Virus record (IMG/VR): IMGVR_UViG_3300042888_000268
Reading direction: 5' to 3' (one strand)
Source of the DNA: an uncultured virus (IMG/VR IMGVR_UViG_3300042888_000268)
Taxonomy: Duplodnaviria; Heunggongvirae; Uroviricota; Caudoviricetes
DNA length: 64,000 bases
Part shown: positions 1-64,000 of the stretch, piece after piece
How the letters are laid out: each line of letters starts with the position of its first letter
Position numbering within the stretch: position 1 is the stretch's first letter
Notes under the pieces: model-generated
Seen by the model: only the letters and a program-made list of their open reading frames with translations
The model's database searches: none
Told to the model about the DNA's origin: nothing
Position numbers and translations under genes: made by a program

Positions 1-3000
1 GGAATGGTGGAGCCCATGATCCTCCTTCTTGATATATTGCATAACCCTGATTAGCATTACCAGAATTACCTCCAACACCTGTAAAGTTAAGTACCTGTAT
101 TGTTGGAGAAGTATTTGCTGCAAGATTGCTTGCAGTAGTTGCTGTAGTAGCATTACCAGACAAGGCTCCACTAAACGTTGTAGCTGCTATAACACCTGTG
201 TTTGATATAGATGCTACATTTGCAGATGTTGTTGCATTTCTAAAAATCCAACCTCTATCGGTTGTATCCATCACAAAATAGGTATTATAAGTACCTGTTA
301 TTGCTCCATGATTACCATATCCTAAACCAGTAGTATTTTTAAACATCATCATAGATGTAGTAGCATTACCACTACTATATAAAGTAAGAGAACCTGTTAA
401 CGATGTTACATCATTATTACTATTAAGATAAAGTGAGCCTGTTAATGATGCACCAGCAAAACTTGGAGCATTACCTGTTCCAACACTTTGGTTGATTGTG
501 TATGCTGTTATATTAGATGCTGAACCTGCTGTGACTGCATAAGCAGCAGCTATTAAACTTGTTGTATAAGGTCCATCAACTGCAACTGAGTTATCTATTG
601 CACCAATTGTTACACCCCAAGTTCCTGTAGTCCAATTGACACCACCAGGATTATTAAATCCATTTGAAAACTCTGTTACGTGAACTTGTGGGTATGACCA
701 TGTAGTTCCATTTTCTCCAATCCAAACACAACCAGAAGATCCATCAGTTCCATATCTTATTGGAAGTACTGCACCAGTATCGGTGGTTAGCATCCATTGA
801 TATCTATTATACGCTGTACTTGGATAAAGATGACAACCTAATTCAATAGTATATCCATTACCTCTTTGACCATACTCATATATTTTAACAGTCATCTTCC
901 ACATACCGTGAACCGGTACTCCAGGTGGTAATTTAATTTTGATTGCACCAGTAACTACAGAAGCAGTAGTTGTATATGATGCCCCTTTTGGACGAGATAA
1001 TCCTACATTAAAATTTCCTACTGGATTTGTTTGAGCTGCAACATAGTCCGAATAACCAGCTGAAGTAGCAGTAGCTGCATTACCTGATATATTTGTTTGG
1101 TCTCCTGTGTTAGTACCTGACAAGTTACTTCCACTTATAGTTCCTCCAACATATAAATTATAAGCTACTCTTACATGGTTATCTCCATTATTAACTGAAA
1201 ATGTTTCAGATCCACCTCCTCCACCACCCGCATAGTTATTGTAAAATCTGGTTCCACCATAACTTGATGACGCACCCAATCTAATACCCGTATGGAAGTT
1301 AATTGTTAATTTAGAATAGTTTCCACCTACGTTTTCTTGTTCTGTGAATATACCATAAGTTCTTAATGATGAACTTTCCCAACCACCAAATGAAATACCT
1401 ACACTAGTTCCTGTTGGATAAGAATAAGGTGTTGCTCCACTATCACCAAAATTTAATCTACCAGATGAAATTGTTGTATCTGAACCACCAGCTGCACTTC
1501 TAAAATGTATAATACCAGCATCTAAATAAATTCCACCAGTATCTGCTTTAAGATGCATATTACCTGATGAATCTCTTGGTCTTAACCAATGAGTACTACT
1601 ATACTGAATACCAGCATTACTTATCATAGTAATATTACCAGCATCATTAATAACATTATTATTCATGTATATAGTACCATATAACCAGTTAGTACCTTCT
1701 GAATAAATACCAGCGGGATGATGAGATGCTTCACCTGTTCCGCCTACGTTTCCACTTCCTCTATAATGTGTTGAGAAAACAGTACCATCACTAGATCTTA
1801 TTTGTACAGCATCACAAGAGTATACTGGAGAACTAGCTCCACTAAACCATCCAATATTGTAACGAGTTCCATCTACTCTTCCTGAATTATGGGTTACTGT
1901 AGCAGCATTACCACTAATATTTGTTTGATCTCCTGTGTTTGTTCCTGATAAGTTAGTAGCACTTAATGTCCCACTTACAGATAAATTTCCATCTCTTGTT
2001 AATGTAAATCTATCACTTGCTCCATCAGCATGAAATCCCATATTAAAATTGGTGTCCATAAACCACCACCAACCATATCCGGAGTTAATACTATTAGAAG
2101 TATTTCTTACTTGCATTTGATATCTCTGACTAGAAGAAATAGCAAGAGGATGAACTGCCCCTCCATTTATAATAATTGTTGATGTAGTAGTTGCACCACG
2201 AGCAGTTACAGAAGCTAATGTATCAGTTTCAGTATAACTTGATATATAACCACTAGGATTAGTTGCATTATAAGGAGTAAAGCCTAGAGCTCCTGTCACT
2301 TGACCAGATGTAATACCTGTAAGATATCCTGAAGGATTAGTAGCTAAATAATATCTACCATCTAAACTAACTGTAACTGTACCTGCATCATTTCTAGTTA
2401 GAGTCAATGTTCCACCACTGAATCCAGCAGATGTTACATAAGTGTTTGTATCAGTATCATAGTCTGTCCAAGTGGTAGTCACTGTAGAAGCGTCTGCTCT
2501 TGTTAGTGTTATAGTCTTAGTAGATGTACCTGATACAGCAACTGTTGTCACTCTATAAGGATCTGTTTCTGTATAAGAAGTTAAGAATGCCGGTACACCT
2601 GTTATTTTAGAATAAGCTAATGACGCTACAAAAGCTGGATTAGCATAAGCTCCTGTAAGAGAAGCATATGTTGTAGCTGCTGTAGCAGAAGTTAAATAAC
2701 CTCCACTAGCATGATTACCCCAACCAAATGCCGTATTCCAGTTTGCACTATTATCAGTGATTGATGTTCCCCAAGCAGTACCTGTAGATAAAGCTATTCC
2801 TGCTGATGGATAAACCATTGAATTAATTGTCCAGCTTCTATCAGCACTTAAATCATATCCTGTTCCATTAATAGTTAGTGTTCTAGTCTGAGGTACCTTT
2901 GTACCTATTGATGTAGAGACTGTTGTTGCAAAGCTAGGGTCATTACCCAAAGCTGCTGCTAACTCATTCAGTGTATCAAGAGTAGCTGGTGCAGCTGCCA

Positions 3001-3991
3001 CAAGATTAGCAACCTGTGTACCTACATAAGACTGTGTTGCATAAGTATTAGCACTAAGATATGATAACACTCTAGCATCTGTATAGTATAAGTTTGTACC
3101 TTCTGATATATCAGAGGTTGTAGCACTAGCCCCCACTGTCACTCTACCTTTAGTGTCTACAGTCACCTTAGTGTATGTACCGGCTGTTACGCCTGATGCA
3201 GCTAAAGTTAATCCTGTACTAGTACCTGTTGTTCCAGTACCCGTTACATCTCCTGTAAAGGTTAATGATCCTGATATAGCAGCTGTTGTTACAGAAGTAA
3301 CACGCCCTTTTGCATCAACTGTTACTACAGGTACAAGCGTTGTAGATCCATAGGTTCCAGCTGTAACACCTGAGTTAGCAAGTGTAAGTGCAATAGATGT
3401 AGTTCCAGATCCTGTAGCGTCACCGCTAACAGAAATAGATTGGTTACCTGATAAATAAGTTACAGCATCTACAGTGCCATCTGCTTTTAAAAACCCTGTA
3501 CTACTACCACCAGTTATTTTAAAACTTGTAGCTTGTATAAAATTATTTGCAAAAACGGCTCCGTTAAATTGTACTTTATGTATAGAAGCAGTAGCTCCAG
3601 TTAAGTTACCTGTAGCATTAGTAATACCAGGACCTATTAATACATTACCATAAACTGCTTCAGAAATAAACACATAGTCACTATTACTATTAGCTGCGTT
3701 AGATGGATTACCTATTTGAAAAAATGAACCAGATTGATATGGAAGAAGTCTAAATATTTTAGTAGCACCTGAAGTGTCGTAACTAATTTCAAATTGTTTA
3801 GTAGTATTCTTAAGTAGATATAAAGCATTAATACTTGCAGAACTGTCTATACCAACAGATCCATCATTAATATCAGTACGTGTATATAATCCATACCCTG
3901 ATACAGGAGCTCCGTTAAGCCCTATAATACCAGTAGTATGATCATACTGAAATACATTAAGTATATGGGAGGTCTTCCTATTTTTATTCAT
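1..3991 (-). CDS. Large modular tail fibre protein (>1300 aa, 3' end outside the window)
   Basis: ATG at 3991 (MNKNRKTSHILNVFQY...). The frame is open where spot-checked, including the window edge (...NANQGYAIYQEGGSWAPPF). It is absent from the ORF track, probably because it has no stop in the window. Shares PATLDTLNELAAALGND, ETDTLASVT and GTNTGDQ modules with the neighbouring fibre. Confidence 0.85.
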   Translation of the reverse strand, partial: MNKNRKTSHILNVFQYDHTTGIIGLNGAPVSGYGLYTRTDINDGSVGIDSSASINALYLLKNTTKQFEISYDTSGATKIFRLLPYQSGSFFQIGNPSNAANSNSDYVFISEAVYGNVLIGPGITNATGNLTGATASIHKVQFNGAVFANNFIQATSFKITGGSSTGFLKADGTVDAVTYLSGNQSISVSGDATGSGTTSIALTLANSGVTAGTYGSTTLVPVVTVDAKGRVTSVTTAAISGSLTFTGDVTGTGTTGTSTGLTLAASGVTAGTYTKVTVDTKGRVTVGASATTSDISEGTNLYYTDARVLSYLSANTYATQSYVGTQVANLVAAAPATLDTLNELAAALGNDPSFATTVSTSIGTKVPQTRTLTINGTGYDLSADRSWTINSMVYPSAGIALSTGTAWGTSITDNSANWNTAFGWGNHASGGYLTSATAATTYASLTGAYANPAFVASLAYSKITGVPAFLTSYTETDPYRVTTVAVSGTSTKTITLTRADASTVTTTWTDYDTDTNTYVTSAGFSGGTLTLTRNDAGTVTVSLDGRYYLATNPSGYLTGITSGQVTGALGFTPYNATNPSGYISSYTETDTLASVTARGATTTSTIIINGGAVHPLAISSSQRYQMQVRNTSNSINSGYGWWWFMDTNFNMGFHADGASDRFTLTRDGNLSVSGTLSATNLSGTNTGDQTNISGNAATVTHNSGRVDGTRYNIGWFSGASSPVYSCDAVQIRSSDGTVFSTHYRGSGNVGGTGEASHHPAGIYSEGTNWLYGTIYMNNNVINDAGNITMISNAGIQYSSTHWLRPRDSSGNMHLKADTGGIYLDAGIIHFRSAAGGSDTTISSGRLNFGDSGATPYSYPTGTSVGISFGGWESSSLRTYGIFTEQENVGGNYSKLTINFHTGIRLGASSSYGGTRFYNNYAGGGGGGSETFSVNNGDNHVRVAYNLYVGGTISGSNLSGTNTGDQTNISGNAATATSAGYSDYVAAQTNPVGNFNVGLSRPKGASYTTTASVVTGAIKIKLPPGVPVHGMWKMTVKIYEYGQRGNGYTIELGCHLYPSTAYNRYQWMLTTDTGAVLPIRYGTDGSSGCVWIGENGTTWSYPQVHVTEFSNGFNNPGGVNWTTGTWGVTIGAIDNSVAVDGPYTTSLIAAAYAVTAGSASNITAYTINQSVGTGNAPSFAGASLTGSLYLNSNNDVTSLTGSLTLYSSGNATTSMMMFKNTTGLGYGNHGAITGTYNTYFVMDTTDRGWIFRNATTSANVASISNTGVIAATTFSGALSGNATTATTASNLAANTSPTIQVLNFTGVGGNSGNANQGYAIYQEGGSWAPPF

Positions 3992-4000
3992 AACTGCTTA

Positions 4001-6904
4001 TTATCTATTTATAAGTTGTTGTACTAAATCTTTTAGTTCATCTATTTCACTCTTCTGAGATTCTATCTGAGTCTGTTGTTCCTTGATTGCTTCAATTAAC
4101 ACTGCGGTTAAACCTTGATATCTCACTGACATAGTTCCATCATCATTAGTCCTAGCTAATTCTGGTAATACTTTTTCTACCTCTTGTGCTACAACTCCAA
4201 TATCTTCTTTAATCTTTGTTAAATGATTTACATCTTTCCAATCAAATCTATAACCATTAAGTTTTAAAATAGATTGTAAAGCATTAGGAACAACTTCTTT
4301 TATGTTTTTTAGCTTTATATCAGAAGGAGATCCGAATGCAGTAATATCACCTGTTGCAACTATACTACCATTTGGATTAATTCTTACTCTTTCTAAACAA
4401 TATCCAGAAGTACTAGCTGCACCGGATGGGTTATAGTTTGTATAGAAAGCTATAAATCCTTGGTCTGGACCATATGAAGATGTACCACCAACAATTCTTG
4501 CATAAGGATAAGGTCCTCCTTTAAAAAATATACCAGTTTGTCTATTATCAGCACCAGTAGTAAAACTAAGTGTTAAAGCATCAGCTGTTGTAGAACCTGA
4601 AAATACCTCAAGTTTATTAGTAGGAGCATCTGTGTTTATACCAAAGTTTCCACCACCATTAAAATAAGTATCCCCACTTCTTGCATTATTTGCTCCTATT
4701 AAAACTTTAACAGTACCACTATCCAACAATCTCATATAACCATCATTCACACCACTACCGGTGTTACCAACATTAAATATCTCTTGTTCTGTTCCTGTTA
4801 AGTTTGCTCTTACGCCTATACTATAAGCAACGTTTAAAGTTCTAGTTGTTGCTGTTATAGCCCCAAGATTAGCAGAAGATGCAGTTAATCTTCCACTTAT
4901 ATAATTATCACCCCAACCTTGCTGATATTTAAAATTGCTACCAATAGTATTAGTTGTTGTAGGAGAATATGTAACATTACCACTGTAAGTAACATAATTA
5001 CCCCCACTTCCATTTGCAAAATTTAATGTCCATGAACCCTCTATATCCATCCATCTATAAGCACAACCACCTCTTAACCATACTATTAACTGACTTGTTT
5101 GATTCTGCTGGGTAACTTCTGCTAACATAGGTTGTGTATAAGCATTTGCTTCTACTTGAACATAAGATGCACCATATCCCCAACCATCTGCTTTTGCTCT
5201 AATTCTACAATGGAACGTACTAAATGTATAATTACTATATCCGGGTTCATCATATCCACCTCTTTCTATTTGAAGAACAGAGATACCTTGTTCACCTGTA
5301 GCTGTACTACCTATCTGAAAAGCAACAGGATAAAATGTATTTGTACTTCCACCTACTGTAAAACTGCCTCTTTGATAACCAAGAATTTTACCCGCACTAG
5401 CAACATAACTTTGGTCTCCTGTATTTGTTCCACTAGATGTTCCTGAATGAGTTCCACTAGATGTACCACTAAAGTTAGATGCTGAAATAGCACCTGCTGC
5501 CGTAAAACTACCACTTATACTTGTACCTCCACCATTTACATTATGAGAGAAAGTAGTTGCACCTGCTCTGTTATTAATTACAAATCCAGGTTCAGAAGGA
5601 CTACCTGAATAATCTTTATACCATATAAATTCAGCAGAACCCCCTCCACCTTTCATTCTAAAATAACCACCATTAGCAATTATATCTCCTGCTCCTATTA
5701 ATACTTGTCCACCACTTTCATTATTTAATTCTAAAATATTACTACTACCACTACCATATCCAAAGTAACCTCTACGAGTACCTGCAGAATTATACCATGA
5801 TTGGTATTGTGGTGCACCTACAGTACTAGGTGTGTTTCTTAGAAATTCATTACCTGAATTTAAGTGTACAACAGATGTAGTAGAATTACCACGACCTGTA
5901 ACACTTGCAAGAGTGTCTGTCTCACTATAACTTGTTATATACCCAGGACCATTACTAAGTTGGTCTAAATTTATCAAACTATTACTTGTCCATACTTTTG
6001 CCCAAGTTTCAGTTGTATTTATAGCACTATTGTTATAATGCCTATAAAAAATACCACCAGATGAACTAAACCCTAATTGACTATAATAATCCCCCGGATG
6101 TCTATTAATAGTTATTATACTATTAGAGTTATTAGTTGCATAAAATAATCCCGTAGTTGAACTAGCAATTCCATATACGTAACCAACAGTTCCACTACCA
6201 AACTGAGTAGTTAAACTACCACTAGCAGTTAACACCCCAGCACTAGTAGCAGTGGCAGCGTTACCACTAATACTTCCAGAAGATGTTATATACCCACTTG
6301 GGTTTGTAGCATTATAAGGAGTAAATCCAAGAGAAGCTTGTTTACCATCAAGAGCTGTCTGTAAACCCGTTACATCAGAAATGATATGACTATGTGTTGC
6401 AGCAGCATATGACCCTGACGCTTGCTTACCGTCTAATGCTGTTTGTAATCCTGTTACATTAGCTATACTATGTGTATGTGAAGCTGCAGCAAAATCACCA
6501 GTGTTATTATTAGCAGCTGTACCGAATGTACGGTAGGCTACGAAATCTCCTGTAGCTGAATTAGCTGCTGTACCAAAAGTTCTATATGCTACAAAGTCTC
6601 CTGTATTAGAAGTGGCAGCTGTACCTAGTCCTAAGTTTGTTCTACCATATCCTTGTAATGTAGCACTCAATCCTTGAGTGTTAATATCCACTCTTAATCT
6701 ATTACCAAGAGCTGTAGAAACTGTTGTAGAGAAGGCAGCATCATTACCTAATGCAGCAGCCAGCTCATTAAGAGTGTCTAGTGTAGCTGGAGATGAGGCT
6801 ACTAGATTACTTATTGCTGTACCAACATAAGTCTGCGTAGCTAAAGAACTTAGGTTTGTTCCGCTATCAGTTAATACGTTATTTGTTATGTTAGCTAATG
6901 CCAT
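4001..6904 (-). CDS. Tail fibre with C-terminal intramolecular chaperone (peptidase S74-like)
   Basis: 967 aa. LDTLNELAAALGND, HxHxIxxVTGLQTALDGKQ fibre repeats, C-terminal SDIKLK..IGVVAQEVEKVLPE..VRYQGLTAVLIEAIKE plus coiled coil. Confidence 0.9.
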   Translation of the reverse strand: MALANITNNVLTDSGTNLSSLATQTYVGTAISNLVASSPATLDTLNELAAALGNDAAFSTTVSTALGNRLRVDINTQGLSATLQGYGRTNLGLGTAATSNTGDFVAYRTFGTAANSATGDFVAYRTFGTAANNNTGDFAAASHTHSIANVTGLQTALDGKQASGSYAAATHSHIISDVTGLQTALDGKQASLGFTPYNATNPSGYITSSGSISGNAATATSAGVLTASGSLTTQFGSGTVGYVYGIASSTTGLFYATNNSNSIITINRHPGDYYSQLGFSSSGGIFYRHYNNSAINTTETWAKVWTSNSLINLDQLSNGPGYITSYSETDTLASVTGRGNSTTSVVHLNSGNEFLRNTPSTVGAPQYQSWYNSAGTRRGYFGYGSGSSNILELNNESGGQVLIGAGDIIANGGYFRMKGGGGSAEFIWYKDYSGSPSEPGFVINNRAGATTFSHNVNGGGTSISGSFTAAGAISASNFSGTSSGTHSGTSSGTNTGDQSYVASAGKILGYQRGSFTVGGSTNTFYPVAFQIGSTATGEQGISVLQIERGGYDEPGYSNYTFSTFHCRIRAKADGWGYGASYVQVEANAYTQPMLAEVTQQNQTSQLIVWLRGGCAYRWMDIEGSWTLNFANGSGGNYVTYSGNVTYSPTTTNTIGSNFKYQQGWGDNYISGRLTASSANLGAITATTRTLNVAYSIGVRANLTGTEQEIFNVGNTGSGVNDGYMRLLDSGTVKVLIGANNARSGDTYFNGGGNFGINTDAPTNKLEVFSGSTTADALTLSFTTGADNRQTGIFFKGGPYPYARIVGGTSSYGPDQGFIAFYTNYNPSGAASTSGYCLERVRINPNGSIVATGDITAFGSPSDIKLKNIKEVVPNALQSILKLNGYRFDWKDVNHLTKIKEDIGVVAQEVEKVLPELARTNDDGTMSVRYQGLTAVLIEAIKEQQTQIESQKSEIDELKDLVQQLINR

Positions 6905-6927
6905 AATCCAAATTTAATTATTTTATT

Positions 6928-9900
6928 TTATACTACTGTCAATTCTCTCCATCCTGTACTTGTATTAACCCATATTCCTTCAACTCCATCTGTTTGATAT
7001 ACTATTAATCCTGTTGCAGGAGAAGCTATTGCCGTTCTTTGTGCTGCAGTCATACGTGGAGGTAAAAAGCCTTGTGTTGTGGCATTTATTTGTAATGCTG
7101 CACTTGCATCTATTGTAAAACTACCACCTGTTGTTCCTGATACTCCTAATCCTGTTGTTCTAATAAATGCTCTTTGTACTGTTGTACCTGCCGCTACATA
7201 AAAATCAATTCCTGAACCTTGATAATTATAAAACTGAGTTACATCATTTGTTTGTATAATAGCACCCATTATGCCACCATTACTTGTTCTAGCTAAGTTT
7301 ATTGTACCTGTATTACCTGTTGAACCAACTGTCAAAGTACTTACCACCCTTGCAGTACCATTAACATCTAGCTTGTAACCTGCAAAGGTATTTATACCTA
7401 AAAGTAAATTTCCAGGTAAAATATTTGTGCTAAGATATTTTGAAACATAAGGAAGCTCCCACTCATGAGTCCATCTACCAGGCATTAAGTTTATAGCTGC
7501 TACTTTTACTAAACTTGCACCTGTAACCCATGTAATTTCTATATCAGTTAAATAGTTATTGCTACCAATGATAAATTTTAAAACTTTAAACGATGCACTT
7601 GTGGATATATCCGTAGGTGCTGATAACGTGTAAAAAACACCATTTGCTTTAACTCTTACAGTTACACTAGTATAACTATTATTGGTATAATAAAAGGAAA
7701 TATAAAGATTACCTTCAGGGTAAGTTATACCATTGACAGGTACACCTGATTGATTAGCTATATTAATATTCCAAACAGTAGTTGTATTTATTGGCAACTC
7801 CTGTCCTGAATCAAATGATCCGTCAAACGGACCTCCACCTAAACCACCAGTAAGAGTAAACCTATTATCAGCTCTATATAGAACATCAGATATCTCATTT
7901 AGTTCTATCTTTCTTTGCCCAAAAAGAGACACAATACTAGTAAAACCGATATTATTAAGCTGTGCTAAACCTGTTACAGTCCCCCCTGCTAATGGAAGGT
8001 AAGCACCACTTGGCAAAACAGATGTATTAACACTACCATCAGCCATTAAAAATTGAGAAGATGTGCCACCACTTTTAATTAAACTTGTTGCCGTTACACT
8101 ACTAGAGAATGTAGCTGCTCCTGTGGATGCTAACTTAAATACTATTGTACTATTTGCATAGCTATACCAATTTAATGCAGTATCATTATTAGCAGTATAA
8201 TTTTCCCATTTATTTCCACCTCCTACTTGAAAAAATATACCTGATTCATTACCACCTGTACTTGTAGCGTTTAAAGTTAAATAACCATTAGAAGTACCAT
8301 CTACTCTTAAATTACCACTAAACCTTCCTGTACCATTAACATCTAGCTTGTAGCCTGCGTCTGTAGTAGTTCCTATTAATAATGCACCACTTACTGCTAA
8401 TCCATTTGTAGGAGCTGCGGTAGATGCTGAATATCCTATTGCAGCATTTCCATTTATTTGTAGGTTTGAACCAATATTAGCAGGGTTATTAATACCAATA
8501 TAACCATTGCTTATAATTCTTAATCTTTCACCACCTAAATTATCTCTAAATGATAAATTTCTTGTATTAAGATAACCTGCAAGAATACTCCAATTATTAT
8601 TATTAGGACTTGTATCATTATTAATTAATTGTAATCTTGCTGTACTTGTGCTTGTATTTTCAACACGAACTGTTGTATTACTTGAACTATTTACAGTTAA
8701 TGTTTCTGTTGCGGTTGTTGTTCCTATTGCCAAATTACCTGCCATATAGTTAGCAGCCGTTCCTGCCATATAGATGTTCCAACGATTAGCGGCAGCATTA
8801 ATATTACTAAAAAACGCATAGTTATTTGTTGCACTTGTAAGAAAATCAACTACAAATCCATATTGATTTGTAACTGCCGAACCTCCACCTATCGTTCCTT
8901 GAGTAGCAATGTAGTGATAATAATTTGCTAATGTAAAAGCAGAAGCAGCAGTAGATAAAGAGTTATGATAACCTCTTGCATCTGTTGTTACATCCGATTG
9001 AATTATACCATCTTGTCTAATTGCATAAGAGGTTGTTGCTCCTGTAATATTTTTTGAAACTGATAAACTTCTTCCCGTCAAACTTGTACTACCTATACCC
9101 AAAGAACCTGCCATATAATTATTAGCAGAACCATCCATATAGATATTCCATCTATTAGCACCGCTTGGAATAGCACCCCTAAAACCATAGTTATTTGTTG
9201 CTCCTGTAAAATTACTATCTACAAAATATGCTTGTTGTGTAGAAATTGCACTTCCTGCACCAATTGTAGTTTGTGCAACATAATGACCATAAACATTATT
9301 TACAGTAAATGAAGCCGCTGCAGTTCCTATAAAAGTAGCATGAAATCTTGCATTAGTAGTTACATCCGATTGAATACTCCCATTTGAATAAGTTCCGTAA
9401 GATGTAACTCCTCCTGTAATATTTCTACTAATTAATAAACCAATAGTTGTTGTTGGTGTACTACCAATTCCAACATTACCATTAACCAAGCTATTAGAAC
9501 CTAAAGTAATTAAAGTACCACTATCTGTAATATTACTATTTCCTATTGTAGAAGCAGCAGTAAATTTAGGTAAGGTGTTTGTTGTACCTGTTCCACCAAC
9601 AGGGTTAGCAGGTATAGCACTTGTTAAAGCCAAAGTACCCGTTGCACTTGGAAGTGTATAAGTATAAGTTCCGTTACTAATAGTTGAACTTAATGTCAAT
9701 GCTCCACTAAACCTTGCAGTACCATTTACATCTAGCTTGTAGCCTGAATCTGTTGTAGTTCCTATTAAGACATTCCCACTCACTGCTAATCCATTTGTAG
9801 GTGCTGCGGTAGATGCTGAATAACCTATTGCAGCGTTTCCATTGACTTGTAGTTTAGAGCCGATTGTGGTTGTGTTTAGTCCCAAATCACCACTTGCATT

Positions 9901-11301
9901 AATTCTTATTTTTTCTAAATTACTTGCAATAAATATAATAGGTAAAGCTGCACCATCTCCACCTATTTGTAAAACCCCATTATTATTTTTAAATATAAAT
10001 CTATTTGTAGTTAAACCAGTATTTGAACCGCCATAGAATTCCATTACTGAAGTAGTATTTGTTCCACTTGGAGCAAATTGAAATACTGCATCTTTATTTC
10101 CCGAATTAGGTTGTATTAATACTTGAGTATATGCAGCAGCATTTGTAGGTTCTACAAATTTAGTTCCTGCAAAATTTATACCTTTTGTAGTACCTGTTGT
10201 TACAGTTAAAGTATCTTGAATATTTGCAGTACCACTTACTACACTATTAGAACCTAAAGTAATCAATGTACCTGTATCAGTAATAATACTATTCCCTATT
10301 GTACTTGCACCTGTAAATTTAGGTAGGTAGTTGGTAGTTCCTGTTCCTGTTACAGGATTAGTCAACACCCCTTGATATTGTGGAATGTTTAATACTCCAC
10401 TTACATATGTTGCTGCTCCGCTAGTGCCTGTTGTTGTTAAACTAATGGCTGCTCTTGCACGAGCATTAGTAAAATATAAATTTGTAGTTCCTTCAGAAAG
10501 TTGATCTGTAGTAGTTGTAGCTCCTTGAAAAACAGGACTAGCTATAATTACATCTATAATATCTCCAGCTAAAGCTGCATCACCTAATGTAATACTAGTG
10601 CCATTAGTAGCTGTAGTTTGATTAGGAGATAAGTATACTCCATTTAAGAATACATCAATAAGTCCAACAATATAACCACCTGTTATAGTGAATACTGTTT
10701 GACCTCCTGTAGCTGTAAAAGTTTGTGTAGATTTAATAGATGCTGCACCACCACTTCCTCCGATTGCTGTAAGAACTCCTGTAGTAGGATCAATAGATAA
10801 CCCTGTACCCACTTTAATACCTCCTAAAACACTAGATGTAGCAATAGGTAAAGTGTATGTAGTAGGAGCTGCACCATTTACCCATTGGGTTCCATTGTAC
10901 TGAAGTACTTGATTAGCAGATGGAGATGTAAGAGTTACATCAGAAAGTCCAGCAAGAGTTGTAACAATACTTACTGCATTAGTAGAGATAGAAGTAATTC
11001 TACCTTTTGCATCAACAGTAATAGTAGGAATATTAGACGCATTACCATACACACCAGAAGTGACGCCAGAATTGGCTAAAGTTAGTATAATAGAAGCAGT
11101 ACCTGACCCGGTGGCATCACCTGATACAGTTATTGTTTGGTTAGCAGTAAGATATGACTGGTTCTTTATGAACGCAGTCGTAGCTAACTTTGTAGAATTA
11201 TCATTGGTTGCAGGAGTCTGACCGGTAGCAGTATTGTTAAATGTAACTACACCATCTACTGTCAGACCGGCCTTAGCCAGTATGTCAGATAGAAACTTCA
11301 T
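6928..11301 (-). CDS. Large tail fibre/spike protein with internal repeats
   Basis: 1457 aa, G/T/S/A-rich. DNSTKLATTAF, repeated GYKLDVNGT, C-terminal GFLPPRMTAAQRTAIASPATGLIVY motif typical of Bacteroidota phage fibres. Confidence 0.85.
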   Translation of the reverse strand: MKFLSDILAKAGLTVDGVVTFNNTATGQTPATNDNSTKLATTAFIKNQSYLTANQTITVSGDATGSGTASIILTLANSGVTSGVYGNASNIPTITVDAKGRITSISTNAVSIVTTLAGLSDVTLTSPSANQVLQYNGTQWVNGAAPTTYTLPIATSSVLGGIKVGTGLSIDPTTGVLTAIGGSGGAASIKSTQTFTATGGQTVFTITGGYIVGLIDVFLNGVYLSPNQTTATNGTSITLGDAALAGDIIDVIIASPVFQGATTTTDQLSEGTTNLYFTNARARAAISLTTTGTSGAATYVSGVLNIPQYQGVLTNPVTGTGTTNYLPKFTGASTIGNSIITDTGTLITLGSNSVVSGTANIQDTLTVTTGTTKGINFAGTKFVEPTNAAAYTQVLIQPNSGNKDAVFQFAPSGTNTTSVMEFYGGSNTGLTTNRFIFKNNNGVLQIGGDGAALPIIFIASNLEKIRINASGDLGLNTTTIGSKLQVNGNAAIGYSASTAAPTNGLAVSGNVLIGTTTDSGYKLDVNGTARFSGALTLSSTISNGTYTYTLPSATGTLALTSAIPANPVGGTGTTNTLPKFTAASTIGNSNITDSGTLITLGSNSLVNGNVGIGSTPTTTIGLLISRNITGGVTSYGTYSNGSIQSDVTTNARFHATFIGTAAASFTVNNVYGHYVAQTTIGAGSAISTQQAYFVDSNFTGATNNYGFRGAIPSGANRWNIYMDGSANNYMAGSLGIGSTSLTGRSLSVSKNITGATTSYAIRQDGIIQSDVTTDARGYHNSLSTAASAFTLANYYHYIATQGTIGGGSAVTNQYGFVVDFLTSATNNYAFFSNINAAANRWNIYMAGTAANYMAGNLAIGTTTATETLTVNSSSNTTVRVENTSTSTARLQLINNDTSPNNNNWSILAGYLNTRNLSFRDNLGGERLRIISNGYIGINNPANIGSNLQINGNAAIGYSASTAAPTNGLAVSGALLIGTTTDAGYKLDVNGTGRFSGNLRVDGTSNGYLTLNATSTGGNESGIFFQVGGGNKWENYTANNDTALNWYSYANSTIVFKLASTGAATFSSSVTATSLIKSGGTSSQFLMADGSVNTSVLPSGAYLPLAGGTVTGLAQLNNIGFTSIVSLFGQRKIELNEISDVLYRADNRFTLTGGLGGGPFDGSFDSGQELPINTTTVWNINIANQSGVPVNGITYPEGNLYISFYYTNNSYTSVTVRVKANGVFYTLSAPTDISTSASFKVLKFIIGSNNYLTDIEITWVTGASLVKVAAINLMPGRWTHEWELPYVSKYLSTNILPGNLLLGINTFAGYKLDVNGTARVVSTLTVGSTGNTGTINLARTSNGGIMGAIIQTNDVTQFYNYQGSGIDFYVAAGTTVQRAFIRTTGLGVSGTTGGSFTIDASAALQINATTQGFLPPRMTAAQRTAIASPATGLIVYQTDGVEGIWVNTSTGWRELTVV

Positions 11302-11313
11302 TCAGTTTATTTA

Positions 11314-12525
11314 TTAGATTGAGCTAACCACCACTCTATAAGTATCAGCTACAGGTGTACCAGCAAATGTTAATGTAACAACAGACGTAGATGTTTTAGC
11401 AACATCACAGAATACTTCGTTATTTGTAGAATCATAAACAGCTACAATTACATCTGTAGTACCTAAGTTGTGTGTTACTGTTTGAGCTCCAGCTGCTGCA
11501 ACTACAACGTTAGCTGCATATTTATAAGTAGCTAAGTTTGTTTTTAACTTTAATGGAGTAACAATTGTGATATCATCAGTACCTGTGTTAGTCTCAGTCT
11601 GAGTAGCAATTTCTGCAATACCCGTTCTTGTTTCTGTAGCAGTACGAGCAGATAATGTAGCAGGAGTGATAGCTTTTACAGAATCAGTTCCTGTTTGTAC
11701 TTCAGCAGATGTTGCTAAGTAAACAAGACCTAAAACAGTTGTAGTGGCTTGATCACGGTTAACCTCTAAAGATGTCCAGTTAGCTGCAAATACACTTGTT
11801 GAAGCAGTATTAACTATTGCAATCAACATATCACCTACGTTAAAAGCAACACCACTTACTGTACCAGCAACTGATACATACCAGTAGTCACCTTTTTTAG
11901 TACCAACCACTGGAGTAGAACCTACTGGGAAAGAACCAGAAGAAGCATCCCATCCACCTTCTAAGTTACCTAAAGCTCCCACTTGAGCATCAACATAAGT
12001 TTTAACTGCAGTGGATGTAGGAATGTTAGCATTAGAAGCTGTAGCTAATGTACCATCAGTAATAACACTAACCTCAGCTGCGTTAGCAGTACCTCCAGTT
12101 ACGTTACCAATAACAGTCATTGTAGCAAGCTGTTGTAACTTAGCAAAGGTCACTGCATTAGCATTGATCTTTACAGTGGTCACTGCAGAGTCAGCTAATT
12201 TAGCTGTTGATACTCCTAAATCTTTAATTCTTAAAGTGTCAGAACTAATTTCAATAGTAACATTATCAACGTTTACATCAAGAGTGATTACATCACCATT
12301 ACCTGATGTTGAGGCAGTAAGACCTGCTCCACCAAGTACATCTTGAATGTCTCCTGACATGTCAATCCACGATGTGCCATCCCAGAAGTAAACTCTGGCA
12401 TCAGCTGTGTTATAATAAATTTGTCCTACAACTGGTGAGGACGGGGCCGTAGCCAAGTTTTGTAAGGCTACGTTTAGTATCTGGTTTTTACTAAAGTCCA
12501 GACTGGTAAGAACTTTTTTAGACAT
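11314..12525 (-). CDS. Virion tail/fibre-associated protein
   Basis: 403 aa. APSSPVVGQIYYNT, ATxxExxxGTD repeats, C-terminal VTHNLGTTDVIV; located in the tail block. Confidence 0.7.
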   Translation of the reverse strand: MSKKVLTSLDFSKNQILNVALQNLATAPSSPVVGQIYYNTADARVYFWDGTSWIDMSGDIQDVLGGAGLTASTSGNGDVITLDVNVDNVTIEISSDTLRIKDLGVSTAKLADSAVTTVKINANAVTFAKLQQLATMTVIGNVTGGTANAAEVSVITDGTLATASNANIPTSTAVKTYVDAQVGALGNLEGGWDASSGSFPVGSTPVVGTKKGDYWYVSVAGTVSGVAFNVGDMLIAIVNTASTSVFAANWTSLEVNRDQATTTVLGLVYLATSAEVQTGTDSVKAITPATLSARTATETRTGIAEIATQTETNTGTDDITIVTPLKLKTNLATYKYAANVVVAAAGAQTVTHNLGTTDVIVAVYDSTNNEVFCDVAKTSTSVVTLTFAGTPVADTYRVVVSSI

Positions 12526-12540
12526 GATATTTTATTTTAA

Positions 12541-13068
12541 TTAATTTAAGAAGGCTTTGCCGCTAAACGAAGCTGAAAAGTTTAAGGTTAAAGAATTGAC
12601 ACCGTTATACACCACCTCTCCTATTATTTCAGAGCTAGCGGTATCAACGATGGTTACAGAGGGATATTTATTTAAATTATGATTTATTGTCCAAGATGAA
12701 GCTGGTGTAGATTGATCATGGATATAAGCAAAATTAAAGTTATCTGATATAAATGTATTATCTCTGTAAGTTAGTTTTACATTTCTATTAGTAGTTGTAC
12801 TAGTAATATCAATGTCAAGAACTGATCTATTATAAGATTCTGCTATTGATGCATATTGAGCATCTGTTAAACCTATTGGTTTAAAAGCATTACCATCCCA
12901 TACATAAAAAATAGTAACATCTTTATCATATACTATCAACCCCTTATCATTACTATTTAATGTTGATGCTAATGTTGTACGTTCTGTAGTAGATACGGGA
13001 TGTAACTTAGCATTAAGAATCTGGTTCTTATTAAAATCATAGTCAACATATATTTTCTGTATTGCCAT
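12541..13068 (-). CDS. Tail-associated structural protein
   Basis: 175 aa. C-terminal YIHDQSTPASSWTINHNLNKYPSV domain paralogous to the C-terminus of 13068-13667. Confidence 0.65.
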   Translation of the reverse strand: MAIQKIYVDYDFNKNQILNAKLHPVSTTERTTLASTLNSNDKGLIVYDKDVTIFYVWDGNAFKPIGLTDAQYASIAESYNRSVLDIDITSTTTNRNVKLTYRDNTFISDNFNFAYIHDQSTPASSWTINHNLNKYPSVTIVDTASSEIIGEVVYNGVNSLTLNFSASFSGKAFLN

Positions 13069-13667
13069 TATGATAAATATGCTTTACCTGCTACAGGTTG
13101 ATTAAACGTAATTTTTAAAATATTGGTGTCAACATATTCAACCACACCTTGTATGTCAATTCCTGAAGCATCTTCTGTAAATACACTTGGTTTGAAACCC
13201 ATTCTATGATCAACTGTCCATACTAAAGCAGGAGCAGTTTGTGTATAAACATAAGACATGTTATTATTTATAGTGATAGCTGGACTAAGATTAATTCTTG
13301 TAACTGCTCCATTAGCATTTACTTGTATAACACTAGTATCCGGTGCACCACTAACTTGGTAGTTAATAGCTAATCTTTGTGGACCAATGTTTTCATTAGT
13401 CATATAGTATCCTTGTCCACCATGTAAATATAAATTATGATCATACTCTACAGGTAACCAAGTTTGATGTTGTAAATTAGAAGTTGTTAAAGCACCTGCA
13501 TCATCAAAAGCTTGCCAGTCTGTTAACTCCTTTCTCATAAAAGTTAAGTCAGATTCTAACTCTGCTTTACAAGAAGTAATACCATATCTAACCTCTCTGA
13601 ACTTTCTGTAAACAGAATCAGCATAGTTTATGGTATGTTTTGCTTTATGAAATAAGAAGTTCTTCAT
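13068..13667 (-). CDS. Tail-associated structural protein
   Basis: 199 aa. C-terminal YTQTAPALVWTVDHRMGFKPSV domain; TAATG coupling to the next gene. Confidence 0.65.
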   Translation of the reverse strand: MKNFLFHKAKHTINYADSVYRKFREVRYGITSCKAELESDLTFMRKELTDWQAFDDAGALTTSNLQHQTWLPVEYDHNLYLHGGQGYYMTNENIGPQRLAINYQVSGAPDTSVIQVNANGAVTRINLSPAITINNNMSYVYTQTAPALVWTVDHRMGFKPSVFTEDASGIDIQGVVEYVDTNILKITFNQPVAGKAYLS

Positions 13668-13680
13668 CTATCTTTTTTAC

Positions 13681-13875
13681 TTAAGAGTTAAATTGTTCAT
13701 CCATTGTTAAATTAGTTTGTATCTCTCCATTCTGTTGAATGTTTAAAGTCCTAAGAGCTGTTAGATTCTGCTCATAAGATATAATACAACTACCGCAAAC
13801 TTTTTTTCCATCAGTGGCTATCCTGTCTTGACATCCGCAGGTAATTTGAGAGCCACAATTAGTACATGTTCTCAT
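13681..13875 (-). CDS. Small Cys-rich (Zn-binding) protein
   Basis: CTNC..CGC..CGSC pattern; in operon. Confidence 0.65.
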   Translation of the reverse strand: MRTCTNCGSQITCGCQDRIATDGKKVCGSCIISYEQNLTALRTLNIQQNGEIQTNLTMDEQFNS

Positions 13876-13901
13876 ATATTTTGGTTTTTATAAATGCAAA
13901 G

Positions 13902-14456
13902 TTAAGTGTAGCAAGCCATTGTACTCACTAATTTACTTAATCTTTTTTTAGCATAGCTAAATAACTCCATACCAGCTTCAGGCTCATGGGCATATTCCAC
14001 CTTACCTCTTGCTGCTTCTATGAAGCTTTTTATCATCCTTAGTTCAGCTAGTTTTTCTTTGATCTCAGGTTCTGGATCACAAGCTGCTAATTCTAAAGAA
14101 GCTAAAATATTATAATACTGATTCATGGTTTGAGCAGTCCTTAAATGGTTATACTCAACAAATACAGAAGAGTTAGGTGACACTGAATAGTTGATCACAT
14201 AAATACCATCTGGAATATTCTGAAAGTTTTCTCCACAAAATGATCTTTGTAGCCCTAAACTACATGCAGAAAGGACTAAATTAAAGCTTGGTAGAGTTTC
14301 TATAGACACTGGCAAGTTAAAGCCAGGTGAGGTTATACGTAAAGTACCACAGTCAATAGTCATACCCTCAGCATAAATACTGGTATCAAATACACGGAAA
14401 ACCTTGATATTGTTAGATTCTGGCAGCTCTAAACTTAACTGGTGTTTGGTAGCCAT
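13902..14456 (-). CDS. Putative tail/neck structural protein
   Basis: 184 aa in the structural operon. Function inferred from position only. Confidence 0.5.
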   Translation of the reverse strand: MATKHQLSLELPESNNIKVFRVFDTSIYAEGMTIDCGTLRITSPGFNLPVSIETLPSFNLVLSACSLGLQRSFCGENFQNIPDGIYVINYSVSPNSSVFVEYNHLRTAQTMNQYYNILASLELAACDPEPEIKEKLAELRMIKSFIEAARGKVEYAHEPEAGMELFSYAKKRLSKLVSTMACYT

Positions 14457-14544
14457 ATGTGTAAACTTTATAAATTTGCATTAATTGAAAGAGAGTAGTC
14501 CTCATAAATAATATAAGATAATTTACGGACTTTTCCAAAAACAA

Positions 14545-14576
14545 AAAGGGAGGAGTACCTAAGTACCCTCCCTTCA
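14545..14576 (-). terminator. Intrinsic terminator after 14595-15950
   Basis: Hairpin AAGGGAGG..TAC/GTA..CCTCCCTT followed by a T-run on the minus strand. Confidence 0.75.
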
Positions 14577-14594
14577 AGTTTTAGGATATTTCTA

Positions 14595-15950
14595 CTATAC
14601 AGTCTCTAAAGATACTGTATTACCAGCAGCAGTTGCACTAGATGCAATGAAGTTAGTAATTGAAGTAGTTGCTGTACCAGCTGGTACGTGAACCACGATC
14701 AAATACTGATCATTGTCAAAAGTAGAACTAGGGTTGTTAAATCTAGGAACATTGTGTAAAATTAACACCTGATCGTATAAACCAGCCTTATTTACAGTGT
14801 TCAAAGCTGGATCAGCTTCAATCTCACGCATTCTTAAGCTATCTACACGAGAGCTATCAGGATATGCATTTTGTAAATAACGACCATCTAAGATCAATTC
14901 ACGTAAAACTGTTTCACCAAGACCAGAAGCTTGCTTAGGAGCTTGGATCTCTGCAGATACAAAACCGTTTACAGCACAAGGATCACCAGACTCTTCTACG
15001 AAAGAAGTGTAGATAAACAATGGCTCTAAGTCATATTTATCAGTAGGAGTGAAAGTACAAGCACCAAACTTAGTTTCAACGTAAGCAGCAGAAATTGCTA
15101 AATGAGAGTCAATAGCAGCAATGTCATTAGCTACAGTGATTGCAGTGTAAGTATCAGTTGCAATCTCACTATAGATCTTAGCATTACCGTTTGTAGAAGC
15201 TACAGCAGCAACAGAAAGAACCACGTTTGCATTACCTGAACTAGCTGAATCAGCAGCACCAACAGATACTACGATTGAGTTAGGAGCTAAAGAAGCATGA
15301 ACTACTTTTTCACCAACTTGGAAAGAAGTACGGTCAGCATTTGCTATAACAATAGTTGCAGAAGCAGCAGTTGGGTCAATAGCTACAGAAGCTGTAGTTA
15401 AATTCCAAACCTTAGCTTGAACAAATTCTTTTAACAAAAGAGACTCGTTAACTTGGTCTTTCCACTTAAGTAAAACTACGTTTTGGTCTACTGTGTTAGC
15501 AGTACCAGCTACAGTTGAACAACCTGTGAATCCATCTAAAGTGTCATAAAGGTTACGGCTTACAAAACGTAAAGCAGGAGAACCTTTAACATCTAGACGT
15601 AGACGGTAAGTATTGTCACTGTAAAGTGTAGCTGCAGAAGGATCTACAGATACGATTTGATTTTGAGCAACATCAGATGTCACTTTAATCAAACGACTAA
15701 TGTACTTAGGGTTAATCACTTTAGACTTAACTGACTCTTTGTAACCACCGTGTACGGGGCCAATTTTGTCAGCAGCAAAGTAACTACCTTGAGCCAAAAT
15801 AAAAGGTGCAGCTTGAGCAGAAACTACTTGGTAAGACTTGGCATCAAAGAAACCAATCTGTCCAGCAGTCAAAGCATCAGTTCCACCAGTGGTTGCTAGC
15901 GTTGTGCTAGCAGGCAAGAATGACTTGCGGAATGCATTAGGAAAATACAT
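14595..15950 (-). CDS. crAss-like structural protein (auxiliary capsid-like)
   Basis: 451 aa. MYFPNAFRKSF..HGGYKESVKSKVINPKY..HNVPRFNNPSSTFDND; codon usage like the capsid gene; own terminator. Confidence 0.65.
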   Translation of the reverse strand: MYFPNAFRKSFLPASTTLATTGGTDALTAGQIGFFDAKSYQVVSAQAAPFILAQGSYFAADKIGPVHGGYKESVKSKVINPKYISRLIKVTSDVAQNQIVSVDPSAATLYSDNTYRLRLDVKGSPALRFVSRNLYDTLDGFTGCSTVAGTANTVDQNVVLLKWKDQVNESLLLKEFVQAKVWNLTTASVAIDPTAASATIVIANADRTSFQVGEKVVHASLAPNSIVVSVGAADSASSGNANVVLSVAAVASTNGNAKIYSEIATDTYTAITVANDIAAIDSHLAISAAYVETKFGACTFTPTDKYDLEPLFIYTSFVEESGDPCAVNGFVSAEIQAPKQASGLGETVLRELILDGRYLQNAYPDSSRVDSLRMREIEADPALNTVNKAGLYDQVLILHNVPRFNNPSSTFDNDQYLIVVHVPAGTATTSITNFIASSATAAGNTVSLETV

Positions 15951-15990
15951 AGGGCTTTAATTTAAGGGTTTATAAATAAAAAAATTGTTT

Positions 15991-16404
15991 TTAACTTAGG
16001 AACATTAACTTATACTTGGTTGAAGCAATCAAACTCTTCACCTCATCAAGTTGGTTTACAACTTCTGAAAAAGGCATAATCTTTTGTAGCTCATTAACTT
16101 CTGTATATAGTTCTTTCATGTGAGATATTGCTTCCTGTACAGATCCACATTTATATGGACTCACTGCCGGGAAATCTAGAAGCTTCTCACGAGCTCCTTG
16201 GTATTGTTCAGCTACAGCATCTACTAAACCTGGCATTCCATCATAAAACTCATTTAGAGCCTTATGTGCCGAGAAAGATCCAGGTCCTGTCACCTTTAGA
16301 TGTAACTGATGCACACTCGTTGTAAGAGCCTGAGAATGAGCAATCATTGCAGCTGTTTCTGTACATGGTCCCATAGGACTAGGTCTTTGTAGTTTCTGCA
16401 TCAT
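15991..16404 (-). CDS. Ferritin/Dps-like four-helix protein
   Basis: HQLHL..SFSAHKALNEFYD..LVDAVAEQYQG..STKYKL, the ferritin-like His/Asp/Glu pattern seen in phage Dps-like proteins. Confidence 0.75.
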   Translation of the reverse strand: MMQKLQRPSPMGPCTETAAMIAHSQALTTSVHQLHLKVTGPGSFSAHKALNEFYDGMPGLVDAVAEQYQGAREKLLDFPAVSPYKCGSVQEAISHMKELYTEVNELQKIMPFSEVVNQLDEVKSLIASTKYKLMFLS

Positions 16405-17105
16405 TAGCTATTTCTTTGTGCGTTTTGTAAGTTTCTCTGATACTGAATTGTACTATCCATGTCTCCAGCTAATATTGATACAGCGTCATCTATAATAATT
16501 TCTACGATATCATCTTTTAATTCACAAGTCTGGTTAGCTTTAAAGGCTAATCCATTAGCTGGATCTATACAGTTTAGTATTTGAACAGCTCTTGGTTTTC
16601 TATAATAGGTGAGAGTGGCGTCTTCTACAGCAAATTTATTATCACTGTAAATTCTGATCTTATCTCCCATTATTGTACAAAAAGTCTCAGCCCATTCAAA
16701 AGAAGGTGACTTATGAGTATCAGATAACATAATATCTACGTTAGCTTCTTCAGCTTGGTAAATAGATAATGGACGCTTAGGACAACAATCTGAACTAGCA
16801 TATCCACCAACTCTTACAAAGTGTAAGTAGTCATCTGGTATTTTTAAAGATTCAAAGAACAAGTCTAAATTCTTAAGTTTTAAGTCTCTTTGAACTAATA
16901 AAACTTGTAAATCATCAATAGTAGTAATACTTTGTTCAGGCTGCATTCTTGACCCATTGTTACCATGTAACTGTCTACGGGCCCATTCTATCTGAGCTTT
17001 ATTAAAAGCTTCTGATATCTGCCAGCATTCTATGTTATCATAGTCCATAGAATCTAACTTATTCAAACGCTGCTTAAACTTTATTTGTAATGTACTATTG
17101 TTCAT
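16404..17105 (-). CDS. Tail tubular/ring (head-tail connector) protein, crAss-like
   Basis: 233 aa. RLNKLDSMDYDNI..FNKAQ..TYYRKP..IIIDDAVSILAGD; position downstream of the capsid genes. Confidence 0.65.
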   Translation of the reverse strand: MNNSTLQIKFKQRLNKLDSMDYDNIECWQISEAFNKAQIEWARRQLHGNNGSRMQPEQSITTIDDLQVLLVQRDLKLKNLDLFFESLKIPDDYLHFVRVGGYASSDCCPKRPLSIYQAEEANVDIMLSDTHKSPSFEWAETFCTIMGDKIRIYSDNKFAVEDATLTYYRKPRAVQILNCIDPANGLAFKANQTCELKDDIVEIIIDDAVSILAGDMDSTIQYQRNLQNAQRNS

Positions 17106-17118
17106 ATTTTATAAAGAG

Positions 17119-17152
17119 ACCTGGGAGCTGATCTTACGGTAAGCACCCAGGT
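17119..17152 (-). terminator. Stem-loop between 17160-18176 and 16404-17105
   Basis: ACCTGGG...CCCAGGT inverted repeat directly after the stop codon. Confidence 0.5.
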
Positions 17153-17159
17153 ACTATTT

Positions 17160-18176
17160 TTACTGATTCCAGTATCCTTCTACTTTCTTAGTAATATTTA
17201 CTAAGATTTCTTCATTCAAAGGATTCTTTAAATATTCTACCACATCTGAAGGGGTTCTACCCATCATTGTTGTTGTTTCCATGTGGTAAATAAATCCGTC
17301 AGCTTTTGTAGCAATGAACTTATAATAACCACTATCTTTTACAATAGCTCTTATTTTTAAAGTTTCCATATCAAGATTGCTTATCTCTAAGAATCTCTCA
17401 GCGGTCTTTTTCTTATTCTTGTCTACTAAGTCTCCATTAATATACTTGTCCATGTTGTCATAAACAATATCATTAGGAGTTGACTTTTTATACTGAGCAC
17501 TATTGGCATCTAACACTTTAGCAATGTAGAATAACTTATTAGTGTTCTTGTCAAATAACTTCTGAAGTTCTGATAAAGCCTTGTTTCTCAACTTCTTAAC
17601 CTCAGTGTTAAGTGTAGCAGTTTCTTCTAATCTATCTAAATAGAACTTAGGAGGCACTGGCATTCTACGAGCTTCATCTAAAGACTTGGCTACTATTGAA
17701 AACCCTCCTGATTCTATAGCGTAAAGCTTAATTAAATCATAAGGATCTTTATCAGGCTCTAAGTATACAGGTTCATTACCACATCTTATTTTAATCTTAT
17801 CCCAAAACTGATCGTTATCTGGTTTAAGTAATTTTAACTTATTCCAGAAATGCTCATCTTTAGGATCTACTACGTTTGAAGCTAACTCCTTTTCAAGTTG
17901 AGCTATCACTGCACGGATCTGTTTGATCTTAGCTTCTTGATCTTCCATTGGTAAATCTTTAATCTCAGGAGCATACTCATTAAGACCTGTAAGGTATCTT
18001 TTAATACCATTGATCTCTAAACAAGCAACTTGTTCCTCGTGGAACGCTCCGTCAAAAAGACTTAATCCGTACTTTTGAAGTCCCATGTTATCAACATTGG
18101 AATCAAAATAAGGTCTAATAGCTATAGTAGATCTTTTGTTTTGTGGATACTTTTCCACCATTGTTACACTACTCAT
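17160..18176 (-). CDS. Conserved crAss-like protein downstream of MCP (putative structural)
   Basis: 338 aa, immediately after the major capsid gene as in crAss-like head modules. Confidence 0.6.
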   Translation of the reverse strand: MSSVTMVEKYPQNKRSTIAIRPYFDSNVDNMGLQKYGLSLFDGAFHEEQVACLEINGIKRYLTGLNEYAPEIKDLPMEDQEAKIKQIRAVIAQLEKELASNVVDPKDEHFWNKLKLLKPDNDQFWDKIKIRCGNEPVYLEPDKDPYDLIKLYAIESGGFSIVAKSLDEARRMPVPPKFYLDRLEETATLNTEVKKLRNKALSELQKLFDKNTNKLFYIAKVLDANSAQYKKSTPNDIVYDNMDKYINGDLVDKNKKKTAERFLEISNLDMETLKIRAIVKDSGYYKFIATKADGFIYHMETTTMMGRTPSDVVEYLKNPLNEEILVNITKKVEGYWNQ

Positions 18177-18322
18177 ATTTGGTTTTTTGGTTTTTATACA
18201 TGGTCCGAAGACCTAATGTTAGAACCTGTTGAAGGTTGCAAGCCTTCTAGTGATCAGCTAGTTGCGTACAACAGGTTGGGTTTTCTTAGAATACTATTCT
18301 AAGGGAGGGTATAGATACAAGA

Positions 18323-18347
18323 GCCTGGGAGATTTTACCTCCCAGGA
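18323..18347 (-). terminator. Stem-loop after major capsid gene
   Basis: CCTGGGAG..CTCCCAGG perfect 8-bp stem just after the MCP stop. Confidence 0.6.
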
Positions 18348-18360
18348 TTGTAAATATTAT

Positions 18361-19980
18361 TTAGAATGATCCGCCAGTAACTGGATTTCTCATAACGATC
18401 TTTAACACCTTAGTTGGATCTTTAACCCAAATAGCAGGCATTGTTTGTGTCATGAATACACGGTAACCGTTGAACTGTCCAGAAGACTGGAAGCCTTGAG
18501 TACGACCCATGTAATCCATTGTACCGTTTTGATAGAACCATTTCAATTGATTATCCCAGCTTAACTTCAATAAGTAAATATTGTCGTTAGTATTCTCTGT
18601 GATGTCAAAGATAATGAAATTATATGAACTTAATGGGAAACCATCAATAATTGGATTCTCAATGTCATTAGTGTGGATGTTATCAAACGCTGGGTTCAAT
18701 ACAAACTTAACGTTAGCCAAGAAAGGAATAACGTATTGAGTGTAAGCAAAACCAAAGTTTAAGTCCATTCCTTTGCCAGTGATAGCACCAACTTCAGAAG
18801 CATTGATTACTAAACCACTATTGATAGCTTCACGCTTAATAGCTTCGTTAACCAATTTCATACCACCAAGACCTGTTTGAACAACCAATTGACGCTTAGG
18901 ATCTGGACCTTGAAACTCAACCTTACCATTAAAGAAGTTGAAAATTTCAGATTTGAACAAATCTAAGTTAAAGCTACCCTTGTTGTAAATACGCTTGTAA
19001 GAGTTATCTAACTGCTTCCAAAGACCTACAGACAATCTGATATCATCTGGACCATCTTGCTTAACTTTACCACCTTGACCCCACATAAGGTAAGTCTCAA
19101 TGTCGTTAGCAACCTTGCTCAAATGAGCTGCTTCCATTGTGGTTAAGAATGTACGAGTTAACTGACCAGATTGGTAAGCTTTCTTTACATAATCTTTTCC
19201 CATTTTGTTAGCCATGTCCTCTAAGTTTGTAACAGAAGGATCAACACTCTTATCAAAGTTTCTCCACATCTCAATTACAGGAACTGTACCATCAGCTTTC
19301 ATACCACCTTTCATCATTAAGTCAGCTCTAGAGCTTACAGAATAGTGAACGTGAGCTTCAGCACCACCAACGTAGTTGTAGAATTCACGGAAACCTGCAT
19401 TGATGTTACCGATGTCAGAGAATCTTTCACCGTACTCACCACGTGCAGAACCTTTACGGAAAACTTTAGTACCAACCTTTAAATACTTGTTATCCAAGTA
19501 CTTAGCGTTGTCATTGTTTACCAATTGTACTGTGTAAATGAAACCGTCACCAGCTGGGATGATATCGTCAGCAGTGATGTACATTTCCACACCATTGTAT
19601 TTGTCATAAGTGATGATATCACCATGACCAAAAGAACGCTTATTCAATTTAATTTTGAAGGCTTGACCATCAATACCTTTAGTGGCATTAGCTGATTCAA
19701 TATCTTCTGTAATGTAAGGTAGATCCTGCGTTACTGGAATCTGCCATTTGTACTCACCACGAGCGTTATCTACAGAGATAACGTTCTTACCACCGAAGCT
19801 AGACATCTGGTACAAAGGCATTTCTACTTTTTGTGCCATAGCCCACAAATCTACAGGACCTAAGTCTGTAGGTTCAGCTGACTTCAGTAAGTTTGAAAGG
19901 TGATACGAATCTACGTGTGAACTTGTTGTGTAGGTAGTATCACGTAGAAATATACCATTGTTCAAAACTGGAGTTGCCAT
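18361..19980 (-). CDS. Major capsid protein, crAss-like
   Basis: 539 aa, strongly biased codons, terminase-portal-acidic protein-MCP synteny, C-terminal MPAIWVKDPTKVLKIVMRNP. Confidence 0.88.
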   Translation of the reverse strand: MATPVLNNGIFLRDTTYTTSSHVDSYHLSNLLKSAEPTDLGPVDLWAMAQKVEMPLYQMSSFGGKNVISVDNARGEYKWQIPVTQDLPYITEDIESANATKGIDGQAFKIKLNKRSFGHGDIITYDKYNGVEMYITADDIIPAGDGFIYTVQLVNNDNAKYLDNKYLKVGTKVFRKGSARGEYGERFSDIGNINAGFREFYNYVGGAEAHVHYSVSSRADLMMKGGMKADGTVPVIEMWRNFDKSVDPSVTNLEDMANKMGKDYVKKAYQSGQLTRTFLTTMEAAHLSKVANDIETYLMWGQGGKVKQDGPDDIRLSVGLWKQLDNSYKRIYNKGSFNLDLFKSEIFNFFNGKVEFQGPDPKRQLVVQTGLGGMKLVNEAIKREAINSGLVINASEVGAITGKGMDLNFGFAYTQYVIPFLANVKFVLNPAFDNIHTNDIENPIIDGFPLSSYNFIIFDITENTNDNIYLLKLSWDNQLKWFYQNGTMDYMGRTQGFQSSGQFNGYRVFMTQTMPAIWVKDPTKVLKIVMRNPVTGGSF

Positions 19981-20024
19981 AAGGCTTTTAATTTAAGGGT
20001 TAGAAATTATAAGAATATTAATTA

Positions 20025-21296
20025 TTATCTTTTAAATATATTTGTAGGTCTAGCTAACTTTTTAGATCTAGGCTCGTCATCTTCTTGATGAGTACTACTA
20101 TTCTTTCTAGATTGTTCAGTCTTTAAAGTACGAACTGTTTGTTCAACAGCTTGATTCTTACCTTGTTTAACTAGATTCTGACGATATGTTTCTGGATCAG
20201 AAAGCAACCAAAGGGCCTCAGCTATTAAAGGATAGTTTGGTTCAACAAACTGATACTTCTCTAACAAATGTCCTAACTGATTAGTAGGTCTACCACTAAT
20301 AGAAGGATATTGAGGTTGTACAAGACCACTATATAACTGAGCTTGTGTTTTCTTATCTAACTTAAGACCGTTAATTTCTGATGGTCTCAAAGCTTCAAAC
20401 ACATTTTTCATATAAGCCTCAGCAGCATGTTCTTGTTGCTGCTTTCTAGATTCTTGGTCAGCAATCTGAGATTGAACAATCTCTTCTTGCATTTGATCTA
20501 ATTTAGGTTTATACTGTTTAGCTTTTTTCTCTAGAGTTCCTAAATCTTTAATAGTAGATAACTCATCTTCAATATCTTCAGAAGATTCTCCTCTTGCTTG
20601 TAAATATTGACGAACAATATGCTCTTGATCAGTTTCTTTAGCAGGGTCTAATTCACGAACTTGTTCAACTGCTGATAATGCTTGGAACATTCCTTTTAAG
20701 TCTGTACCACCATCCATTACATATTTAGCAGCATATTGAAGTTCTTCTGGCAAAGATTCAAAGAATTCTTTTGGAGTTTTAGCTGCCACCTCAGACTTCA
20801 TATTGTCTACGTTAGCTTGCCATAACTCCTCTATATCTTTCTCTCCAAGTGTACCTAAGTACTCTTCAAGATCTTGTTTAGTTTCATCATAGTCATCAAA
20901 GGCAAACATCTCCTTTGACTCTATACGTTTTTTAAGGAACCCTACTAATCCAGACTTATCTGTTTTAGGTCGGCCAGCTTTTCCTTTAGTCTCTTCATCC
21001 TCTTCAAGATCAAGATTATCTATAAGGTGGTTTGTCTCTTCCTTACTAATTACTTTTGGAGTCTTATCTTTCTCATCATCTTTAGAAGAATCATCTTCAT
21101 CATCTTCTTTATCTAAGAAACTAAGATCCTGTTTTTCTTTACTAAAGATATTAGGTTTAAGCTCTGTAGTTTCACCAGTAGGATTTCCCGTTGAAGGGGT
21201 AACTATACTGTCTGCTCCAGGAGCTCCTAACCAGCTATCAATGTCAAGGTCTACTTGTTGTACAGATGTCTGTACATTGTTCTGATTATCAATCAT
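20025..21296 (-). CDS. Acidic coiled-coil protein, putative scaffold
   Basis: 423 aa, D/E-rich, lies between portal and MCP. Confidence 0.65.
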   Translation of the reverse strand: MIDNQNNVQTSVQQVDLDIDSWLGAPGADSIVTPSTGNPTGETTELKPNIFSKEKQDLSFLDKEDDEDDSSKDDEKDKTPKVISKEETNHLIDNLDLEEDEETKGKAGRPKTDKSGLVGFLKKRIESKEMFAFDDYDETKQDLEEYLGTLGEKDIEELWQANVDNMKSEVAAKTPKEFFESLPEELQYAAKYVMDGGTDLKGMFQALSAVEQVRELDPAKETDQEHIVRQYLQARGESSEDIEDELSTIKDLGTLEKKAKQYKPKLDQMQEEIVQSQIADQESRKQQQEHAAEAYMKNVFEALRPSEINGLKLDKKTQAQLYSGLVQPQYPSISGRPTNQLGHLLEKYQFVEPNYPLIAEALWLLSDPETYRQNLVKQGKNQAVEQTVRTLKTEQSRKNSSTHQEDDEPRSKKLARPTNIFKR

Positions 21297-21406
21297 TTTA
21301 TTTGGTTTTTATTGTGTATCTCTACATTAAAAATATACAACTTAAATCTTAGAAATTTACAATTTTTAAGAAATAATAGTCTAAGGTCTGGATAATAGAG
21401 CTATAA

Positions 21407-24151
21407 TTATTTCTTCTTCTTAGAAGAAACATCATATTTATTCTTATTTTCTTTAGCCACCTGTAACTGCTTATCTGCAATTTCTTTCTGAGCAGCTAAT
21501 TTTTCACGTTCTATCTGTAACTTTTGAGAGTTATTAGCAGATTTATTAACTTCTTGCTCACGTTTAAAACTTATTTGTTCCTTATAATTATCTTGCTGCT
21601 GAATTTTAGCTAAGGCATCTTGGAAATCTGATTGTTTGTTCTCATTAAGATCCATCATAGATCCATATCCTGCTGCTCTAATCTCAGCTATAACAATATC
21701 ATTTTGACGATCTTTTTGTGCCTCATCAGCTTTAAACTGAATATCCATTTGTTTCTGACGTTCTTGAGATGCAAGTAACTCTTGCTGCATTTGCTGCTGT
21801 TGTTGCATTTCTGCCTGCTTCTGAGAGTTAGCTTTCTCTTCAGCATTCTTAAGAACACCTGTTAATTCAGCTATAGACTCAGACTTAATTACATTTCCAA
21901 GATCAAATATAGATGCTCCTGTAGTGTTATTGTTAAGAGCAATCTGACGTAGTTGTTCCATTATAGACCTCTGATTAGTCTTAGTAGTACAGAATATATT
22001 AAAGTCCCTCATTAAAAGATCTGTTCCATTTATCTGAAAATTAATCTTCTCATCATTACCTGTAATGTATTGAAGTCTTAAACTAGGTTTCTTAGAATGA
22101 TAGTATTGAGCTAAGTCAGTTCTCATTTGGTGAACTCTTGGCATTAAGTAATCACTATGCTGTATAAAATACTGCTCTGTCTGTGCATAAGAAGCATTCA
22201 TAGCTTGTTCCACACCAGTGGCAGTCTGCTGCTGAGCTATCTGTTGTCCCATACGTTCAGGATTAAGACCAATCACTTCAAAAGCTTGGTTCTTAAAATA
22301 GCCAGCTAATTGTATACGAGATAACAACCTTTGAGTCTGCTCTAAGTTTAACACTTGGTAGTGTTGGAAGTTTAAAGCATTTTCAGTGTTTGTAATAGAT
22401 GTATCCAATGGTAACATTTGGAAGTTCTTCATTGCCACATAGGCTTTAGCCAGATTATTTTTACCCCAGTCTTCTCCCATGGAGTGACGTGGCAAAGAGT
22501 TCTGGTCTAACATGATAACCGTACCTAGCTCATCAACTAAGATGTCAGCTATTTGGTTATTTACAATATTGTAACCTATCTGGAATGGTTTCATAAGATC
22601 TACCAATGAAATACTGCGGGTGTTACGATCACCAAATACAGCACCTTCCACTGGAAGCTTACAACCATATAATGTACTATCTCCTTTAAATTGGAACGGA
22701 AGCTTACCTGGCTTACCACCATTAAGACCTAAGTAAACTGGGTTAATACCTCCAGGGTTATTCATACCCCAGAAAGCAGGACGGTTAGGTCCAATCTTTA
22801 CACCACCCCAAGTCTCATTAATCCATATCCAATCAATATGTTCTCCAAAAACTAAGTTGTCCTTAGTTTTGTCTTTATACATAACTGTATTATACTGAGG
22901 CTTGTCTGTAACCTTATATTGCTCAGATATAATATCTTGTATAATTTCTCCCTCTTCTGTAATCTTAGTTAAGTGCCCCACCTTACGTTGGCTCTTCCAA
23001 TAAATTGTAGATACACGTAATAAATGAGTTTTACCAAAGTCAATAGTATCTTCTGATTCTGCTAAGATCCATTCAACTATATCTCCTGATCCAAATTTAG
23101 TATCATAAACAGACATGTATTGTCTGTAGCCTAATGACGGCATCTGAGTATTCCAATCATGTGATCTAGTAGGATCATAGTAGCTACCATCGTTCTGCAT
23201 ACCTTGGATGGCATAACCAGCTGCTCTTACAGGATAGATGGCTTCTAGAGCCTCTAATTGCTCTTCATTCATCATCCAACCATACTTGTCTATAACATCT
23301 GATACAGACATCATATCCATCTTACCTACCCAGTTACCCTGAGAGATATATCTAACGTCTGGACTCTTATGATAGAAAGTTAAAAGAGGGTTCCAAAGCT
23401 CCACCTCATAATCATCTTCATTCATCTTAAAATGCCAGAACTCTCTATCTGTAATAAGCATGTCTCTAAAAGCACGCTCTTCTAATTCTTGTAAACCAAA
23501 CTTCTCAGTGTCCACCTTCATCTGATGAGTAGCCCACTCTTCAATCATAGATCTATAATCTTTTTTAAAGAAATCTTCAATTTCAGGAAGGCTCTTTAAA
23601 TTTTCAGGAGAAAGCATTTGTTGAGCCTCTTCTGATTCAGGGTCCATACCCTGATTAATAAGGTTCATAAACATCTTTTGTTGAGCCTGTTGTAATAAAA
23701 CATCCTCAACCATCTGACGTTTAGCATCTAACATTTCATTATAAGAGATGTCATCTATAGCCCTAAACATAATTTTAGAAGTGCGTTTACTAAATTCATT
23801 AGTAAGTACATTCACTACATTAGGAATAATAGGGTAAAACTTAAGTTCTAAAGCTGATTCATCCTCTTTTGTAAGTGTCTCAATTAAATCAGCCACTTCA
23901 TTATTTTCTTCTATAATATAGTCTTGCTTATCTATAATACCTTTAGCAAGATTGTAATTCTTCATAAGTCTACGAGCATTACGTCTAAGTTGCTTCATGC
24001 CTTGAAACTCTAGCCAATCTAGGTTCCAAGCTCTCCATTCCTCATTCTTTTCTTTTTCAGATATGAATTGAATAGGTTGGGTTAACGTACCCATCTTGTT
24101 ATAGTCAGCTTTTTTACCAGCTTTGAGATCCATTGCGTTATATATCTGCAT
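21407..24151 (-). CDS. Portal protein, crAss-like
   Basis: 914 aa. FYPIIPNVVN, WIWINETWGG, SLVDLMKPFQIGYNIVNNQI, Gln-rich coiled-coil C-terminus; follows the terminase. Confidence 0.88.
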   Translation of the reverse strand: MQIYNAMDLKAGKKADYNKMGTLTQPIQFISEKEKNEEWRAWNLDWLEFQGMKQLRRNARRLMKNYNLAKGIIDKQDYIIEENNEVADLIETLTKEDESALELKFYPIIPNVVNVLTNEFSKRTSKIMFRAIDDISYNEMLDAKRQMVEDVLLQQAQQKMFMNLINQGMDPESEEAQQMLSPENLKSLPEIEDFFKKDYRSMIEEWATHQMKVDTEKFGLQELEERAFRDMLITDREFWHFKMNEDDYEVELWNPLLTFYHKSPDVRYISQGNWVGKMDMMSVSDVIDKYGWMMNEEQLEALEAIYPVRAAGYAIQGMQNDGSYYDPTRSHDWNTQMPSLGYRQYMSVYDTKFGSGDIVEWILAESEDTIDFGKTHLLRVSTIYWKSQRKVGHLTKITEEGEIIQDIISEQYKVTDKPQYNTVMYKDKTKDNLVFGEHIDWIWINETWGGVKIGPNRPAFWGMNNPGGINPVYLGLNGGKPGKLPFQFKGDSTLYGCKLPVEGAVFGDRNTRSISLVDLMKPFQIGYNIVNNQIADILVDELGTVIMLDQNSLPRHSMGEDWGKNNLAKAYVAMKNFQMLPLDTSITNTENALNFQHYQVLNLEQTQRLLSRIQLAGYFKNQAFEVIGLNPERMGQQIAQQQTATGVEQAMNASYAQTEQYFIQHSDYLMPRVHQMRTDLAQYYHSKKPSLRLQYITGNDEKINFQINGTDLLMRDFNIFCTTKTNQRSIMEQLRQIALNNNTTGASIFDLGNVIKSESIAELTGVLKNAEEKANSQKQAEMQQQQQMQQELLASQERQKQMDIQFKADEAQKDRQNDIVIAEIRAAGYGSMMDLNENKQSDFQDALAKIQQQDNYKEQISFKREQEVNKSANNSQKLQIEREKLAAQKEIADKQLQVAKENKNKYDVSSKKKK

Positions 24152-24156
24152 GATTC

Positions 24157-24447
24157 TTAATTGTTTAAGTCTAAATCAGCTGTAAAAGTGCTAGCTGATC
24201 CAGTTAGAGAAGTTGAACTAGAAGTAAATGTAATTGGATTACCATTAATGGTCCCAGATCCCACATATGGATTTGTAATAGGCACTGTCCACGGTGTTGT
24301 TGACCAACCTGGTGTTGAACTAACTGTTGATTCTACCTCTTCCTCCTTTAAAATAAGTAAAGCTTCCTCTAATGTAAGAGAGCTTTCTTTTATTAAACGA
24401 GATAGTATTGCTACTTTCTGAGCATGTAATGGCATTTCTTGTTGCAT
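24157..24447 (-). CDS. Hypothetical protein
   Basis: 96 aa, TAATG-coupled to the terminase, S/T-rich tail. Confidence 0.6.
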   Translation of the reverse strand: MQQEMPLHAQKVAILSRLIKESSLTLEEALLILKEEEVESTVSSTPGWSTTPWTVPITNPYVGSGTINGNPITFTSSSTSLTGSASTFTADLDLNN

Positions 24448-26657
24448 TATCTTATATTTTTAAAGGGATTTCTAGGGGGTTGATTACTTCCAGATCCTCT
24501 CTTAGAACCGCCCATATGTCTAAAGGGGCTCCAATTTAATTTACTAAATTTTTGGGAGTTAACCAAATTTACATTTGTAACTTCTACACGTTTAGCTAAG
24601 CCTCTGTTGGATTGTTGCACCTTTGCAAAGGCTATCAGAGCTGAAAAAGCTACAAGTCTATCCACGTTGACACCATCTTGGTAAGCTTGCATTTCTTTTA
24701 GAAGCATTGGATCAGGTATTCTTTCCACTCCATAGATAGTTTTTACTATGGTTCCATCAGCTGTAGTTTCTTGATCAAGCTCCTCTTTTAGGAATTCAAT
24801 AGCATAAGATAACACCGTTCCTTTGAATAATGTACCCACGTTCTTCCATCCATATTCTTGGAAAACGTTTCTATTAGCTCCAATGTCTTTTAAAAACAAG
24901 ATCATGTCTTTAGGAACTAGATATTTCTGTTTCTTCTTACTAATCATGTATTGTATGAACAAAGCTACGTTATTCTCCACAACTGTCCAGGCATTATACC
25001 ATTCTATAAGTAATTCTAGACGCTCATGAGTTTTATTAATATCATCAAAACGTCCACACCATGATGCTACTATCTTATCTCTCTCTATTGTGTTACTCAC
25101 CTTACCATTCCCATCATCCTTAATTATTTCTATAGGATTCTTGTAAATGTAAATGGCACATAGTGAGTCTGATGTAGTTGTCTTACCCTCACCCACGGGA
25201 TCTACTGACCCATAGTACATACCAAAGCTTGGATCTTTGTGAGGTCTTTCATAAATACATATCACGCCTTCTTTATCTTCTGTCTTCTTAGATATAGGCC
25301 ATTCTGTAATTGGAATCTTTCTAGATGGTTTATCTATAATCTTTCCTTCTGCATTACGAGATAGTTCAAGATATTCTGTAGGATATTGTTTATCCTGAAT
25401 ACGTTGCATCTGTTTAGCAATCAAATGTGGGGCAAATATAGAAAGCTTTCTTGTAGCAAATGCTTCTTCAATAGTTCTAGGGTGCTGAGATACTTCAAGT
25501 TGATAAGCTGCCGGTTCAAGATCTTTTTTAAGTTTTACAAACTCTTCTTCAAGAGCAGCCAAGGCTTCTTCTACAAGAGAGTTACCATACTGATCTATAT
25601 AAGGCGGCATAGACCACTGCTCAGGAATAAATAATCCTGTTATTCCAATAGTGCCAGTTTTATCTATAAGATTAGACTTTACGCCATAGAATCCATTCTC
25701 CTCAGGTTTATCTATATAAAGTTTTAAAGGTTCACATTGATCAAGATCACCCACTGATCCTGCAGCAATAAACTGACCTGTGATCATATGACCAGACTTA
25801 AGTGCTGGTTTCATATATCCATAAGTGTCATTCATACTTGGAGCAATGCCGGCCTCCTCATGAAAGAAATAAGTTACAGGTCCACCGACACCATTAGTTG
25901 GGTTCTTTTCAAATGAGTAAGAGTTAATACTAGACTTTAATCCTCTATATGTATCTCTACCTGCAACTCTCACCTTGATCTGTTGGTTCCATGCTCCCAC
26001 CTTATCTGGTTCAGCCGGTCTATACCAAGCAGTGTGTTGATTAATAAAGTTTTTATATTCTTCTAAAAACTTCCAAGAACCTTTCTCGTTAATATAATCT
26101 TTAAGACTAGCACCTATCTTTAATACAGCTCCAGACTCAAATACCCATTGGTTAATAAGTTTAGCCATATGAAAATATGAAGAAGCTATCTGACGTTTCT
26201 TTAGAATGATTGCATGCTTCCAATGTAGCTCAGCTAAATGTTCATATAGAGCCATGTGATATTGTGCATCTCTCACCTTTGCAAAGTCAAAACGTTTTTC
26301 TTCCTTATCATAAATAGGTAGAAAGTTTAACCACATGTAATAGTCTCTAGAAATAAACCAAGTAATTTGTCCACTATGTACTATAATACCTTTACGGCAT
26401 TTATTCTTCTGATCATCCCAGTATTTAATAAAATCTTTAGTCTTAACAGGAGCTGCACAATAGTATCCCTGTTTTTGAAACTTACGTCCTTCAGCATTAA
26501 ATATTGTACTCACCTCATCAAACTGATATTGACCAGGTTCTTTAAATAAAGGAATAAGAAAGTCTCGGAATTCCTCACGTGAATAAAATACGGTGGTATC
26601 CCAAGATCCATCCTTATAGGTTGGTATTTCTAAGTATATATTATCTAATTTCTCCAC
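24447..26657 (-). CDS. terL: Terminase large subunit
   Basis: 736 aa. Walker A-like LKKRQIASS, Walker B FFHEEAG, nuclease GSVDP, VVENN, NVDRLVA. Confidence 0.92.
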   Translation of the reverse strand: MEKLDNIYLEIPTYKDGSWDTTVFYSREEFRDFLIPLFKEPGQYQFDEVSTIFNAEGRKFQKQGYYCAAPVKTKDFIKYWDDQKNKCRKGIIVHSGQITWFISRDYYMWLNFLPIYDKEEKRFDFAKVRDAQYHMALYEHLAELHWKHAIILKKRQIASSYFHMAKLINQWVFESGAVLKIGASLKDYINEKGSWKFLEEYKNFINQHTAWYRPAEPDKVGAWNQQIKVRVAGRDTYRGLKSSINSYSFEKNPTNGVGGPVTYFFHEEAGIAPSMNDTYGYMKPALKSGHMITGQFIAAGSVGDLDQCEPLKLYIDKPEENGFYGVKSNLIDKTGTIGITGLFIPEQWSMPPYIDQYGNSLVEEALAALEEEFVKLKKDLEPAAYQLEVSQHPRTIEEAFATRKLSIFAPHLIAKQMQRIQDKQYPTEYLELSRNAEGKIIDKPSRKIPITEWPISKKTEDKEGVICIYERPHKDPSFGMYYGSVDPVGEGKTTTSDSLCAIYIYKNPIEIIKDDGNGKVSNTIERDKIVASWCGRFDDINKTHERLELLIEWYNAWTVVENNVALFIQYMISKKKQKYLVPKDMILFLKDIGANRNVFQEYGWKNVGTLFKGTVLSYAIEFLKEELDQETTADGTIVKTIYGVERIPDPMLLKEMQAYQDGVNVDRLVAFSALIAFAKVQQSNRGLAKRVEVTNVNLVNSQKFSKLNWSPFRHMGGSKRGSGSNQPPRNPFKNIR

Positions 26658-26925
26658 GTGTAAGATCTTCTATCATTCCTACATCACCTTTTGTACGGTG
26701 AAGCATATCTAATAGGGTGTTTAAATGCTTGCTTTTTAATACAGCATGATGTTGGCTATTACTCCAATACTCATTATAAACGTTTCTTGGAATAGCATTC
26801 CATAAGTTATTATATGGATTATAATGAAATACCCAATCAGACATATAACTTGATTCTGGTATTAAGTCTTCACCAATAGCGGCAAACTCTTTAATTTCTA
26901 GGTCTGTGTACACTTCTGTTTTCAT
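26641..26925 (-). CDS. Hypothetical protein
   Basis: 94 aa overlapping the terL start. Confidence 0.65.
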   Translation of the reverse strand: MKTEVYTDLEIKEFAAIGEDLIPESSYMSDWVFHYNPYNNLWNAIPRNVYNEYWSNSQHHAVLKSKHLNTLLDMLHRTKGDVGMIEDLTRGEIR

Positions 26926-26928
26926 AAG

Positions 26929-27063
26929 TTATTTGTTTTGGTTATGTAAATTAATCCATATAATACAAGCTATTAAATAATTCATTGGTGTTTTATATCC
27001 TTCATATTTTTTACCATTAACAATAAATGTTACTGATTTTGGATACCATACTAACTCATTCAT
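26929..27063 (-). CDS. Small hypothetical protein (44 aa)
   Basis: Read manually: MNELVWYPKSVTFIVNGKKYEG...; same AAACAAATAACCT-ATG leader as its neighbours. Confidence 0.5.
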   Translation of the reverse strand: MNELVWYPKSVTFIVNGKKYEGYKTPMNYLIACIIWINLHNQNK

Positions 27064-27074
27064 AGGTTATTTGT

Positions 27075-27203
27075 TTAGTCCATCCATTTACCGTGCGTTC
27101 TTAGATGCCAGAATCTATGCTTTAACACCTCAATAGTTAGAGCAAAAAATGTGTCAGCTTCATACGTACCTGCTTTACAGGTTAATTTAAACTTTGGTTT
27201 CAT
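27075..27203 (-). CDS. Small hypothetical protein (42 aa)
   Basis: Read manually: MKPKFKLTCKAGTYEADTFFALTIEVLKHRFWHLRTHGKWMD. Confidence 0.55.
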   Translation of the reverse strand: MKPKFKLTCKAGTYEADTFFALTIEVLKHRFWHLRTHGKWMD

Positions 27204-27219
27204 AGGTTATTTATTTTAG

Positions 27220-27328
27220 CTGTAGGGGAAGGATTTGAACCTCCATGTTGGCTAACGGTCATGAAGCCGGTATTAACGCCAACACATCCGAGACAAGGAT
27301 GCGTGTCTGCCAGTTTCACCACCCTACA
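27220..27328 (-). tRNA. Atypical tRNA-like RNA, GUC (Asp) anticodon, ~40-nt variable arm
   Basis: Acceptor TGTAGGG/CCCTACA plus G discriminator; D arm GTG-AAACTGGCAGA-CAC; anticodon arm CATCC-TTGTCTC-GGATG; T arm GGAGG-TTCAAAT-CCTTC. CCA not encoded. Confidence 0.8.
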
Positions 27329-27954
27329 ATAACATCTTTTACAATCCATTTATCTCCTGCATACATTAGTAAGTCATCATATGTTTTAAATTGCTTACCT
27401 AAATGTACACCAAAAAATCCAGTTTTAGTTCCTCTTCTTTTTAACTCATCATCATAGATTAAACTATCACAAGTAAAGTCTGGATGATTTAATAAGCTAG
27501 GAGGAAACAGTCCTAATACATGATATTTTAATTCAGAACTTTCACTCTGAGTAATTAATATTTCAGGATAGGGGCTATTCTTAAATATAATAAAAGGATT
27601 AGATGGTCTATTAGTCTTTACACCATATTTAAGTCCTATTGGTTCTAGATCAGGAACATTCTTAGAATAAGAAAACATAGGGTCTAAGTCTGAGAACTTC
27701 ATTCCTAAAAAGTTTTCTAAAGCTGCCTCTCCTAGATATCCTCTAGTAGATCTAGACTTAATCTGATTAGAATCTGCTGTATAATGAAGACCTACATCAT
27801 CTAACTTATTATCAGACCATTTTACACCAAAGTTTTTTATAAGACTATACTGCTCTTGAGATATAGTTATTTCTAAACTATTCTCTAGAGCTTTCTGCAT
27901 ATTCTTCTTATACTCTTTCTCTGGGTTTATATATCTTACACTACTACTGATCAT
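27316..27954 (-). CDS. Hypothetical protein, possible PD-(D/E)XK-like nuclease
   Basis: 212 aa. GYLGEAA..PDL..YGVKT is loosely restriction-endonuclease-like; the 3' end overlaps the tRNA-like gene. Confidence 0.45.
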   Translation of the reverse strand: MISSSVRYINPEKEYKKNMQKALENSLEITISQEQYSLIKNFGVKWSDNKLDDVGLHYTADSNQIKSRSTRGYLGEAALENFLGMKFSDLDPMFSYSKNVPDLEPIGLKYGVKTNRPSNPFIIFKNSPYPEILITQSESSELKYHVLGLFPPSLLNHPDFTCDSLIYDDELKRRGTKTGFFGVHLGKQFKTYDDLLMYAGDKWIVKDVIVGW

Positions 27955-28456
27955 ATGCTAAGTCTTGTCCTCCTCTTACAGAAGACTGTTGTTCATCCAT
28001 TAAGTCTTTATAGATTCCTTTATAAGATTGTCTTACAGAATCAAACTTCTCAGCTATTCTTAAAATACCTACAGCTGACCCGTCTCTACCAAATGTAGGA
28101 GTTTCTGTAGCCAGCACCTTTCCTAAATTATCCAAAGCTGTTTTGATTCCATAATAAGCTCTTGATGTTTCTGTCTCATACATTTGCTTACATCTTTGTA
28201 ATGCAAACACTATAGCATCTTCTTCTGTAGAAAAGTCTCCCCCCACTTCTTCTAATATCACTTCTTCTTTCTCACTCTCTGGAAAATGGAAAAAAGGATT
28301 TAGATCTGGATTAGGACAGGTCATATAAAACAAATACGTATATATGTTTAAATATTCTAAAGGGTATTCTGTCATAATATTCTTAAGAAACTTAAGAGTG
28401 TAGCAATGCTCACTAGGTGTAACATTTCCATTCTGTATATCAAATAATCTTACCAT
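27944..28456 (-). CDS. Conserved crAss-like hypothetical protein
   Basis: Likely start MVRLFDIQNG (TAATG coupling at 28456); ends VRGGQDLAYDQ. Confidence 0.6.
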   Translation of the reverse strand: MVRLFDIQNGNVTPSEHCYTLKFLKNIMTEYPLEYLNIYTYLFYMTCPNPDLNPFFHFPESEKEEVILEEVGGDFSTEEDAIVFALQRCKQMYETETSRAYYGIKTALDNLGKVLATETPTFGRDGSAVGILRIAEKFDSVRQSYKGIYKDLMDEQQSSVRGGQDLAYDQ

Positions 28457-28971
28457 TAGTTCCAATGTTTATTTTCCCTTTCAAAATAAAAGGTGAGGTC
28501 TTGCTTAGTGTTGTCATAGTATTCTGCTACAACATCACTTTGAAATCTACTTCCTATATTTTCATATAGAGAAGCTGTAATAATGTTACCAGTCACCTTA
28601 TTTCTAAATAACTTAGTAAGCCATGTATAGTTACCTCCACGAATAACTCCTCCCTCTACTAATAGATAATATTCATAATTGTCTTCTGAAAACTTAAACC
28701 AATTATCTATATCTTGGTCTGCTTTCCTTACATAGATGTGCTCATTTTCATCAGGATATGGAACATGTATAGGAAGTATATCACACATGTCTCCATCCTT
28801 ACTTAGATTATGAGCTAGATGCATAGCTACAGTGGCTGAATAGTCAGGGCTCACCATAACTAAAAGAGTGTTATCAGCTGATACATCTGGATATTTTTCA
28901 ATGAGCTTATTGGTGAGTGTAACAATAAGCTTTTTTTCTTTAGAAGGAGAAACAATTAATTCTTTCCTCAT
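28456..28971 (-). CDS. Phosphoribosyltransferase-fold-like protein
   Basis: YLLVEGGVIRGGNY resembles the PRPP-binding loop, followed by ITASLY..SDVVA..FYFE as in type I PRTases. Confidence 0.45.
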   Translation of the reverse strand: MRKELIVSPSKEKKLIVTLTNKLIEKYPDVSADNTLLVMVSPDYSATVAMHLAHNLSKDGDMCDILPIHVPYPDENEHIYVRKADQDIDNWFKFSEDNYEYYLLVEGGVIRGGNYTWLTKLFRNKVTGNIITASLYENIGSRFQSDVVAEYYDNTKQDLTFYFERENKHWN

Positions 28972-29810
28972 TAATACTTAGGTTTTAGTTTAGATCTATT
29001 ATCTTCTAGCCAATGTATAAGAGCAATAGCTTCTGCTTTTAAATACGGTACATCATAAGGAACAACATCTTTTACAATAGGATCACCATTAGAGTCTAAA
29101 GCTGTAATTGGATTATCATACTTATCTCTACCTGATTCTTCAAATAGAATATGATGAAGAGTTAGTGTTCCTGGTTTTAGTTTAGGATTGTGTTTAAGAA
29201 TAATAAACATGTACATAGATAGTTGTAATGCATAGTGCATAAAATTACAATCATCTAGATGTGATAAAGGAGTTGACATCTTTTGACTTATACCCTCCCA
29301 ACTAGTAAAGCTTTCTGTCTTAATTTCTTTATTAGTCTTGTAATCTGTAATGTGCACCTCCCCATTAATCACCTCAACAATGTCTGACTGACCACAGATG
29401 CCGGCAGATCTAAGATAGACTAAATGTTCTGGGTATATACCATCTGTAAGTTTCTGAGCTGGAGAATATTTACAACCATCTTTCTCTATAGGTTTAAATA
29501 CAGGAACAGTGACACCATGTCGTTCCATGTCATTAAGTTCACAAAGGTCTGCTTCTCTACAGTTATGATACCATGTACCTAATGTTGTAGCACGAAGAGC
29601 TTCTGCTTTCCAAGCTGCCTTAATATCTTCAGGAGTCATACCATACCACTTAGACTTTTTAGACTTAGCAGTTTTTGCAGCAATGACATCTGCATCAAAG
29701 GGCTTCTTAAAGTTTCCTATAAAACTAGTAACAGATAACCAATCGGTTTGGTCTGTTACATCTATGCTTCTATATTTATGATCTTCTGGTGTAAATATTA
29801 ATATGCTCAT
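28971..29810 (-). CDS. PD-(D/E)XK exonuclease
   Basis: SVTS, GTWYH, PEHLVY..GICGQSD..ITDYKT..YALQLSMY. Confidence 0.85.
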   Translation of the reverse strand: MSILIFTPEDHKYRSIDVTDQTDWLSVTSFIGNFKKPFDADVIAAKTAKSKKSKWYGMTPEDIKAAWKAEALRATTLGTWYHNCREADLCELNDMERHGVTVPVFKPIEKDGCKYSPAQKLTDGIYPEHLVYLRSAGICGQSDIVEVINGEVHITDYKTNKEIKTESFTSWEGISQKMSTPLSHLDDCNFMHYALQLSMYMFIILKHNPKLKPGTLTLHHILFEESGRDKYDNPITALDSNGDPIVKDVVPYDVPYLKAEAIALIHWLEDNRSKLKPKY

Positions 29811-30136
29811 AGTCCTAATTTTTGGTTGATTAAATCTTCTTCTTCTTGAGTCACCTCAGCATTCCAATGTCCCTTTGGACATTCTGAAGACAAAGATCTA
29901 GTCTTAAAACCTAGGGAACATCCGCAACCTCCTAGCTTTTCATTGCAACATGGGGCCGTACCTCCCACCATACATCCTATCCCTTGCACATCGTAAAGTG
30001 CACATTTCTCACATATCTGCATTCTCTGTTGTGCAATCTCTTCTACATCATCTTTTTTAAATATGGAATTAGTTACCCCCTCAAGAATCTGACCCTTGGA
30101 TTTCCATATCTTTATTATGTTCTCTCTTAGACTCAT
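29807..30136 (-). CDS. Cys-rich Zn-binding protein
   Basis: RMQICEKC..C..CC..GCGC..KTRSLSSECPKGHW. Confidence 0.7.
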   Translation of the reverse strand: MSLRENIIKIWKSKGQILEGVTNSIFKKDDVEEIAQQRMQICEKCALYDVQGIGCMVGGTAPCCNEKLGGCGCSLGFKTRSLSSECPKGHWNAEVTQEEEDLINQKLGL

Positions 30137-30500
30137 TTGTCTGTAATTTATGTAGTTTAATAAAATCTTTTCTCTCGTTCTCTTGTTCTATTAACTTATT
30201 CATAGCCTTAAGATCAAATAAACTTTCATCTGTTCTAAACCTTGTAACTATTTCCTGTAATCCTTTTTGTTTAAAGTTTTCTTTAAACTTCTCTAGCATT
30301 TCAATCTTATCATCTAGCTTCCAATGTTTTATTGTAAAGTCTCCTAGATTGGTCAAATGCACCCTACTATGTTTTAATCCAGAAAGACTCTTTCTTATTT
30401 CTTGCCAATAGAAATCAGTGACATCTTTTACCAATTGCTCTGGTATGTCTAATTCAACTGCCACCTTAGGAATAAGTTCCTTAGCTTTCTTGGGTCTCAA
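30081..30500 (-). CDS. IHF/HU-like DNA-binding protein
   Basis: KELIPKVAVELDIP..VKDV..RVHLTNLGDFTI matches the HU/IHF N-terminal pattern. Confidence 0.65.
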   Translation of the reverse strand: MRPKKAKELIPKVAVELDIPEQLVKDVTDFYWQEIRKSLSGLKHSRVHLTNLGDFTIKHWKLDDKIEMLEKFKENFKQKGLQEIVTRFRTDESLFDLKAMNKLIEQENERKDFIKLHKLQTNESKREHNKDMEIQGSDS

Positions 30501-30852
30501 TTGATAAGAATTTAAAATCTAATAATACGTTCCCTTTACTGTGTACATTTATAATAGGATTGATGTTAATCTTCTTTTTATTTTTTCCTTCTTTTACAAT
30601 AAGGTTTTTCTTCTCAGCTTTAGTTAGACAGTTTCTAACCGACTGTTGAGAGGAGAATATATTCTTACCATGAGCTTTTGTACAAAAACTAGTTAGTTCT
30701 TGTTCTCCCTCAATTGCTAAATAGGTTAGACAATCTAAATCTGCCTCACTCACTTGTATGTTATAGAGATAACAGTGCGTAAGAATCTGATACTTGACAA
30801 TTTGCCAAGTGGTCATTCTCACTCTTTTATCTACTTGGTTTACTATTGCCAT
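30481..30852 (-). CDS. Putative winged-HTH DNA-binding protein
   Basis: 123 aa, SQQSVRNCLTKAEKKNLIVK. Confidence 0.5.
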   Translation of the reverse strand: MAIVNQVDKRVRMTTWQIVKYQILTHCYLYNIQVSEADLDCLTYLAIEGEQELTSFCTKAHGKNIFSSQQSVRNCLTKAEKKNLIVKEGKNKKKININPIINVHSKGNVLLDFKFLSIETQES

Positions 30853-31283
30853 TATAATTCTATTTTAAAACTTATGTATTCTTCTCCGGTTTTGCTCCAG
30901 TTTTGATACGTTAAGATTTCTTCTGCTCCAAATGTTTGGAATACTTTCCATGATGCTCCCTTCCTAGCTTCTCCTATAAAATACTTAAATCCAGAATCTG
31001 TAGCCCAATCTAATGCTTCTTTAACTAATTCGTGTCCTAGTCCTTGTCCTCTATGGGAAGGCATAACAGTGAATGAGTCTCCTCTCACTACATTATTACT
31101 AGTCCATGACATTATGATTTCTGCTACAAGATCGGTCTTATCCTTAAACCATATACCCTGAATCCCATCCCCTTGAGATAAGAGATATGTCTTATACCTC
31201 TCATCCCATTGGATGGGCTTAGGATGTTCCTTTTCAAACTTGTAAGCTAGCTTATAGTCTCGTAGTTTATAAAGGGTGGTCAT
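30852..31283 (-). CDS. GNAT-family acetyltransferase
   Basis: Acetyl-CoA motif A: TVMPSHRGQGLGHELV. Confidence 0.8.
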   Translation of the reverse strand: MTTLYKLRDYKLAYKFEKEHPKPIQWDERYKTYLLSQGDGIQGIWFKDKTDLVAEIIMSWTSNNVVRGDSFTVMPSHRGQGLGHELVKEALDWATDSGFKYFIGEARKGASWKVFQTFGAEEILTYQNWSKTGEEYISFKIEL

Positions 31284-31288
31284 AGGGA

Positions 31289-31633
31289 TTAGTTCTTTTT
31301 TAATTTTTTAGCAGGTACGCCTTCAGCAAATTGCTCAGCTGTTGGTATAATAACATCATCACCCACACTTAAACCAGCTTCAACAAGTTCTGGATTTGCA
31401 TCCAAGTCTTCTTGTGTAACTGTGTGAGGAGTGCCTTGAGGCTGCTCTGACTTATGACCCGGTTGTGTAGTCATCTGTCCAATAAATGATAGGGCTTTTA
31501 ACTCTTCAGCTCTGGCAACTGCCAAGCCTGCGTTAATCTCTTGTAACTTCAATTGAAACTCTTTCACTTCAATTTGCTCTTTAAGGAAAGATATAATCTC
31601 TTCCTTTGTTGGAACCTTTTGTTCTTCAGACAT
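31289..31633 (-). CDS. Hypothetical protein
   Basis: 114 aa, coiled-coil N-terminus, HTVTQEDLDANPEL motif. Confidence 0.65.
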   Translation of the reverse strand: MSEEQKVPTKEEIISFLKEQIEVKEFQLKLQEINAGLAVARAEELKALSFIGQMTTQPGHKSEQPQGTPHTVTQEDLDANPELVEAGLSVGDDVIIPTAEQFAEGVPAKKLKKN

Positions 31634-31661
31634 AATATTTGGTTTTATTTGTAATTAAATT

Positions 31662-31982
31662 CTATAGCTCTATTTCTCCCTCTCCATCACTATTAGATGA
31701 CGTAGAAGAATTCCCATTGTGATATTCATGATGGGCTTTCAATAATTTAAAAAATTCGTAAAAAGGGGTGTCTATAATATAAGTGTCCCCGTGGTCAGTA
31801 AAAATAGTAGTGGCGTTATACACCAACTCTTCCTCATCCTCAGATGTCTGCTTAGCAGCAACCACTATATCTAGATCAAACATAAACGGCATCCACTTCC
31901 CTTGATCATCTTCTATAGAGAGAAGATCCATCTTGTCTGGTGTCATAGTGTGGCAATGTATATTGCATTCGTGTAGATTCAT
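31662..31982 (-). CDS. Hypothetical protein (first gene of the late block)
   Basis: 106 aa, directly after a TATATTA motif. Confidence 0.65.
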   Translation of the reverse strand: MNLHECNIHCHTMTPDKMDLLSIEDDQGKWMPFMFDLDIVVAAKQTSEDEEELVYNATTIFTDHGDTYIIDTPFYEFFKLLKAHHEYHNGNSSTSSNSDGEGEIEL

Positions 31983-31991
31983 ATTGTTGGT

Positions 31992-32010
31992 CTTATATTA
32001 TAATATACTT
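31992..32010 (-). promoter_or_regulatory. Putative late promoter (TATATT motif)
   Basis: Minus strand GTATATTATAATATAAG; similar motifs near 14509, 21331 and 62038 also precede minus-strand operons. Confidence 0.5.
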
Positions 32011-32267
32011 AAAAAGTTTAAACTACACAAATTTAATATTATCTTATACATAATGTGCTGATAAGATATCCACCTAGTTTCCCCCTATGTGAATATCCCC
32101 TCTATGGGTGGACATAAATTTTTTTACCCCCTAAAAAATACTCCGTGTTATGCGGTGGTGGTACCTCACCATCAGCACTCCCCCATCGGTCACACGAGCG
32201 GGTGGTACCCCTAGCTTCCTGTGGAAGAGCAGGGGAAAACCCCTGACGTACATTAAAAATAATAGTT

Positions 32268-32465
32268 ATGGAAAAGATTAATGAATGTACGTGTACATCA
32301 CCCTATTGGTGTCATGACGAGAATCAGATGGAACCTGGATATACATGTGACTACTGTGAACAACAACAGTCTAGTCAGAGTGTGGTATCATTTGTTGCTA
32401 GTGTTAATAACCCTAGTATAGTGAGTGATGAGGATAATGAAGCTTATGATGATCTCCCTTTCTAG
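32268..32465 (+). CDS. Small Cys-containing acidic protein with SSB-like DDLPF tail
   Basis: 65 aa. CTC..CH..CDYC and C-terminal EDNEAYDDLPF. Confidence 0.75.
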   Translation: MEKINECTCTSPYWCHDENQMEPGYTCDYCEQQQSSQSVVSFVASVNNPSIVSDEDNEAYDDLPF

Positions 32466-32516
32466 GGGGATTATCATGTAGTATTCTACCCCTGATGCTG
32501 GTAAAAATAATATAAT

Positions 32517-32669
32517 ATGAAAGACCCAAATGTAGTTACACCAGCATTAAGTGATGAAGAAGTAATGGAAATGTTTCAGAAGGAGTATGAGAATCCAGGA
32601 TATGTAGATGATGATGAAGAACTAACTGAAGCAGACTATTGGGATGGTGATGCATCCTATTGTGAGTAA
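32517..32669 (+). CDS. Very acidic 50-aa protein
   Basis: Read manually: MKDPNVVTPALSDEEVMEMFQKEYENPGYVDDDEELTEADYWDGDASYCE. ATG 21 nt after ACCCCTGA; hairpin after the stop. Confidence 0.75.
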   Translation: MKDPNVVTPALSDEEVMEMFQKEYENPGYVDDDEELTEADYWDGDASYCE

Positions 32670-32740
32670 GTAAAGACACCCTTAATTGGGTGTTTTTTAT
32701 GTAGAATATAAACCCCTGATTGTATTAAAAATAATATATT

Positions 32741-32950
32741 ATGAAAAAGATTAGAATTAAAGTGTTTGTGTTAACTATGTTAGCACCGTTCCTAGCTGTA
32801 TGGATTGCTTGGATTATGACAGCCTTCAGCTTTGAAGTACGTGATGTATTTCAAGAAGGAGCCTTTTGGGGTATTAGTATGATCTACTACTTCATATGGT
32901 TGTGTCTTATTGGAATGGTTATAGATGAATTAAAGGAGCCTGCTAAATAG
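32741..32950 (+). CDS. Small two-TM membrane protein
   Basis: 69 aa with two hydrophobic segments; cassette context. Confidence 0.75.
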   Translation: MKKIRIKVFVLTMLAPFLAVWIAWIMTAFSFEVRDVFQEGAFWGISMIYYFIWLCLIGMVIDELKEPAK

Positions 32951-33003
32951 CAGGTTCTTTTTACAAAGAGACCAACCCCTGATTGTATTTAAAATTAAAT
33001 AAT

Positions 33004-33243
33004 ATGATAAATCTAAACTTGAACAAGAAACCATTTGGTATCAGATTTGAAGGTAATACAGTATGTATTAAGCTACGCTTTACAAAGGAAAGATTCCTTA
33101 AAGCAGAGATAGCAGAGTACGGCTCACACTTTACTACCAAGTCTGGCCATATCATCTTTGAAGCAGAGTATGTAGCACCAAGTAGAAACTTGGCTGAACT
33201 ACAGAACAAGCTTGATGTATTACGTAATCAGCCTACTAAATAG
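33004..33243 (+). CDS. Hypothetical early protein
   Basis: Likely start MINLNLNKK at 33004, 21 nt after ACCCCTGA. Confidence 0.7.
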   Translation: MINLNLNKKPFGIRFEGNTVCIKLRFTKERFLKAEIAEYGSHFTTKSGHIIFEAEYVAPSRNLAELQNKLDVLRNQPTK

Positions 33244-33303
33244 TAGGTTGGTTATTTTTTTCTGGTGTATTAAACCCCTGATTACATAATAAAATAATTC
33301 ATT

Positions 33304-33612
33304 ATGAGTAACATTACACAGCCTTATGGCTACAAAGTATTTAGTATTGGTAACATTACCGTTTACAGTGCTAAAATCCGAGTTAAAGCACACTACACTG
33401 ACTTTGACTTTATGTTTGTTAGTATGGCTAACAACCACCCTGTAATTATTAGCAACCATAAGAACAACTGCGTTGCTATTAGTTGGGCCACTACTGATTA
33501 CATAGTACATAATATGTACAGAGAGCTACTTAACAACAAGTTAGCCTCTATTATGCACGCACGCATAGATGCCAAGTATAGTAACCACCACGAGGTGACT
33601 ATGTGTATCTAA
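33304..33612 (+). CDS. Hypothetical early protein
   Basis: 102 aa, cassette context. Confidence 0.7.
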   Translation: MSNITQPYGYKVFSIGNITVYSAKIRVKAHYTDFDFMFVSMANNHPVIISNHKNNCVAISWATTDYIVHNMYRELLNNKLASIMHARIDAKYSNHHEVTMCI

Positions 33613-33695
33613 CCTATTATAGCAGATTGCCTAACAAGCAGTCTGCTATTATTATGTAGAATTTTACCCCTGATGGGTATATAAAAATATATAAT

Positions 33696-33941
33696 ATGAG
33701 TAAATTAAAATGGGTATTAAAATTAAAAAGGACCGAGACATTAACCAACGGTACTAAATTAGAAACATTAGAGTCCTATGACTTTGACACTTTAGAAGAT
33801 GCAAGTGATGCAGAGTTTAGAATAGATAAAGTAGGTATTTGGGATGTAGAAAGTGCAGTTGGTGTTAATGCAATAGGTTATAGTAGTTTAGGATTACAAT
33901 GTATTGAACTATTTAATTTAGGAGAAGAAGAGAAGGGTTAA
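33696..33941 (+). CDS. Hypothetical early protein
   Basis: 81 aa, cassette context. Confidence 0.7.
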   Translation: MSKLKWVLKLKRTETLTNGTKLETLESYDFDTLEDASDAEFRIDKVGIWDVESAVGVNAIGYSSLGLQCIELFNLGEEEKG

Positions 33942-33979
33942 CACCCTTCTTCTTCATTTAGAATATAACCCCTGATTCT

Positions 33980-34217
33980 ATATTAGATGTAATCTTCCTA
34001 GGTAGCTACGGGTTTAAGGTAACAGAAAAAAATCAACCTACTGAACCCTCATTATTAAAAACTGCAGAGTTGTGGGTACTGTAACAGTGATAGATTTTTA
34101 GATTGCATCTTTTATACAAACCAAATGGTTGGTTCCTTATAGCTTTGGACCGTAATACCACAACAGTCGTAGCTGACACACAGAAACAGGAGTTTATTAT
34201 TTCTCCTGTTTCTTTTT
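33980..34217 (+). ncRNA. Candidate structured ncRNA in a cassette slot
   Basis: No plus-strand ORF. Several long-range pairings; bounded by ACCCCTGA and an 11-bp terminator stem. Confidence 0.6.
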
Positions 34218-34260
34218 ATATTTAAACAACCCCTGATTATATATTAAAACAAATAAAACC

Positions 34261-34761
34261 ATGGAAAAGATCATCCTAAAAGCCCTCTCTTTGGCCGGCT
34301 TTAAAAATGCCGAAGAAATCACACGTGTTATTAGCTCAACTCCTAATCCAAGGATTGCAGCTGAAATGATACTAGGTGTGTTTGAACCCACTGTACTTGA
34401 CCCTGAAACAAGGTATAGAAAGCACAAGTATGATAGCCACAAAGAGTTTGTGGAAATACTTGAGATTGACGACCTAGCTAACACAGTAAAGTATAATGTG
34501 TTTAACCAAAACAGCAAGTGGGTGTACTATCTTACCCAAGAAGACAAAGAAGCAGGTATATATCATGATACCAAGAAGTCTAGTCTAAATTACTATGACT
34601 CTGGTAGTGTATCTACCGCTGGGTATACAGTAAATGAAAGGACTGATACCGTTGAATCCTTCTATCAAAGCTACACTAATGATATTTGTGTAGATAAGAT
34701 ACTAGAGATCACCGCTGCATGGGATGTACATAGTATACCTAAAGAGGCAGTTGCACTGTAA
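34261..34761 (+). CDS. Hypothetical early protein
   Basis: 166 aa, cassette context, hairpin plus T-run after the stop. Confidence 0.8.
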   Translation: MEKIILKALSLAGFKNAEEITRVISSTPNPRIAAEMILGVFEPTVLDPETRYRKHKYDSHKEFVEILEIDDLANTVKYNVFNQNSKWVYYLTQEDKEAGIYHDTKKSSLNYYDSGSVSTAGYTVNERTDTVESFYQSYTNDICVDKILEITAAWDVHSIPKEAVAL

Positions 34762-34829
34762 ATGTAAAGAGCTATCCTAGATTTGTCTAGGGTAGTTTTT
34801 CTATTTACACCCTCTATTGTAACCCCTGA

Positions 34830-35010
34830 TTTAACGATGCTAAATTTATATTAACATTGTTTGTTTAGTAGGCTCAACAATGGGGAAGAAAAACATAACC
34901 GTTTATGTAGTTTAACGACTCCATTTTCAGTGATGTTCCCCATTGTTTTACAGCTTAATAGATTAATGTATAGAAAGTTAAATCATTTCTGGCAGCCTTC
35001 GGCTGTCCCA
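34830..35010 (+). ncRNA. Candidate ncRNA in a cassette slot
   Basis: No ORF. Perfect 12-bp stem AACAATGGGGAA/TTCCCCATTGTT; ends in a cUUCGg hairpin. Confidence 0.5.
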
Positions 35011-35090
35011 CATTATCTATTTTTTCCACCCTCTATTTAACCCCTGATACAATATAGTAATAATTATTCACAAATTAAACAATTTAAAAA

Positions 35091-35420
35091 ATGTTACAAG
35101 CTAAATTAGACGGTTCTTACCGTAAAGCAACTACCGGTGTAAAAGTATTCAGATTTACCGTTAGCGGTACTGAACAAGACCTTAAAGCGTATGAAGACGC
35201 CCAAGGGGACAGTTATCGTTTAGATGAAAAGACCGGTAAGCCTTTGTGGTTCACCACTCGTTATATCGGTGATAGCGTAAAGCTTATTATCACTGATAAC
35301 AACAATGTTGTTGCTGATGATACTGAATTGGCTAAACTACAAAGTTTAGTAGACCAATTTGGTCCTGATGTTGCAAAGCTCGTTCTTATGCAGAAATCTG
35401 CACCAACAAGTGCTGAATAA
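35091..35420 (+). CDS. Hypothetical early protein (probably highly expressed)
   Basis: 109 aa, biased codons, terminator at about 35430-35469. Confidence 0.8.
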   Translation: MLQAKLDGSYRKATTGVKVFRFTVSGTEQDLKAYEDAQGDSYRLDEKTGKPLWFTTRYIGDSVKLIITDNNNVVADDTELAKLQSLVDQFGPDVAKLVLMQKSAPTSAE

Positions 35421-36130
35421 GCCTTGTTATATATCCTACACTCTTAACCGGTGTAGGATATATTTTTTTAAGTTAGTTTGTCCCCCAGTCCGTCATCTAA
35501 TTAACGACTCTTATTATTTTCTTACGGCTCTGCACGCCTTCAGCGTGTCTCATCCACACTTAACTCCCTGATTTTCATAGAGTTATGTGTGTAAATCAGT
35601 GAGATAGGAACACAGGTGGGATATCTATCATATCCACAAGTCTCTCTAAATCAGCCACTTTGAAGCGGATAATATGGCTATAACTATCAGATATATGACA
35701 CTAAAGTAAAAACACTACACATCTACAGGGACTATCCTTGATTACCCCCTGGTGTAGACCTTTAAGCAGTAAATCAAGCTATGTTGCTTATTGGACTTTT
35801 AGTTATTAAAGATACGATCTGTCTAATCCACAGATAGTATGCCCAATACGATGAGAAATGGTTTGATAACCATATGGGTAAGTGTTGTTACTTAGTAACA
35901 GCAGGTTGATCACCTGATGATGAACTTCTGAACAATCTATTTCTAACCTAGCAATAGGGACAGCCACGACACCTGTAAGTTGGATAAATTAGGGTGTTAC
36001 ATTTTTCAGACAGCTCACCAGTGAGCTACAATCATAGTATAGTTAATTATTAGTACTATGACTAGGGGTCATACATGAGCTCCCCCTTTTTCCACCAAGT
36101 TTATTTATTCATCACATACAATTCATTAAC

Positions 36131-36280
36131 ATGAAAAGAACAAAGCACTTAGTATTCCGTACCTATCAATCCTTTCAGGAATGGTACATGAGAATGGCTA
36201 AAAGATTTACCACCCTTAGGTTGGAGTTTCTAAAGATATTTAGATCTTCTACCTATATAGCTGTATCTATCAGCTATTAA
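36131..36280 (+). CDS. Small basic hypothetical protein (49 aa)
   Basis: Read manually: MKRTKHLVFRTYQSFQEWY...; A-rich leader. Confidence 0.45.
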   Translation: MKRTKHLVFRTYQSFQEWYMRMAKRFTTLRLEFLKIFRSSTYIAVSISY

Positions 36281-36616
36281 AAAGATTTAGTTTCCCCCAA
36301 ACTAAATGATGACTACGAGCCATTCCCACGCCACTAAGACTTATAGAACTCTTGTGTGAGACCTTTATAAGACAGAGCTGATCTGTAATGGAGTGTTGGG
36401 TACAGCAGGGCTCTAGTCATTTATTAAAGTGCACAATAGATATAACAGTATGGGAATCCCTCCCTACTAACACATCTAGCGGACTGTTATACTATGTGCA
36501 TAATCCCATCTATTCCATAAAAACATTATGTGGATGGTGACCCGGAGACTGAAATACGTCAATGGGTGCCATTTATTAAAACCCTTTCATTTTATCACCA
36601 ATCAATTCATTTAAAC

Positions 36617-37138
36617 ATGAAAACTTTCTCAATCAGTGCCCCATGGGACGAAAAATCAACTGTCGTTAGAGTGGAACTAGGTAAATACGCTAACGGTAGA
36701 ACTAGAATCAATCTTATAGATGATTCTGATAATGAGCCATATTGTACGGCTACAACTGATTTACCTGATGTCTTATTACTAGACAACGAAGTCTTTGTTA
36801 AAGACTATTCAGAGAACGAAGGCGTATTAGACTTCCTCACTACGAACAACATCGTAATTGCTACAGACAAATGGGCAACCAGTGGTTTTGTAGATGTACA
36901 GGTGTGTACACTTAATCCTGAATCAGAATGGGGACTAGTTCCTAATCTTTATTCAGATGAAGGACCAGAATATGACGGTGCAGGGTTTACAAAAAAAGAT
37001 AATAACAAAATGGACCCAGCTCCTGATAAAACAGATCCTGTTACAGGTAAGTCAATGTGGCTTATCAAAGGTTATAAAATATGGGCTAATACATATGAAG
37101 AAGCTGTAAAGCATCTTGATGTGATTGAATCATTTTAA
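36617..37138 (+). CDS. Hypothetical protein (DUF4313-like)
   Basis: Likely start MKTFSISAPW. GKYANG..EPYCTATTDLP..VFVKDYSENEG..SGFV pattern. Confidence 0.6.
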   Translation: MKTFSISAPWDEKSTVVRVELGKYANGRTRINLIDDSDNEPYCTATTDLPDVLLLDNEVFVKDYSENEGVLDFLTTNNIVIATDKWATSGFVDVQVCTLNPESEWGLVPNLYSDEGPEYDGAGFTKKDNNKMDPAPDKTDPVTGKSMWLIKGYKIWANTYEEAVKHLDVIESF

Positions 37139-37147
37139 ATTATTAAC

Positions 37148-37375
37148 ATGAAAAAAGCATTAGAAGTATTATTTGGTATAAAAGAGCCTAAAAAGCTCTC
37201 TAAACCAATTGAACTATCATTTTCTACATTAACACCTATTAGTAGGCCAGGTATGGGAGAATGGTTCAAAAGATATAACGTGGGCATATTGTCTGATAGA
37301 CAATCAACTAATGTCCAAATTAGAATGGGTAACATCATTAAGTATGTTGATCTACATTCTATAAGAAGTTTTTAA
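37148..37375 (+). CDS. Hypothetical protein
   Basis: 75 aa in operon; terminator TTGCAGGTT..AACCTGCAA at about 37414-37445. Confidence 0.6.
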   Translation: MKKALEVLFGIKEPKKLSKPIELSFSTLTPISRPGMGEWFKRYNVGILSDRQSTNVQIRMGNIIKYVDLHSIRSF

Positions 37376-37487
37376 TAGGACTTGGACCGGTTCTACTTCA
37401 CTGAACTAGCAGTTTGCAGGTTAAGCTTTAAAACCTGCAATTTTTATTTTAGGTAACAATAATTAATTAATTCATAATCAATCATTT

Positions 37488-38252
37488 ATGAAAAAGCAAT
37501 CAGATGCTTCAATTTTAAAGACAATAATGCCTTTAGAAATCTTACGTAAAGACTCCAACAAGAGTCTTGGTATTTTAAACATGGTCAATAGACCAATTGT
37601 ACCCTCACATGTCACCTCTGTAGCTACATCAATTGAGAAAATAGGTCTTATACGACCTGTTGTTGTAGCTAATCTAGACTTAAAAGAGTTTAAAGGAGAA
37701 TATATTATAGACGGACAGCATTTGTTTAATGCTTGTATGAGACTAAACAAACACGTTCCTTATGTAAAAATAGACATAAACTCGGAAGAAGAACTAATAG
37801 ACATATTAGCTAGTCTTAACAATTCATCTAAAGCATGGACATTAAAAGACTATGTACAATCATGGGCATACATACGCTCAGATTTTAGAAAATTAGCTAA
37901 ATATCGTCAAACATATGATTTAGAATTAGTAGCAATTGCAGGTATTTTGCATAAGTCTCCTAATATATTTCATTGTATGAACTTAATTAAGAAGGGTGAA
38001 CTGGTAATTAAAAACGAAGCGGTAGCTGTCAAGGTGATGGAATACACTAATGATCTATTAGGTGTATTCAATAAGTTTGATAGAAAGAACGCTAGAAAGT
38101 TAGTTAATGCATATGTACAATATGTAACAAACACTCATGATTCTTATAATCATAAAAAATTCTTAAATAACATTAACAAGCAGAAAAGTAAATTAGAACT
38201 GTTATTGGCTAATCCTGATGACGTCACTGATTTCTTTAATAAAATGTCTTAA
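37488..38252 (+). CDS. ParB/Srx-like domain protein
   Basis: NRPI..GLIRPVVV..YIIDGQH..LNNSSKAW. Confidence 0.7.
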   Translation: MKKQSDASILKTIMPLEILRKDSNKSLGILNMVNRPIVPSHVTSVATSIEKIGLIRPVVVANLDLKEFKGEYIIDGQHLFNACMRLNKHVPYVKIDINSEEELIDILASLNNSSKAWTLKDYVQSWAYIRSDFRKLAKYRQTYDLELVAIAGILHKSPNIFHCMNLIKKGELVIKNEAVAVKVMEYTNDLLGVFNKFDRKNARKLVNAYVQYVTNTHDSYNHKKFLNNINKQKSKLELLLANPDDVTDFFNKMS

Positions 38253-38259
38253 TGTTATT

Positions 38260-38540
38260 AAACTCGGTGAGGCTAGCAAGTGCTAGTATGGGTACTCTCT
38301 TACCCGAACCATAGATGCAAGACTGATCAACTATGAGATGCTGCAGATGAAAACTGAACGTTCTTAATAAGACTAGTAAGATGGCTGCCGTGATGGGGGC
38401 ATACCAAAGAGACTACTGCATTAGCTAACGCTTCATAAGCCAGCACCGTCTTAAGTAGTATTGACTGAACCTGACAGCACAGCTGTTCAGATGTAGGGAA
38501 CTTCAACACAATCAGTACGTTAAGCTGATTATTTTTATTA
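38260..38540 (+). ncRNA. Candidate structured ncRNA
   Basis: GC-elevated intergenic tract with several stems, ending in AATCAG..CTGATT hairpin plus T-run. Confidence 0.45.
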
Positions 38541-38563
38541 ATCATTCATTAAATATAAAAACT

Positions 38564-38959
38564 ATGTCAAAAAAACTGACACCAACTATTGCCAAAGCAT
38601 TGGCAGAGAAAGTACGAGCTGAATTAGTAGTTCGTCACAAAGGAAGCACTGAAACCATTACCAAAAAGGTTGAGTCTTCTAAACTCTATAAAGAGTTATT
38701 ATTAACCATCAAGAAAATTGATGAGCTTGACGAGAAAAAACTAGTTCTTAGAAAAGAAATAGAGGAGAATTTATCTACAAAAATGTATGATGTAGGTGTA
38801 TCTTCTTATCATTCTACACCTCATATATCTGTTAACTATCGTTCTGCATTTTCAGTGGATAGCATTAAAGATATGATCTTGATAGAAGACTACATGTCTG
38901 AAAACGCAAAAACTCCAGAAGAGTTTGTAAAATTCATAGCTGACAAATTATCTAAATAG
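38564..38959 (+). CDS. Hypothetical protein
   Basis: 131-aa ORF with A-rich leader. Confidence 0.75.
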   Translation: MSKKLTPTIAKALAEKVRAELVVRHKGSTETITKKVESSKLYKELLLTIKKIDELDEKKLVLRKEIEENLSTKMYDVGVSSYHSTPHISVNYRSAFSVDSIKDMILIEDYMSENAKTPEEFVKFIADKLSK

Positions 38960-38966
38960 CAATTGT

Positions 38967-39143
38967 ATGACAATTGAACAACTGAATAGGCTGCTAAATA
39001 CAGCTTGTGAAATCATTACAGCATTAGAAGAGCATGCTGATGAATCATTAAAAAAAGATATAGATGCTTTCTTTAATGAAATTAAATATTCTGATGATAT
39101 AAAAGAAGAAATTGATCATTATGAATTGGGTGGTGAAGCATAA
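38967..39143 (+). CDS. Small acidic protein (58 aa)
   Basis: Read manually: MTIEQLNRLLNTACE...YELGGEA; fills the operon gap. Confidence 0.65.
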   Translation: MTIEQLNRLLNTACEIITALEEHADESLKKDIDAFFNEIKYSDDIKEEIDHYELGGEA

Positions 39144-39174
39144 GTAATTAATAACAATTTAAAAACAATTTACC

Positions 39175-39522
39175 GTGAGTAAAAAATTAATCAAAGGTGT
39201 ACAAACAGCATTTGTTGCTGACATCAAAGCAGGAGTAAAAACAGAAGTATTAGTAAGTAAATATGGCTTTCCTAATAGAGGCAAGTTATATCAAACTATG
39301 TACTATTTAAGAAAAACAGGTGTATTACCTAAAAGAAAGCATAAAACAGCTAAAAAAGTTGTTAAGCCTGTAATGACACAATCTAAAACTGTAGACAATA
39401 CAGCGTCTATAAACAATTTTAGAACTGTGTTTTTCCAAGACTTTTCTGTTCAGATTCATAAGAAAGCTAATTCAAGAGTGGTATTGGATGAGAACAACAA
39501 CGTCCATATTTTAAACAACTAA
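39175..39522 (+). CDS. Basic hypothetical protein, possible HTH
   Basis: 115 aa, GTG start, Lys-rich. Confidence 0.65.
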   Translation: MSKKLIKGVQTAFVADIKAGVKTEVLVSKYGFPNRGKLYQTMYYLRKTGVLPKRKHKTAKKVVKPVMTQSKTVDNTASINNFRTVFFQDFSVQIHKKANSRVVLDENNNVHILNN

Positions 39523-39533
39523 AAGTTAACCGT

Positions 39534-40136
39534 ATGTTATTTAAACAACGAGGATTTAACCACGAAGAAGAGATCTTTCATAGAGCTCTTAGCGTAAGTG
39601 ATGATGTTAAAAATATAGTAAGAGAGAAAATATTCTTCTCTTCATTTAGCAATGCATTACAAGCAATGGATTTGTTTGAAGACATAAATGACGCTCCAAG
39701 AGCATTGTCTACAGTGACAGGTGATCTAGAAAAGTGTCTACAAATGACTGATGGTCATGAAGAATATGAATATGCTTTATTGTGTTTCACTATGTATCAG
39801 AGACTTACTAAACCTACTTTAGCAGAGTATAGAATGAAAAATAGTACAGATCCTGAAGATAGAGAAGCTATGTTAAAGCATAGAATTATAGAAGCTATTA
39901 TGGAATTAAAACGTGAATCAGATAAATCTGAGTCTGAAGAAGATAATGAGTATCCTGATGAAGAAAAGGGTCCTTTTGCTGTTAATCAGACAAGAATGAT
40001 GACACGTTTAAAATATGTAAAGAAGTCTAATTATAACTTCAATACATATATGAATTTGATGAAAGGTGTTAAAACCACTAAATCAGATTTTGATATAGAA
40101 GGATTATTAGGAAACATATTAGAAGGTGATGATTAG
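39534..40136 (+). CDS. Hypothetical protein
   Basis: 200 aa, followed by the terminator GAGGGGGGCA-GCAA-TGCCTCCTTTT. Confidence 0.75.
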   Translation: MLFKQRGFNHEEEIFHRALSVSDDVKNIVREKIFFSSFSNALQAMDLFEDINDAPRALSTVTGDLEKCLQMTDGHEEYEYALLCFTMYQRLTKPTLAEYRMKNSTDPEDREAMLKHRIIEAIMELKRESDKSESEEDNEYPDEEKGPFAVNQTRMMTRLKYVKKSNYNFNTYMNLMKGVKTTKSDFDIEGLLGNILEGDD

Positions 40137-40179
40137 TAAATAAGTAAAAGAGGGGGGCAGCAATGCCTCCTTTTTTTAT

Positions 40180-40187
40180 TACATTTG
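40180..40187 (+). promoter_or_regulatory. Bacteroidota-type -7 element TACATTTG
   Basis: TAnnTTTG consensus upstream of the HTH gene; identical copy at 62066-62073. Confidence 0.55.
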
Positions 40188-40213
40188 CTCCTTTTCATTT
40201 ACAAAACACACAC

Positions 40214-40504
40214 ATGTCACAACTTATCAACTATAGATTAAAAAATGGCTTTGGACAAGTTAGTAACAATGTTATGAGAAATCCTGAAGTTTCTTTACAA
40301 GAGAAAGCAGTTTATTCTTATCTTTGTACTTATTCAGATGCCATTACTAATCAGACATATGTTGGTATAGCTAAAATGGCAGATGAATGTGGAGTGTCTC
40401 AATCAACTATTAAAAGAATATTAAATAGTCTTGAGAGTAAAAGAATAATAGTAAGAGTAACTCGTGGTAATGGATTAACATCGTTTACAAACATATTAAA
40501 ATAA
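40214..40504 (+). CDS. Winged helix-turn-helix protein (replication-initiator-like N-terminal HTH)
   Basis: Likely start MSQLINY. FGQVSNNVMRNPEVSLQEKAVYSYL..IAKMADECGVSQSTIKRILNSL. Confidence 0.8.
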   Translation: MSQLINYRLKNGFGQVSNNVMRNPEVSLQEKAVYSYLCTYSDAITNQTYVGIAKMADECGVSQSTIKRILNSLESKRIIVRVTRGNGLTSFTNILK

Positions 40505-40509
40505 AAGCT

Positions 40510-41160
40510 TTAATAGCAGTGGGCCAGGCTCAGATAAGCAGGTATTAGTACGCTATTTATATGTATAACTCCTGAGCCCCAGCTAACTTATTAATTGTAA
40601 TCACACTGAGCGTCTCCTCATTATAGCTGTGATGTATGTTGTTATTGAGTAATGACCAACAACAATTAAACTTATTAACTGATTATAGAAGACTCGTAAG
40701 ACCCTGCGGGCTAGGTCAGCTATAATGGTTAAAAATAAAGATCTGATCCTAAGTGCCTATCATTAGTTCTTGTCTCGTTCGTCAAACAGTTCCGTCATTT
40801 AGTAGTACGACATGTGTATTGAGCTCCGTCAAACGAAAAATGGTCATACCTAGTAGCATTACGTAATAGTACAAAAGTAGTCCTTGAGATAGATCTTTTT
40901 TAAAATATTACCAAGTTAAAGTCAGTGGCAATAAAACCGGCCACGTGAACTGTCCTCTTAGTATTGCACTGTAGAGAGCCACAAAAAACCGGATACTTGG
41001 GAGCAGTTGGTGAAATTCTACGTCTGGAAGCTACTTATATATATCCGAGTAGTGAAGCAGAATAAACAGTCAGGTAAAACATTCCAGGTCTGAACCGTAA
41101 AAGTAATCAACGACTGAGAAGTGGTGGAGTTTTTAATAGATCTCCACTGCTTCTTTTTTA
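40510..41160 (+). ncRNA. Cluster of candidate structured ncRNAs upstream of tmRNA
   Basis: About 650 nt without an ORF; successive closed stem domains and a final terminator. Confidence 0.5.
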
Positions 41161-41164
41161 TAAT

Positions 41165-41578
41165 GGGGCCGTATTGGTTTTGACAGATATGAGGAAGGTA
41201 GTATCACATGTAAGCCTTGGAACAGGTAAACAAGTTCTAAACAATAACCGTAAAGAGTCAATCTGAGCGTGTTGCAGAAGGTGAAGCTATCTTAGCTTCT
41301 ATCTTTGCTTCTGAGTATGCATTAGCAGCTTAGGCAACTGGGTGGTAACAACCTGGAAACAGAAAGTTACAAGCGTTTTCTCTGTTATGTCAAAACAGAG
41401 TGGTGGATGGTAAGCAGGACCTGCGTACCCCAATCTACTGATCAGGAGTGTCCAGGACTCTGTAGAAATACAATGTAATTGCTCTGGAAAAATGTACATG
41501 AACAGCTCTAGATCTAAGCATGTAAGAATGGTATTATTGTCACGTATTTGGACAGGGGTTCAACTCCCCTCGGCTCCA
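41165..41578 (+). ncRNA. ssrA: tmRNA
   Basis: 5' GGGGCCG..TTTGACAG; 3' T arm AGGGGTTCAACTCCCCT plus CGGCTCC-A with G3-U70. Tag frame 41250-41333 ends YALAA-stop. Confidence 0.93.
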
Positions 41579-41596
41579 CACATTAAAAACAACATT

Positions 41597-41818
41597 ATGA
41601 TAGGAAGTAAATATCCTTATTTTAAACAAAAAAACAGCCATATGCAAGATGTAGTATTCAAAGTGTATCAAGTATTTTATACTAAACCTGCTAAGAAAAG
41701 AAGAAAAGCATTAAGTATTATGCTTAAATGGTGCTTTAAAGAATACATTAAGACTTTTAAAAAGGAAGAAATTCCATTAAATGTAATGACAAATGAGATC
41801 GTTAAGCTTGATGATTAA
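41597..41818 (+). CDS. Hypothetical basic protein
   Basis: Start MIGSKYPY after the tmRNA 3' end. Confidence 0.6.
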   Translation: MIGSKYPYFKQKNSHMQDVVFKVYQVFYTKPAKKRRKALSIMLKWCFKEYIKTFKKEEIPLNVMTNEIVKLDD

Positions 41819-41923
41819 ATACTTTATGCTATTTACTATAGCATATATAGCCTTGTGGATACTGGCCATATTACAATTAATAAATGAAGCTTTTGTTTCT
41901 TTAATAAATAAATTAAAAAATCT

Positions 41924-42142
41924 ATGGACCAAGAACTAGACCCAATTAATCATGGGCACTATATAGAGTTGATAGACAGAGTACATGTAATGGCTTCTAA
42001 CATAGAAGATCATTTAATTAATCACCGCTTAACAGCTGATGTAGCAGAATTAAAAGATCATTTTGAGAAAGCTCAAGAGTCTCTTATGAATGCATACCAA
42101 CTAATAGGTAATATAATGCCAGATAATGACAGAGTATACTAA
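41924..42142 (+). CDS. Hypothetical protein
   Basis: 72-aa helical ORF in operon. Confidence 0.7.
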   Translation: MDQELDPINHGHYIELIDRVHVMASNIEDHLINHRLTADVAELKDHFEKAQESLMNAYQLIGNIMPDNDRVY

Positions 42143-42689
42143 ACTACCCATACCTAAAGATACGGCATGGGATACAGCAAGATTTAAATGGGGTAGATAT
42201 ATCCATTGGAGTATTAGATACTTCTTTCAAGGAGTATGGAATATAATACGATGGATGCCAACTATCTATCATGATAGAGATTGGGATGACTATTACATTA
42301 CTAAGATGCTACAAAAGAAGCTTGAGTTTCATAGAGCTCACTTAGTATCAGAGAATAGACATGTGAATATAGATAGAGATAACTACTGGATGACAGTGGT
42401 ACTTAATCTTTTAGAACGTAAACATATGGAATACTATCAAATGGAACGCTATGACTATATGGTACATGGCCCAGAACTATTTGATGATTTAATATCAGAC
42501 ACTCTTGATGAGTATATAGCTAAATATGGTAGTGCTAAACGTGCAGCTATTAAAAAGTATGCTAAAAATAATCCACGTCTTAATGATAAGGAATCTATAT
42601 CATTTTATATGTGTACTATACGTCAACAGAAAGCTGATGATCTAATATTTGAGATTCTTAAAAGACATTCTGCCGAATGGTGGGATTAA
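42126..42689 (+). CDS. Hypothetical phage protein
   Basis: 187 aa. NIIRWMPTIYHDRDWD...WWD. Confidence 0.75.
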   Translation: MTEYTKLPIPKDTAWDTARFKWGRYIHWSIRYFFQGVWNIIRWMPTIYHDRDWDDYYITKMLQKKLEFHRAHLVSENRHVNIDRDNYWMTVVLNLLERKHMEYYQMERYDYMVHGPELFDDLISDTLDEYIAKYGSAKRAAIKKYAKNNPRLNDKESISFYMCTIRQQKADDLIFEILKRHSAEWWD

Positions 42690-42700
42690 ATTTATAAATT

Positions 42701-43252
42701 ATGACAGAAGAACAATATATAGAGCTAAAAGATAAATACCTTACAAATATTAAAAGGTATATGATACAAGAAGGAGGACTATTCTCTCACATCAGCGTAT
42801 TTGCTGAAAAGTTAGGATATGATGAAGATGATGATCAAGAAACTAAAAATGCTATCATTCATATTCCTCTACCTACAAAAATTGCTAACTCAGATGAAGG
42901 TAAAGAGTACTTTGTTACTAAAATGATACCTGATATAGCTAGTTCATTAAAAGAAGGTTTTACAACAACAGGTGTAGCCTGGGCTTCCGAAGCTTGGTTA
43001 AGATCTTCTCATATAGATGATAAACAACCAGAGAACTGGAAAGATATGCCTATAAAAAAAGAGGTGTTAATGGTATCTATGGAGTCTGCATTTGGTAATG
43101 AAACCAGTGTCTACGAGATAGTTCGTAATGGAATGAAGGTTACCGAGGAAGGGTTATCTGACACAATTGAATTAATTAAAGATGAAGAGCTTAGTGGTGA
43201 AAACCTGAATTTTGAGGGTAGATTCACTGGGCTTTATAAAAAATTTATATAA
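42701..43252 (+). CDS. Hypothetical protein
   Basis: 183 aa with SEAW motif. Confidence 0.75.
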   Translation: MTEEQYIELKDKYLTNIKRYMIQEGGLFSHISVFAEKLGYDEDDDQETKNAIIHIPLPTKIANSDEGKEYFVTKMIPDIASSLKEGFTTTGVAWASEAWLRSSHIDDKQPENWKDMPIKKEVLMVSMESAFGNETSVYEIVRNGMKVTEEGLSDTIELIKDEELSGENLNFEGRFTGLYKKFI

Positions 43253-43416
43253 TGATTAAATGGATCAAAGACTTATTTAAATCAACAAGAGTTAAAGAAC
43301 TTGAACAACATATCGTTGTTTTAGAAAGAGAACTCTTAAAAAGGCAGGAAGATATTAATAAAACCAATGCTTATTGGAAAAGAAAGATGCATAACCTAAA
43401 AAAGAGAGAGGATTAA
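43252..43416 (+). CDS. Small coiled-coil protein (54 aa)
   Basis: Read manually; TAATG-coupled; MIKWIKDLFKSTRVKELEQ... Confidence 0.6.
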   Translation: MIKWIKDLFKSTRVKELEQHIVVLERELLKRQEDINKTNAYWKRKMHNLKKRED

Positions 43417-43508
43417 TAGATTATAGCTCTATTATCCAACCTATTAGTAATCAAGTGATTGTAAATTGAGCTTTAGTAAGTAGTTTTATAGCAAATAATA
43501 CTATAACT

Positions 43509-43766
43509 ATGATTTATCAATTACCAAACGGAAAGGTAATAGAGATAAGTACAGAACAATATTTTGAGATGTCCGATGAAGAGTTTGAATATTTAGTAGC
43601 TTATAACTATGGTGAGATTGTTGAAAATCCATGGTTTGGCTCAGTGATAAGTAAAGCAGATAATTCTAAAGAAGATGTTACAGAGACTGTTCCTGACTTA
43701 ACAGATATCCCCTTATCAGAAAAACTTGTTAATCCTGATCTTGATATGCAAAGAGAAGAAGAATAG
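43509..43766 (+). CDS. Acidic hypothetical protein
   Basis: 85 aa, followed by the terminator TCCCCTAG..CTAGGGGA plus T-run. Confidence 0.75.
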   Translation: MIYQLPNGKVIEISTEQYFEMSDEEFEYLVAYNYGEIVENPWFGSVISKADNSKEDVTETVPDLTDIPLSEKLVNPDLDMQREEE

Positions 43767-43843
43767 AACAATTTTAATTATTACACACGTCCCCTAGGTT
43801 TATAATCTAGGGGATTTTTTTTATTTTAAAAACAATACACAAA

Positions 43844-44305
43844 ATGGACAAAGTTAAAGTGACAGCAGACAAAAACGGTAACATCGTAACAGTATCAGAA
43901 TCTAATCCAGAATACGGATATATCCGTGTTGAGCAAAACGCTATGGAAGTAAGTACTAATAACTGGTTAAGAGTTGTAAGACGTTCCACCTTAGTTAAAG
44001 GAAAAGTATCAGACTTGTTAGAAGCAGGTTTTAAAAGCAATCAAGAATTGCCTGGTAAGATAATTATAATGGAATCTTTAGAACCATTTAATCCTGAGAA
44101 TCCAGACCGTGATTTAAAAATTGCTGGTAAGACAGGTGTTATATGTAGAATAGATGATCAGCCTATTTATAGACAATCTATTTATACAACAAATTTAGAC
44201 GCTAATGATCAATTAGTTGCTCATACAAATGCTATTGAAATCAGAGAAGTTCAAGCAGCTCAAAATGCTGCTGAACTATTAAATACAGCTGATGCAAAGT
44301 TATAA
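43844..44305 (+). CDS. Conserved hypothetical protein, possible ssDNA-binding protein
   Basis: 153 aa, beta-rich, flanked by terminators. The function is a guess. Confidence 0.5.
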   Translation: MDKVKVTADKNGNIVTVSESNPEYGYIRVEQNAMEVSTNNWLRVVRRSTLVKGKVSDLLEAGFKSNQELPGKIIIMESLEPFNPENPDRDLKIAGKTGVICRIDDQPIYRQSIYTTNLDANDQLVAHTNAIEIREVQAAQNAAELLNTADAKL

Positions 44306-44387
44306 ATAACTTAATTATACATAGATAAAGGCTCAGGTAATCTGGGCCTTTTTTCTTATATTTACTAATCACATAATACATCATAAC

Positions 44388-44906
44388 ATGTACAATCCTC
44401 ACAAAACCGTATCTGCTAACTCTAGAGGAATTATTGTTTCTTTCAGAGATATCAACAAACATAAGTTTATGGCTTATGACAACCAGTACGTAAATGACCT
44501 TCAACTAAAAGGTAGATCAAGATACCAGCAAATTGAACCACCAGTGTTCAACTTTAAGCAACAACAGATTTATTCTGAAGTTGTGTATGGTCTTAACATA
44601 TTTACTAAAGAAGATTTACAAAAAATGCCGGCTACTAAAAAGTCAGCAATCCTTAATCATTTTAATAAGGTGCAAAGGTTTTTAAATGCATGGAAACAAG
44701 AGATAGTTAGTATCAAAGTTGATTCTTTTCTATTAAAACTATTTCCACGATCATCTGTTATAAAGCATATGGTTGAAATTAAAGGGTCAGACGACACTTT
44801 AAAAGATAAACATTCATTTAAAGAACTTGGCATTAGTAAAAAGATGATAGCTAACAAGCTAATAGAAGCTAAATTATTACCAAAAGAATTTTTTAAACTC
44901 ACGTAA
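44388..44906 (+). CDS. Hypothetical protein
   Basis: 172-aa ORF. Confidence 0.75.
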   Translation: MYNPHKTVSANSRGIIVSFRDINKHKFMAYDNQYVNDLQLKGRSRYQQIEPPVFNFKQQQIYSEVVYGLNIFTKEDLQKMPATKKSAILNHFNKVQRFLNAWKQEIVSIKVDSFLLKLFPRSSVIKHMVEIKGSDDTLKDKHSFKELGISKKMIANKLIEAKLLPKEFFKLT

Positions 44907-44910
44907 ACTT

Positions 44911-45120
44911 ATGCAAAATATATTTGTAACAGAAAATGATGTCCAACTTGTATTAGTGCCTGAAAATGAATTAGATAGACTATTAATTAATAAACTATTA
45001 GACAATGGTCCAGTAGAAATTATTAGAGTTAGTCAACCTATAGGCGTTATGGGGCAATCTATACAAGATGGTGTTATTATTAAAAGAAAAGTAATGTTAG
45101 ATGATTCAAGCAAAGCTTAA
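44911..45120 (+). CDS. Hypothetical protein
   Basis: 69-aa ORF in operon. Confidence 0.7.
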   Translation: MQNIFVTENDVQLVLVPENELDRLLINKLLDNGPVEIIRVSQPIGVMGQSIQDGVIIKRKVMLDDSSKA

Positions 45121-45508
45121 AACATGTGCAGGTTGTAATGAGCCTAAACACATTTGGAAATCAGATGGCAAAGATAAATACTGTAAGGAGTGCTGGTATA
45201 AAGTCCAGCCTCCAAAAGGTATGCCTAAACAAACCAAAAAACCTAATCCCATTAGTGTAAAGATGAAACAAACAGTAGATGAGTATTCTAAACTTAGAAA
45301 CTTATTTATGATAGCTAATCCCAGTTGTAAAGCTGGATTAGTAGGCTGTACAATAATTGCTACAGATGTTCATCATAAAGCAGGACGTGGAGAAAATCAT
45401 TTAAAAGTCAGCACTTGGCTTCCAGTGTGCAGATCATGCCACCGTTGGATTGAGGAAAATCCAAATGAAGCTAAAGAACTTGGCTATTCAGAAAATCGTT
45501 TAAATTAA
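45101..45508 (+). CDS. HNH-like nuclease with Zn ribbon (NinG-like)
   Basis: CAGC..CKEC, then C..C..DVHHKAGR..VCRSCH. Confidence 0.75.
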   Translation: MIQAKLKTCAGCNEPKHIWKSDGKDKYCKECWYKVQPPKGMPKQTKKPNPISVKMKQTVDEYSKLRNLFMIANPSCKAGLVGCTIIATDVHHKAGRGENHLKVSTWLPVCRSCHRWIEENPNEAKELGYSENRLN

Positions 45509-45513
45509 ATTTT

Positions 45514-45732
45514 ATGCAAAATTGCCCAAAATGTTCACAAGAAGGTAAATATCTAACAAGCCCTTTTCAAGTAGTTGGTAAAACTTATTACAAAATTGAC
45601 AAAGATACTTTTTTGTGTTATAGACACTGGTATCAATCAAAAAAACGTAAATATCAGATTTCAGGAGACTATTATTCTATTATAAGAGAAATAAACAAAC
45701 CTGAATATTTACAAGAGAACTATCTAAAATAA
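45514..45732 (+). CDS. Small Zn-finger-like protein
   Basis: CPKC..CYRH. Confidence 0.6.
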   Translation: MQNCPKCSQEGKYLTSPFQVVGKTYYKIDKDTFLCYRHWYQSKKRKYQISGDYYSIIREINKPEYLQENYLK

Positions 45733-45789
45733 AACTAGTTTATGGAAAAAACATGGGATGAAATTGAAGAATTAAAAAACAAATAACTT

Positions 45790-46134
45790 ATGGACTCAAA
45801 AGAATATCTTATTAATGAGTTTTCAGATAAAATTAGTATGAGACTTTTTAATCAATTACATGCTTTAATGAAAGAGTATCCTACTAAAGAAGATATTCAT
45901 AAAATAACTGCAGAAGTATTATTAAAACATAAAGGTATTGGTAAAGTGGCAGTTAATGAGTTTTATAAGGTAGTTTTAAATAAAAAACCACCTTTTAACT
46001 TAACACCAAATAAGATACTAGATGAGAATAAAGTATATTCTGCAATAAAAGCTGCTATTATTCGTTGGGTAGTTGATCATAATAAAACAGCAGGTTGTTT
46101 AACAAGAGAAATTATGTTAATAATCAAACAATAA
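45790..46134 (+). CDS. Hypothetical protein (RNAP alpha-CTD/HhH-like motif)
   Basis: ISMRLFNQL..LLKHKGIGKVAVNE resembles the alpha-CTD pattern LSxRxxNxL..LLKxxNxGxKSxxE. Confidence 0.5.
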   Translation: MDSKEYLINEFSDKISMRLFNQLHALMKEYPTKEDIHKITAEVLLKHKGIGKVAVNEFYKVVLNKKPPFNLTPNKILDENKVYSAIKAAIIRWVVDHNKTAGCLTREIMLIIKQ

Positions 46135-46137
46135 AAC

Positions 46138-46419
46138 ATGGAAAAGACATGGGATGAAATTAGAGACTCTTACAGAATGGCAGCAGTTCATTTTGCTAAC
46201 AGATACAACGAGCAAGTATCTGAACACATCATTGATGTTATGATATCAGCAATGATGACTAAAGACAGCGTTTTACATGGCGGAAGCTTTGTACAAGCAG
46301 TAATTAACAACGATCTAAAGGATGCAATCAGTAGAGCTGATACAGAATGCCTTAAGCATTTAAGAATCATCACACTATGTGCAAACTTTTGTAACGTACA
46401 ATATGAAATGAACCACTAA
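46138..46419 (+). CDS. Hypothetical protein
   Basis: 93 aa, GGSFVQAVINNDL..AISRAD. Confidence 0.7.
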   Translation: MEKTWDEIRDSYRMAAVHFANRYNEQVSEHIIDVMISAMMTKDSVLHGGSFVQAVINNDLKDAISRADTECLKHLRIITLCANFCNVQYEMNH

Positions 46420-47522
46420 TGAGTAAAAGAGAAATTATTCAACAGGAAGCCTTAGATATGGCTATTAAACACAAACGTTGTGGTCTTGGTATATCTATGG
46501 GTGTTGGTAAAACTCTTATAGGATTAAAATACATAGATCATTTCAGAAAAGATAATAAGCTTAGGGTGCTAGTAGTAGCCCCTAAACTTTCTATATTTGA
46601 ATCATGGAAAGATGATGGAACTAAATTTGATATAAATGTAGATGATTTAGAATTTACTACATACTTATCACTTAATAAGTTTAACCCTAACAACTATGAT
46701 TTAGTAGTGCTAGATGAGTGTCATAGTTTACTAGACTCTCATGAAATTTTTCTAGCTAACTACACTGGTAAAATATTAGGCCTTACAGGCACGCCTCCTA
46801 GATATACAAAATCAGAGAAGGGTCAGATGGTCTTTAAATATTGCCCAATAAATTATAAATACATCACTGATGATGCTGTAGACGATGATATTCTTAATGA
46901 CTATAGAATTATAGTACATAAGATGCCAATTGATACAAAATTAAATATGTCTGTTAAAGCAAAAGTTGGTACTTTTTACACTTCTGAAAAGAAGAGTTAT
47001 GAGTACTGGACCAAAAGAATACTAGATTCTCAATCTAAAAAGCAGGAGCAAATAGCTTCTGTAATGAGAATGAGGGCTCTAATGGATTTTCGTACTAAAG
47101 AAAAATACAGTAAAAACTTATTGGATAGTATGGAAGATAAGTGTTTAGTATTTTGTAACACACAAGAACAAGCAGATAGAATCTGTACTTACTCTTATCA
47201 TTCTAATAACCCCGACTCTGAAGATAACCTACAAGAATTTAAAGATGGTAACATCTCTGAATTGTCATGTGTAATGCAGCTTAATGAAGGTGTAAATATA
47301 CCTAATCTTAGAGCTGGAATAATTATGCATGCTTACGGTAATGAGCGTAAAGCTAATCAGCGTATTGGTAGACTCTTAAGACTTAACCCTGATGATACAG
47401 CGTATATACATATACTATGTTATTCAGGTACAGTGGACGAGCGTTGGGTGGCAGAAGCACTTAGAGATTTAGATCCTAGAAAAATTAAATACTTTGACGT
47501 AAACCTAGAAGATTATGAGTAA
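46419..47522 (+). CDS. Superfamily 2 helicase
   Basis: MGVGKT, VLDECH, GLTGTP, EGVNIP, QRIGR motifs. Confidence 0.9.
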   Translation: MSKREIIQQEALDMAIKHKRCGLGISMGVGKTLIGLKYIDHFRKDNKLRVLVVAPKLSIFESWKDDGTKFDINVDDLEFTTYLSLNKFNPNNYDLVVLDECHSLLDSHEIFLANYTGKILGLTGTPPRYTKSEKGQMVFKYCPINYKYITDDAVDDDILNDYRIIVHKMPIDTKLNMSVKAKVGTFYTSEKKSYEYWTKRILDSQSKKQEQIASVMRMRALMDFRTKEKYSKNLLDSMEDKCLVFCNTQEQADRICTYSYHSNNPDSEDNLQEFKDGNISELSCVMQLNEGVNIPNLRAGIIMHAYGNERKANQRIGRLLRLNPDDTAYIHILCYSGTVDERWVAEALRDLDPRKIKYFDVNLEDYE

Positions 47523-47910
47523 TCACTTAACAGGAAAATTTATAAAGAAAGGAGCAAGACTAGACTTTAGTAGTTTAGCGTCATCAAAACAGTTTGAATT
47601 ATTTGTATCAAGTGTACCTGAACATAGCATAGTGGAGTTTTTCTACGAAGTTACTCATGATGATGGTACGCTTCCTCAGCTAGCCAAGTTACATGTAATG
47701 CTAAAACAATTAGCAACACATATTGGTGAGACTGTAGAGAATATGAAACTATTAGTAAAAGATAGAGCGGGTCTATGCATAGCCAGAGAAGTTGCAGGTA
47801 AAGAATACTTCTTAGCAAAAAGCTTTGCAGAATGTTCTAAAGATGAACTATCCCTTGCTATACAAGCAGCAATAGAAATTAGCCACGAGGTAAACCATCC
47901 TCTAGTGTAG
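47515..47910 (+). CDS. NinB/Orf-like recombination protein
   Basis: TLPQLAKLHVMLKQLA..G..MK..KSFAECSKDELS pattern. Confidence 0.55.
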   Translation: MSNHLTGKFIKKGARLDFSSLASSKQFELFVSSVPEHSIVEFFYEVTHDDGTLPQLAKLHVMLKQLATHIGETVENMKLLVKDRAGLCIAREVAGKEYFLAKSFAECSKDELSLAIQAAIEISHEVNHPLV

Positions 47911-48178
47911 GAGCTTCTAGTTCTTCTTGAACAGTTAATCCTTTACTATGAGCTACCACTTCTAAGTGTCTTACAAAAAAAGATAAGAATGCAAAGTGTT
48001 CAATCCATTCTTCAGGATATTGATTCTTTAGAATAAGATCTTGAGCCTTAGTAATTTCTTCTTCAGTTTTACCTTCTATAACATATAGAAGTAGCTTTTG
48101 TAAGTTAATTAAAGTGTTACCTCCCACCTCAATAGGAAATGTAGTATCTCTTTTAATTGCTGTATAAGTATTAGCCAT
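47879..48178 (-). CDS. Hypothetical protein (counter-oriented)
   Basis: 99 aa filling the gap; TATTTTTG on the minus strand at 48196-48203 upstream. Confidence 0.7.
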   Translation of the reverse strand: MANTYTAIKRDTTFPIEVGGNTLINLQKLLLYVIEGKTEEEITKAQDLILKNQYPEEWIEHFAFLSFFVRHLEVVAHSKGLTVQEELEAPTLEDGLPRG

Positions 48179-48212
48179 AGGTATATTTATTTATACAAAA
48201 ATAATCAAATTT

Positions 48213-48929
48213 ATGTTACAAACTGTGGATCTTGCAGATATAAAATGCAAATTAATAGAAAAATTAAAACCATCAGGTTGGTCAAGTAAGCTTAAAGGCT
48301 TTGTACAATCCTCTGATTTTGATAAGATTTTACAGAATTTATATGATTTAAGAGAGGCAGGTAAAAGATTTACTCCTCCTCTTAAACAAGTTTTTAGAGC
48401 ATTTGAAGAATGCCCCGTAGACAAACTACGTGTAATTATAATAGGACAAGATCCTTATCCTCAGCTAGGTGTAGCAGACGGGTTAGCTTTCTCATGTGGT
48501 AGCACAGAAAAACCTCAACCAAGTCTACGAAACATGTTTGAGGCCATAGAACAGACAGTATATCAAGAATTTCCTACTTATCAAGATCCAAATCTTACAA
48601 GATGGGCTAATCAAGGGGTGTTATTAATAAATAAAGCACTCACTTGTGAAGTTGATAAGGTGGGCTCTCACTATGATGTATGGAATGAGTTTTTAATGTA
48701 TGTATTAGATATACTAAACTTTACAGACAGCGGTTTAATCTTTGTATTACTAGGTAAACCAGCACAAGAGCTAGAAAGTTTAATAGGACCTAATCACTAT
48801 ATTATTAAAGCTAGTCACCCTGCATCAGCAGCCTATACTAAAACAGTATGGGATTGCAAAGATCTTTTCAATGAGGTTAATGAGATTATTACAAAATGTA
48901 ATGGTCCACAATTCACAATCAGTTGGTAA
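48213..48929 (+). CDS. ung: Uracil-DNA glycosylase family 1
   Basis: GQDPY, GLAFS, PSLRN, WANQGVLLIN, SHPAS. Confidence 0.95.
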   Translation: MLQTVDLADIKCKLIEKLKPSGWSSKLKGFVQSSDFDKILQNLYDLREAGKRFTPPLKQVFRAFEECPVDKLRVIIIGQDPYPQLGVADGLAFSCGSTEKPQPSLRNMFEAIEQTVYQEFPTYQDPNLTRWANQGVLLINKALTCEVDKVGSHYDVWNEFLMYVLDILNFTDSGLIFVLLGKPAQELESLIGPNHYIIKASHPASAAYTKTVWDCKDLFNEVNEIITKCNGPQFTISW

Positions 48930-48947
48930 TCAACTAAAAACAATTTT

Positions 48948-49367
48948 ATGGCAATTCAAAAAGAAAACGTGTCAATTGATGTCCAAGACATCATTGAATT
49001 ATTACACAGTGGTTACACTTGGTTTAAGAAAGATGATCTTGGCTACGGCTCTATTCAAGAGAAGTTTAACGCTCTAGATATTCATATTAAAACTATCCAA
49101 AAGCATCCTGAATTAGCAAATGTAGATACAATAGCTAAGGTATTTGTAATTACTAATAGAAATAAAACAGATAATGGATCAACAACCACCAATGACATTA
49201 GTGTCAAACGAGATGAGATCAATTTGGGGGGCTTACCTAAGACTGATGAAAGGAGTACAAGATCCACAGATACAAGTATCCTATCTCAAGTCAACAACGG
49301 AACTCTTGGAACTAGCACAACAGAAAGTAGTCAAAAAAATGACCTATCAGCCTTTGCAAACCTTTAA
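48948..49367 (+). CDS. Hypothetical protein
   Basis: 139 aa with A-rich leader. Confidence 0.7.
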   Translation: MAIQKENVSIDVQDIIELLHSGYTWFKKDDLGYGSIQEKFNALDIHIKTIQKHPELANVDTIAKVFVITNRNKTDNGSTTTNDISVKRDEINLGGLPKTDERSTRSTDTSILSQVNNGTLGTSTTESSQKNDLSAFANL

Positions 49368-49371
49368 TGCT

Positions 49372-50769
49372 ATGACACCTCCAAGACCTAGTCCTACAAT
49401 GAGTGCAACACAGTTTGCTGTAGGACGTCAATTAGTAGGTAATGATGGTAATATATGGGAAGTGAGAGCTTCTGCTACGGGTGTACAAAGATGGGTAAAA
49501 GCTAAACATGTTCAATCAGGTACTTTTCATCCTAGTGCATTTAATATACCTATTATAGATTCACAAATATCAGATATTAGCATTGACCCCAATGCTCAAC
49601 AATCATTTAAATACAAACAAAATAACATGTCTAAAGTAAAATCTATTACAAAGAAAACTACTCAAGAAGTAAGAACAATTGACACTTCATTAATCAATAA
49701 AGAAGAAGTGTTTAAGATGTTAGCATTAGCAGAAGCCACAGGCTTACCCTGCTTATTAGTAGGTGCACCAGGTGTTGCTAAAACTAAAACTATAATTGAC
49801 TATGCTAAAGCATGGTTAAACAAAGACGGTAATATGACCGCAGAAGATTTTGCTAATAAAATCTATATATTAGAGACTGACGAAGGTACTAAAGCATCAG
49901 AGATTAAGGGTATGCCTGACTTAGGTAAGTTATTCACTGATAACAAGTATGAGCTTAACACTCCTATTGCTGATGCAGAGATTGTAATCATCAACGAGGT
50001 GGATAAAGCTAGCTCTGGTATCAGAAACGCTATGTTAGGTGTAATGAACGAGAAGTTCTTATTTAACGGTAAGCACAAGATTCCATGTAAGTGGAAGTTA
50101 TTTGTAGCTACCTGTAATGAGATTCCTAAAGATGAGACAGGATCTCCTTTCTGGGACCGTTTTATGTTGAAGATGACTGTAAACCGTGTATCTGCAGGTG
50201 AATTAGCTAAATATTTTAGCAAAGGAGCTCGTAACTACAGAGAGAAGTTTTCTATTGGTGTACCTAATAAGCAAGAAATTGAAAGTTTAGAAGTACCGGC
50301 AAATAAATTAGAGAAATATCTTGAGGTGGGTTATCAGCATAGCTCAGATCGTACATTAACATTTGTACCTAGTCTGACTAAAGCAGTTAGTTACATTTGG
50401 GATATCAGTCTTGATAAAGCTCTTGTAAAGACAGCTCAGATTATGATCTCACAAAATGCAGGTTCAGAATTACAAAATAAGTTGATGAGTCCAGAAGTTA
50501 AGGCAGTTATGTCTAAGGTGGAGATGTTACATTCTCATAGCTCTAATGAGCAATTAGAACTAGCTATAGCTGAAATTGAAAGCTTAATCAATACTTATAC
50601 ATCTCGTGGTATTATGGATGAAGGTCAAGTAGACGAAATAGAATTATCTATGCAGTATATTTTACAAAATCACCCAGCTAGAGAAACTCAAGTGACTGAA
50701 GATTTTGAAGCTATGATGTCTGAAGAAGAATCTATGCCAGTTCTAAATGGTTCTAGTAATCCTTTCTAG
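49372..50769 (+). CDS. MoxR/RavA-like AAA+ ATPase (alternative start 49627)
   Basis: Walker A GAPGVAKT, degenerate Walker B IIINEVDKA, ATCNE, FWDRF; adjacent vWA gene. Confidence 0.85.
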   Translation: MTPPRPSPTMSATQFAVGRQLVGNDGNIWEVRASATGVQRWVKAKHVQSGTFHPSAFNIPIIDSQISDISIDPNAQQSFKYKQNNMSKVKSITKKTTQEVRTIDTSLINKEEVFKMLALAEATGLPCLLVGAPGVAKTKTIIDYAKAWLNKDGNMTAEDFANKIYILETDEGTKASEIKGMPDLGKLFTDNKYELNTPIADAEIVIINEVDKASSGIRNAMLGVMNEKFLFNGKHKIPCKWKLFVATCNEIPKDETGSPFWDRFMLKMTVNRVSAGELAKYFSKGARNYREKFSIGVPNKQEIESLEVPANKLEKYLEVGYQHSSDRTLTFVPSLTKAVSYIWDISLDKALVKTAQIMISQNAGSELQNKLMSPEVKAVMSKVEMLHSHSSNEQLELAIAEIESLINTYTSRGIMDEGQVDEIELSMQYILQNHPARETQVTEDFEAMMSEEESMPVLNGSSNPF

Positions 50770-50792
50770 TATAATCTTTTAAATAAAGTAAA

Positions 50793-52313
50793 ATGGCACT
50801 AAGAAGTCTCAGTACAGGAAAACAGTATAAGAATGTTTATACCATCCTAGAAAAAGTAAAGAAAGGAGAGATACAATCTCACTATAAAGATACAGAAGGA
50901 TTATTTGGTAAGCTTAACTTCTATAAAAAAGGAGATCTTATCAAACCTCACATGCATTATATAGATGAAAGAAGACTAGCCACTGTAGTAGATGCTCATC
51001 TTAATGAACAACAAAACACTGTTAATTATTATCAAAGATTTCAGAAGAGTGCTGCATTTACTGCTATGCAAGAAGATAAAAAGCCTGACTGGCAAAGCTT
51101 TCAAAAGAAGTTATCTGAAACATATCAAAAGTTTCCTAAGCACTTAAAGAATGACATTTTTAAAATGTTTTATCATAAGATGGATAAACTAGATTTTGAA
51201 GAACGCACTGAAAATAACTATACTCAGTATAAGTTTCTAGAGCGTTCTAATAATCCTGTAGGTAAGATCATGACTGAGACTAGTAGTCTTAAATCAGCCA
51301 TATTTACCAGAAATCTAATGCATTATTACATTATGCAGATGACTATGATGGAATATATAGATCCAGATGCTGCCAAACAATTGATGAGTGGTCTTAACGG
51401 TGAGTCAGACTTTGATAATCAAGGTATGGACGATCTAATTAATAAGATGTTAGATAGTAGACTATCTAAAAACATGCTAGATGATGCTATACAAGAAGCT
51501 CAGAATACATGTAAAGCTATGGATGAATCTATACCACAAGACCTTCAAGATGAGATGTTTAATAGCGTCAAAGACGGAGGAGCTAATGCAGGTAAACTAA
51601 GTCCAGATTACATTAATCAAGTGACTGCTAATATTAGGAGAATCAATCTATCTATGGGGTCTCTTAAAGACAAGATTAAGAAGTTAATGGATAAGTCCAA
51701 AAACTATTTTTCTGCTAAGAAAGAAACTATCCAAGAAGATCTATTCAACTCTGATAATTTAGCAGGCTTAGATGAATATGTATTCTTACATCCAAACCTT
51801 AGAAAGTTCATGATTGAAGACATTATGATTAAGGATAGTAGGTCTATAGGTAAGATTAACATCTACATAGACATATCCGGTTCAATGTCAGACACTTGTG
51901 GAGTGGGAGATATAGATGGAACAAGAATAGATAAGCTAGACTTTTGTAAAGCATTTGCACTTAAGATGCAGGATTTAGGAATGTTGAATAAAATATATAC
52001 ATTCAATAATCATGTAAAAGAACTTAAGACAGATGTGTTTTCAATAGCTAATTTAACTACATGTGGCGGTACATCAATTAACACTGTGGTAGAGCATATC
52101 AAAAGACATGATGATAATGCACTAGTAATCACAGATGCTGAAGATGGATGCCATAGTTACTCAGAGAAAGCTTTCTTTATAGGTGTGAAAGGTGCAAACT
52201 TTAATCACTTTGATAAGAAGACTATACAGAAGTATTCTGAAAGCGGTCAAGTAGTAGTATTTGATGGTAACAGAATATTTAATGTTAACACAAAAGGTGG
52301 TATTACAAATTAA
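50793..52313 (+). CDS. vWA-domain protein (ViaA-like partner)
   Basis: MIDAS YIDISGSM, GGT, VITD. Confidence 0.85.
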   Translation: MALRSLSTGKQYKNVYTILEKVKKGEIQSHYKDTEGLFGKLNFYKKGDLIKPHMHYIDERRLATVVDAHLNEQQNTVNYYQRFQKSAAFTAMQEDKKPDWQSFQKKLSETYQKFPKHLKNDIFKMFYHKMDKLDFEERTENNYTQYKFLERSNNPVGKIMTETSSLKSAIFTRNLMHYYIMQMTMMEYIDPDAAKQLMSGLNGESDFDNQGMDDLINKMLDSRLSKNMLDDAIQEAQNTCKAMDESIPQDLQDEMFNSVKDGGANAGKLSPDYINQVTANIRRINLSMGSLKDKIKKLMDKSKNYFSAKKETIQEDLFNSDNLAGLDEYVFLHPNLRKFMIEDIMIKDSRSIGKINIYIDISGSMSDTCGVGDIDGTRIDKLDFCKAFALKMQDLGMLNKIYTFNNHVKELKTDVFSIANLTTCGGTSINTVVEHIKRHDDNALVITDAEDGCHSYSEKAFFIGVKGANFNHFDKKTIQKYSESGQVVVFDGNRIFNVNTKGGITN

Positions 52314-53565
52314 TTTTTGAACCTACCACCATAAATAATAGCATAGGAACTTGAGGATTAGTTGAAAGACTAGTCCTCAATCCTATGTTTAATTTAAAAC
52401 GCTTGGTAAAAGCGTAGTCACTAGATACACCAGTGATAAATCCCATATCTTGGGAAACCACAAAGTCCTTAGTATCAAATAGATACACAACAGGACTCCC
52501 TGATATATATAGTTCAGGAGATAAGTTTAACCTCTTATTGACAGCAAAAGGTTTAGTATAAAATAAAAGAAGATTGTGCATTAGATTGTCTTTACTAAAA
52601 GACAAAGTGTAATTAGCACCTGTAACACCCCACTTACCCATAGGGTAGATATAAGCATATGTTAAGAAACTAGAAACGTTTCCAAACATCACTGCTGTTG
52701 TAAAACCAAAGTTAGATATAGATTCTAGCTTCCCTCCATTGAAATTCATTTTAGTATATCTAGAAGAGACAACAAACTGTTTTAGATTACTCCAAACCAT
52801 ACCGCTTACGCCCCAGGAAGATGCTCCAGTCATAGAAGACTGAGATATTCCCCCGCTAAGTACTAACGCTATACTAGCGTCAACATTTTGACCTGCAGTT
52901 AAGTCAGAGTTAAATAAAATAGGATTCATCCTAGCCTGAGCTTTATTAGAGGATTTAGAATCCTTTTTACTGTCAGACTTTTTCTCCTCAGATTTCTTTT
53001 CAGACTTAGACTCTGATTTAGATTCAGATTTCTCTTCAGATTTAGACTCAGAACTACTTTCACTCTTAGATTCAGATTTAGACTCTGAGGAAGAGCTACT
53101 ACTAGAACTTGATTCAGAACTTGATGATGAGCTACTAGAGCTAGCAGGGGCAGCAGGGGCTGCCGTAGGAGGAGGAGCGGCTGCAGATGAAGCAGCAGCA
53201 GACGCAGCACTAGAAGCTGCAGAAGAAGCTGCTGAGCTTACAGCAGAACTTACTGCATTAGATACAGCAGCGGCTGTAACTTGAGTGCTAGTTTGTGCAG
53301 TTTGAGCCACAGAGCAAGGAGATAGTTTTCTATAGTCTTCATACACTTGATTAAGCCAAGCCTGAAATGCACCAGAAGATACATCAGCGGAAGTAAAAGT
53401 ACGAGACTTATTATAAAAGACAATAGTAGTAATCCCATTGATAGGAATACTAAAAGTGCTAACGACTTTTGTACAAGGGTCAACAAAAGTTTGTATAAGA
53501 GTTTGATTATACGCATAAAAAGGTAGTAATACTACTAAAATTAGAGCAAATATAAACTTTTTCAA
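52303..53565 (-). CDS. Exported protein with Ser/Ala-rich linker and probable C-terminal beta-barrel
   Basis: Signal peptide, small Cys-pair N-domain, S/A/E/K low-complexity linker, amphipathic strands with aromatic residues up to the C-terminus. Confidence 0.65.
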   Translation of the reverse strand: MKKFIFALILVVLLPFYAYNQTLIQTFVDPCTKVVSTFSIPINGITTIVFYNKSRTFTSADVSSGAFQAWLNQVYEDYRKLSPCSVAQTAQTSTQVTAAAVSNAVSSAVSSAASSAASSAASAAASSAAAPPPTAAPAAPASSSSSSSSSESSSSSSSSSESKSESKSESSSESKSEEKSESKSESKSEKKSEEKKSDSKKDSKSSNKAQARMNPILFNSDLTAGQNVDASIALVLSGGISQSSMTGASSWGVSGMVWSNLKQFVVSSRYTKMNFNGGKLESISNFGFTTAVMFGNVSSFLTYAYIYPMGKWGVTGANYTLSFSKDNLMHNLLLFYTKPFAVNKRLNLSPELYISGSPVVYLFDTKDFVVSQDMGFITGVSSDYAFTKRFKLNIGLRTSLSTNPQVPMLLFMVVGSKINL

Positions 53566-53673
53566 TCACTTTAACTTGTTTAAGATGACTAGATTAGATT
53601 TGATTAAAGCTGCAGTTTTAACTCCAGACTTAACAGATCTCATAGCTCTTTTCTTTTTCTTAGCGTTTGCCAT
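53566..53673 (-). CDS. Small basic peptide (35 aa)
   Basis: Read manually: MANAKKKKRAMRSVKSGVKTAALIKSNLVILNKLK; fills the gap exactly. Confidence 0.55.
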   Translation of the reverse strand: MANAKKKKRAMRSVKSGVKTAALIKSNLVILNKLK

Positions 53674-53685
53674 TGTAATTAAAAT

Positions 53686-54576
53686 TTAAAACTGAAAATT
53701 TGTTCCTATCATAAATAGGATTGGGTTACTCTTTTTGTAGCCAACTGATTCACTTAATTTATCCCAAGTTGTATTATATCTGATATTAGTGTTTAATATA
53801 AATCTTTTAGTTATTTTCCAATCTACAGATGTACCGTAGTATAAGTCTAAATTGAAATCATTTAAGTACCCAAGATCAGATGCTGTTCCATCTTTAAATT
53901 GTTTGTAGATATCACTCATAGCAAATACTTGAGGTGATATATTTACTCTTTTTGTTTTAAATGTATATGTATACATAGCCATACCTCTGTAAGTAATTTG
54001 ACTTGATGCAGGCAGCATTGGGTAGATTAAATCTAAAAAATTACCATCAGTATCTACTGTATATTTTCCTTTCCATTCACCTTGGTAGGTCCCCCAGAAT
54101 GTTTTAGAAGCAATTAGACTATAGCCAAAGGTTCCAAACTTTTTAGATCTAAATACATCTATAAATGATAGTGTAATATCTTTCTGAAAATCAAAATCTG
54201 TTGAATAAAAAGATTGTATTGTAGTAGTTCTTGTATCTGTATTTCTGCTGAAACCATATCCAACACCATAATAATTCCATACTGGGTTTATTGATGATGC
54301 AAATGAGTGTCCCCACTTACCATTATTAGATGACTTGCTATATCCCAGATTCAGTGTGGTAGATACTTGTTTACCAATTACACCTACTGATAAATTTGAG
54401 GATGAAAGAACATCTTTTGAAAAATCAATATATGACTCTAATATACCTAAGTTATTCCAATCACCACTTTCTCCAAATAGTTCTTTAGGTGATAGCTGTA
54501 ATGTATCAGGTTTTTGTACCTGTGCATTTGATATAAATCCAATCAGAACTAATAATATAATTAATAAGTATTTCAT
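53686..54576 (-). CDS. Putative outer-membrane beta-barrel protein
   Basis: Signal peptide (ISNA-Q), alternating amphipathic strands, C-terminal beta-signal-like FMIGTNFQF. Confidence 0.7.
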   Translation of the reverse strand: MKYLLIILLVLIGFISNAQVQKPDTLQLSPKELFGESGDWNNLGILESYIDFSKDVLSSSNLSVGVIGKQVSTTLNLGYSKSSNNGKWGHSFASSINPVWNYYGVGYGFSRNTDTRTTTIQSFYSTDFDFQKDITLSFIDVFRSKKFGTFGYSLIASKTFWGTYQGEWKGKYTVDTDGNFLDLIYPMLPASSQITYRGMAMYTYTFKTKRVNISPQVFAMSDIYKQFKDGTASDLGYLNDFNLDLYYGTSVDWKITKRFILNTNIRYNTTWDKLSESVGYKKSNPILFMIGTNFQF

Positions 54577-55292
54577 TACTTAGTAAATACACCTTTTTTT
54601 ATCATTCTATCTAGGATTCTAGCACAAGCTATATCTAGGGCTTTCTTCGTAGCAATAGATATAGTGGATTGATTAAACTTTACCGGGTCTAGAGATGCAT
54701 CAGATAAACCTGAAGTCTCTTTAGTAGTCTTAGCCTCACCTAGTCCAGAGGCAGATATAATAGTTGCTGTCTCAGCATCTGTGAATCTCACTTGCAGACC
54801 AATACGTGTTACCATCATTTGTTTGGTATCACCTTTAATATAAACAGACTCGTCTTCTGATATAGAATAGTCATAGCATTCAATAGTAACAAAATACTTA
54901 GCTAGGTTAATCTTACCACGACCATCTAGTTTATTCTCAGAGATACCGGATTGTGAAGCTTGAAACTGCTTTACCATACGGTTTTTAATCTCTGTCTTAT
55001 CCTCTGTAAACTTGAACCTATTAAGGTTCTCTAAATATTCCATAGAAATGTTAGCTACGCCTAATCCTACACGCTTTTCTTTAAGCTCCGGATACATTTC
55101 ATACATCTCATCTGATATACCCGCTTTAAGGATTTGTATAGGTATTTGTACACCTTCATAGTCTAAAAATTGTGATATGTCTATAGCCTTTTCAAAGCTA
55201 GCTTTATAATTCTCAGTTTGAGTCTTAGCTATCTGAGCGTTACTATTAATAGTTAATAGTAAACCTGTTATAAAAATTAGTATGTTCTTCAT
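54576..55292 (-). CDS. CsgG/HfaB-like (curli secretion channel-fold) protein
   Basis: Signal peptide; GLGVANI..L.NLNRFKFTE..G.INLAKYFVT..IGLQVRFTDAETATIISASGLG follows the CsgG family pattern. Confidence 0.7.
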   Translation of the reverse strand: MKNILIFITGLLLTINSNAQIAKTQTENYKASFEKAIDISQFLDYEGVQIPIQILKAGISDEMYEMYPELKEKRVGLGVANISMEYLENLNRFKFTEDKTEIKNRMVKQFQASQSGISENKLDGRGKINLAKYFVTIECYDYSISEDESVYIKGDTKQMMVTRIGLQVRFTDAETATIISASGLGEAKTTKETSGLSDASLDPVKFNQSTISIATKKALDIACARILDRMIKKGVFTK

Positions 55293-55507
55293 TTAGATTT
55301 ATTTATAGATCTGGACCAATATATAAAAGAGAGCCAGAAGCATCCGGAAAGGAAATAGAAAGTTATATCTGCAGCCCAATACGAACCTGTAGCGTCCATA
55401 ATCAGCTTGAAGAGGAAGTCGTAGCCAAACGGCAGAAAAAACATGGCTAATAGTAGGGAAGTATCTTTGTAAAAAGTAAATCTTTTTATTCTGTCTTTGT
55501 AATTCAT
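55289..55507 (-). CDS. Small two-TM membrane protein
   Basis: 72 aa, hydrophobic; ATGA overlap with the CsgG-like gene. Confidence 0.65.
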   Translation of the reverse strand: MNYKDRIKRFTFYKDTSLLLAMFFLPFGYDFLFKLIMDATGSYWAADITFYFLSGCFWLSFIYWSRSINKSK

Positions 55508-55531
55508 CAGGGTTCATGGGAGTTAATTAAG

Positions 55532-56113
55532 TTAACAATGTTCATCCTTGATCTTACCACAGTGGATACATTCATAGTCTCCATCATGGTCTATATCTGC
55601 AAACACATGCTCACACTGTCTGTGTTCTTGATGCTCAAACTCTAATTTCTTAAGCTCAATCTCATGGTGATGCTGTTCAGCCACTTTATCAGCTTCAGCT
55701 TTAACTACATGATCAATCTTAGTTTGTTCAGACGCTCGGCCCGCAGCAGCAACAAATGCATCAGGAATTAATGGAGCATAAGGTTTGTTAGACTCTTTAA
55801 TGTCATTAACACTACCTATACTAACACCATCTTCTTCATCCATTTTCTGTACAAGCATTTTATCTTTATCAGTATCAGAGAACCAATAGTCTATAATCTT
55901 ACCATAAGAACCAATAAAGGCTCCTAATAATAACATAAGTAATTCTTTCCATTCACCGGCCATAACAGCATTATTAGATACAGCTACAAATATTCCAGCT
56001 ATGATCATAATAAATGTTCCTAATACTAACGCTGTAATAAACCAGCGTCTTGCCATCATTTTACCTAGTAGTTCTTTGAATCCACCTGATTCTGGTTGTT
56101 TTTTATTTTCCAT
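55532..56113 (-). CDS. Two-TM membrane protein with His/Cys-rich C-terminus
   Basis: Two hydrophobic helices, KIIDYWFSD, terminal CEH..CIHC. Confidence 0.7.
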   Translation of the reverse strand: MENKKQPESGGFKELLGKMMARRWFITALVLGTFIMIIAGIFVAVSNNAVMAGEWKELLMLLLGAFIGSYGKIIDYWFSDTDKDKMLVQKMDEEDGVSIGSVNDIKESNKPYAPLIPDAFVAAAGRASEQTKIDHVVKAEADKVAEQHHHEIELKKLEFEHQEHRQCEHVFADIDHDGDYECIHCGKIKDEHC

Positions 56114-56140
56114 AAAAGTTTTTTAGTTCTTAATAATATA

Positions 56141-56440
56141 TTACCATTTAGGAGCTTCTTCTTTAAACTCATCACCCTCTTTTTTAGGTTTAGCAGGAGC
56201 TGGTTTAGGATCTGCAGCTTTCTGATTAATAATAACAGTTTTACCTCCAGCAGCTTGAGACTGCTGATTAGAGTTAGTAATGTTAATTACAGGTGCAGCC
56301 TGTATAGGAGCAGCTTTATCTTCTCCACCAAATAAGGTTGAGCCTAACCAAGCCCCACCAGCCGTTACAACTGTAGCTATAGTACCTAATATTGTTTTTT
56401 TTAGACTAGAGCCTGTTGATTCTTGTTGTTCTTCTGACAT
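56141..56440 (-). CDS. Single-TM protein with low-complexity tail
   Basis: 99 aa. Confidence 0.7.
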   Translation of the reverse strand: MSEEQQESTGSSLKKTILGTIATVVTAGGAWLGSTLFGGEDKAAPIQAAPVINITNSNQQSQAAGGKTVIINQKAADPKPAPAKPKKEGDEFKEEAPKW

Positions 56441-56445
56441 AAAAT

Positions 56446-56820
56446 TTATTTTATAATTATTGGATGTTTAACTTCTTTACCTGCTATATCTATAAAGATT
56501 AAATCATAATCCTTTTTAGGTAATGCAGATAGGTCATATACCTTTTTAGTAATAATATCAGTGGCTGTAAAGCCCTCTGTTTTAACAGCCTCATCTTTTC
56601 CAAATGGAATTACTTGTACTGAATACTTAGCTCCCGGAGTGGTAACAAACTCCACTGTAACAACATTACCAGTTTGACCTATAGACTTTATAGATGTAGC
56701 TGTAGATTTAATACCTAAATCAATGGTATTCATCATTACAGGAACATCCACCTTTCTACAGCTTAACGCTAATAGTGTTACTAAAAACCCTAACCCTAAA
56801 ACTTTGTCTATTTTTCTCAT
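56446..56820 (-). CDS. Lipoprotein resembling a stand-alone T9SS C-terminal sorting domain
   Basis: Lipobox LALS-C; Ig-like strands ending DLSALPKKDYDLIFID..KHPIIIK. Confidence 0.6.
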   Translation of the reverse strand: MRKIDKVLGLGFLVTLLALSCRKVDVPVMMNTIDLGIKSTATSIKSIGQTGNVVTVEFVTTPGAKYSVQVIPFGKDEAVKTEGFTATDIITKKVYDLSALPKKDYDLIFIDIAGKEVKHPIIIK

Positions 56821-56822
56821 AG

Positions 56823-58949
56823 TTAGAAATTGTTATAACCTGTTAATTTAATTTGTGAAGTATTTAGATTAATACCTAATTGATTTCCTTTAGCATCAGA
56901 AGCGTCCATAGTTTGTGACACTTTGATAGCTGTTAATATATTTACTCCTTCTCCTATAGTGCTAAACTTAAGTTTAAACGGAACACTTACACCAGTGAGA
57001 GAAGCAGACTTATTCTGATCTAACGCTCCAAACTTTACACGACCATCTTTAGTACTTGCAAATACATACCATGTAGCAGGCACTGTTGGGATTAACTCTT
57101 CAAATTTTATCTTAGCAGGATCAAATGTAAACTCAAACTGTAAACCACTAACATTTAAACCTTTAGTATCTAAACCTACAGGTATTTCTATAGTGTTACT
57201 TGTTACAGTTGTATTAGTTAAGTTTACATCTACAGCACTAATATCATATGGAGTGTTAATCCATCCCCCGGTAGCTTGCACTTGAGTAGCCATAGTCTTA
57301 AATACAGTGTTTGTCTGTAAGCTATTAATAGCATTAGTCTGTACAGAAGATGTACCCCCGGAAGATACAATCACCTGAGAAGAGTGAGATCTGTTTACAT
57401 CAGCCCATAGAAGATACTTAAGATCTAATATAGCATTAGTACCTAAAGCTCCTGTTTTAAAATAAGCATGTGGTGTTGTAATATCTTTCCAGTTAGATGT
57501 GGTGATAGCTCCCCAAGAACTATTAGGATTTACATCAAATACAAATTCAGACTTAAAAGAATAATCTGTACCATTTACTCTTATATAAGGAATGTATGTA
57601 GAAGTTCCATCAGATGCTTTAGTAAACGTAGAAGGCACTCTATATTGTGCCCAGGTAGCATCAGCAGATAAATATTCTATAGGTCCAGTGTATAAATCAA
57701 ACAATTGTATACTTCTAATACTACTAGGTGCTACACCTGTAGGGAATTTTCTCATATCTAAGTATAATGTACTATTAGTAGTACCTACAGATACATAAGA
57801 CCATTCCACTTGACCACCAACACTCATTACATCAGCAGCTTTCCATGTAGGAACACCTCTATAACTAGTACCTGCTCCTGCAGAAGTATAAGTAGTAGGT
57901 AATTTAAATAATGTATCTATTCCTGCAACCTGAGCTAGTAATCTAGGAAGGTCACCCCCATCTATTTTACTGTTGTCATTGATATCTGCAGCCAATAAAG
58001 ACTGTCCAGTTTTTAAATTCTGACCGTTAGATCCGTCCAGACCCATAGAAGTAAACTCTGATTGAGCTGTAGTAAAATCTGATATAGTGATTGCACTATT
58101 GTATATAGTGTAAAGCTTATCCATATCATGCATAACACTAACATCATACACTTTGTTAGCAGCTAATAAAGATTGATTAACATCAACCGCTCCTGTAGAT
58201 GTAACACTAAACATTTGACCTGTTTTAGCAAGTGTGTCATAGAAGAAAACTTTTAAAGGAGAAAGATTATATAAGTTAGAGTTTACATCTACATTAGCTG
58301 TTACATACTTACCAAAGTTTTGGTTCATAATAACAGAAGTAGATAATGGAGTTTCCATTAAAGTAGCTTCTTGAGATCCTGCCCCATTCCAACCAGCTAC
58401 AAAGTTTAACTTAATAGGATTGAATGTATATGCCGTAGAAGCAGCTTTTAATCTGAATGTAATTTTAACAAGACCATCATAACTAGTGTAAGGCATTGCA
58501 GAATTAGTAGACCAAGTAAGTGTAGCTCTTAAAATAGCATATACGTTAGTAGTACTATAGTTATAATTAGCGTATTGATAATTAGTAGTACCATTTGTAG
58601 TGGTATTATTATTACTACCTGACGTAATAGGAATAAAATTATATCCAGGGTAATCATAATAAGAAATACTAATATTAGAACCTGATGGAAGAATACCACC
58701 ATTACCACCAGTACCTGTATGTGCAACAGATACTATTTCAAAGTTATTTTTATCATATTGTAGATCAAATAATAACTGACGGGTAGTAGAGTTACTATTA
58801 CCGTTAGCATAAATAACATACTCAAAGGTTGTACCTCTATCTAAAGATGCACCACCTACTGATGTAGCAGCTTTAAACTTGATTTGGCCGTAAGATAGTG
58901 TCACAAATATTGTAAAAATTGTGACAAGAAACAGTCTTAATTTAATCAT
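56823..58949 (-). CDS. Large secreted protein with cohesin-like and dockerin-like domains
   Basis: Signal (LSYG-Q); N-terminal FDLQYD and C-terminal IEIPV..VSGLQFEFTFDP cohesin-like domains; Ca-loop AADINDNSKIDGGDL. Confidence 0.65.
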   Translation of the reverse strand: MIKLRLFLVTIFTIFVTLSYGQIKFKAATSVGGASLDRGTTFEYVIYANGNSNSTTRQLLFDLQYDKNNFEIVSVAHTGTGGNGGILPSGSNISISYYDYPGYNFIPITSGSNNNTTTNGTTNYQYANYNYSTTNVYAILRATLTWSTNSAMPYTSYDGLVKITFRLKAASTAYTFNPIKLNFVAGWNGAGSQEATLMETPLSTSVIMNQNFGKYVTANVDVNSNLYNLSPLKVFFYDTLAKTGQMFSVTSTGAVDVNQSLLAANKVYDVSVMHDMDKLYTIYNSAITISDFTTAQSEFTSMGLDGSNGQNLKTGQSLLAADINDNSKIDGGDLPRLLAQVAGIDTLFKLPTTYTSAGAGTSYRGVPTWKAADVMSVGGQVEWSYVSVGTTNSTLYLDMRKFPTGVAPSSIRSIQLFDLYTGPIEYLSADATWAQYRVPSTFTKASDGTSTYIPYIRVNGTDYSFKSEFVFDVNPNSSWGAITTSNWKDITTPHAYFKTGALGTNAILDLKYLLWADVNRSHSSQVIVSSGGTSSVQTNAINSLQTNTVFKTMATQVQATGGWINTPYDISAVDVNLTNTTVTSNTIEIPVGLDTKGLNVSGLQFEFTFDPAKIKFEELIPTVPATWYVFASTKDGRVKFGALDQNKSASLTGVSVPFKLKFSTIGEGVNILTAIKVSQTMDASDAKGNQLGINLNTSQIKLTGYNNF

Positions 58950-59587
58950 TTTTTATCTTCTATTATCTTGGTTACTAATGAATTACATGCTTTCTTTAAA
59001 GCACTTGATAGGTTCTGATTGTTAAACTTACCTCCCTCATCTACAAGTAATGTAGACATAGAGATTTCATCTGCAGACTCTTCTACTAAGAATTTCTTTT
59101 CTAGCTTGCCGTCTTTATAATAAAATCCCTGCAATCTAATTACAACGGATTCTTTATTCTTATGTATTATAGATAGACTAGATTGTGTCTTTAGAACATC
59201 TAAATAAATTATATCTACCTTTAACATGTTCTTTGATGTAGGATCTAAAGAGATTTCTCTTTCTTGAAATACCTCTTCTAGGATGTTCTTAACACCAAAC
59301 TCTAATTTTCTGTTACCAGCAAGATTACCTATCTGTACCTTGTTAGTGATAGCTCCTATAGTAATGTCTTTAGGACCTTCATATGAAATATTACCAGGAC
59401 TGTTTTTAAATGTCCCGTCAAACTTCCAATTAAACTCATTAGACATCTGCTGAAGCTTTTCCTGATTACCAGAAAACTCTAAGTATAAAGAATAAAACAT
59501 TAAACCTAGAGCAAAGATTAACCATGCTCCTAGAAAAGTTAAAAAACCATAAAATATATACTCACGTATCTTATACAACACTACCAT
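58946..59587 (-). CDS. Membrane-anchored CsgG/TolB-N-like protein
   Basis: N-terminal TM helix; ITIGAITN..LEFGVKNILEE..SSALKKAC resembles the second CsgG-like protein (GLGVANI../ATKKALDIAC). Confidence 0.45.
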   Translation of the reverse strand: MVVLYKIREYIFYGFLTFLGAWLIFALGLMFYSLYLEFSGNQEKLQQMSNEFNWKFDGTFKNSPGNISYEGPKDITIGAITNKVQIGNLAGNRKLEFGVKNILEEVFQEREISLDPTSKNMLKVDIIYLDVLKTQSSLSIIHKNKESVVIRLQGFYYKDGKLEKKFLVEESADEISMSTLLVDEGGKFNNQNLSSALKKACNSLVTKIIEDKK

Positions 59588-59620
59588 ATCTTAAATTTTT
59601 GCAAGAAAAAAGGGTAGAAA

Positions 59621-59743
59621 TTATCTACCCTGTCCTCTATATTTACTAATTTTTTTAGCCTTGGGGCCAGAAGTCTTGGTAGCTTTTCCTCCTTTACGCT
59701 TACCAAAACTGATCTTACGACTGTCTGATTTTACTTTAGCCAT
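59621..59743 (-). CDS. Small basic peptide (40 aa) ending YRGQGR
   Basis: Read manually: MAKVKSDSRKISFGKRKGGKATKTSGPKAKKISKYRGQGR. Confidence 0.7.
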   Translation of the reverse strand: MAKVKSDSRKISFGKRKGGKATKTSGPKAKKISKYRGQGR

Positions 59744-59760
59744 TGTGGTTTTTTTAAATA

Positions 59761-60378
59761 TTATACAAGTAGGGTGTGAAACTCTTTAAAATGTTTGATA
59801 CGATCAGCTAAACCAATAGTACCACCATTAACTCTTTTTGTGATCTTTGTAACCACTTCATCAGTGGCACCTGTATCTGCAATTTCATTAAGTTTATTCT
59901 TAGACCAGAACCATGCTGCAGAAGTTAGAGCATGTGTTGAAGCTACTGAATCAGGATTAACTGACATATCTACACCAATTGATTTACCAAACGCTGTATA
60001 GTTATCTTTACCAGTTAACTGGATGTAACCACGGCCTCTAAATTTATAACCATCACCAGATGCTTCAGCACCGTTACCCATACGTCCACCATATACAAGA
60101 TTTGCAATCTTCTCAGGCTTTTTAGCATAAGCAGCTGCTTTAGGTTCATCAACTGTACCATCTGGACGCTTAAAATACTTTTTAAATATACCTACTAAGC
60201 CTTTAGCAGAGTAGTTAAGGTTTTCTTGTGTAACTCTAAATCCACCAGATTCATGACCAGCTTGAGCTAAGAAATGAGCTAAACGTAATGCAGTGTTAAC
60301 ACCAAACTTTTCTTGTATAGAAGGAATCTGAGCAATAACTGTATCAGGAACATGTCCTTTTAAACGAGATAAGTCCAT
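59761..60378 (-). CDS. Endolysin, glycoside hydrolase family 19-like
   Basis: FLAQAGHESGGF..ENLNYS..FRGRGYIQLTG..SAAWFW..TKRVNGG. Confidence 0.92.
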   Translation of the reverse strand: MDLSRLKGHVPDTVIAQIPSIQEKFGVNTALRLAHFLAQAGHESGGFRVTQENLNYSAKGLVGIFKKYFKRPDGTVDEPKAAAYAKKPEKIANLVYGGRMGNGAEASGDGYKFRGRGYIQLTGKDNYTAFGKSIGVDMSVNPDSVASTHALTSAAWFWSKNKLNEIADTGATDEVVTKITKRVNGGTIGLADRIKHFKEFHTLLV

Positions 60379-60380
60379 AA

Positions 60381-60551
60381 CTAAGCCTTGTTTTTAGGTT
60401 TGTAATATCTTTTCTTCTTTTTAGGAGCTGCTTCTTCAGCAACAACTACTTCTTTTTTAGCTTTAGGAACTTCTTGTTTAACTGCAGGAGCAACCACTGC
60501 TTTTGCAGGAGCTGAAAACAAACCTTTAAAAAACGCAATAATTTTCTTCAT
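60381..60551 (-). CDS. Small Lys/Ala-rich protein (56 aa)
   Basis: Read manually: MKKIIAFFKGLFSAPAKA...KKKKRYYKPKNKA. Confidence 0.65.
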   Translation of the reverse strand: MKKIIAFFKGLFSAPAKAVVAPAVKQEVPKAKKEVVVAEEAAPKKKKRYYKPKNKA

Positions 60552-60552
60552 A

Positions 60553-61212
60553 CTATTTCTTTAATTTTATCTTCCAATAAGATTGAATACCATAAGTGAT
60601 AGGACCGTTAATTTCAGTACCTATATTCAATCCATAAATATGATCTTTTTTATTCTTTAATAACAATCCAGCACTAGCTCCTGTAATTCCAAGAGTTTGA
60701 TTACCATTTATACCACCACCCAAAAACATTTGAGTCTTAGGCTTTTCATAATGCTGTATAGTAACAGTGTTAGTTATTGTAGGAATCTTATAGTTAGACC
60801 TCACTGATCTACCTCTAAGACTATTCTGGTTCACTGTATCTGTAATAGCTACATAACCAAGGGTATCTATTCTAATAGTATCTTTAAATTCTACAAGAGC
60901 CATATACTTACCTAATAAGTCATTATACTGAGCTAAAAGCTTAGGATAATTAGTATCAGCTATATATTCTGGAGGAGTGGCAATAGTGTCATGTAACACC
61001 TTACCCTTCAAAGTCATTGTCTTATAAATAGTTGTATCATGTACAGACCAACTAGTATCATGTACAACAGTTGTATCTGATTTTTTACCACTAAAGTTTA
61101 CATAGCCACAACCGCCTTGTTGAAAAAACAACACTACAATTAAAATAACTATAATTATACTAAGATACTTCATTTGACTTCTTTTTAAATGAGAACTTGT
61201 CTGCAGTATCAC
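60553..61212 (-). CDS. Putative spanin/lysis accessory protein
   Basis: Likely start MKYLSII; N-terminal TM, DTxxxxDT repeats, C-terminal beta hairpins; lies between holin-like genes and the endolysin. Confidence 0.5.
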   Translation of the reverse strand: MILQTSSHLKRSQMKYLSIIIVILIVVLFFQQGGCGYVNFSGKKSDTTVVHDTSWSVHDTTIYKTMTLKGKVLHDTIATPPEYIADTNYPKLLAQYNDLLGKYMALVEFKDTIRIDTLGYVAITDTVNQNSLRGRSVRSNYKIPTITNTVTIQHYEKPKTQMFLGGGINGNQTLGITGASAGLLLKNKKDHIYGLNIGTEINGPITYGIQSYWKIKLKK

Positions 61213-61408
61213 CGCCTATAGCAGCTATACATATGAACATTACAGCGTCTACTAAAGCGTCAGAAGGTTTAATATCTCCATGACTAAAGCTATTGGCTGT
61301 TAATGTTATACATAAGAATAATGCACACATAAAGCCTACAACAGGCTTAATTGATGTAGAGCCACGCTCATCTTTAAAAAGGTCTAAAGCCCAATCTTTA
61401 AAATTCAT
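61160..61408 (-). CDS. Holin-like two-TM protein
   Basis: 82 aa, two TM segments, basic tail, in the lysis cluster. Confidence 0.55.
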   Translation of the reverse strand: MNFKDWALDLFKDERGSTSIKPVVGFMCALFLCITLTANSFSHGDIKPSDALVDAVMFICIAAIGGDTADKFSFKKKSNEVS

Positions 61409-61683
61409 CTTTTAAATTTAAATTTGTTATCAACTAAGACAGCATATATAACCTCTTTCTCTCTTTTAGGAATAAATGGTGAAGGGGTTGTATTACTAGT
61501 CTTGAACATTTGACGCTCTATGTTATCAATACGGGTCTTGTCTATATTAGACTGAGCCATTAGTAACTTTACATCAGACTTAATCTCATTTACATCATTC
61601 CAAATGAGCAAGCTAACTAATGATACAAGTGTTGGGAATACCCAAACTTTAAATGCAGCTATAGAAGGGTTGTCTTTAGTCAT
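61405..61683 (-). CDS. Single-TM coiled-coil protein (holin/antiholin-like)
   Basis: TM followed by heptads ending RIDNIE. Confidence 0.5.
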   Translation of the reverse strand: MTKDNPSIAAFKVWVFPTLVSLVSLLIWNDVNEIKSDVKLLMAQSNIDKTRIDNIERQMFKTSNTTPSPFIPKREKEVIYAVLVDNKFKFKR

Positions 61684-61695
61684 TTTTAGTTAAGA

Positions 61696-61977
61696 TTATA
61701 CTGTTTTTAACACCTTGAACTCATATACTGACCCTTGAGGCTTTACTAAGCTGATAGTCAATGAGTTAGGGATGATTTTACCAGTTGAATCTTTACGTAC
61801 AAAATAACGTAAGCCTGAAGGTTGTTTAACCACTGCTTGTCCAGCACCAGCTGCTACGTTTTGAGCAGGGATACTAATACTATCTGCAGGAATGTTACGT
61901 GGTGCCTCAACAGACATCATTGTACCCGGAATAGGGAAGCCTAAGGCGTCTTTTTGGGCATAAAACTTTTTAGCCAT
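61696..61977 (-). CDS. Small putative virion protein
   Basis: 93 aa with an internal duplication (FYAQKDALGFPIPGT / YFVRKDSTGKIIPNS); first gene after a TATATTA motif. Confidence 0.55.
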   Translation of the reverse strand: MAKKFYAQKDALGFPIPGTMMSVEAPRNIPADSISIPAQNVAAGAGQAVVKQPSGLRYFVRKDSTGKIIPNSLTISLVKPQGSVYEFKVLKTV

Positions 61978-62091
61978 TGTATAAATAATTTAAAATATAA
62001 ACTTAGAACATGTAGAATTTGTATAATCCCTACAATATAATATACGAAATATTCAGGAAATTATCTACATTTGTGAACATAAAATCTATAT

Positions 62092-62583
62092 ATGAACCAA
62101 CAACAATACGCCAGCCGTTTAGAGAAAAAGCTTATAGACAAGTTTAAAGAAGACTTTTTTAACAAATTTGAGTACTATCCTGTGGTTTTAACCAAAATTA
62201 ACCTGATTACAGATGAATCTGATAGAACTGCATTAATCAGTTTAGATGAGTTAGAATCCTATTTTACCCCATTTTTACCTATCAGGTACGATAAAGTGGT
62301 GCACTTAAAGCAAAAGCTTAGAATAAGAGAAATCACTGAACTAAGGTCTATTTTCTGCTTCTTAGCTAGAAATATGAGCTATTCTCTTAAAACTATTGGA
62401 GAATACCTTAACGGGAGAGACCACACTACAGTAATTCATTCAGTTAACACCTTTAAAGATTTAATTGAAACCTGCCCGGTATTTAGAGAGAAGTATCATA
62501 GAGTATTAGATAATATTAAACAAATAAACAATATAACAGATGAGTCACCAATTATGGAATGTTTGCAGAAAATACAGTATTAG
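62092..62583 (+). CDS. DnaA C-terminal (domain IV) HTH protein
   Basis: LRSIFCFLARNMSYSLKTIGEYLNGRDHTTVIHSV; no AAA+ domain. Confidence 0.85.
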   Translation: MNQQQYASRLEKKLIDKFKEDFFNKFEYYPVVLTKINLITDESDRTALISLDELESYFTPFLPIRYDKVVHLKQKLRIREITELRSIFCFLARNMSYSLKTIGEYLNGRDHTTVIHSVNTFKDLIETCPVFREKYHRVLDNIKQINNITDESPIMECLQKIQY

Positions 62584-63097
62584 CCCTAATCAGCTGTATT
62601 ATTTAGATAGTTGTAGAGAAAAAATTGTACCTAGCCAAGTTATTAATACTGAGGCTCAAAGAGTTGTATGTGAACAGAGAGGATGGATAAGCCCTGATGG
62701 TAAGTTAACAGAAGGAGCATTATATATTTTAGATGAATTTGAAACATTTCTAAAGAAGACTAAGTCTAGAATTACAAAAGAAATTTTAGGTGATGATTTT
62801 ATAAAAAATGTAAATGAATACAGGGAAATGTTTCCTGCTAACAGACTGCCTTCTAAAGAGTTAGGTAGACAAATGCCTGCTGAGCTTACAAAGAAGTTTG
62901 TAGAGTTCTTTAAGAAGTACCCCCAATATGATTGGGAATTAGTTTTGGATGCAACGGATTATTACGTAAATTACTATAAGAAGCTAGACTATAAATTTAT
63001 GGCTACTAGTAGTTATTTTATACTTAAAAATGACACGTCTAAATTAGCAGACACTTGTCAAGCTATATTAGATGACCCTAAAATATTAAATATTTAA
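62540..63097 (+). CDS. Hypothetical replication-module protein
   Basis: 185 aa between the DnaA-like gene and DnaB. Confidence 0.65.
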   Translation: MSHQLWNVCRKYSISPNQLYYLDSCREKIVPSQVINTEAQRVVCEQRGWISPDGKLTEGALYILDEFETFLKKTKSRITKEILGDDFIKNVNEYREMFPANRLPSKELGRQMPAELTKKFVEFFKKYPQYDWELVLDATDYYVNYYKKLDYKFMATSSYFILKNDTSKLADTCQAILDDPKILNI

Positions 63098-63175
63098 AAA
63101 TAATTTAAATATTTTTTGGAAGTTATAAACACATTTATTAACTTCACATCCCTCAAAATTACAAAAACACAGTGT

Positions 63176-63379
63176 ATGACAGATTATGAAAAAGAGATAG
63201 AAGATAAATTCTATCAAGTTACTATTCCTCTTAATGAGAAGAAATCAATCTACGGAATTAGTTTAGATGGTTTTAAATTAGCTGTTAATAATTTAATGAC
63301 TAAAGCTGTTCTAGAAGGAAAGATAGAAACATTAAATGAAGTTAGAGTGGATCTTAAGAACATTGTAACCACTTTATAA
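63176..63379 (+). CDS. Hypothetical protein
   Basis: Likely start MTDYEK; TAATG-coupled to the helicase. Confidence 0.65.
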   Translation: MTDYEKEIEDKFYQVTIPLNEKKSIYGISLDGFKLAVNNLMTKAVLEGKIETLNEVRVDLKNIVTTL

Positions 63380-64000
63380 TGTCAGAAAAGAAAGAAAGAC
63401 TTTACGGTGCTAGAAAGTATTCAGAAATCTTAACAGAGACTGCTAAATACGTAGATGATAGACGTAAAGGAAACATTAAATCTTTACTAACACCTTGGCC
63501 TGGGCTTAACAAAGCTGGTGTCAACGGTATAGAATGGGGCTCTCTTATTACAATTGGTGCAAGACCTGGTGCTGGTAAGACACTTATTGTAAGTCAGATT
63601 TTAAGAGAAGCTCGTAAGTTAAATCCTGGACAAGACTTTAACATCTTAGAGTTCCAATTTGAAATGGGAGCTAAACAGTCAGGCTCTAGAGCTTTTGCTG
63701 CAGAGACTGCTCTTGACTATAATCAAATCTTAAGTACTACACAAGCTCTTGATGACTATAGTTATAATCTATTATTAAAGTATATTAAAGAGACTGAATT
63801 ACTAGAGAGTCAAGGTATACATAGATTACAAATAAATAATCCTATTAACAATAGAGAGATAGTAGATGCTATTAAACAATTTTATGTTGCTCTTGGTAGC
63901 AAGCCGTTAATAGTGACTATTGACCATAGCTGGTTAATTAAAAAAGCACCAGATGAGAAAGAAAAGATTGCTACATTGTACAACACTGTAGAAGCCTTAA
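63379..64000 (+). CDS. dnaB: DnaB-like replicative helicase (partial)
   Basis: Read manually: TPWPGLN..LITIGARPGAGKT..FQFEM..VTIDH; runs off the window. Confidence 0.88.
   Translation, partial: MSEKKERLYGARKYSEILTETAKYVDDRRKGNIKSLLTPWPGLNKAGVNGIEWGSLITIGARPGAGKTLIVSQILREARKLNPGQDFNILEFQFEMGAKQSGSRAFAAETALDYNQILSTTQALDDYSYNLLLKYIKETELLESQGIHRLQINNPINNREIVDAIKQFYVALGSKPLIVTIDHSWLIKKAPDEKEKIATLYNTVEAL

What the first reader, a model, noticed from the sequence alone, without database searches (positions are those of the whole stretch)
32200..35580. Array of self-contained expression cassettes: hairpin + ACCCCTGA + one small gene or ncRNA
Seen: ten exact ACCCCTGA octamers plus one degenerate copy lie in about 3.3 kb, all intergenic and on one strand; I noticed no exact copy elsewhere in the window. 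In seven coding cassettes the ATG follows at a nearly fixed distance (21, 21, 21, 21, 22, 22, 24 nt). Every copy is preceded by a hairpin of different sequence (e.g. GAGCCTGCT-AAAT-AGCAGGTTC, GAAGAAG..AAGGGT/ACCCTTCTTCTTC, AGAAACAGGAG/CTCCTGTTTCT). The cargoes are unrelated, and two or three slots hold no ORF. The motif is not the host TAnnTTTG promoter. Known: crAss-like phages deliver their own RNA polymerase; N4 vRNAP uses hairpin promoters; T4-type PeSL repeats mediate gene shuffling. Inference: a phage-RNAP early promoter/terminator cassette system that may also act as an exchangeable array of host-takeover or anti-defence cargo.
Basis: partly seen in the sequence, partly recalled or inferred. 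Interest (0 to 1): 0.88.

Follow-up and report, generated by a model that had tools for sequence, protein, structure and literature searches.

The report
Swappable phage-specific early promoter array
An uncultured crAss-like phage opens its early arm with ten tiny one-gene or one-RNA units, each behind the same phage-specific start signal; relatives shuffle these units, change the signal across the array at once, or replace the whole array with a single gene, which makes the signal a testable candidate for the unknown promoter of these phages' injected RNA polymerase or of a helper protein carried in the array.

Summary
Confirmed. Ten exact ACCCCTGA (chance mean 1.16) head the rightward arm of a distant crAss-like phage. 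Each unit reads hairpin, motif, cargo. A purine 17 bases after the motif's first A is kept in 97-100% of 170 contexts whatever the ATG distance, and folded RNA cargo starts pairing there: a predicted start site (not measured). Relatives gain, lose and reorder cassettes, with breakpoints enriched at the motif, and each array mostly uses one variant of AC(C/T)C(C/T)(T/A)GA(T/C). A relative 95-96% identical over 27 kb encodes a DFDID virion-type RNA polymerase. Against the simple reading: that relative, and one 96.5-99.6% identical in six flanking proteins, have no array, only one unrelated gene. The array travels with its last gene (F1, 35091-35420, no known family or fold), a candidate specificity factor. 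It works like T4 PeSL cassettes but lacks their sigma-70 promoter; no N4-type hairpin; no evidence for anti-defence cargo. This scan has reported similar arrays in at least eight other crAss-like windows. New here: the +17 rule, the array-versus-single-gene swap, and the F1 link.

The parts
32143..32211 (+). Conserved head element ending in GTGGTACCCC; left boundary of the swappable module, kept in array and single-gene relatives
32239..32256 (+). Motif copy 1 with predicted start site at 32256
32268..32465 (+). Cargo c1, 65 aa, Cys-rich N-terminus, acidic; no family
32448..32475 (+). Hairpin over the c1 stop codon, no U-tract
32488..32505 (+). Motif copy 2, predicted start 32505
32517..32669 (+). 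Cargo c2, 50 aa acidic; present in L009, deleted in its close relative L010
32676..32693 (+). Terminator-like hairpin followed by T6
32712..32729 (+). Motif copy 3, predicted start 32729
32741..32950 (+). Cargo c3 (F3), 69 aa hydrophobic, probable membrane protein; in 20 related units
32936..32957 (+). Terminator-like hairpin followed by T5
32975..32992 (+). Motif copy 4, predicted start 32992
33004..33243 (+). Cargo c4 (F2), 79 aa; commonest variable cargo (29 units)
33224..33255 (+). Terminator-like hairpin followed by T7
33274..33291 (+). Motif copy 5, predicted start 33291
33304..33612 (+). Cargo c5 (F5), 102 aa; precisely deleted in L029 and L052
33619..33649 (+). Hairpin after c5
33666..33683 (+). 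Motif copy 6, predicted start 33683
33696..33941 (+). Cargo c6 (F14), 81 aa
33930..33951 (+). Hairpin over the c6 stop codon
33968..33985 (+). Motif copy 7, predicted start 33985
33985..34216 (+). Non-coding cargo n1: 5' domain with no match in fetched loci, invariant core about 34126-34159 shared by 6 of 6 aligned loci, terminal hairpin 34182-34213 with two compensatory pairs; no Rfam family
34229..34246 (+). Motif copy 8, predicted start 34246
34261..34761 (+). Cargo c8 (F6), 166 aa
34769..34797 (+). Terminator-like hairpin followed by T5
34822..34839 (+). Motif copy 9, predicted start 34839
34839..35010 (+). Non-coding cargo n3: long stem and a CUUCGG hairpin (34991-35007); conserved but no two-sided covariation; no Rfam family
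35040..35057 (+). Motif copy 10, predicted start 35057
35091..35420 (+). F1, 109 aa, constant last cassette; 517 relatives at 50% clustering; confident beta+helix model, no family or fold match; candidate specificity factor
35429..35463 (+). Terminator-like hairpin with T tail after F1
35564..35581 (+). Degenerate copy CTCCCTGA, purine at +17, kept in 9 related loci
35665..35682 (+). Single-copy GCGGAT-N6-GCTATA element; right boundary of the module, kept in array and single-gene relatives; candidate promoter of the rest of the early arm

Best explanation
The array is a swappable pre-early module. Each unit ends in a hairpin that stops or weakens upstream transcription, then a one-block promoter (WACCCCTGAY at about -17 to -9, an A/T-rich spacer, purine +1) starts a short transcript carrying one small protein with a 12-15 nt A-rich leader, or one folded RNA. 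The repeated 25-45 bp promoter-leader gives short homology for ordinary recombination that deletes, adds and reorders units. The whole module, F1 included, is exchanged between the head element and the GCGGAT-N6-GCTATA element for a single-gene alternative. Shown from sequence: anatomy, +17 purine, shuffling, array-wide motif switches, whole-module swap.
For: Motif confined to one strand at the arm switch. Purine at index +17 in 40/40, 41/41, 97% of 32, 98% of 41 and 16/16 contexts across ATG distances and ORF-less units. Mean pairing probability of 20 non-coding units rises 0.25, 0.44, 0.74 at +15, +16, +17. 85 of 124 ATG distances are 20-22 nt, too short for a -35 role; no conserved upstream block apart from T-richness. 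31 distinct cargo strings in 37 array rows, 22 family pairs in both orders, 28 of 37 rows with one octamer throughout. 12 of 21 alignment ends within -30..+37 of a motif against 23% expected; a contig joins 33272 to 34228 over 12 shared letters. L044 and L055 share three cassettes in order and 92% late-arm DNA, yet each promoter differs. G001, 95-96% identical over 27 kb, encodes DFDID polymerase (tblastn to phi14:2 gp66, E 1e-23). Complete genome G011 has polymerase, two F1 homologues, and all 7 YAACCCCYT sites in 2.8 kb on one strand, A at +17 in 6 of 7. Cargo homologues in array-less genomes sit without the motif, 5 of 5.
Against: No start site was measured; contigs from RNA libraries also cover late genes and the divergent gap, so they do not show expression. 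The polymerase is not in the window, and no ACCCCTGA-type array was found on a contig that carries it. G001, L005, L008 and other relatives have no array; their single head has only a related C-run, with purine at +17 in 5 of 8 heads. In phi14:2 early transcripts had no detectable common motif and I found no array in its first 12 kb. No F1 column separates motif position 4 variants and only one separates position 8 variants. Only about half of the hairpins have a U-tract. The breakpoint and pairing statistics use related, non-independent sequences; the pairing profile had no shuffle control.
Confidence: 0.68

Rival explanations
1. The motif acts on RNA: one long transcript from the head is cut or processed 17 nt after each motif, and the hairpins protect 3' ends. 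F1 could be the RNA-binding or processing factor.
For: It predicts the same fixed +17 ends and F1 linkage. Half of the hairpins lack a U-tract. It would explain why strains with the same polymerase need no array.
Against: Five hairpins look like full intrinsic terminators directly before a motif, which would cut read-through. The A/T-rich spacer and purine +1 fit initiation (inference).
Confidence: 0.1
2. Host RNA polymerase with an alternative sigma factor reads the motif as a -10-only or extended -10 promoter, with no phage protein needed.
For: The module is dispensable and portable between genomes. The -36 to -30 zone is T-rich. [quoted passage not shown]
Against: No TAnnTTTG and no sigma-70 excess (16 sites against 17.5 expected). 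No conserved -35 block. Array-wide switches between close relatives would each need a host or sigma change.
Confidence: 0.1
3. The octamer is only a site-specific recombination site (integron-like), and expression comes from the head.
For: Breakpoints cluster at the motif; cargo order changes.
Against: Crossovers fall before, in and after the octamer (L010 before; L029 between +15 and +42), not at one bond. The fixed +17 purine and fixed ATG distance have no role in this model. No recombinase among 59 scanned window proteins, though the genome is incomplete.
Confidence: 0.07
4. The motif is kept only by gene conversion among copies and has no reader of its own.
For: Neighbouring promoters share extra letters such as ATGTAGAAT.
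Against: Positions +9 to +14 vary freely between invariant positions, and the ACCCC core with the +17 rule persists in phages whose F1 is under 50% identical.
Confidence: 0.05

Closest known systems
PeSL (promoter-early stem-loop) cassettes of T4-type phages (Arbiol et al. 2010, PMC2839356, passages read; Comeau et al. 2014, PMC4122927, first third read)
   Same: Terminator plus promoter between small unknown genes; indels and replacements by recombination between the repeats, with crossovers in the promoter-leader.
   Different: PeSLs carry the host sigma-70 consensus and lie in several regions; here a one-block phage-specific motif that switches array-wide, one array at the arm head, RNA cargo, a constant last gene, and swap of the whole array for one gene.
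Pre-early promoters of Thermus phage P23-45, assigned to its virion two-barrel RNA polymerase gp96 (PMC10770324, passages read)
   Same: A phage-specific motif repeated before many start sites near the first-entering end; related class of polymerase.
   Different: AT-rich motif, mapped by cappable sequencing; different phage; no cassette shuffling in the passages seen.
Early genes of crAss-like phage phi14:2 transcribed by virion polymerase gp66 (bioRxiv 10.1101/2020.03.07.982082, passages read)
   Same: Homologous polymerase in a near-identical relative; early arm with highly transcribed non-coding regions.
   Different: No common motif was detected upstream of phi14:2 early transcripts; no array found in its first 12 kb.
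Coliphage N4 early promoters and cofactors (review PMC4496689, passages read)
   Same: Injected polymerase; small first-made proteins and SSBs act as transcription cofactors, a model for F1.
   Different: N4 needs a template hairpin centred at -11; none forms consistently at these copies; T7-type enzyme.

Membership tests
PeSL cassettes | Stem-loop terminator joined to a promoter, between small ORFans | tested here: met
   (promoter function inferred)
PeSL cassettes | Host sigma-70 consensus promoter | tested here: not met
PeSL cassettes | Gene gain and loss with breakpoints in the element | tested here: met
PeSL cassettes | Mini-circle intermediates | not testable with these tools
   needs inverse PCR or raw reads; only contigs were laid
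PeSL cassettes | T4-type phage | tested here: not met
   crAss-type capsid, portal, terminase
N4-type hairpin promoter | Template-strand hairpin centred at -11 | tested here: not met
   5 of 10 copies give no fold, 3 under 1 kcal/mol, 2 unrelated hairpins
crAss-like phage | crAss-type major capsid protein, portal and terminase | tested here: met
   PF23898 E 7.7e-31; phrog_6547; phrog_6681; terminase about 25% to crAss phages
crAss-like phage | Virion RNA polymerase with DFDxD | tested here: inconclusive
   not inside the window; present in G001, 95-96% identical over 27 kb, about 20 kb past the window's end
Promoter of the crAss virion RNA polymerase | Rifampicin-resistant initiation by the virion enzyme | not testable with these tools
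   no start-site data
Promoter of the crAss virion RNA polymerase | Present in every genome with that polymerase | tested here: not met
   G001 and G004 have the polymerase and a single-gene head; only a related C-run is present
Integron cassette array | Promoterless cassettes with attC hairpins | tested here: not met
   hairpins unrelated in sequence; motif outside the hairpins with promoter geometry
Integron cassette array | Adjacent tyrosine integrase | tested here: inconclusive
   none among 59 window proteins scanned; genome incomplete

The most novel reading that the evidence does not exclude
The head of the early arm is a plug-in regulon: the array carries its own promoter-specificity factor F1 (a widespread 109-aa protein of no known family), which lets the injected or host polymerase read the array's private promoter; F1 and promoter type change together, and near-identical phages swap the entire regulon for a single gene.
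Probability: 0.28. Interest if true: 0.85.

Novelty: new variant of a known kind. Interest (0 to 1): 0.62.

Why it matters
The promoter of the crAss virion RNA polymerase was not found in the one phage where it was sought. This array gives a precise, base-level prediction (motif at -17 to -9, purine +1) with five natural variants. The array-less sister strains are a built-in control and raise a second question: whether specificity lies in the giant polymerase or in a small swappable gene. The array is also a concentrated pool of first-expressed small proteins and RNAs under rapid turnover.

Tried and rejected
No whole genome is held for the window, so a genome-wide count was limited to the 64 kb and to relatives. 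Rfam: no family in the array at gathering score; five sub-threshold hits treated as chance. Cargo and F1: nothing above cut-off in Pfam, PHROGs or PADLOC; NCBIfam was not run. F1: shallow model pLDDT 50 was uninformative; deep model pLDDT 90.6 gave no Foldseek match at E<=0.001 and best Z 3.9; no PDB sequence match below E 0.88, no Atlas hit, no match in cultured phages; one 16-residue match in genome contigs treated as chance, so no host was found. F1 versus the single-gene protein of G001: no similarity (probability 0.1); Atlas neighbours with ssDNA-binding families scored 0.80-0.83, a lead only. Polymerase-versus-motif co-variation could not be tested: 4 of 21 records had the polymerase, none with an ACYCYWGAY array. 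A -35 role for CCCTTGACA variants was rejected because the ATG lies 20-22 nt on. My hand-written structure was out of register and is discarded; one search replaces it and shows 0 of 49 pairs with two-sided change. RNA-library contigs left parts of the array uncovered and covered late genes too, so they say nothing on expression. One search gave 28 loci, of which 3 entered the array table (L075, L077, L093). Lbo-JY46 and phi14:2 first 12 kb showed no array.
Full report
Observation. The ten octamers, their strand, their intergenic places and the ATG distances are as reported. Chance gives 1.16 on average. At one mismatch there is no excess (31 against 28.5), so the signal is strict. The array begins where GC skew and gene direction switch: structural genes run left, early genes right.

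Context. The window encodes a crAss-type capsid protein (PF23898, E 7.7e-31), portal and terminase and a tmRNA. The closest cultured capsid is 29% identical. No whole genome is held. The nearest record, G001, matches 37029-45765 at 94.7% and 46138-64000 at 96.3%, and continues to an open frame with DFDID that aligns with phi14:2 gp66 (23%, E 1e-23). The window's phage therefore very probably encodes the virion polymerase; this is inference.

Anatomy of the signal. In 199 non-redundant contexts the fixed part is WAC(C/T)C(C/T)(T/A)GA(T/C), then six or seven free A/T-rich letters, then T/A and A-rich letters (the core letters are fixed by the search pattern itself). Counting the first A as 0, position 17 is a purine in 40 of 40 units with ATG distance 17-20, 41 of 41 at 21, 97% of 32 at 22-25, 98% of 41 without an ORF call and 16 of 16 long-leader F1 units. 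It is thus tied to the motif, not to the ATG. In 20 non-coding units mean pairing probability is 0.07-0.25 up to position 15, 0.44 at 16 and 0.74 at 17 (related sequences, no shuffle control). Both fit a transcript starting at position 17, which puts the motif at -17 to -9 and leaves 12-15 nt leaders. The hairpins differ in sequence and distance and sit at or just after stop codons, so they are read as terminators; one shows two compensatory pairs.

Cargo. Eight proteins, none with a family, and two folded non-coding units without Rfam match. n1 has a 5' domain not seen in the fetched loci and a core invariant in 6 of 6 aligned loci. n3 is conserved but too uniform for covariation.

Relatives shuffle cassettes. 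Searches gave 37 array rows with at least three motifs, the window included and several being the same contig; 31 distinct cargo strings; 22 family pairs occur in both orders. Intragenic ACTCTTGA/ACTCTAGA hits were dropped before the counts. L010 lacks c2 of L009; L029 and L052 lack c5 with the junction between +15 and +42; a contig from an RNA library joins 33272 to 34228 across 12 shared letters. Of 21 distinct alignment ends at 85% identity or more, 12 lie within -30..+37 of a motif, which is 23% of the array (nominal p 7e-4; not independent). Five homologues of cargo in array-less genomes have no motif upstream, so genes move between the array and ordinary early operons.

The motif switches array-wide. 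Types are ACCCCTGAT, ACCCTTGAT, ACCCTTGAC, ACCCCTGAC and AC(T/C)CCAGAC; 28 of 37 rows use one octamer throughout. L044 and L055 are 92% identical in the late arm and share their first three cassettes in order, with shared cargo 79-84% identical, yet each promoter differs in type and F1 is only 45% identical. L044 and the window share the type and 71% of F1 while their F2 and F3 cargo is 44-45% identical. Against a simple F1 code: L043 differs from the window in type with F1 74% identical, and no F1 column tracks motif position 4. More distant phages keep an ACCCC core and the +17 purine; in complete genome G011, which has the polymerase and two F1 homologues, all seven YAACCCCYT sites lie in 2.8 kb on one strand.

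The whole array is optional. L005 is 96.5-99.6% identical to the window in six neighbouring late-arm proteins and follows it into the head element, then carries one unrelated 103-aa gene and reaches the GCGGAT-N6-GCTATA element 550 bp later. L008 and G001 have the same head gene; G004, G005 and L011 have other single genes, and L017/L019 a distant form of the L005 gene by eye. Head type needs 4 and 5 changes on trees of two flanking proteins, 2 and 3 forced by well-supported branches. F1 was found in 3 of 3 array genomes and 0 of 4 single-gene genomes, which are fragments 41-77% complete. F1 ends 33 of 37 rows; two exceptions are one cut contig, and two were fetched through F1 but mis-called by my script. 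Most rows were fetched with F1, so this is biased, but both complete arrays found by motif alone (L075, L130) also end in F1. The G001-type single head reads ACCCCGTC with AAA at +17 and ATG at 23 nt, the array's geometry; over all single heads the purine rule holds in 5 of 8, a weak hint that one relaxed polymerase core is shared.

F1. 517 relatives at 50% clustering; confident model (pLDDT 90.6) of beta strands and three helices; function not identified.

Mechanism and odds. Phage-read promoter array 0.68 (polymerase alone 0.40; with F1 0.28); RNA processing signal 0.10; host alternative sigma 0.10; recombination site only 0.07; no reader 0.05. F1 as sole activator has a start-up problem, since it lies behind nine hairpins; it would need basal reading or delivery in the virion (inference).

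Literature. Seen: passages of bioRxiv 2020.03.07.982082, PMC2839356, PMC4496689, PMC10770324; first third of PMC4122927. Searches, seen as listings only, showed no description of such arrays or of a crAss virion-polymerase promoter; the library lacks most subscription papers, and the phi14:2 supplement with mapped 5' ends was not seen and could bear on the +17 rule. Earlier notes of this scan describe similar arrays in eight other windows; two further word look-ups for the single-gene swap and the last-gene link, and one by F1 sequence, returned nothing.

Verdict. Real, PeSL-like in action, not a PeSL by promoter type: a new variant of a known kind, already seen elsewhere by this scan, with added evidence that complicates the simple virion-polymerase reading. 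Interest 0.62.

Noticed in passing
window 41165-41581 (+): Phage-encoded tmRNA, tag peptide ending EYALAA.
   Followed up: no
window 32143-32211; L023-L028, L067 heads: Palindromic GGGGTACCCC-type head element conserved out to distant relatives at the late/early switch; could be a packaging or terminal site, an origin or a first promoter.
   Followed up: partly
window 35665-35682: Single-copy GCGGAT-N6-GCTATA element, often with TTTG upstream, kept in array and single-gene relatives; candidate host-polymerase or activator-dependent promoter.
   Followed up: partly
window 35797-36000: Non-coding stretch 98% identical in L001, far above its flanks, and 84% over 128 nt in distant L024; candidate RNA without Rfam match.
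   Followed up: partly
window 34991-35007 and the same place in many arrays: CAGCCTTCGGCTG hairpin recurs upstream of the F1 promoter across motif types; reads as a UUCG RNA hairpin or a GAA-loop DNA hairpin on the template strand.
   Followed up: partly
L033 7033-7097 (+): Pistol ribozyme (RF02679, 47 bits, above gathering score) downstream of the array.
   Followed up: no
L001 7577-7790 and L003 about 9110-9205: The same structured RNA-like sequence lies inside the array in L001 and outside it in L003.
   Followed up: no
window 36617-46419 (+): Genes after the array lack the motif; 40180 has a terminator followed by TAnnTTTG, fitting host-polymerase promoters downstream.
   Followed up: partly
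G001 76-390; G004 and G005 first early gene: The single head genes encode small proteins; weak Atlas leads to ssDNA-binding families for the G001 protein.
   Followed up: partly
L001 7280-7528: Cargo F8 is a small protein with a hydrophobic N-terminus and repeated Cys/His motifs; sub-threshold zf-primase hit.
   Followed up: no

Follow-up and report, generated by a model that had tools for sequence, protein, structure and literature searches.

The early region of a freshwater phage

The DNA analysed here, a stretch of 64,000 nucleotides that we call the window, is part of one phage genome and carries terminase, portal and capsid genes on its minus strand. Lake and freshwater sequencing runs hold DNA that is nearly identical to it. 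A blastn search against 50,697 named phages gave no match, and its terminase is about 25% identical to those of named crAss-like and Flavobacterium phages. The complete genome G003 encodes a terminase that is 79–80% identical to that of the window. Pfam searches of G003 found Crass_capsid and CrAss_Ring_1/2, and a 2257-aa protein in the same genome carries DFDID, a virion polymerase motif of the DFDxD type. Because G003 has these capsid and ring domains and the DFDID protein, the clade of the window is crAss-like. On sequence grounds the window phage is a freshwater crAss-like phage, G003 showing the features that define Crassvirales. The host is probably a member of the Bacteroidota, judging from the virus order and by analogy with phi14:2, a phage of the same order that infects Cellulophaga. 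The window encodes a tmRNA at 41165–41581, and G003 also carries one. Where the late and early genes diverge, a palindromic G+C-rich stretch (32080–32240) is a possible genome end or origin; similar stretches lie beside the core described below in several homologues.

On the plus strand, short cassettes form a row from 32239 to 35047, with the word ACCCCTGA at the head of each. All 10 copies of this word in the window lie within the row, against 1.16 expected, and we infer that it is an early promoter. A relative (L121) has ACCCTTGA in its place. One cassette of the row, at 33666–33967, holds an 81-aa ORF that is absent in L214/L218, where the neighbouring proteins are otherwise more than 90% identical to those of the window; this cassette has been gained or lost between promoter repeats. 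Another, at 34822–35047, contains a long irregular hairpin and, as its sole frame, a doubtful 59-codon TTG frame; L121 and L124 have its GCAGCC-TTCG-GCTG hairpin too, in the corresponding slots. Farther downstream, about 1.1 kb with few ORFs (35420–36530), to which several RNA-run contigs map, may hold a larger non-coding RNA, and positions 35797–36280 of it are 90% identical in L124.

The cassette under study begins with the copy of ACCCCTGA at 33968–33975 on the plus strand, the strand of all its features. An 11-bp helix, helix A, has its 5′ arm at 33985–33995, the probable 5′ end of the RNA, and its 3′ arm at 34100–34110. The arms enclose an exchangeable insert, which we call cargo A (33996–34099), with a likely internal helix at 34043–48/34074–79. 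A G-free, single-stranded linker of 16 nt (34111–34126) leads to a conserved core (34127–34177), and a terminator-like 11-bp hairpin with a T run follows at 34182–34217. The unit ends at the promoter-like word of the next cassette (34229–34236), which contains a 166-aa ORF (34261–34761). The original prediction had credited the slot with a promoter-like word and a terminator of its own, and both are found. The terminator scan did not list the hairpin, since its 10-nt loop exceeds the limit of 8 set in the scan. The whole slot, terminator included, folds with a z-score of −3.09.

The conserved core and its fold

The conserved part of the slot is the 51-nt core at 34127–34177, which the original prediction had not singled out. 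A search with 18 exact letters taken from the 3′ half matched six viral contigs, and only positions from about 34122 to 34180 are shared between them and the window. Four further patterns, each of which fixed a different part of the core and left the rest free, recovered the same core in 11 of 31, 15 of 26, 19 of 22 and 24 of 26 loci. Rows that did not represent the core (20/31, 11/26, 3/22 and 2/26) were dropped before counting, and those rescanned with a covariance model scored 25 bits at best, versus 66–85 bits for the cores. The core is thus present in 33 contexts, the window included, with 23 distinct sequences; L217 and L239 are true cores that were left out of the 23-sequence count. A covariance model built from 24 core sequences placed 34 of 43 sources at 66–85 bits, the next best reaching 18. 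Exact patterns miss distant members and inflate the apparent invariance; each half of the core was free in one of the searches.

All five near-complete genomes carry a single copy of the core; it lies on the strand opposite to the terminase gene, 3–14 kb away from it. The terminases of core-bearing genomes are related at 31–82%. The core was absent from the partial records (33–42% complete) of three close relatives, G001, G007 and G008. A scan of 185,579 prokaryote species genomes with the core pattern gave one match, on a contig of 2.7 kb that has the cassette laid out in the same way and is most likely a binned phage fragment. Searches with neighbouring proteins yielded one and four loci, and the three of these that were tested with the covariance model lack the core.

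Comparison of the homologues shows a core in which a stem leads through an asymmetric internal loop into a hairpin; a second hairpin follows, and the two hairpin loops kiss through 3 bp. The first domain (34127–34159) comprises the 3-bp stem P1 (34127–29/34157–59), a 1×5 internal loop (34130/34152–56), the 5-bp stem P2 (34131–36/34147–51) and a 10-nt loop (34137–46) that holds the kissing triplet 34142–44. P1 is identical in 23/23 sequences, being partly fixed by the search patterns. In P2, where the 51-nt type has one bulged T that was skipped in the pair count, four pairs are intact in 23/23 with up to five pair types, and the outer pair is G-C in 19 and T-T in four of the 23. The second domain (34160–34177) consists of a linker (34160–65) and the hairpin P3 (34166–69/34174–77), the three outer pairs of which are intact in 22 of the 23 sequences. 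Its loop is TAGC, the AGC of which (34171–73) pairs with 34142–44. A kissing pair is G-C in 18 sequences and A-U in the other five, with no mixed case. These five have five different P2 stems and identical loops; since all five share both loops, the A-U variants may stem from one event.

The pairing was evaluated in a MAFFT alignment of 22 distinct rows. In it 91.3% of cells were paired, in comparison with 78.1 ± 1.2% in shuffles and 26–39% in slid controls, and 8 of the 12 core pairs showed double changes. G-U wobbles in the core fall on the plus strand.

The original prediction had named three helices, A (33985–95/34100–10), B (34004–10/34168–74) and C (34069–75/34158–64), and the crossing of A with B and C had been taken to imply a pseudoknot or a conformational switch. 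All six segments lie at these positions and pair as described, and helix A does cross the other two. In 500 dinucleotide shuffles of 33980–34180, an 11-bp helix like A appeared in 3%, and two or more long-range 7-bp Watson-Crick helices in 35%; helix A is therefore above chance, and B and C are at chance level. Three double changes preserve helix A in L230, which has the same insert as the window and a helix of 13 bp, and the helix is also kept around the different insert of L214/L218. On this comparative evidence helix A is real. When the 3′ arms of B and C were joined into one search pattern, at least 120 viral matches were obtained, and none of the 80 loci examined resembles the cassette; a pattern that combined promoter and helix A gave two matches, both unrelated.

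A functional pseudoknot or switch made of B and C crossing A is very unlikely. Both helices do exist in the window, six of the seven pairs of C are kept in L230, and the fold with B and C (−53.2 kcal/mol) lies 4 kcal/mol above the minimum (−57.2), the fold with A, P2 and P3 being at −56.1, all for the single sequence of the window RNA. Yet perfect 7-bp partners within 200 nt upstream were found in 4 of 32 contexts for B and in 2 of 32 for C, the window included, and in the shuffles such helices are at chance level. No compensatory change was seen, and the two helices would break P1, P3 and the kiss, and so clash with the covarying P3 and kissing pair. In L230, a change at 34074 breaks C and is compensated at 34048 within the local helix 34043–48/34074–79, a comparison of two sequences only. 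Single-sequence folding of the window RNA, in which pseudoknots have no term, gives ensemble probabilities of 0.52 for B versus 0.47 for A, and for this reason an alternative B/C fold, one without comparative support, is possible in the RNA of the window phage alone. That a phage early region carries a cassette for a structured, pseudoknotted non-coding RNA is supported, but the knot is a kissing loop.

The slot had also been described as free of ORFs. Strictly, two frames cross it: a 40-codon TTG frame on the plus strand (34103–34225) and a 48-codon GTG frame on the minus strand (34033–34179). In 23/23 sequences one plus and one minus frame run through the core with no stop codon, as would be expected of a conserved micro-protein gene in place of an RNA. 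We give this alternative next to no credence. In the plus frame, 7 codon variants are synonymous and 23 are non-synonymous, and 6 of 32 contexts provide an in-frame ATG upstream; by these measures the frame is not a gene; moreover, the cores differ in length by 1 nt, 12 of the 23 being 50 nt and 11 being 51 nt long. The plus frame of the cassette behaves as non-coding, and a literal absence of frames does not hold.

Exchangeable flanks and neighbouring genes

The insert upstream of the core varies among homologues. Cargo A has a sole known homologue, in L230, with 79% identity over 125 nt. L214/L218 and an RNA-run contig (X21 record 17) hold other inserts in the same slot, and the inserts as a whole form several unrelated groups, each conserved within itself. 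One group, represented by L130:2341–2436 and by L233, L196, L219, L228 and L226, has a motif of two hairpins, a CCTAC loop and invariant blocks, and a downstream ACAGAA-GG block may pair with the CCTAC loop. At L124:5577–5793 the slot is filled by another structured insert that lacks ORFs; it shares the terminator of the window, has no core and gave no Rfam match. At the other extreme, the insert is reduced to a short loop in L204, L191 and L239, and the minimal form, in L204, consists of a promoter-like word, a hairpin, the linker, the core and a pseudoknot.

The linker is poor in G: the last 12 nt before the core hold 10 G in 372 letters (2.7%), compared with 18% in the upstream background. 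In 25 of 32 contexts the best upstream stem stops 12–25 nt short of the core, a count made without a shuffle control. On the 3′ side of the core, a rule-based classification of 31 contexts gave an H-type pseudoknot in 16, a hairpin in 9, both in one and neither in 7, and the pseudoknot rule was satisfied by 8 of 930 shuffles. This H-type pseudoknot is a second conserved module, with stems of 3 bp and 5–6 bp, a loop ending in AAAC and then a T run. It lies 1–45 nt past the core (L129, L150, L165, L204, L221 and others), and many homologues have it instead of the terminator-like hairpin; the window copy is without it. In L174, a hatchet ribozyme (83.8 bits; 2555–2689, in a crAss-like early region) begins where the 3′ pseudoknot ends, 29 nt from the core, and would define the 3′ end of the RNA.

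With such exchangeable inserts, the core might be a mere 3′ stabilizer or handle, and the inserts the active RNAs. The several conserved insert groups, one of them with invariant blocks, agree with this, as does the L124 locus, where another non-coding insert is joined to the same terminator with no core. We nevertheless consider it quite improbable, as near-insertless forms exist (the three named above) and the 3′ end is already capped by a terminator or a pseudoknot.

The genes that follow the core do not point to a regulatory target in cis. The 34 ORFs that come first after the core belong to 24 groups, and therefore there is no fixed cis target; a cis-acting riboswitch or leader was rejected on this count and on that of the new promoter-like word after the window terminator. 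The 166-aa neighbour was rejected as a partner because it is missing from all five core-bearing genomes; it had no PHROG, Atlas or PDB match. Pfam domains of RT, Cas, TROVE and RtcB proteins were not found among 86 ORFs of G003 (at least 110 aa, ATG starts), which makes it more likely that a partner would belong to the host. The contents of the slot turn over among close relatives, and counter-defence loci often turn over rapidly.

Contigs from four RNA runs were also inspected, and among those listed two overlap the core. One, X21 record 17, covers 34123–34190 with one difference, and its 96 upstream letters differ from those of the window. The other, X19 record 2, covers 34148–34298 and reads through the terminator. 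None of the listed pieces covers 33985–34122. These contigs show a further insert type rather than transcription.

Relation to known RNAs and possible functions

When the window was compared with Rfam 15, as the original prediction had proposed, tmRNA was the only match at the gathering cut-off, and the slot obtained no family. In the homologues, no Rfam model fell on the core in 20 loci at the gathering threshold or in 14 loci at E ≤ 1, and the core alone scored 11.1 bits at best, under the gathering cut-off. The motif was not found described in the literature searched, and four tables of PMC10690425 hold no match; an anonymous listing among the candidates of Fremin 2023 (PMC10690425) or Weinberg 2017 (PMC5737381) is possible. 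The core is a real and apparently uncatalogued phage RNA motif, with a pseudoknot unlike the one first proposed. The only Rfam model that shares its layout is cow-rumen-1 (RF02946), positions 5–39 of 61 of which resemble the core in having a 3-bp stem, a 1×5 loop with UAA, a 5-bp stem and a UUA...GCU apex. The match is at chance level, however, with 9.4 bits versus a cut-off of 53.4 (E 9.1) and the 3′ part unaligned. It was not reproduced in any of seven other homologues, nor at the core in five genomes.

With a probability that we put at about 0.9, the product of the cassette is a discrete early RNA of about 230 nt (approximately 33985–34217) that acts in trans. Counted for a discrete RNA, and likewise for the decoy role proposed below, are the covariation, the single copy in 5/5 near-complete genomes, the minimal L204 form and the L174 hatchet. 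Counted against are the absence of the core from the three partial relatives and the read-through of the terminator in one of the two RNA-run pieces that touch the core. A host-factor binding site is the simplest reading of such an RNA, because the slot is early, single-copy, dispensable and fast-turning, the loop bases are invariant and a single strand adjoins them at a fixed place. No host RNA was found that the core could copy, the one match in 185,579 genomes being on a phage-like contig.

Among known RNAs, the direct repeats of type VI-B/Bt/F CRISPR systems show a partial likeness to the core. The span 34128–34164 is 36–37 nt long, starts with the same three letters and, in most cores, contains TTTG, GTAA and an ACAAC end, by eye and against the portion seen of Dataset EV2 of PMC13187072. 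GTT-to-AAC spans measure 36 nt in 12 and 37 nt in 6 of 18 distinct cores, in line with the length of about 36 nt that characterizes VI-B repeats. The end letters vary, however, in 5 of 23 cores, and the 4-bp end stem of VI-B repeats is complete in 14 of 23 and broken without compensation in 9. In the accessible part of PMC7613696, the repeat of Cas13bt3 has this 4-bp end stem, a 5×5 loop and a 5-nt hairpin loop, whereas the core has the 3-bp P1, a 1×5 loop and a 10-nt hairpin loop. The second VI-B stem lies at about 10–16/22–27, but the covarying stem of the core occupies positions 4–8/19–23, the TTTG-GTAAT block is displaced by 2 nt, and the core is single-copy and the VI-B repeats are arrayed. 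Judged by its sequence, the core is not a type VI-B repeat, and since the end stem fails in 9/23 cores the likeness serves as a lead only.

Two phage records of 187 and 363 kb hold CRISPR-like arrays of 36-nt repeats (L146:1501–1866 and L163:1–900); the L146 array has 30-nt spacers and adjoins a 415-aa ORF that is TnpB-like by eye. The core span has 21–30 identities to these two repeats, a biased figure because the arrays were found with a pattern shaped on the VI-B likeness. A Cas13b search in the two records gave no match, and it gave none in control genomes either.

The setting of the cassette resembles that of RNA anti-CRISPRs. The Racr solitary repeats, rAcrVIA1 and rAcrIIA1 are, like the RNA considered here, small phage RNAs with their own promoter in an intergenic slot, and they have a part-likeness to a CRISPR repeat family, as the core does (10.64898/2026.06.03.729762, the portion available). 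That portion describes RNA anti-CRISPRs acting on types I, II-A, V-A and VI-A, and reports that rAcrVIA1 mimics the crRNA fold with negligible sequence likeness (10.64898/2026.06.03.729762). The 5′ single strand of the core sits where the VI-B spacer lies, according to the available parts of 10.64898/2026.06.03.729762 and PMC13187072. Plaque counts under Cas13b defence rose about 1000-fold when a lone VI-B leader-repeat RNA was overexpressed, as stated in the accessible text of PMC13187072. Unlike RNA anti-CRISPRs, the core has an unconserved end stem (14/23) and a 10-nt loop that kisses a second hairpin, and no adjacent acr gene was identified beside it. Mimicry of a Cas9 sgRNA was set aside, because the kiss and the invariant bases would fall in the would-be tetraloop and misfit it.

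Antitoxin RNAs of type III systems (ToxI, CptI, TenpI and AbiF RNA) are a second point of comparison. They are small pseudoknotted RNAs located between a promoter and a terminator, as here, with A-rich single strands and a topology similar to that of the 3′ H-type pseudoknot of the homologues, as far as the available sections of PMC12283969 and PMC12737573 describe them. The core differs from them in its single copy in 5/5 genomes with no tandem array, in the lack of a fixed toxin gene downstream (24 groups among 34) and in its loop-loop kiss in place of an H-type knot. Phage pseudo-ToxI RNAs are known to act as decoys.

We put forward, tentatively and at somewhat less than even odds, that the core RNA is a counter-defence decoy of a host defence protein. 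The phage would make the cassette RNA at a high level right after entry, and the structures at its ends (the 5′ helix and the 3′ terminator hairpin or pseudoknot) would protect it. A putative binding site, formed by the single strand next to the core together with invariant bases of its loops and junction, would titrate a host RNA-binding defence nuclease of the Cas13b clade, the AbiF type or the type III toxin type, in the manner of pseudo-ToxI and the RNA anti-CRISPRs. The turnover of the slot, the VI-B likeness and the approximately 1000-fold plaque effect were counted in favour of the decoy; counted against it were the incomplete VI-B end stem and the different register of P2. Furthermore, a conserved housekeeping partner or intrinsic chemistry would explain, no less well than a variable defence protein, why the core is near-invariant between phages with terminases as far apart as 31%. 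A more elaborate version is unlikely: the RNA may be a modular multi-decoy, its core a refolded, non-activatable mimic of a Cas13b-clade repeat (or of an AbiF-type antitoxin ancestor), with a G-poor strand in the place of the spacer, capped by a helix, and with further pseudoknot modules exchanged on both sides so as to neutralize other RNA-binding defence proteins. In that case it would inhibit type VI-B/F immunity as an RNA, and no such inhibitor was found described in the accessible parts of the sources cited above.

The near-invariance of the core across divergent phages and its early position also suit a host-takeover RNA, in which the core and the G-poor linker would bind RNA polymerase, ribosomal proteins, Rho, an RNase or the virion polymerase and favour phage expression. 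The DFDID protein of G003 would offer a partner of the last kind. Phage phi14:2, of the same order, makes two abundant and persistent early non-coding RNAs, according to the available part of 10.1101/2020.03.07.982082. Their regions span several hundred bases, unlike the core cassette, and the first 12 kb of phi14:2, where they lie, do not contain the core (best model score 8.5 bits). Its second early intergenic region (L250:4030–4500) looks tmRNA-like by eye and is not so annotated. Takeover is on the whole rather unlikely, as the core is missing from the first 12 kb of phi14:2 and from the three partial close-relative records. The Bacteroidota −7 promoter word is present in the loop of just those 10 of 23 cores that have TA, and an ATG lies over the start of the core in only about half of the contexts (T at −1 in 17 of 31). 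A packaging role like that of phi29 pRNA was set aside because the syntenic region of close relatives lacks the core.

Alternatively, the core could be a small ribozyme of a new kind that cleaves itself; its internal-loop hairpin, held by the 3-bp kissing loop, resembles the arrangement of stem-loops I and V in the VS ribozyme. It shares its size, pseudoknot and phage intergenic setting with hatchet, twister, pistol, theta and VS ribozymes; it is about 50 nt long, with many invariant unpaired bases, variable flanks and no fixed neighbour gene, and in L174 it has a hatchet 29 nt away. Even so, no Rfam ribozyme model fell on the core at E ≤ 10, and catalytic consensus motifs were not seen. The promoter and the protective ends of the minimal form suggest that the intact RNA is the product, and X21 record 17 runs unbroken from its insert through the core into the terminator, a weak argument. 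We regard a ribozyme as a doubtful candidate.

An aptamer sponge for a small molecule, for example a nucleotide immune signal, is improbable. The compact pseudoknotted fold with invariant junction bases is a trait of riboswitch aptamers, and such a sponge would need no translation; there is no expression platform and no fixed downstream gene. No riboswitch model of Rfam matched the core, however, and the fixed-length G-poor linker would go unexplained; we know of no natural RNA sponge of the aptamer kind for small molecules.

The core is a small RNA fold missing from Rfam and conserved across an aquatic clade of crAss-like phages, and nature offers a minimal version of the RNA of about 130 nt. 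It provides a concrete motif for asking what the early non-coding RNAs of crAss-like phages do. If it is a ribozyme or an aptamer, it would represent a new class of either. If it is a decoy, it would add an RNA inhibitor for Bacteroidota defence, and possibly an off-switch for Cas13b tools.
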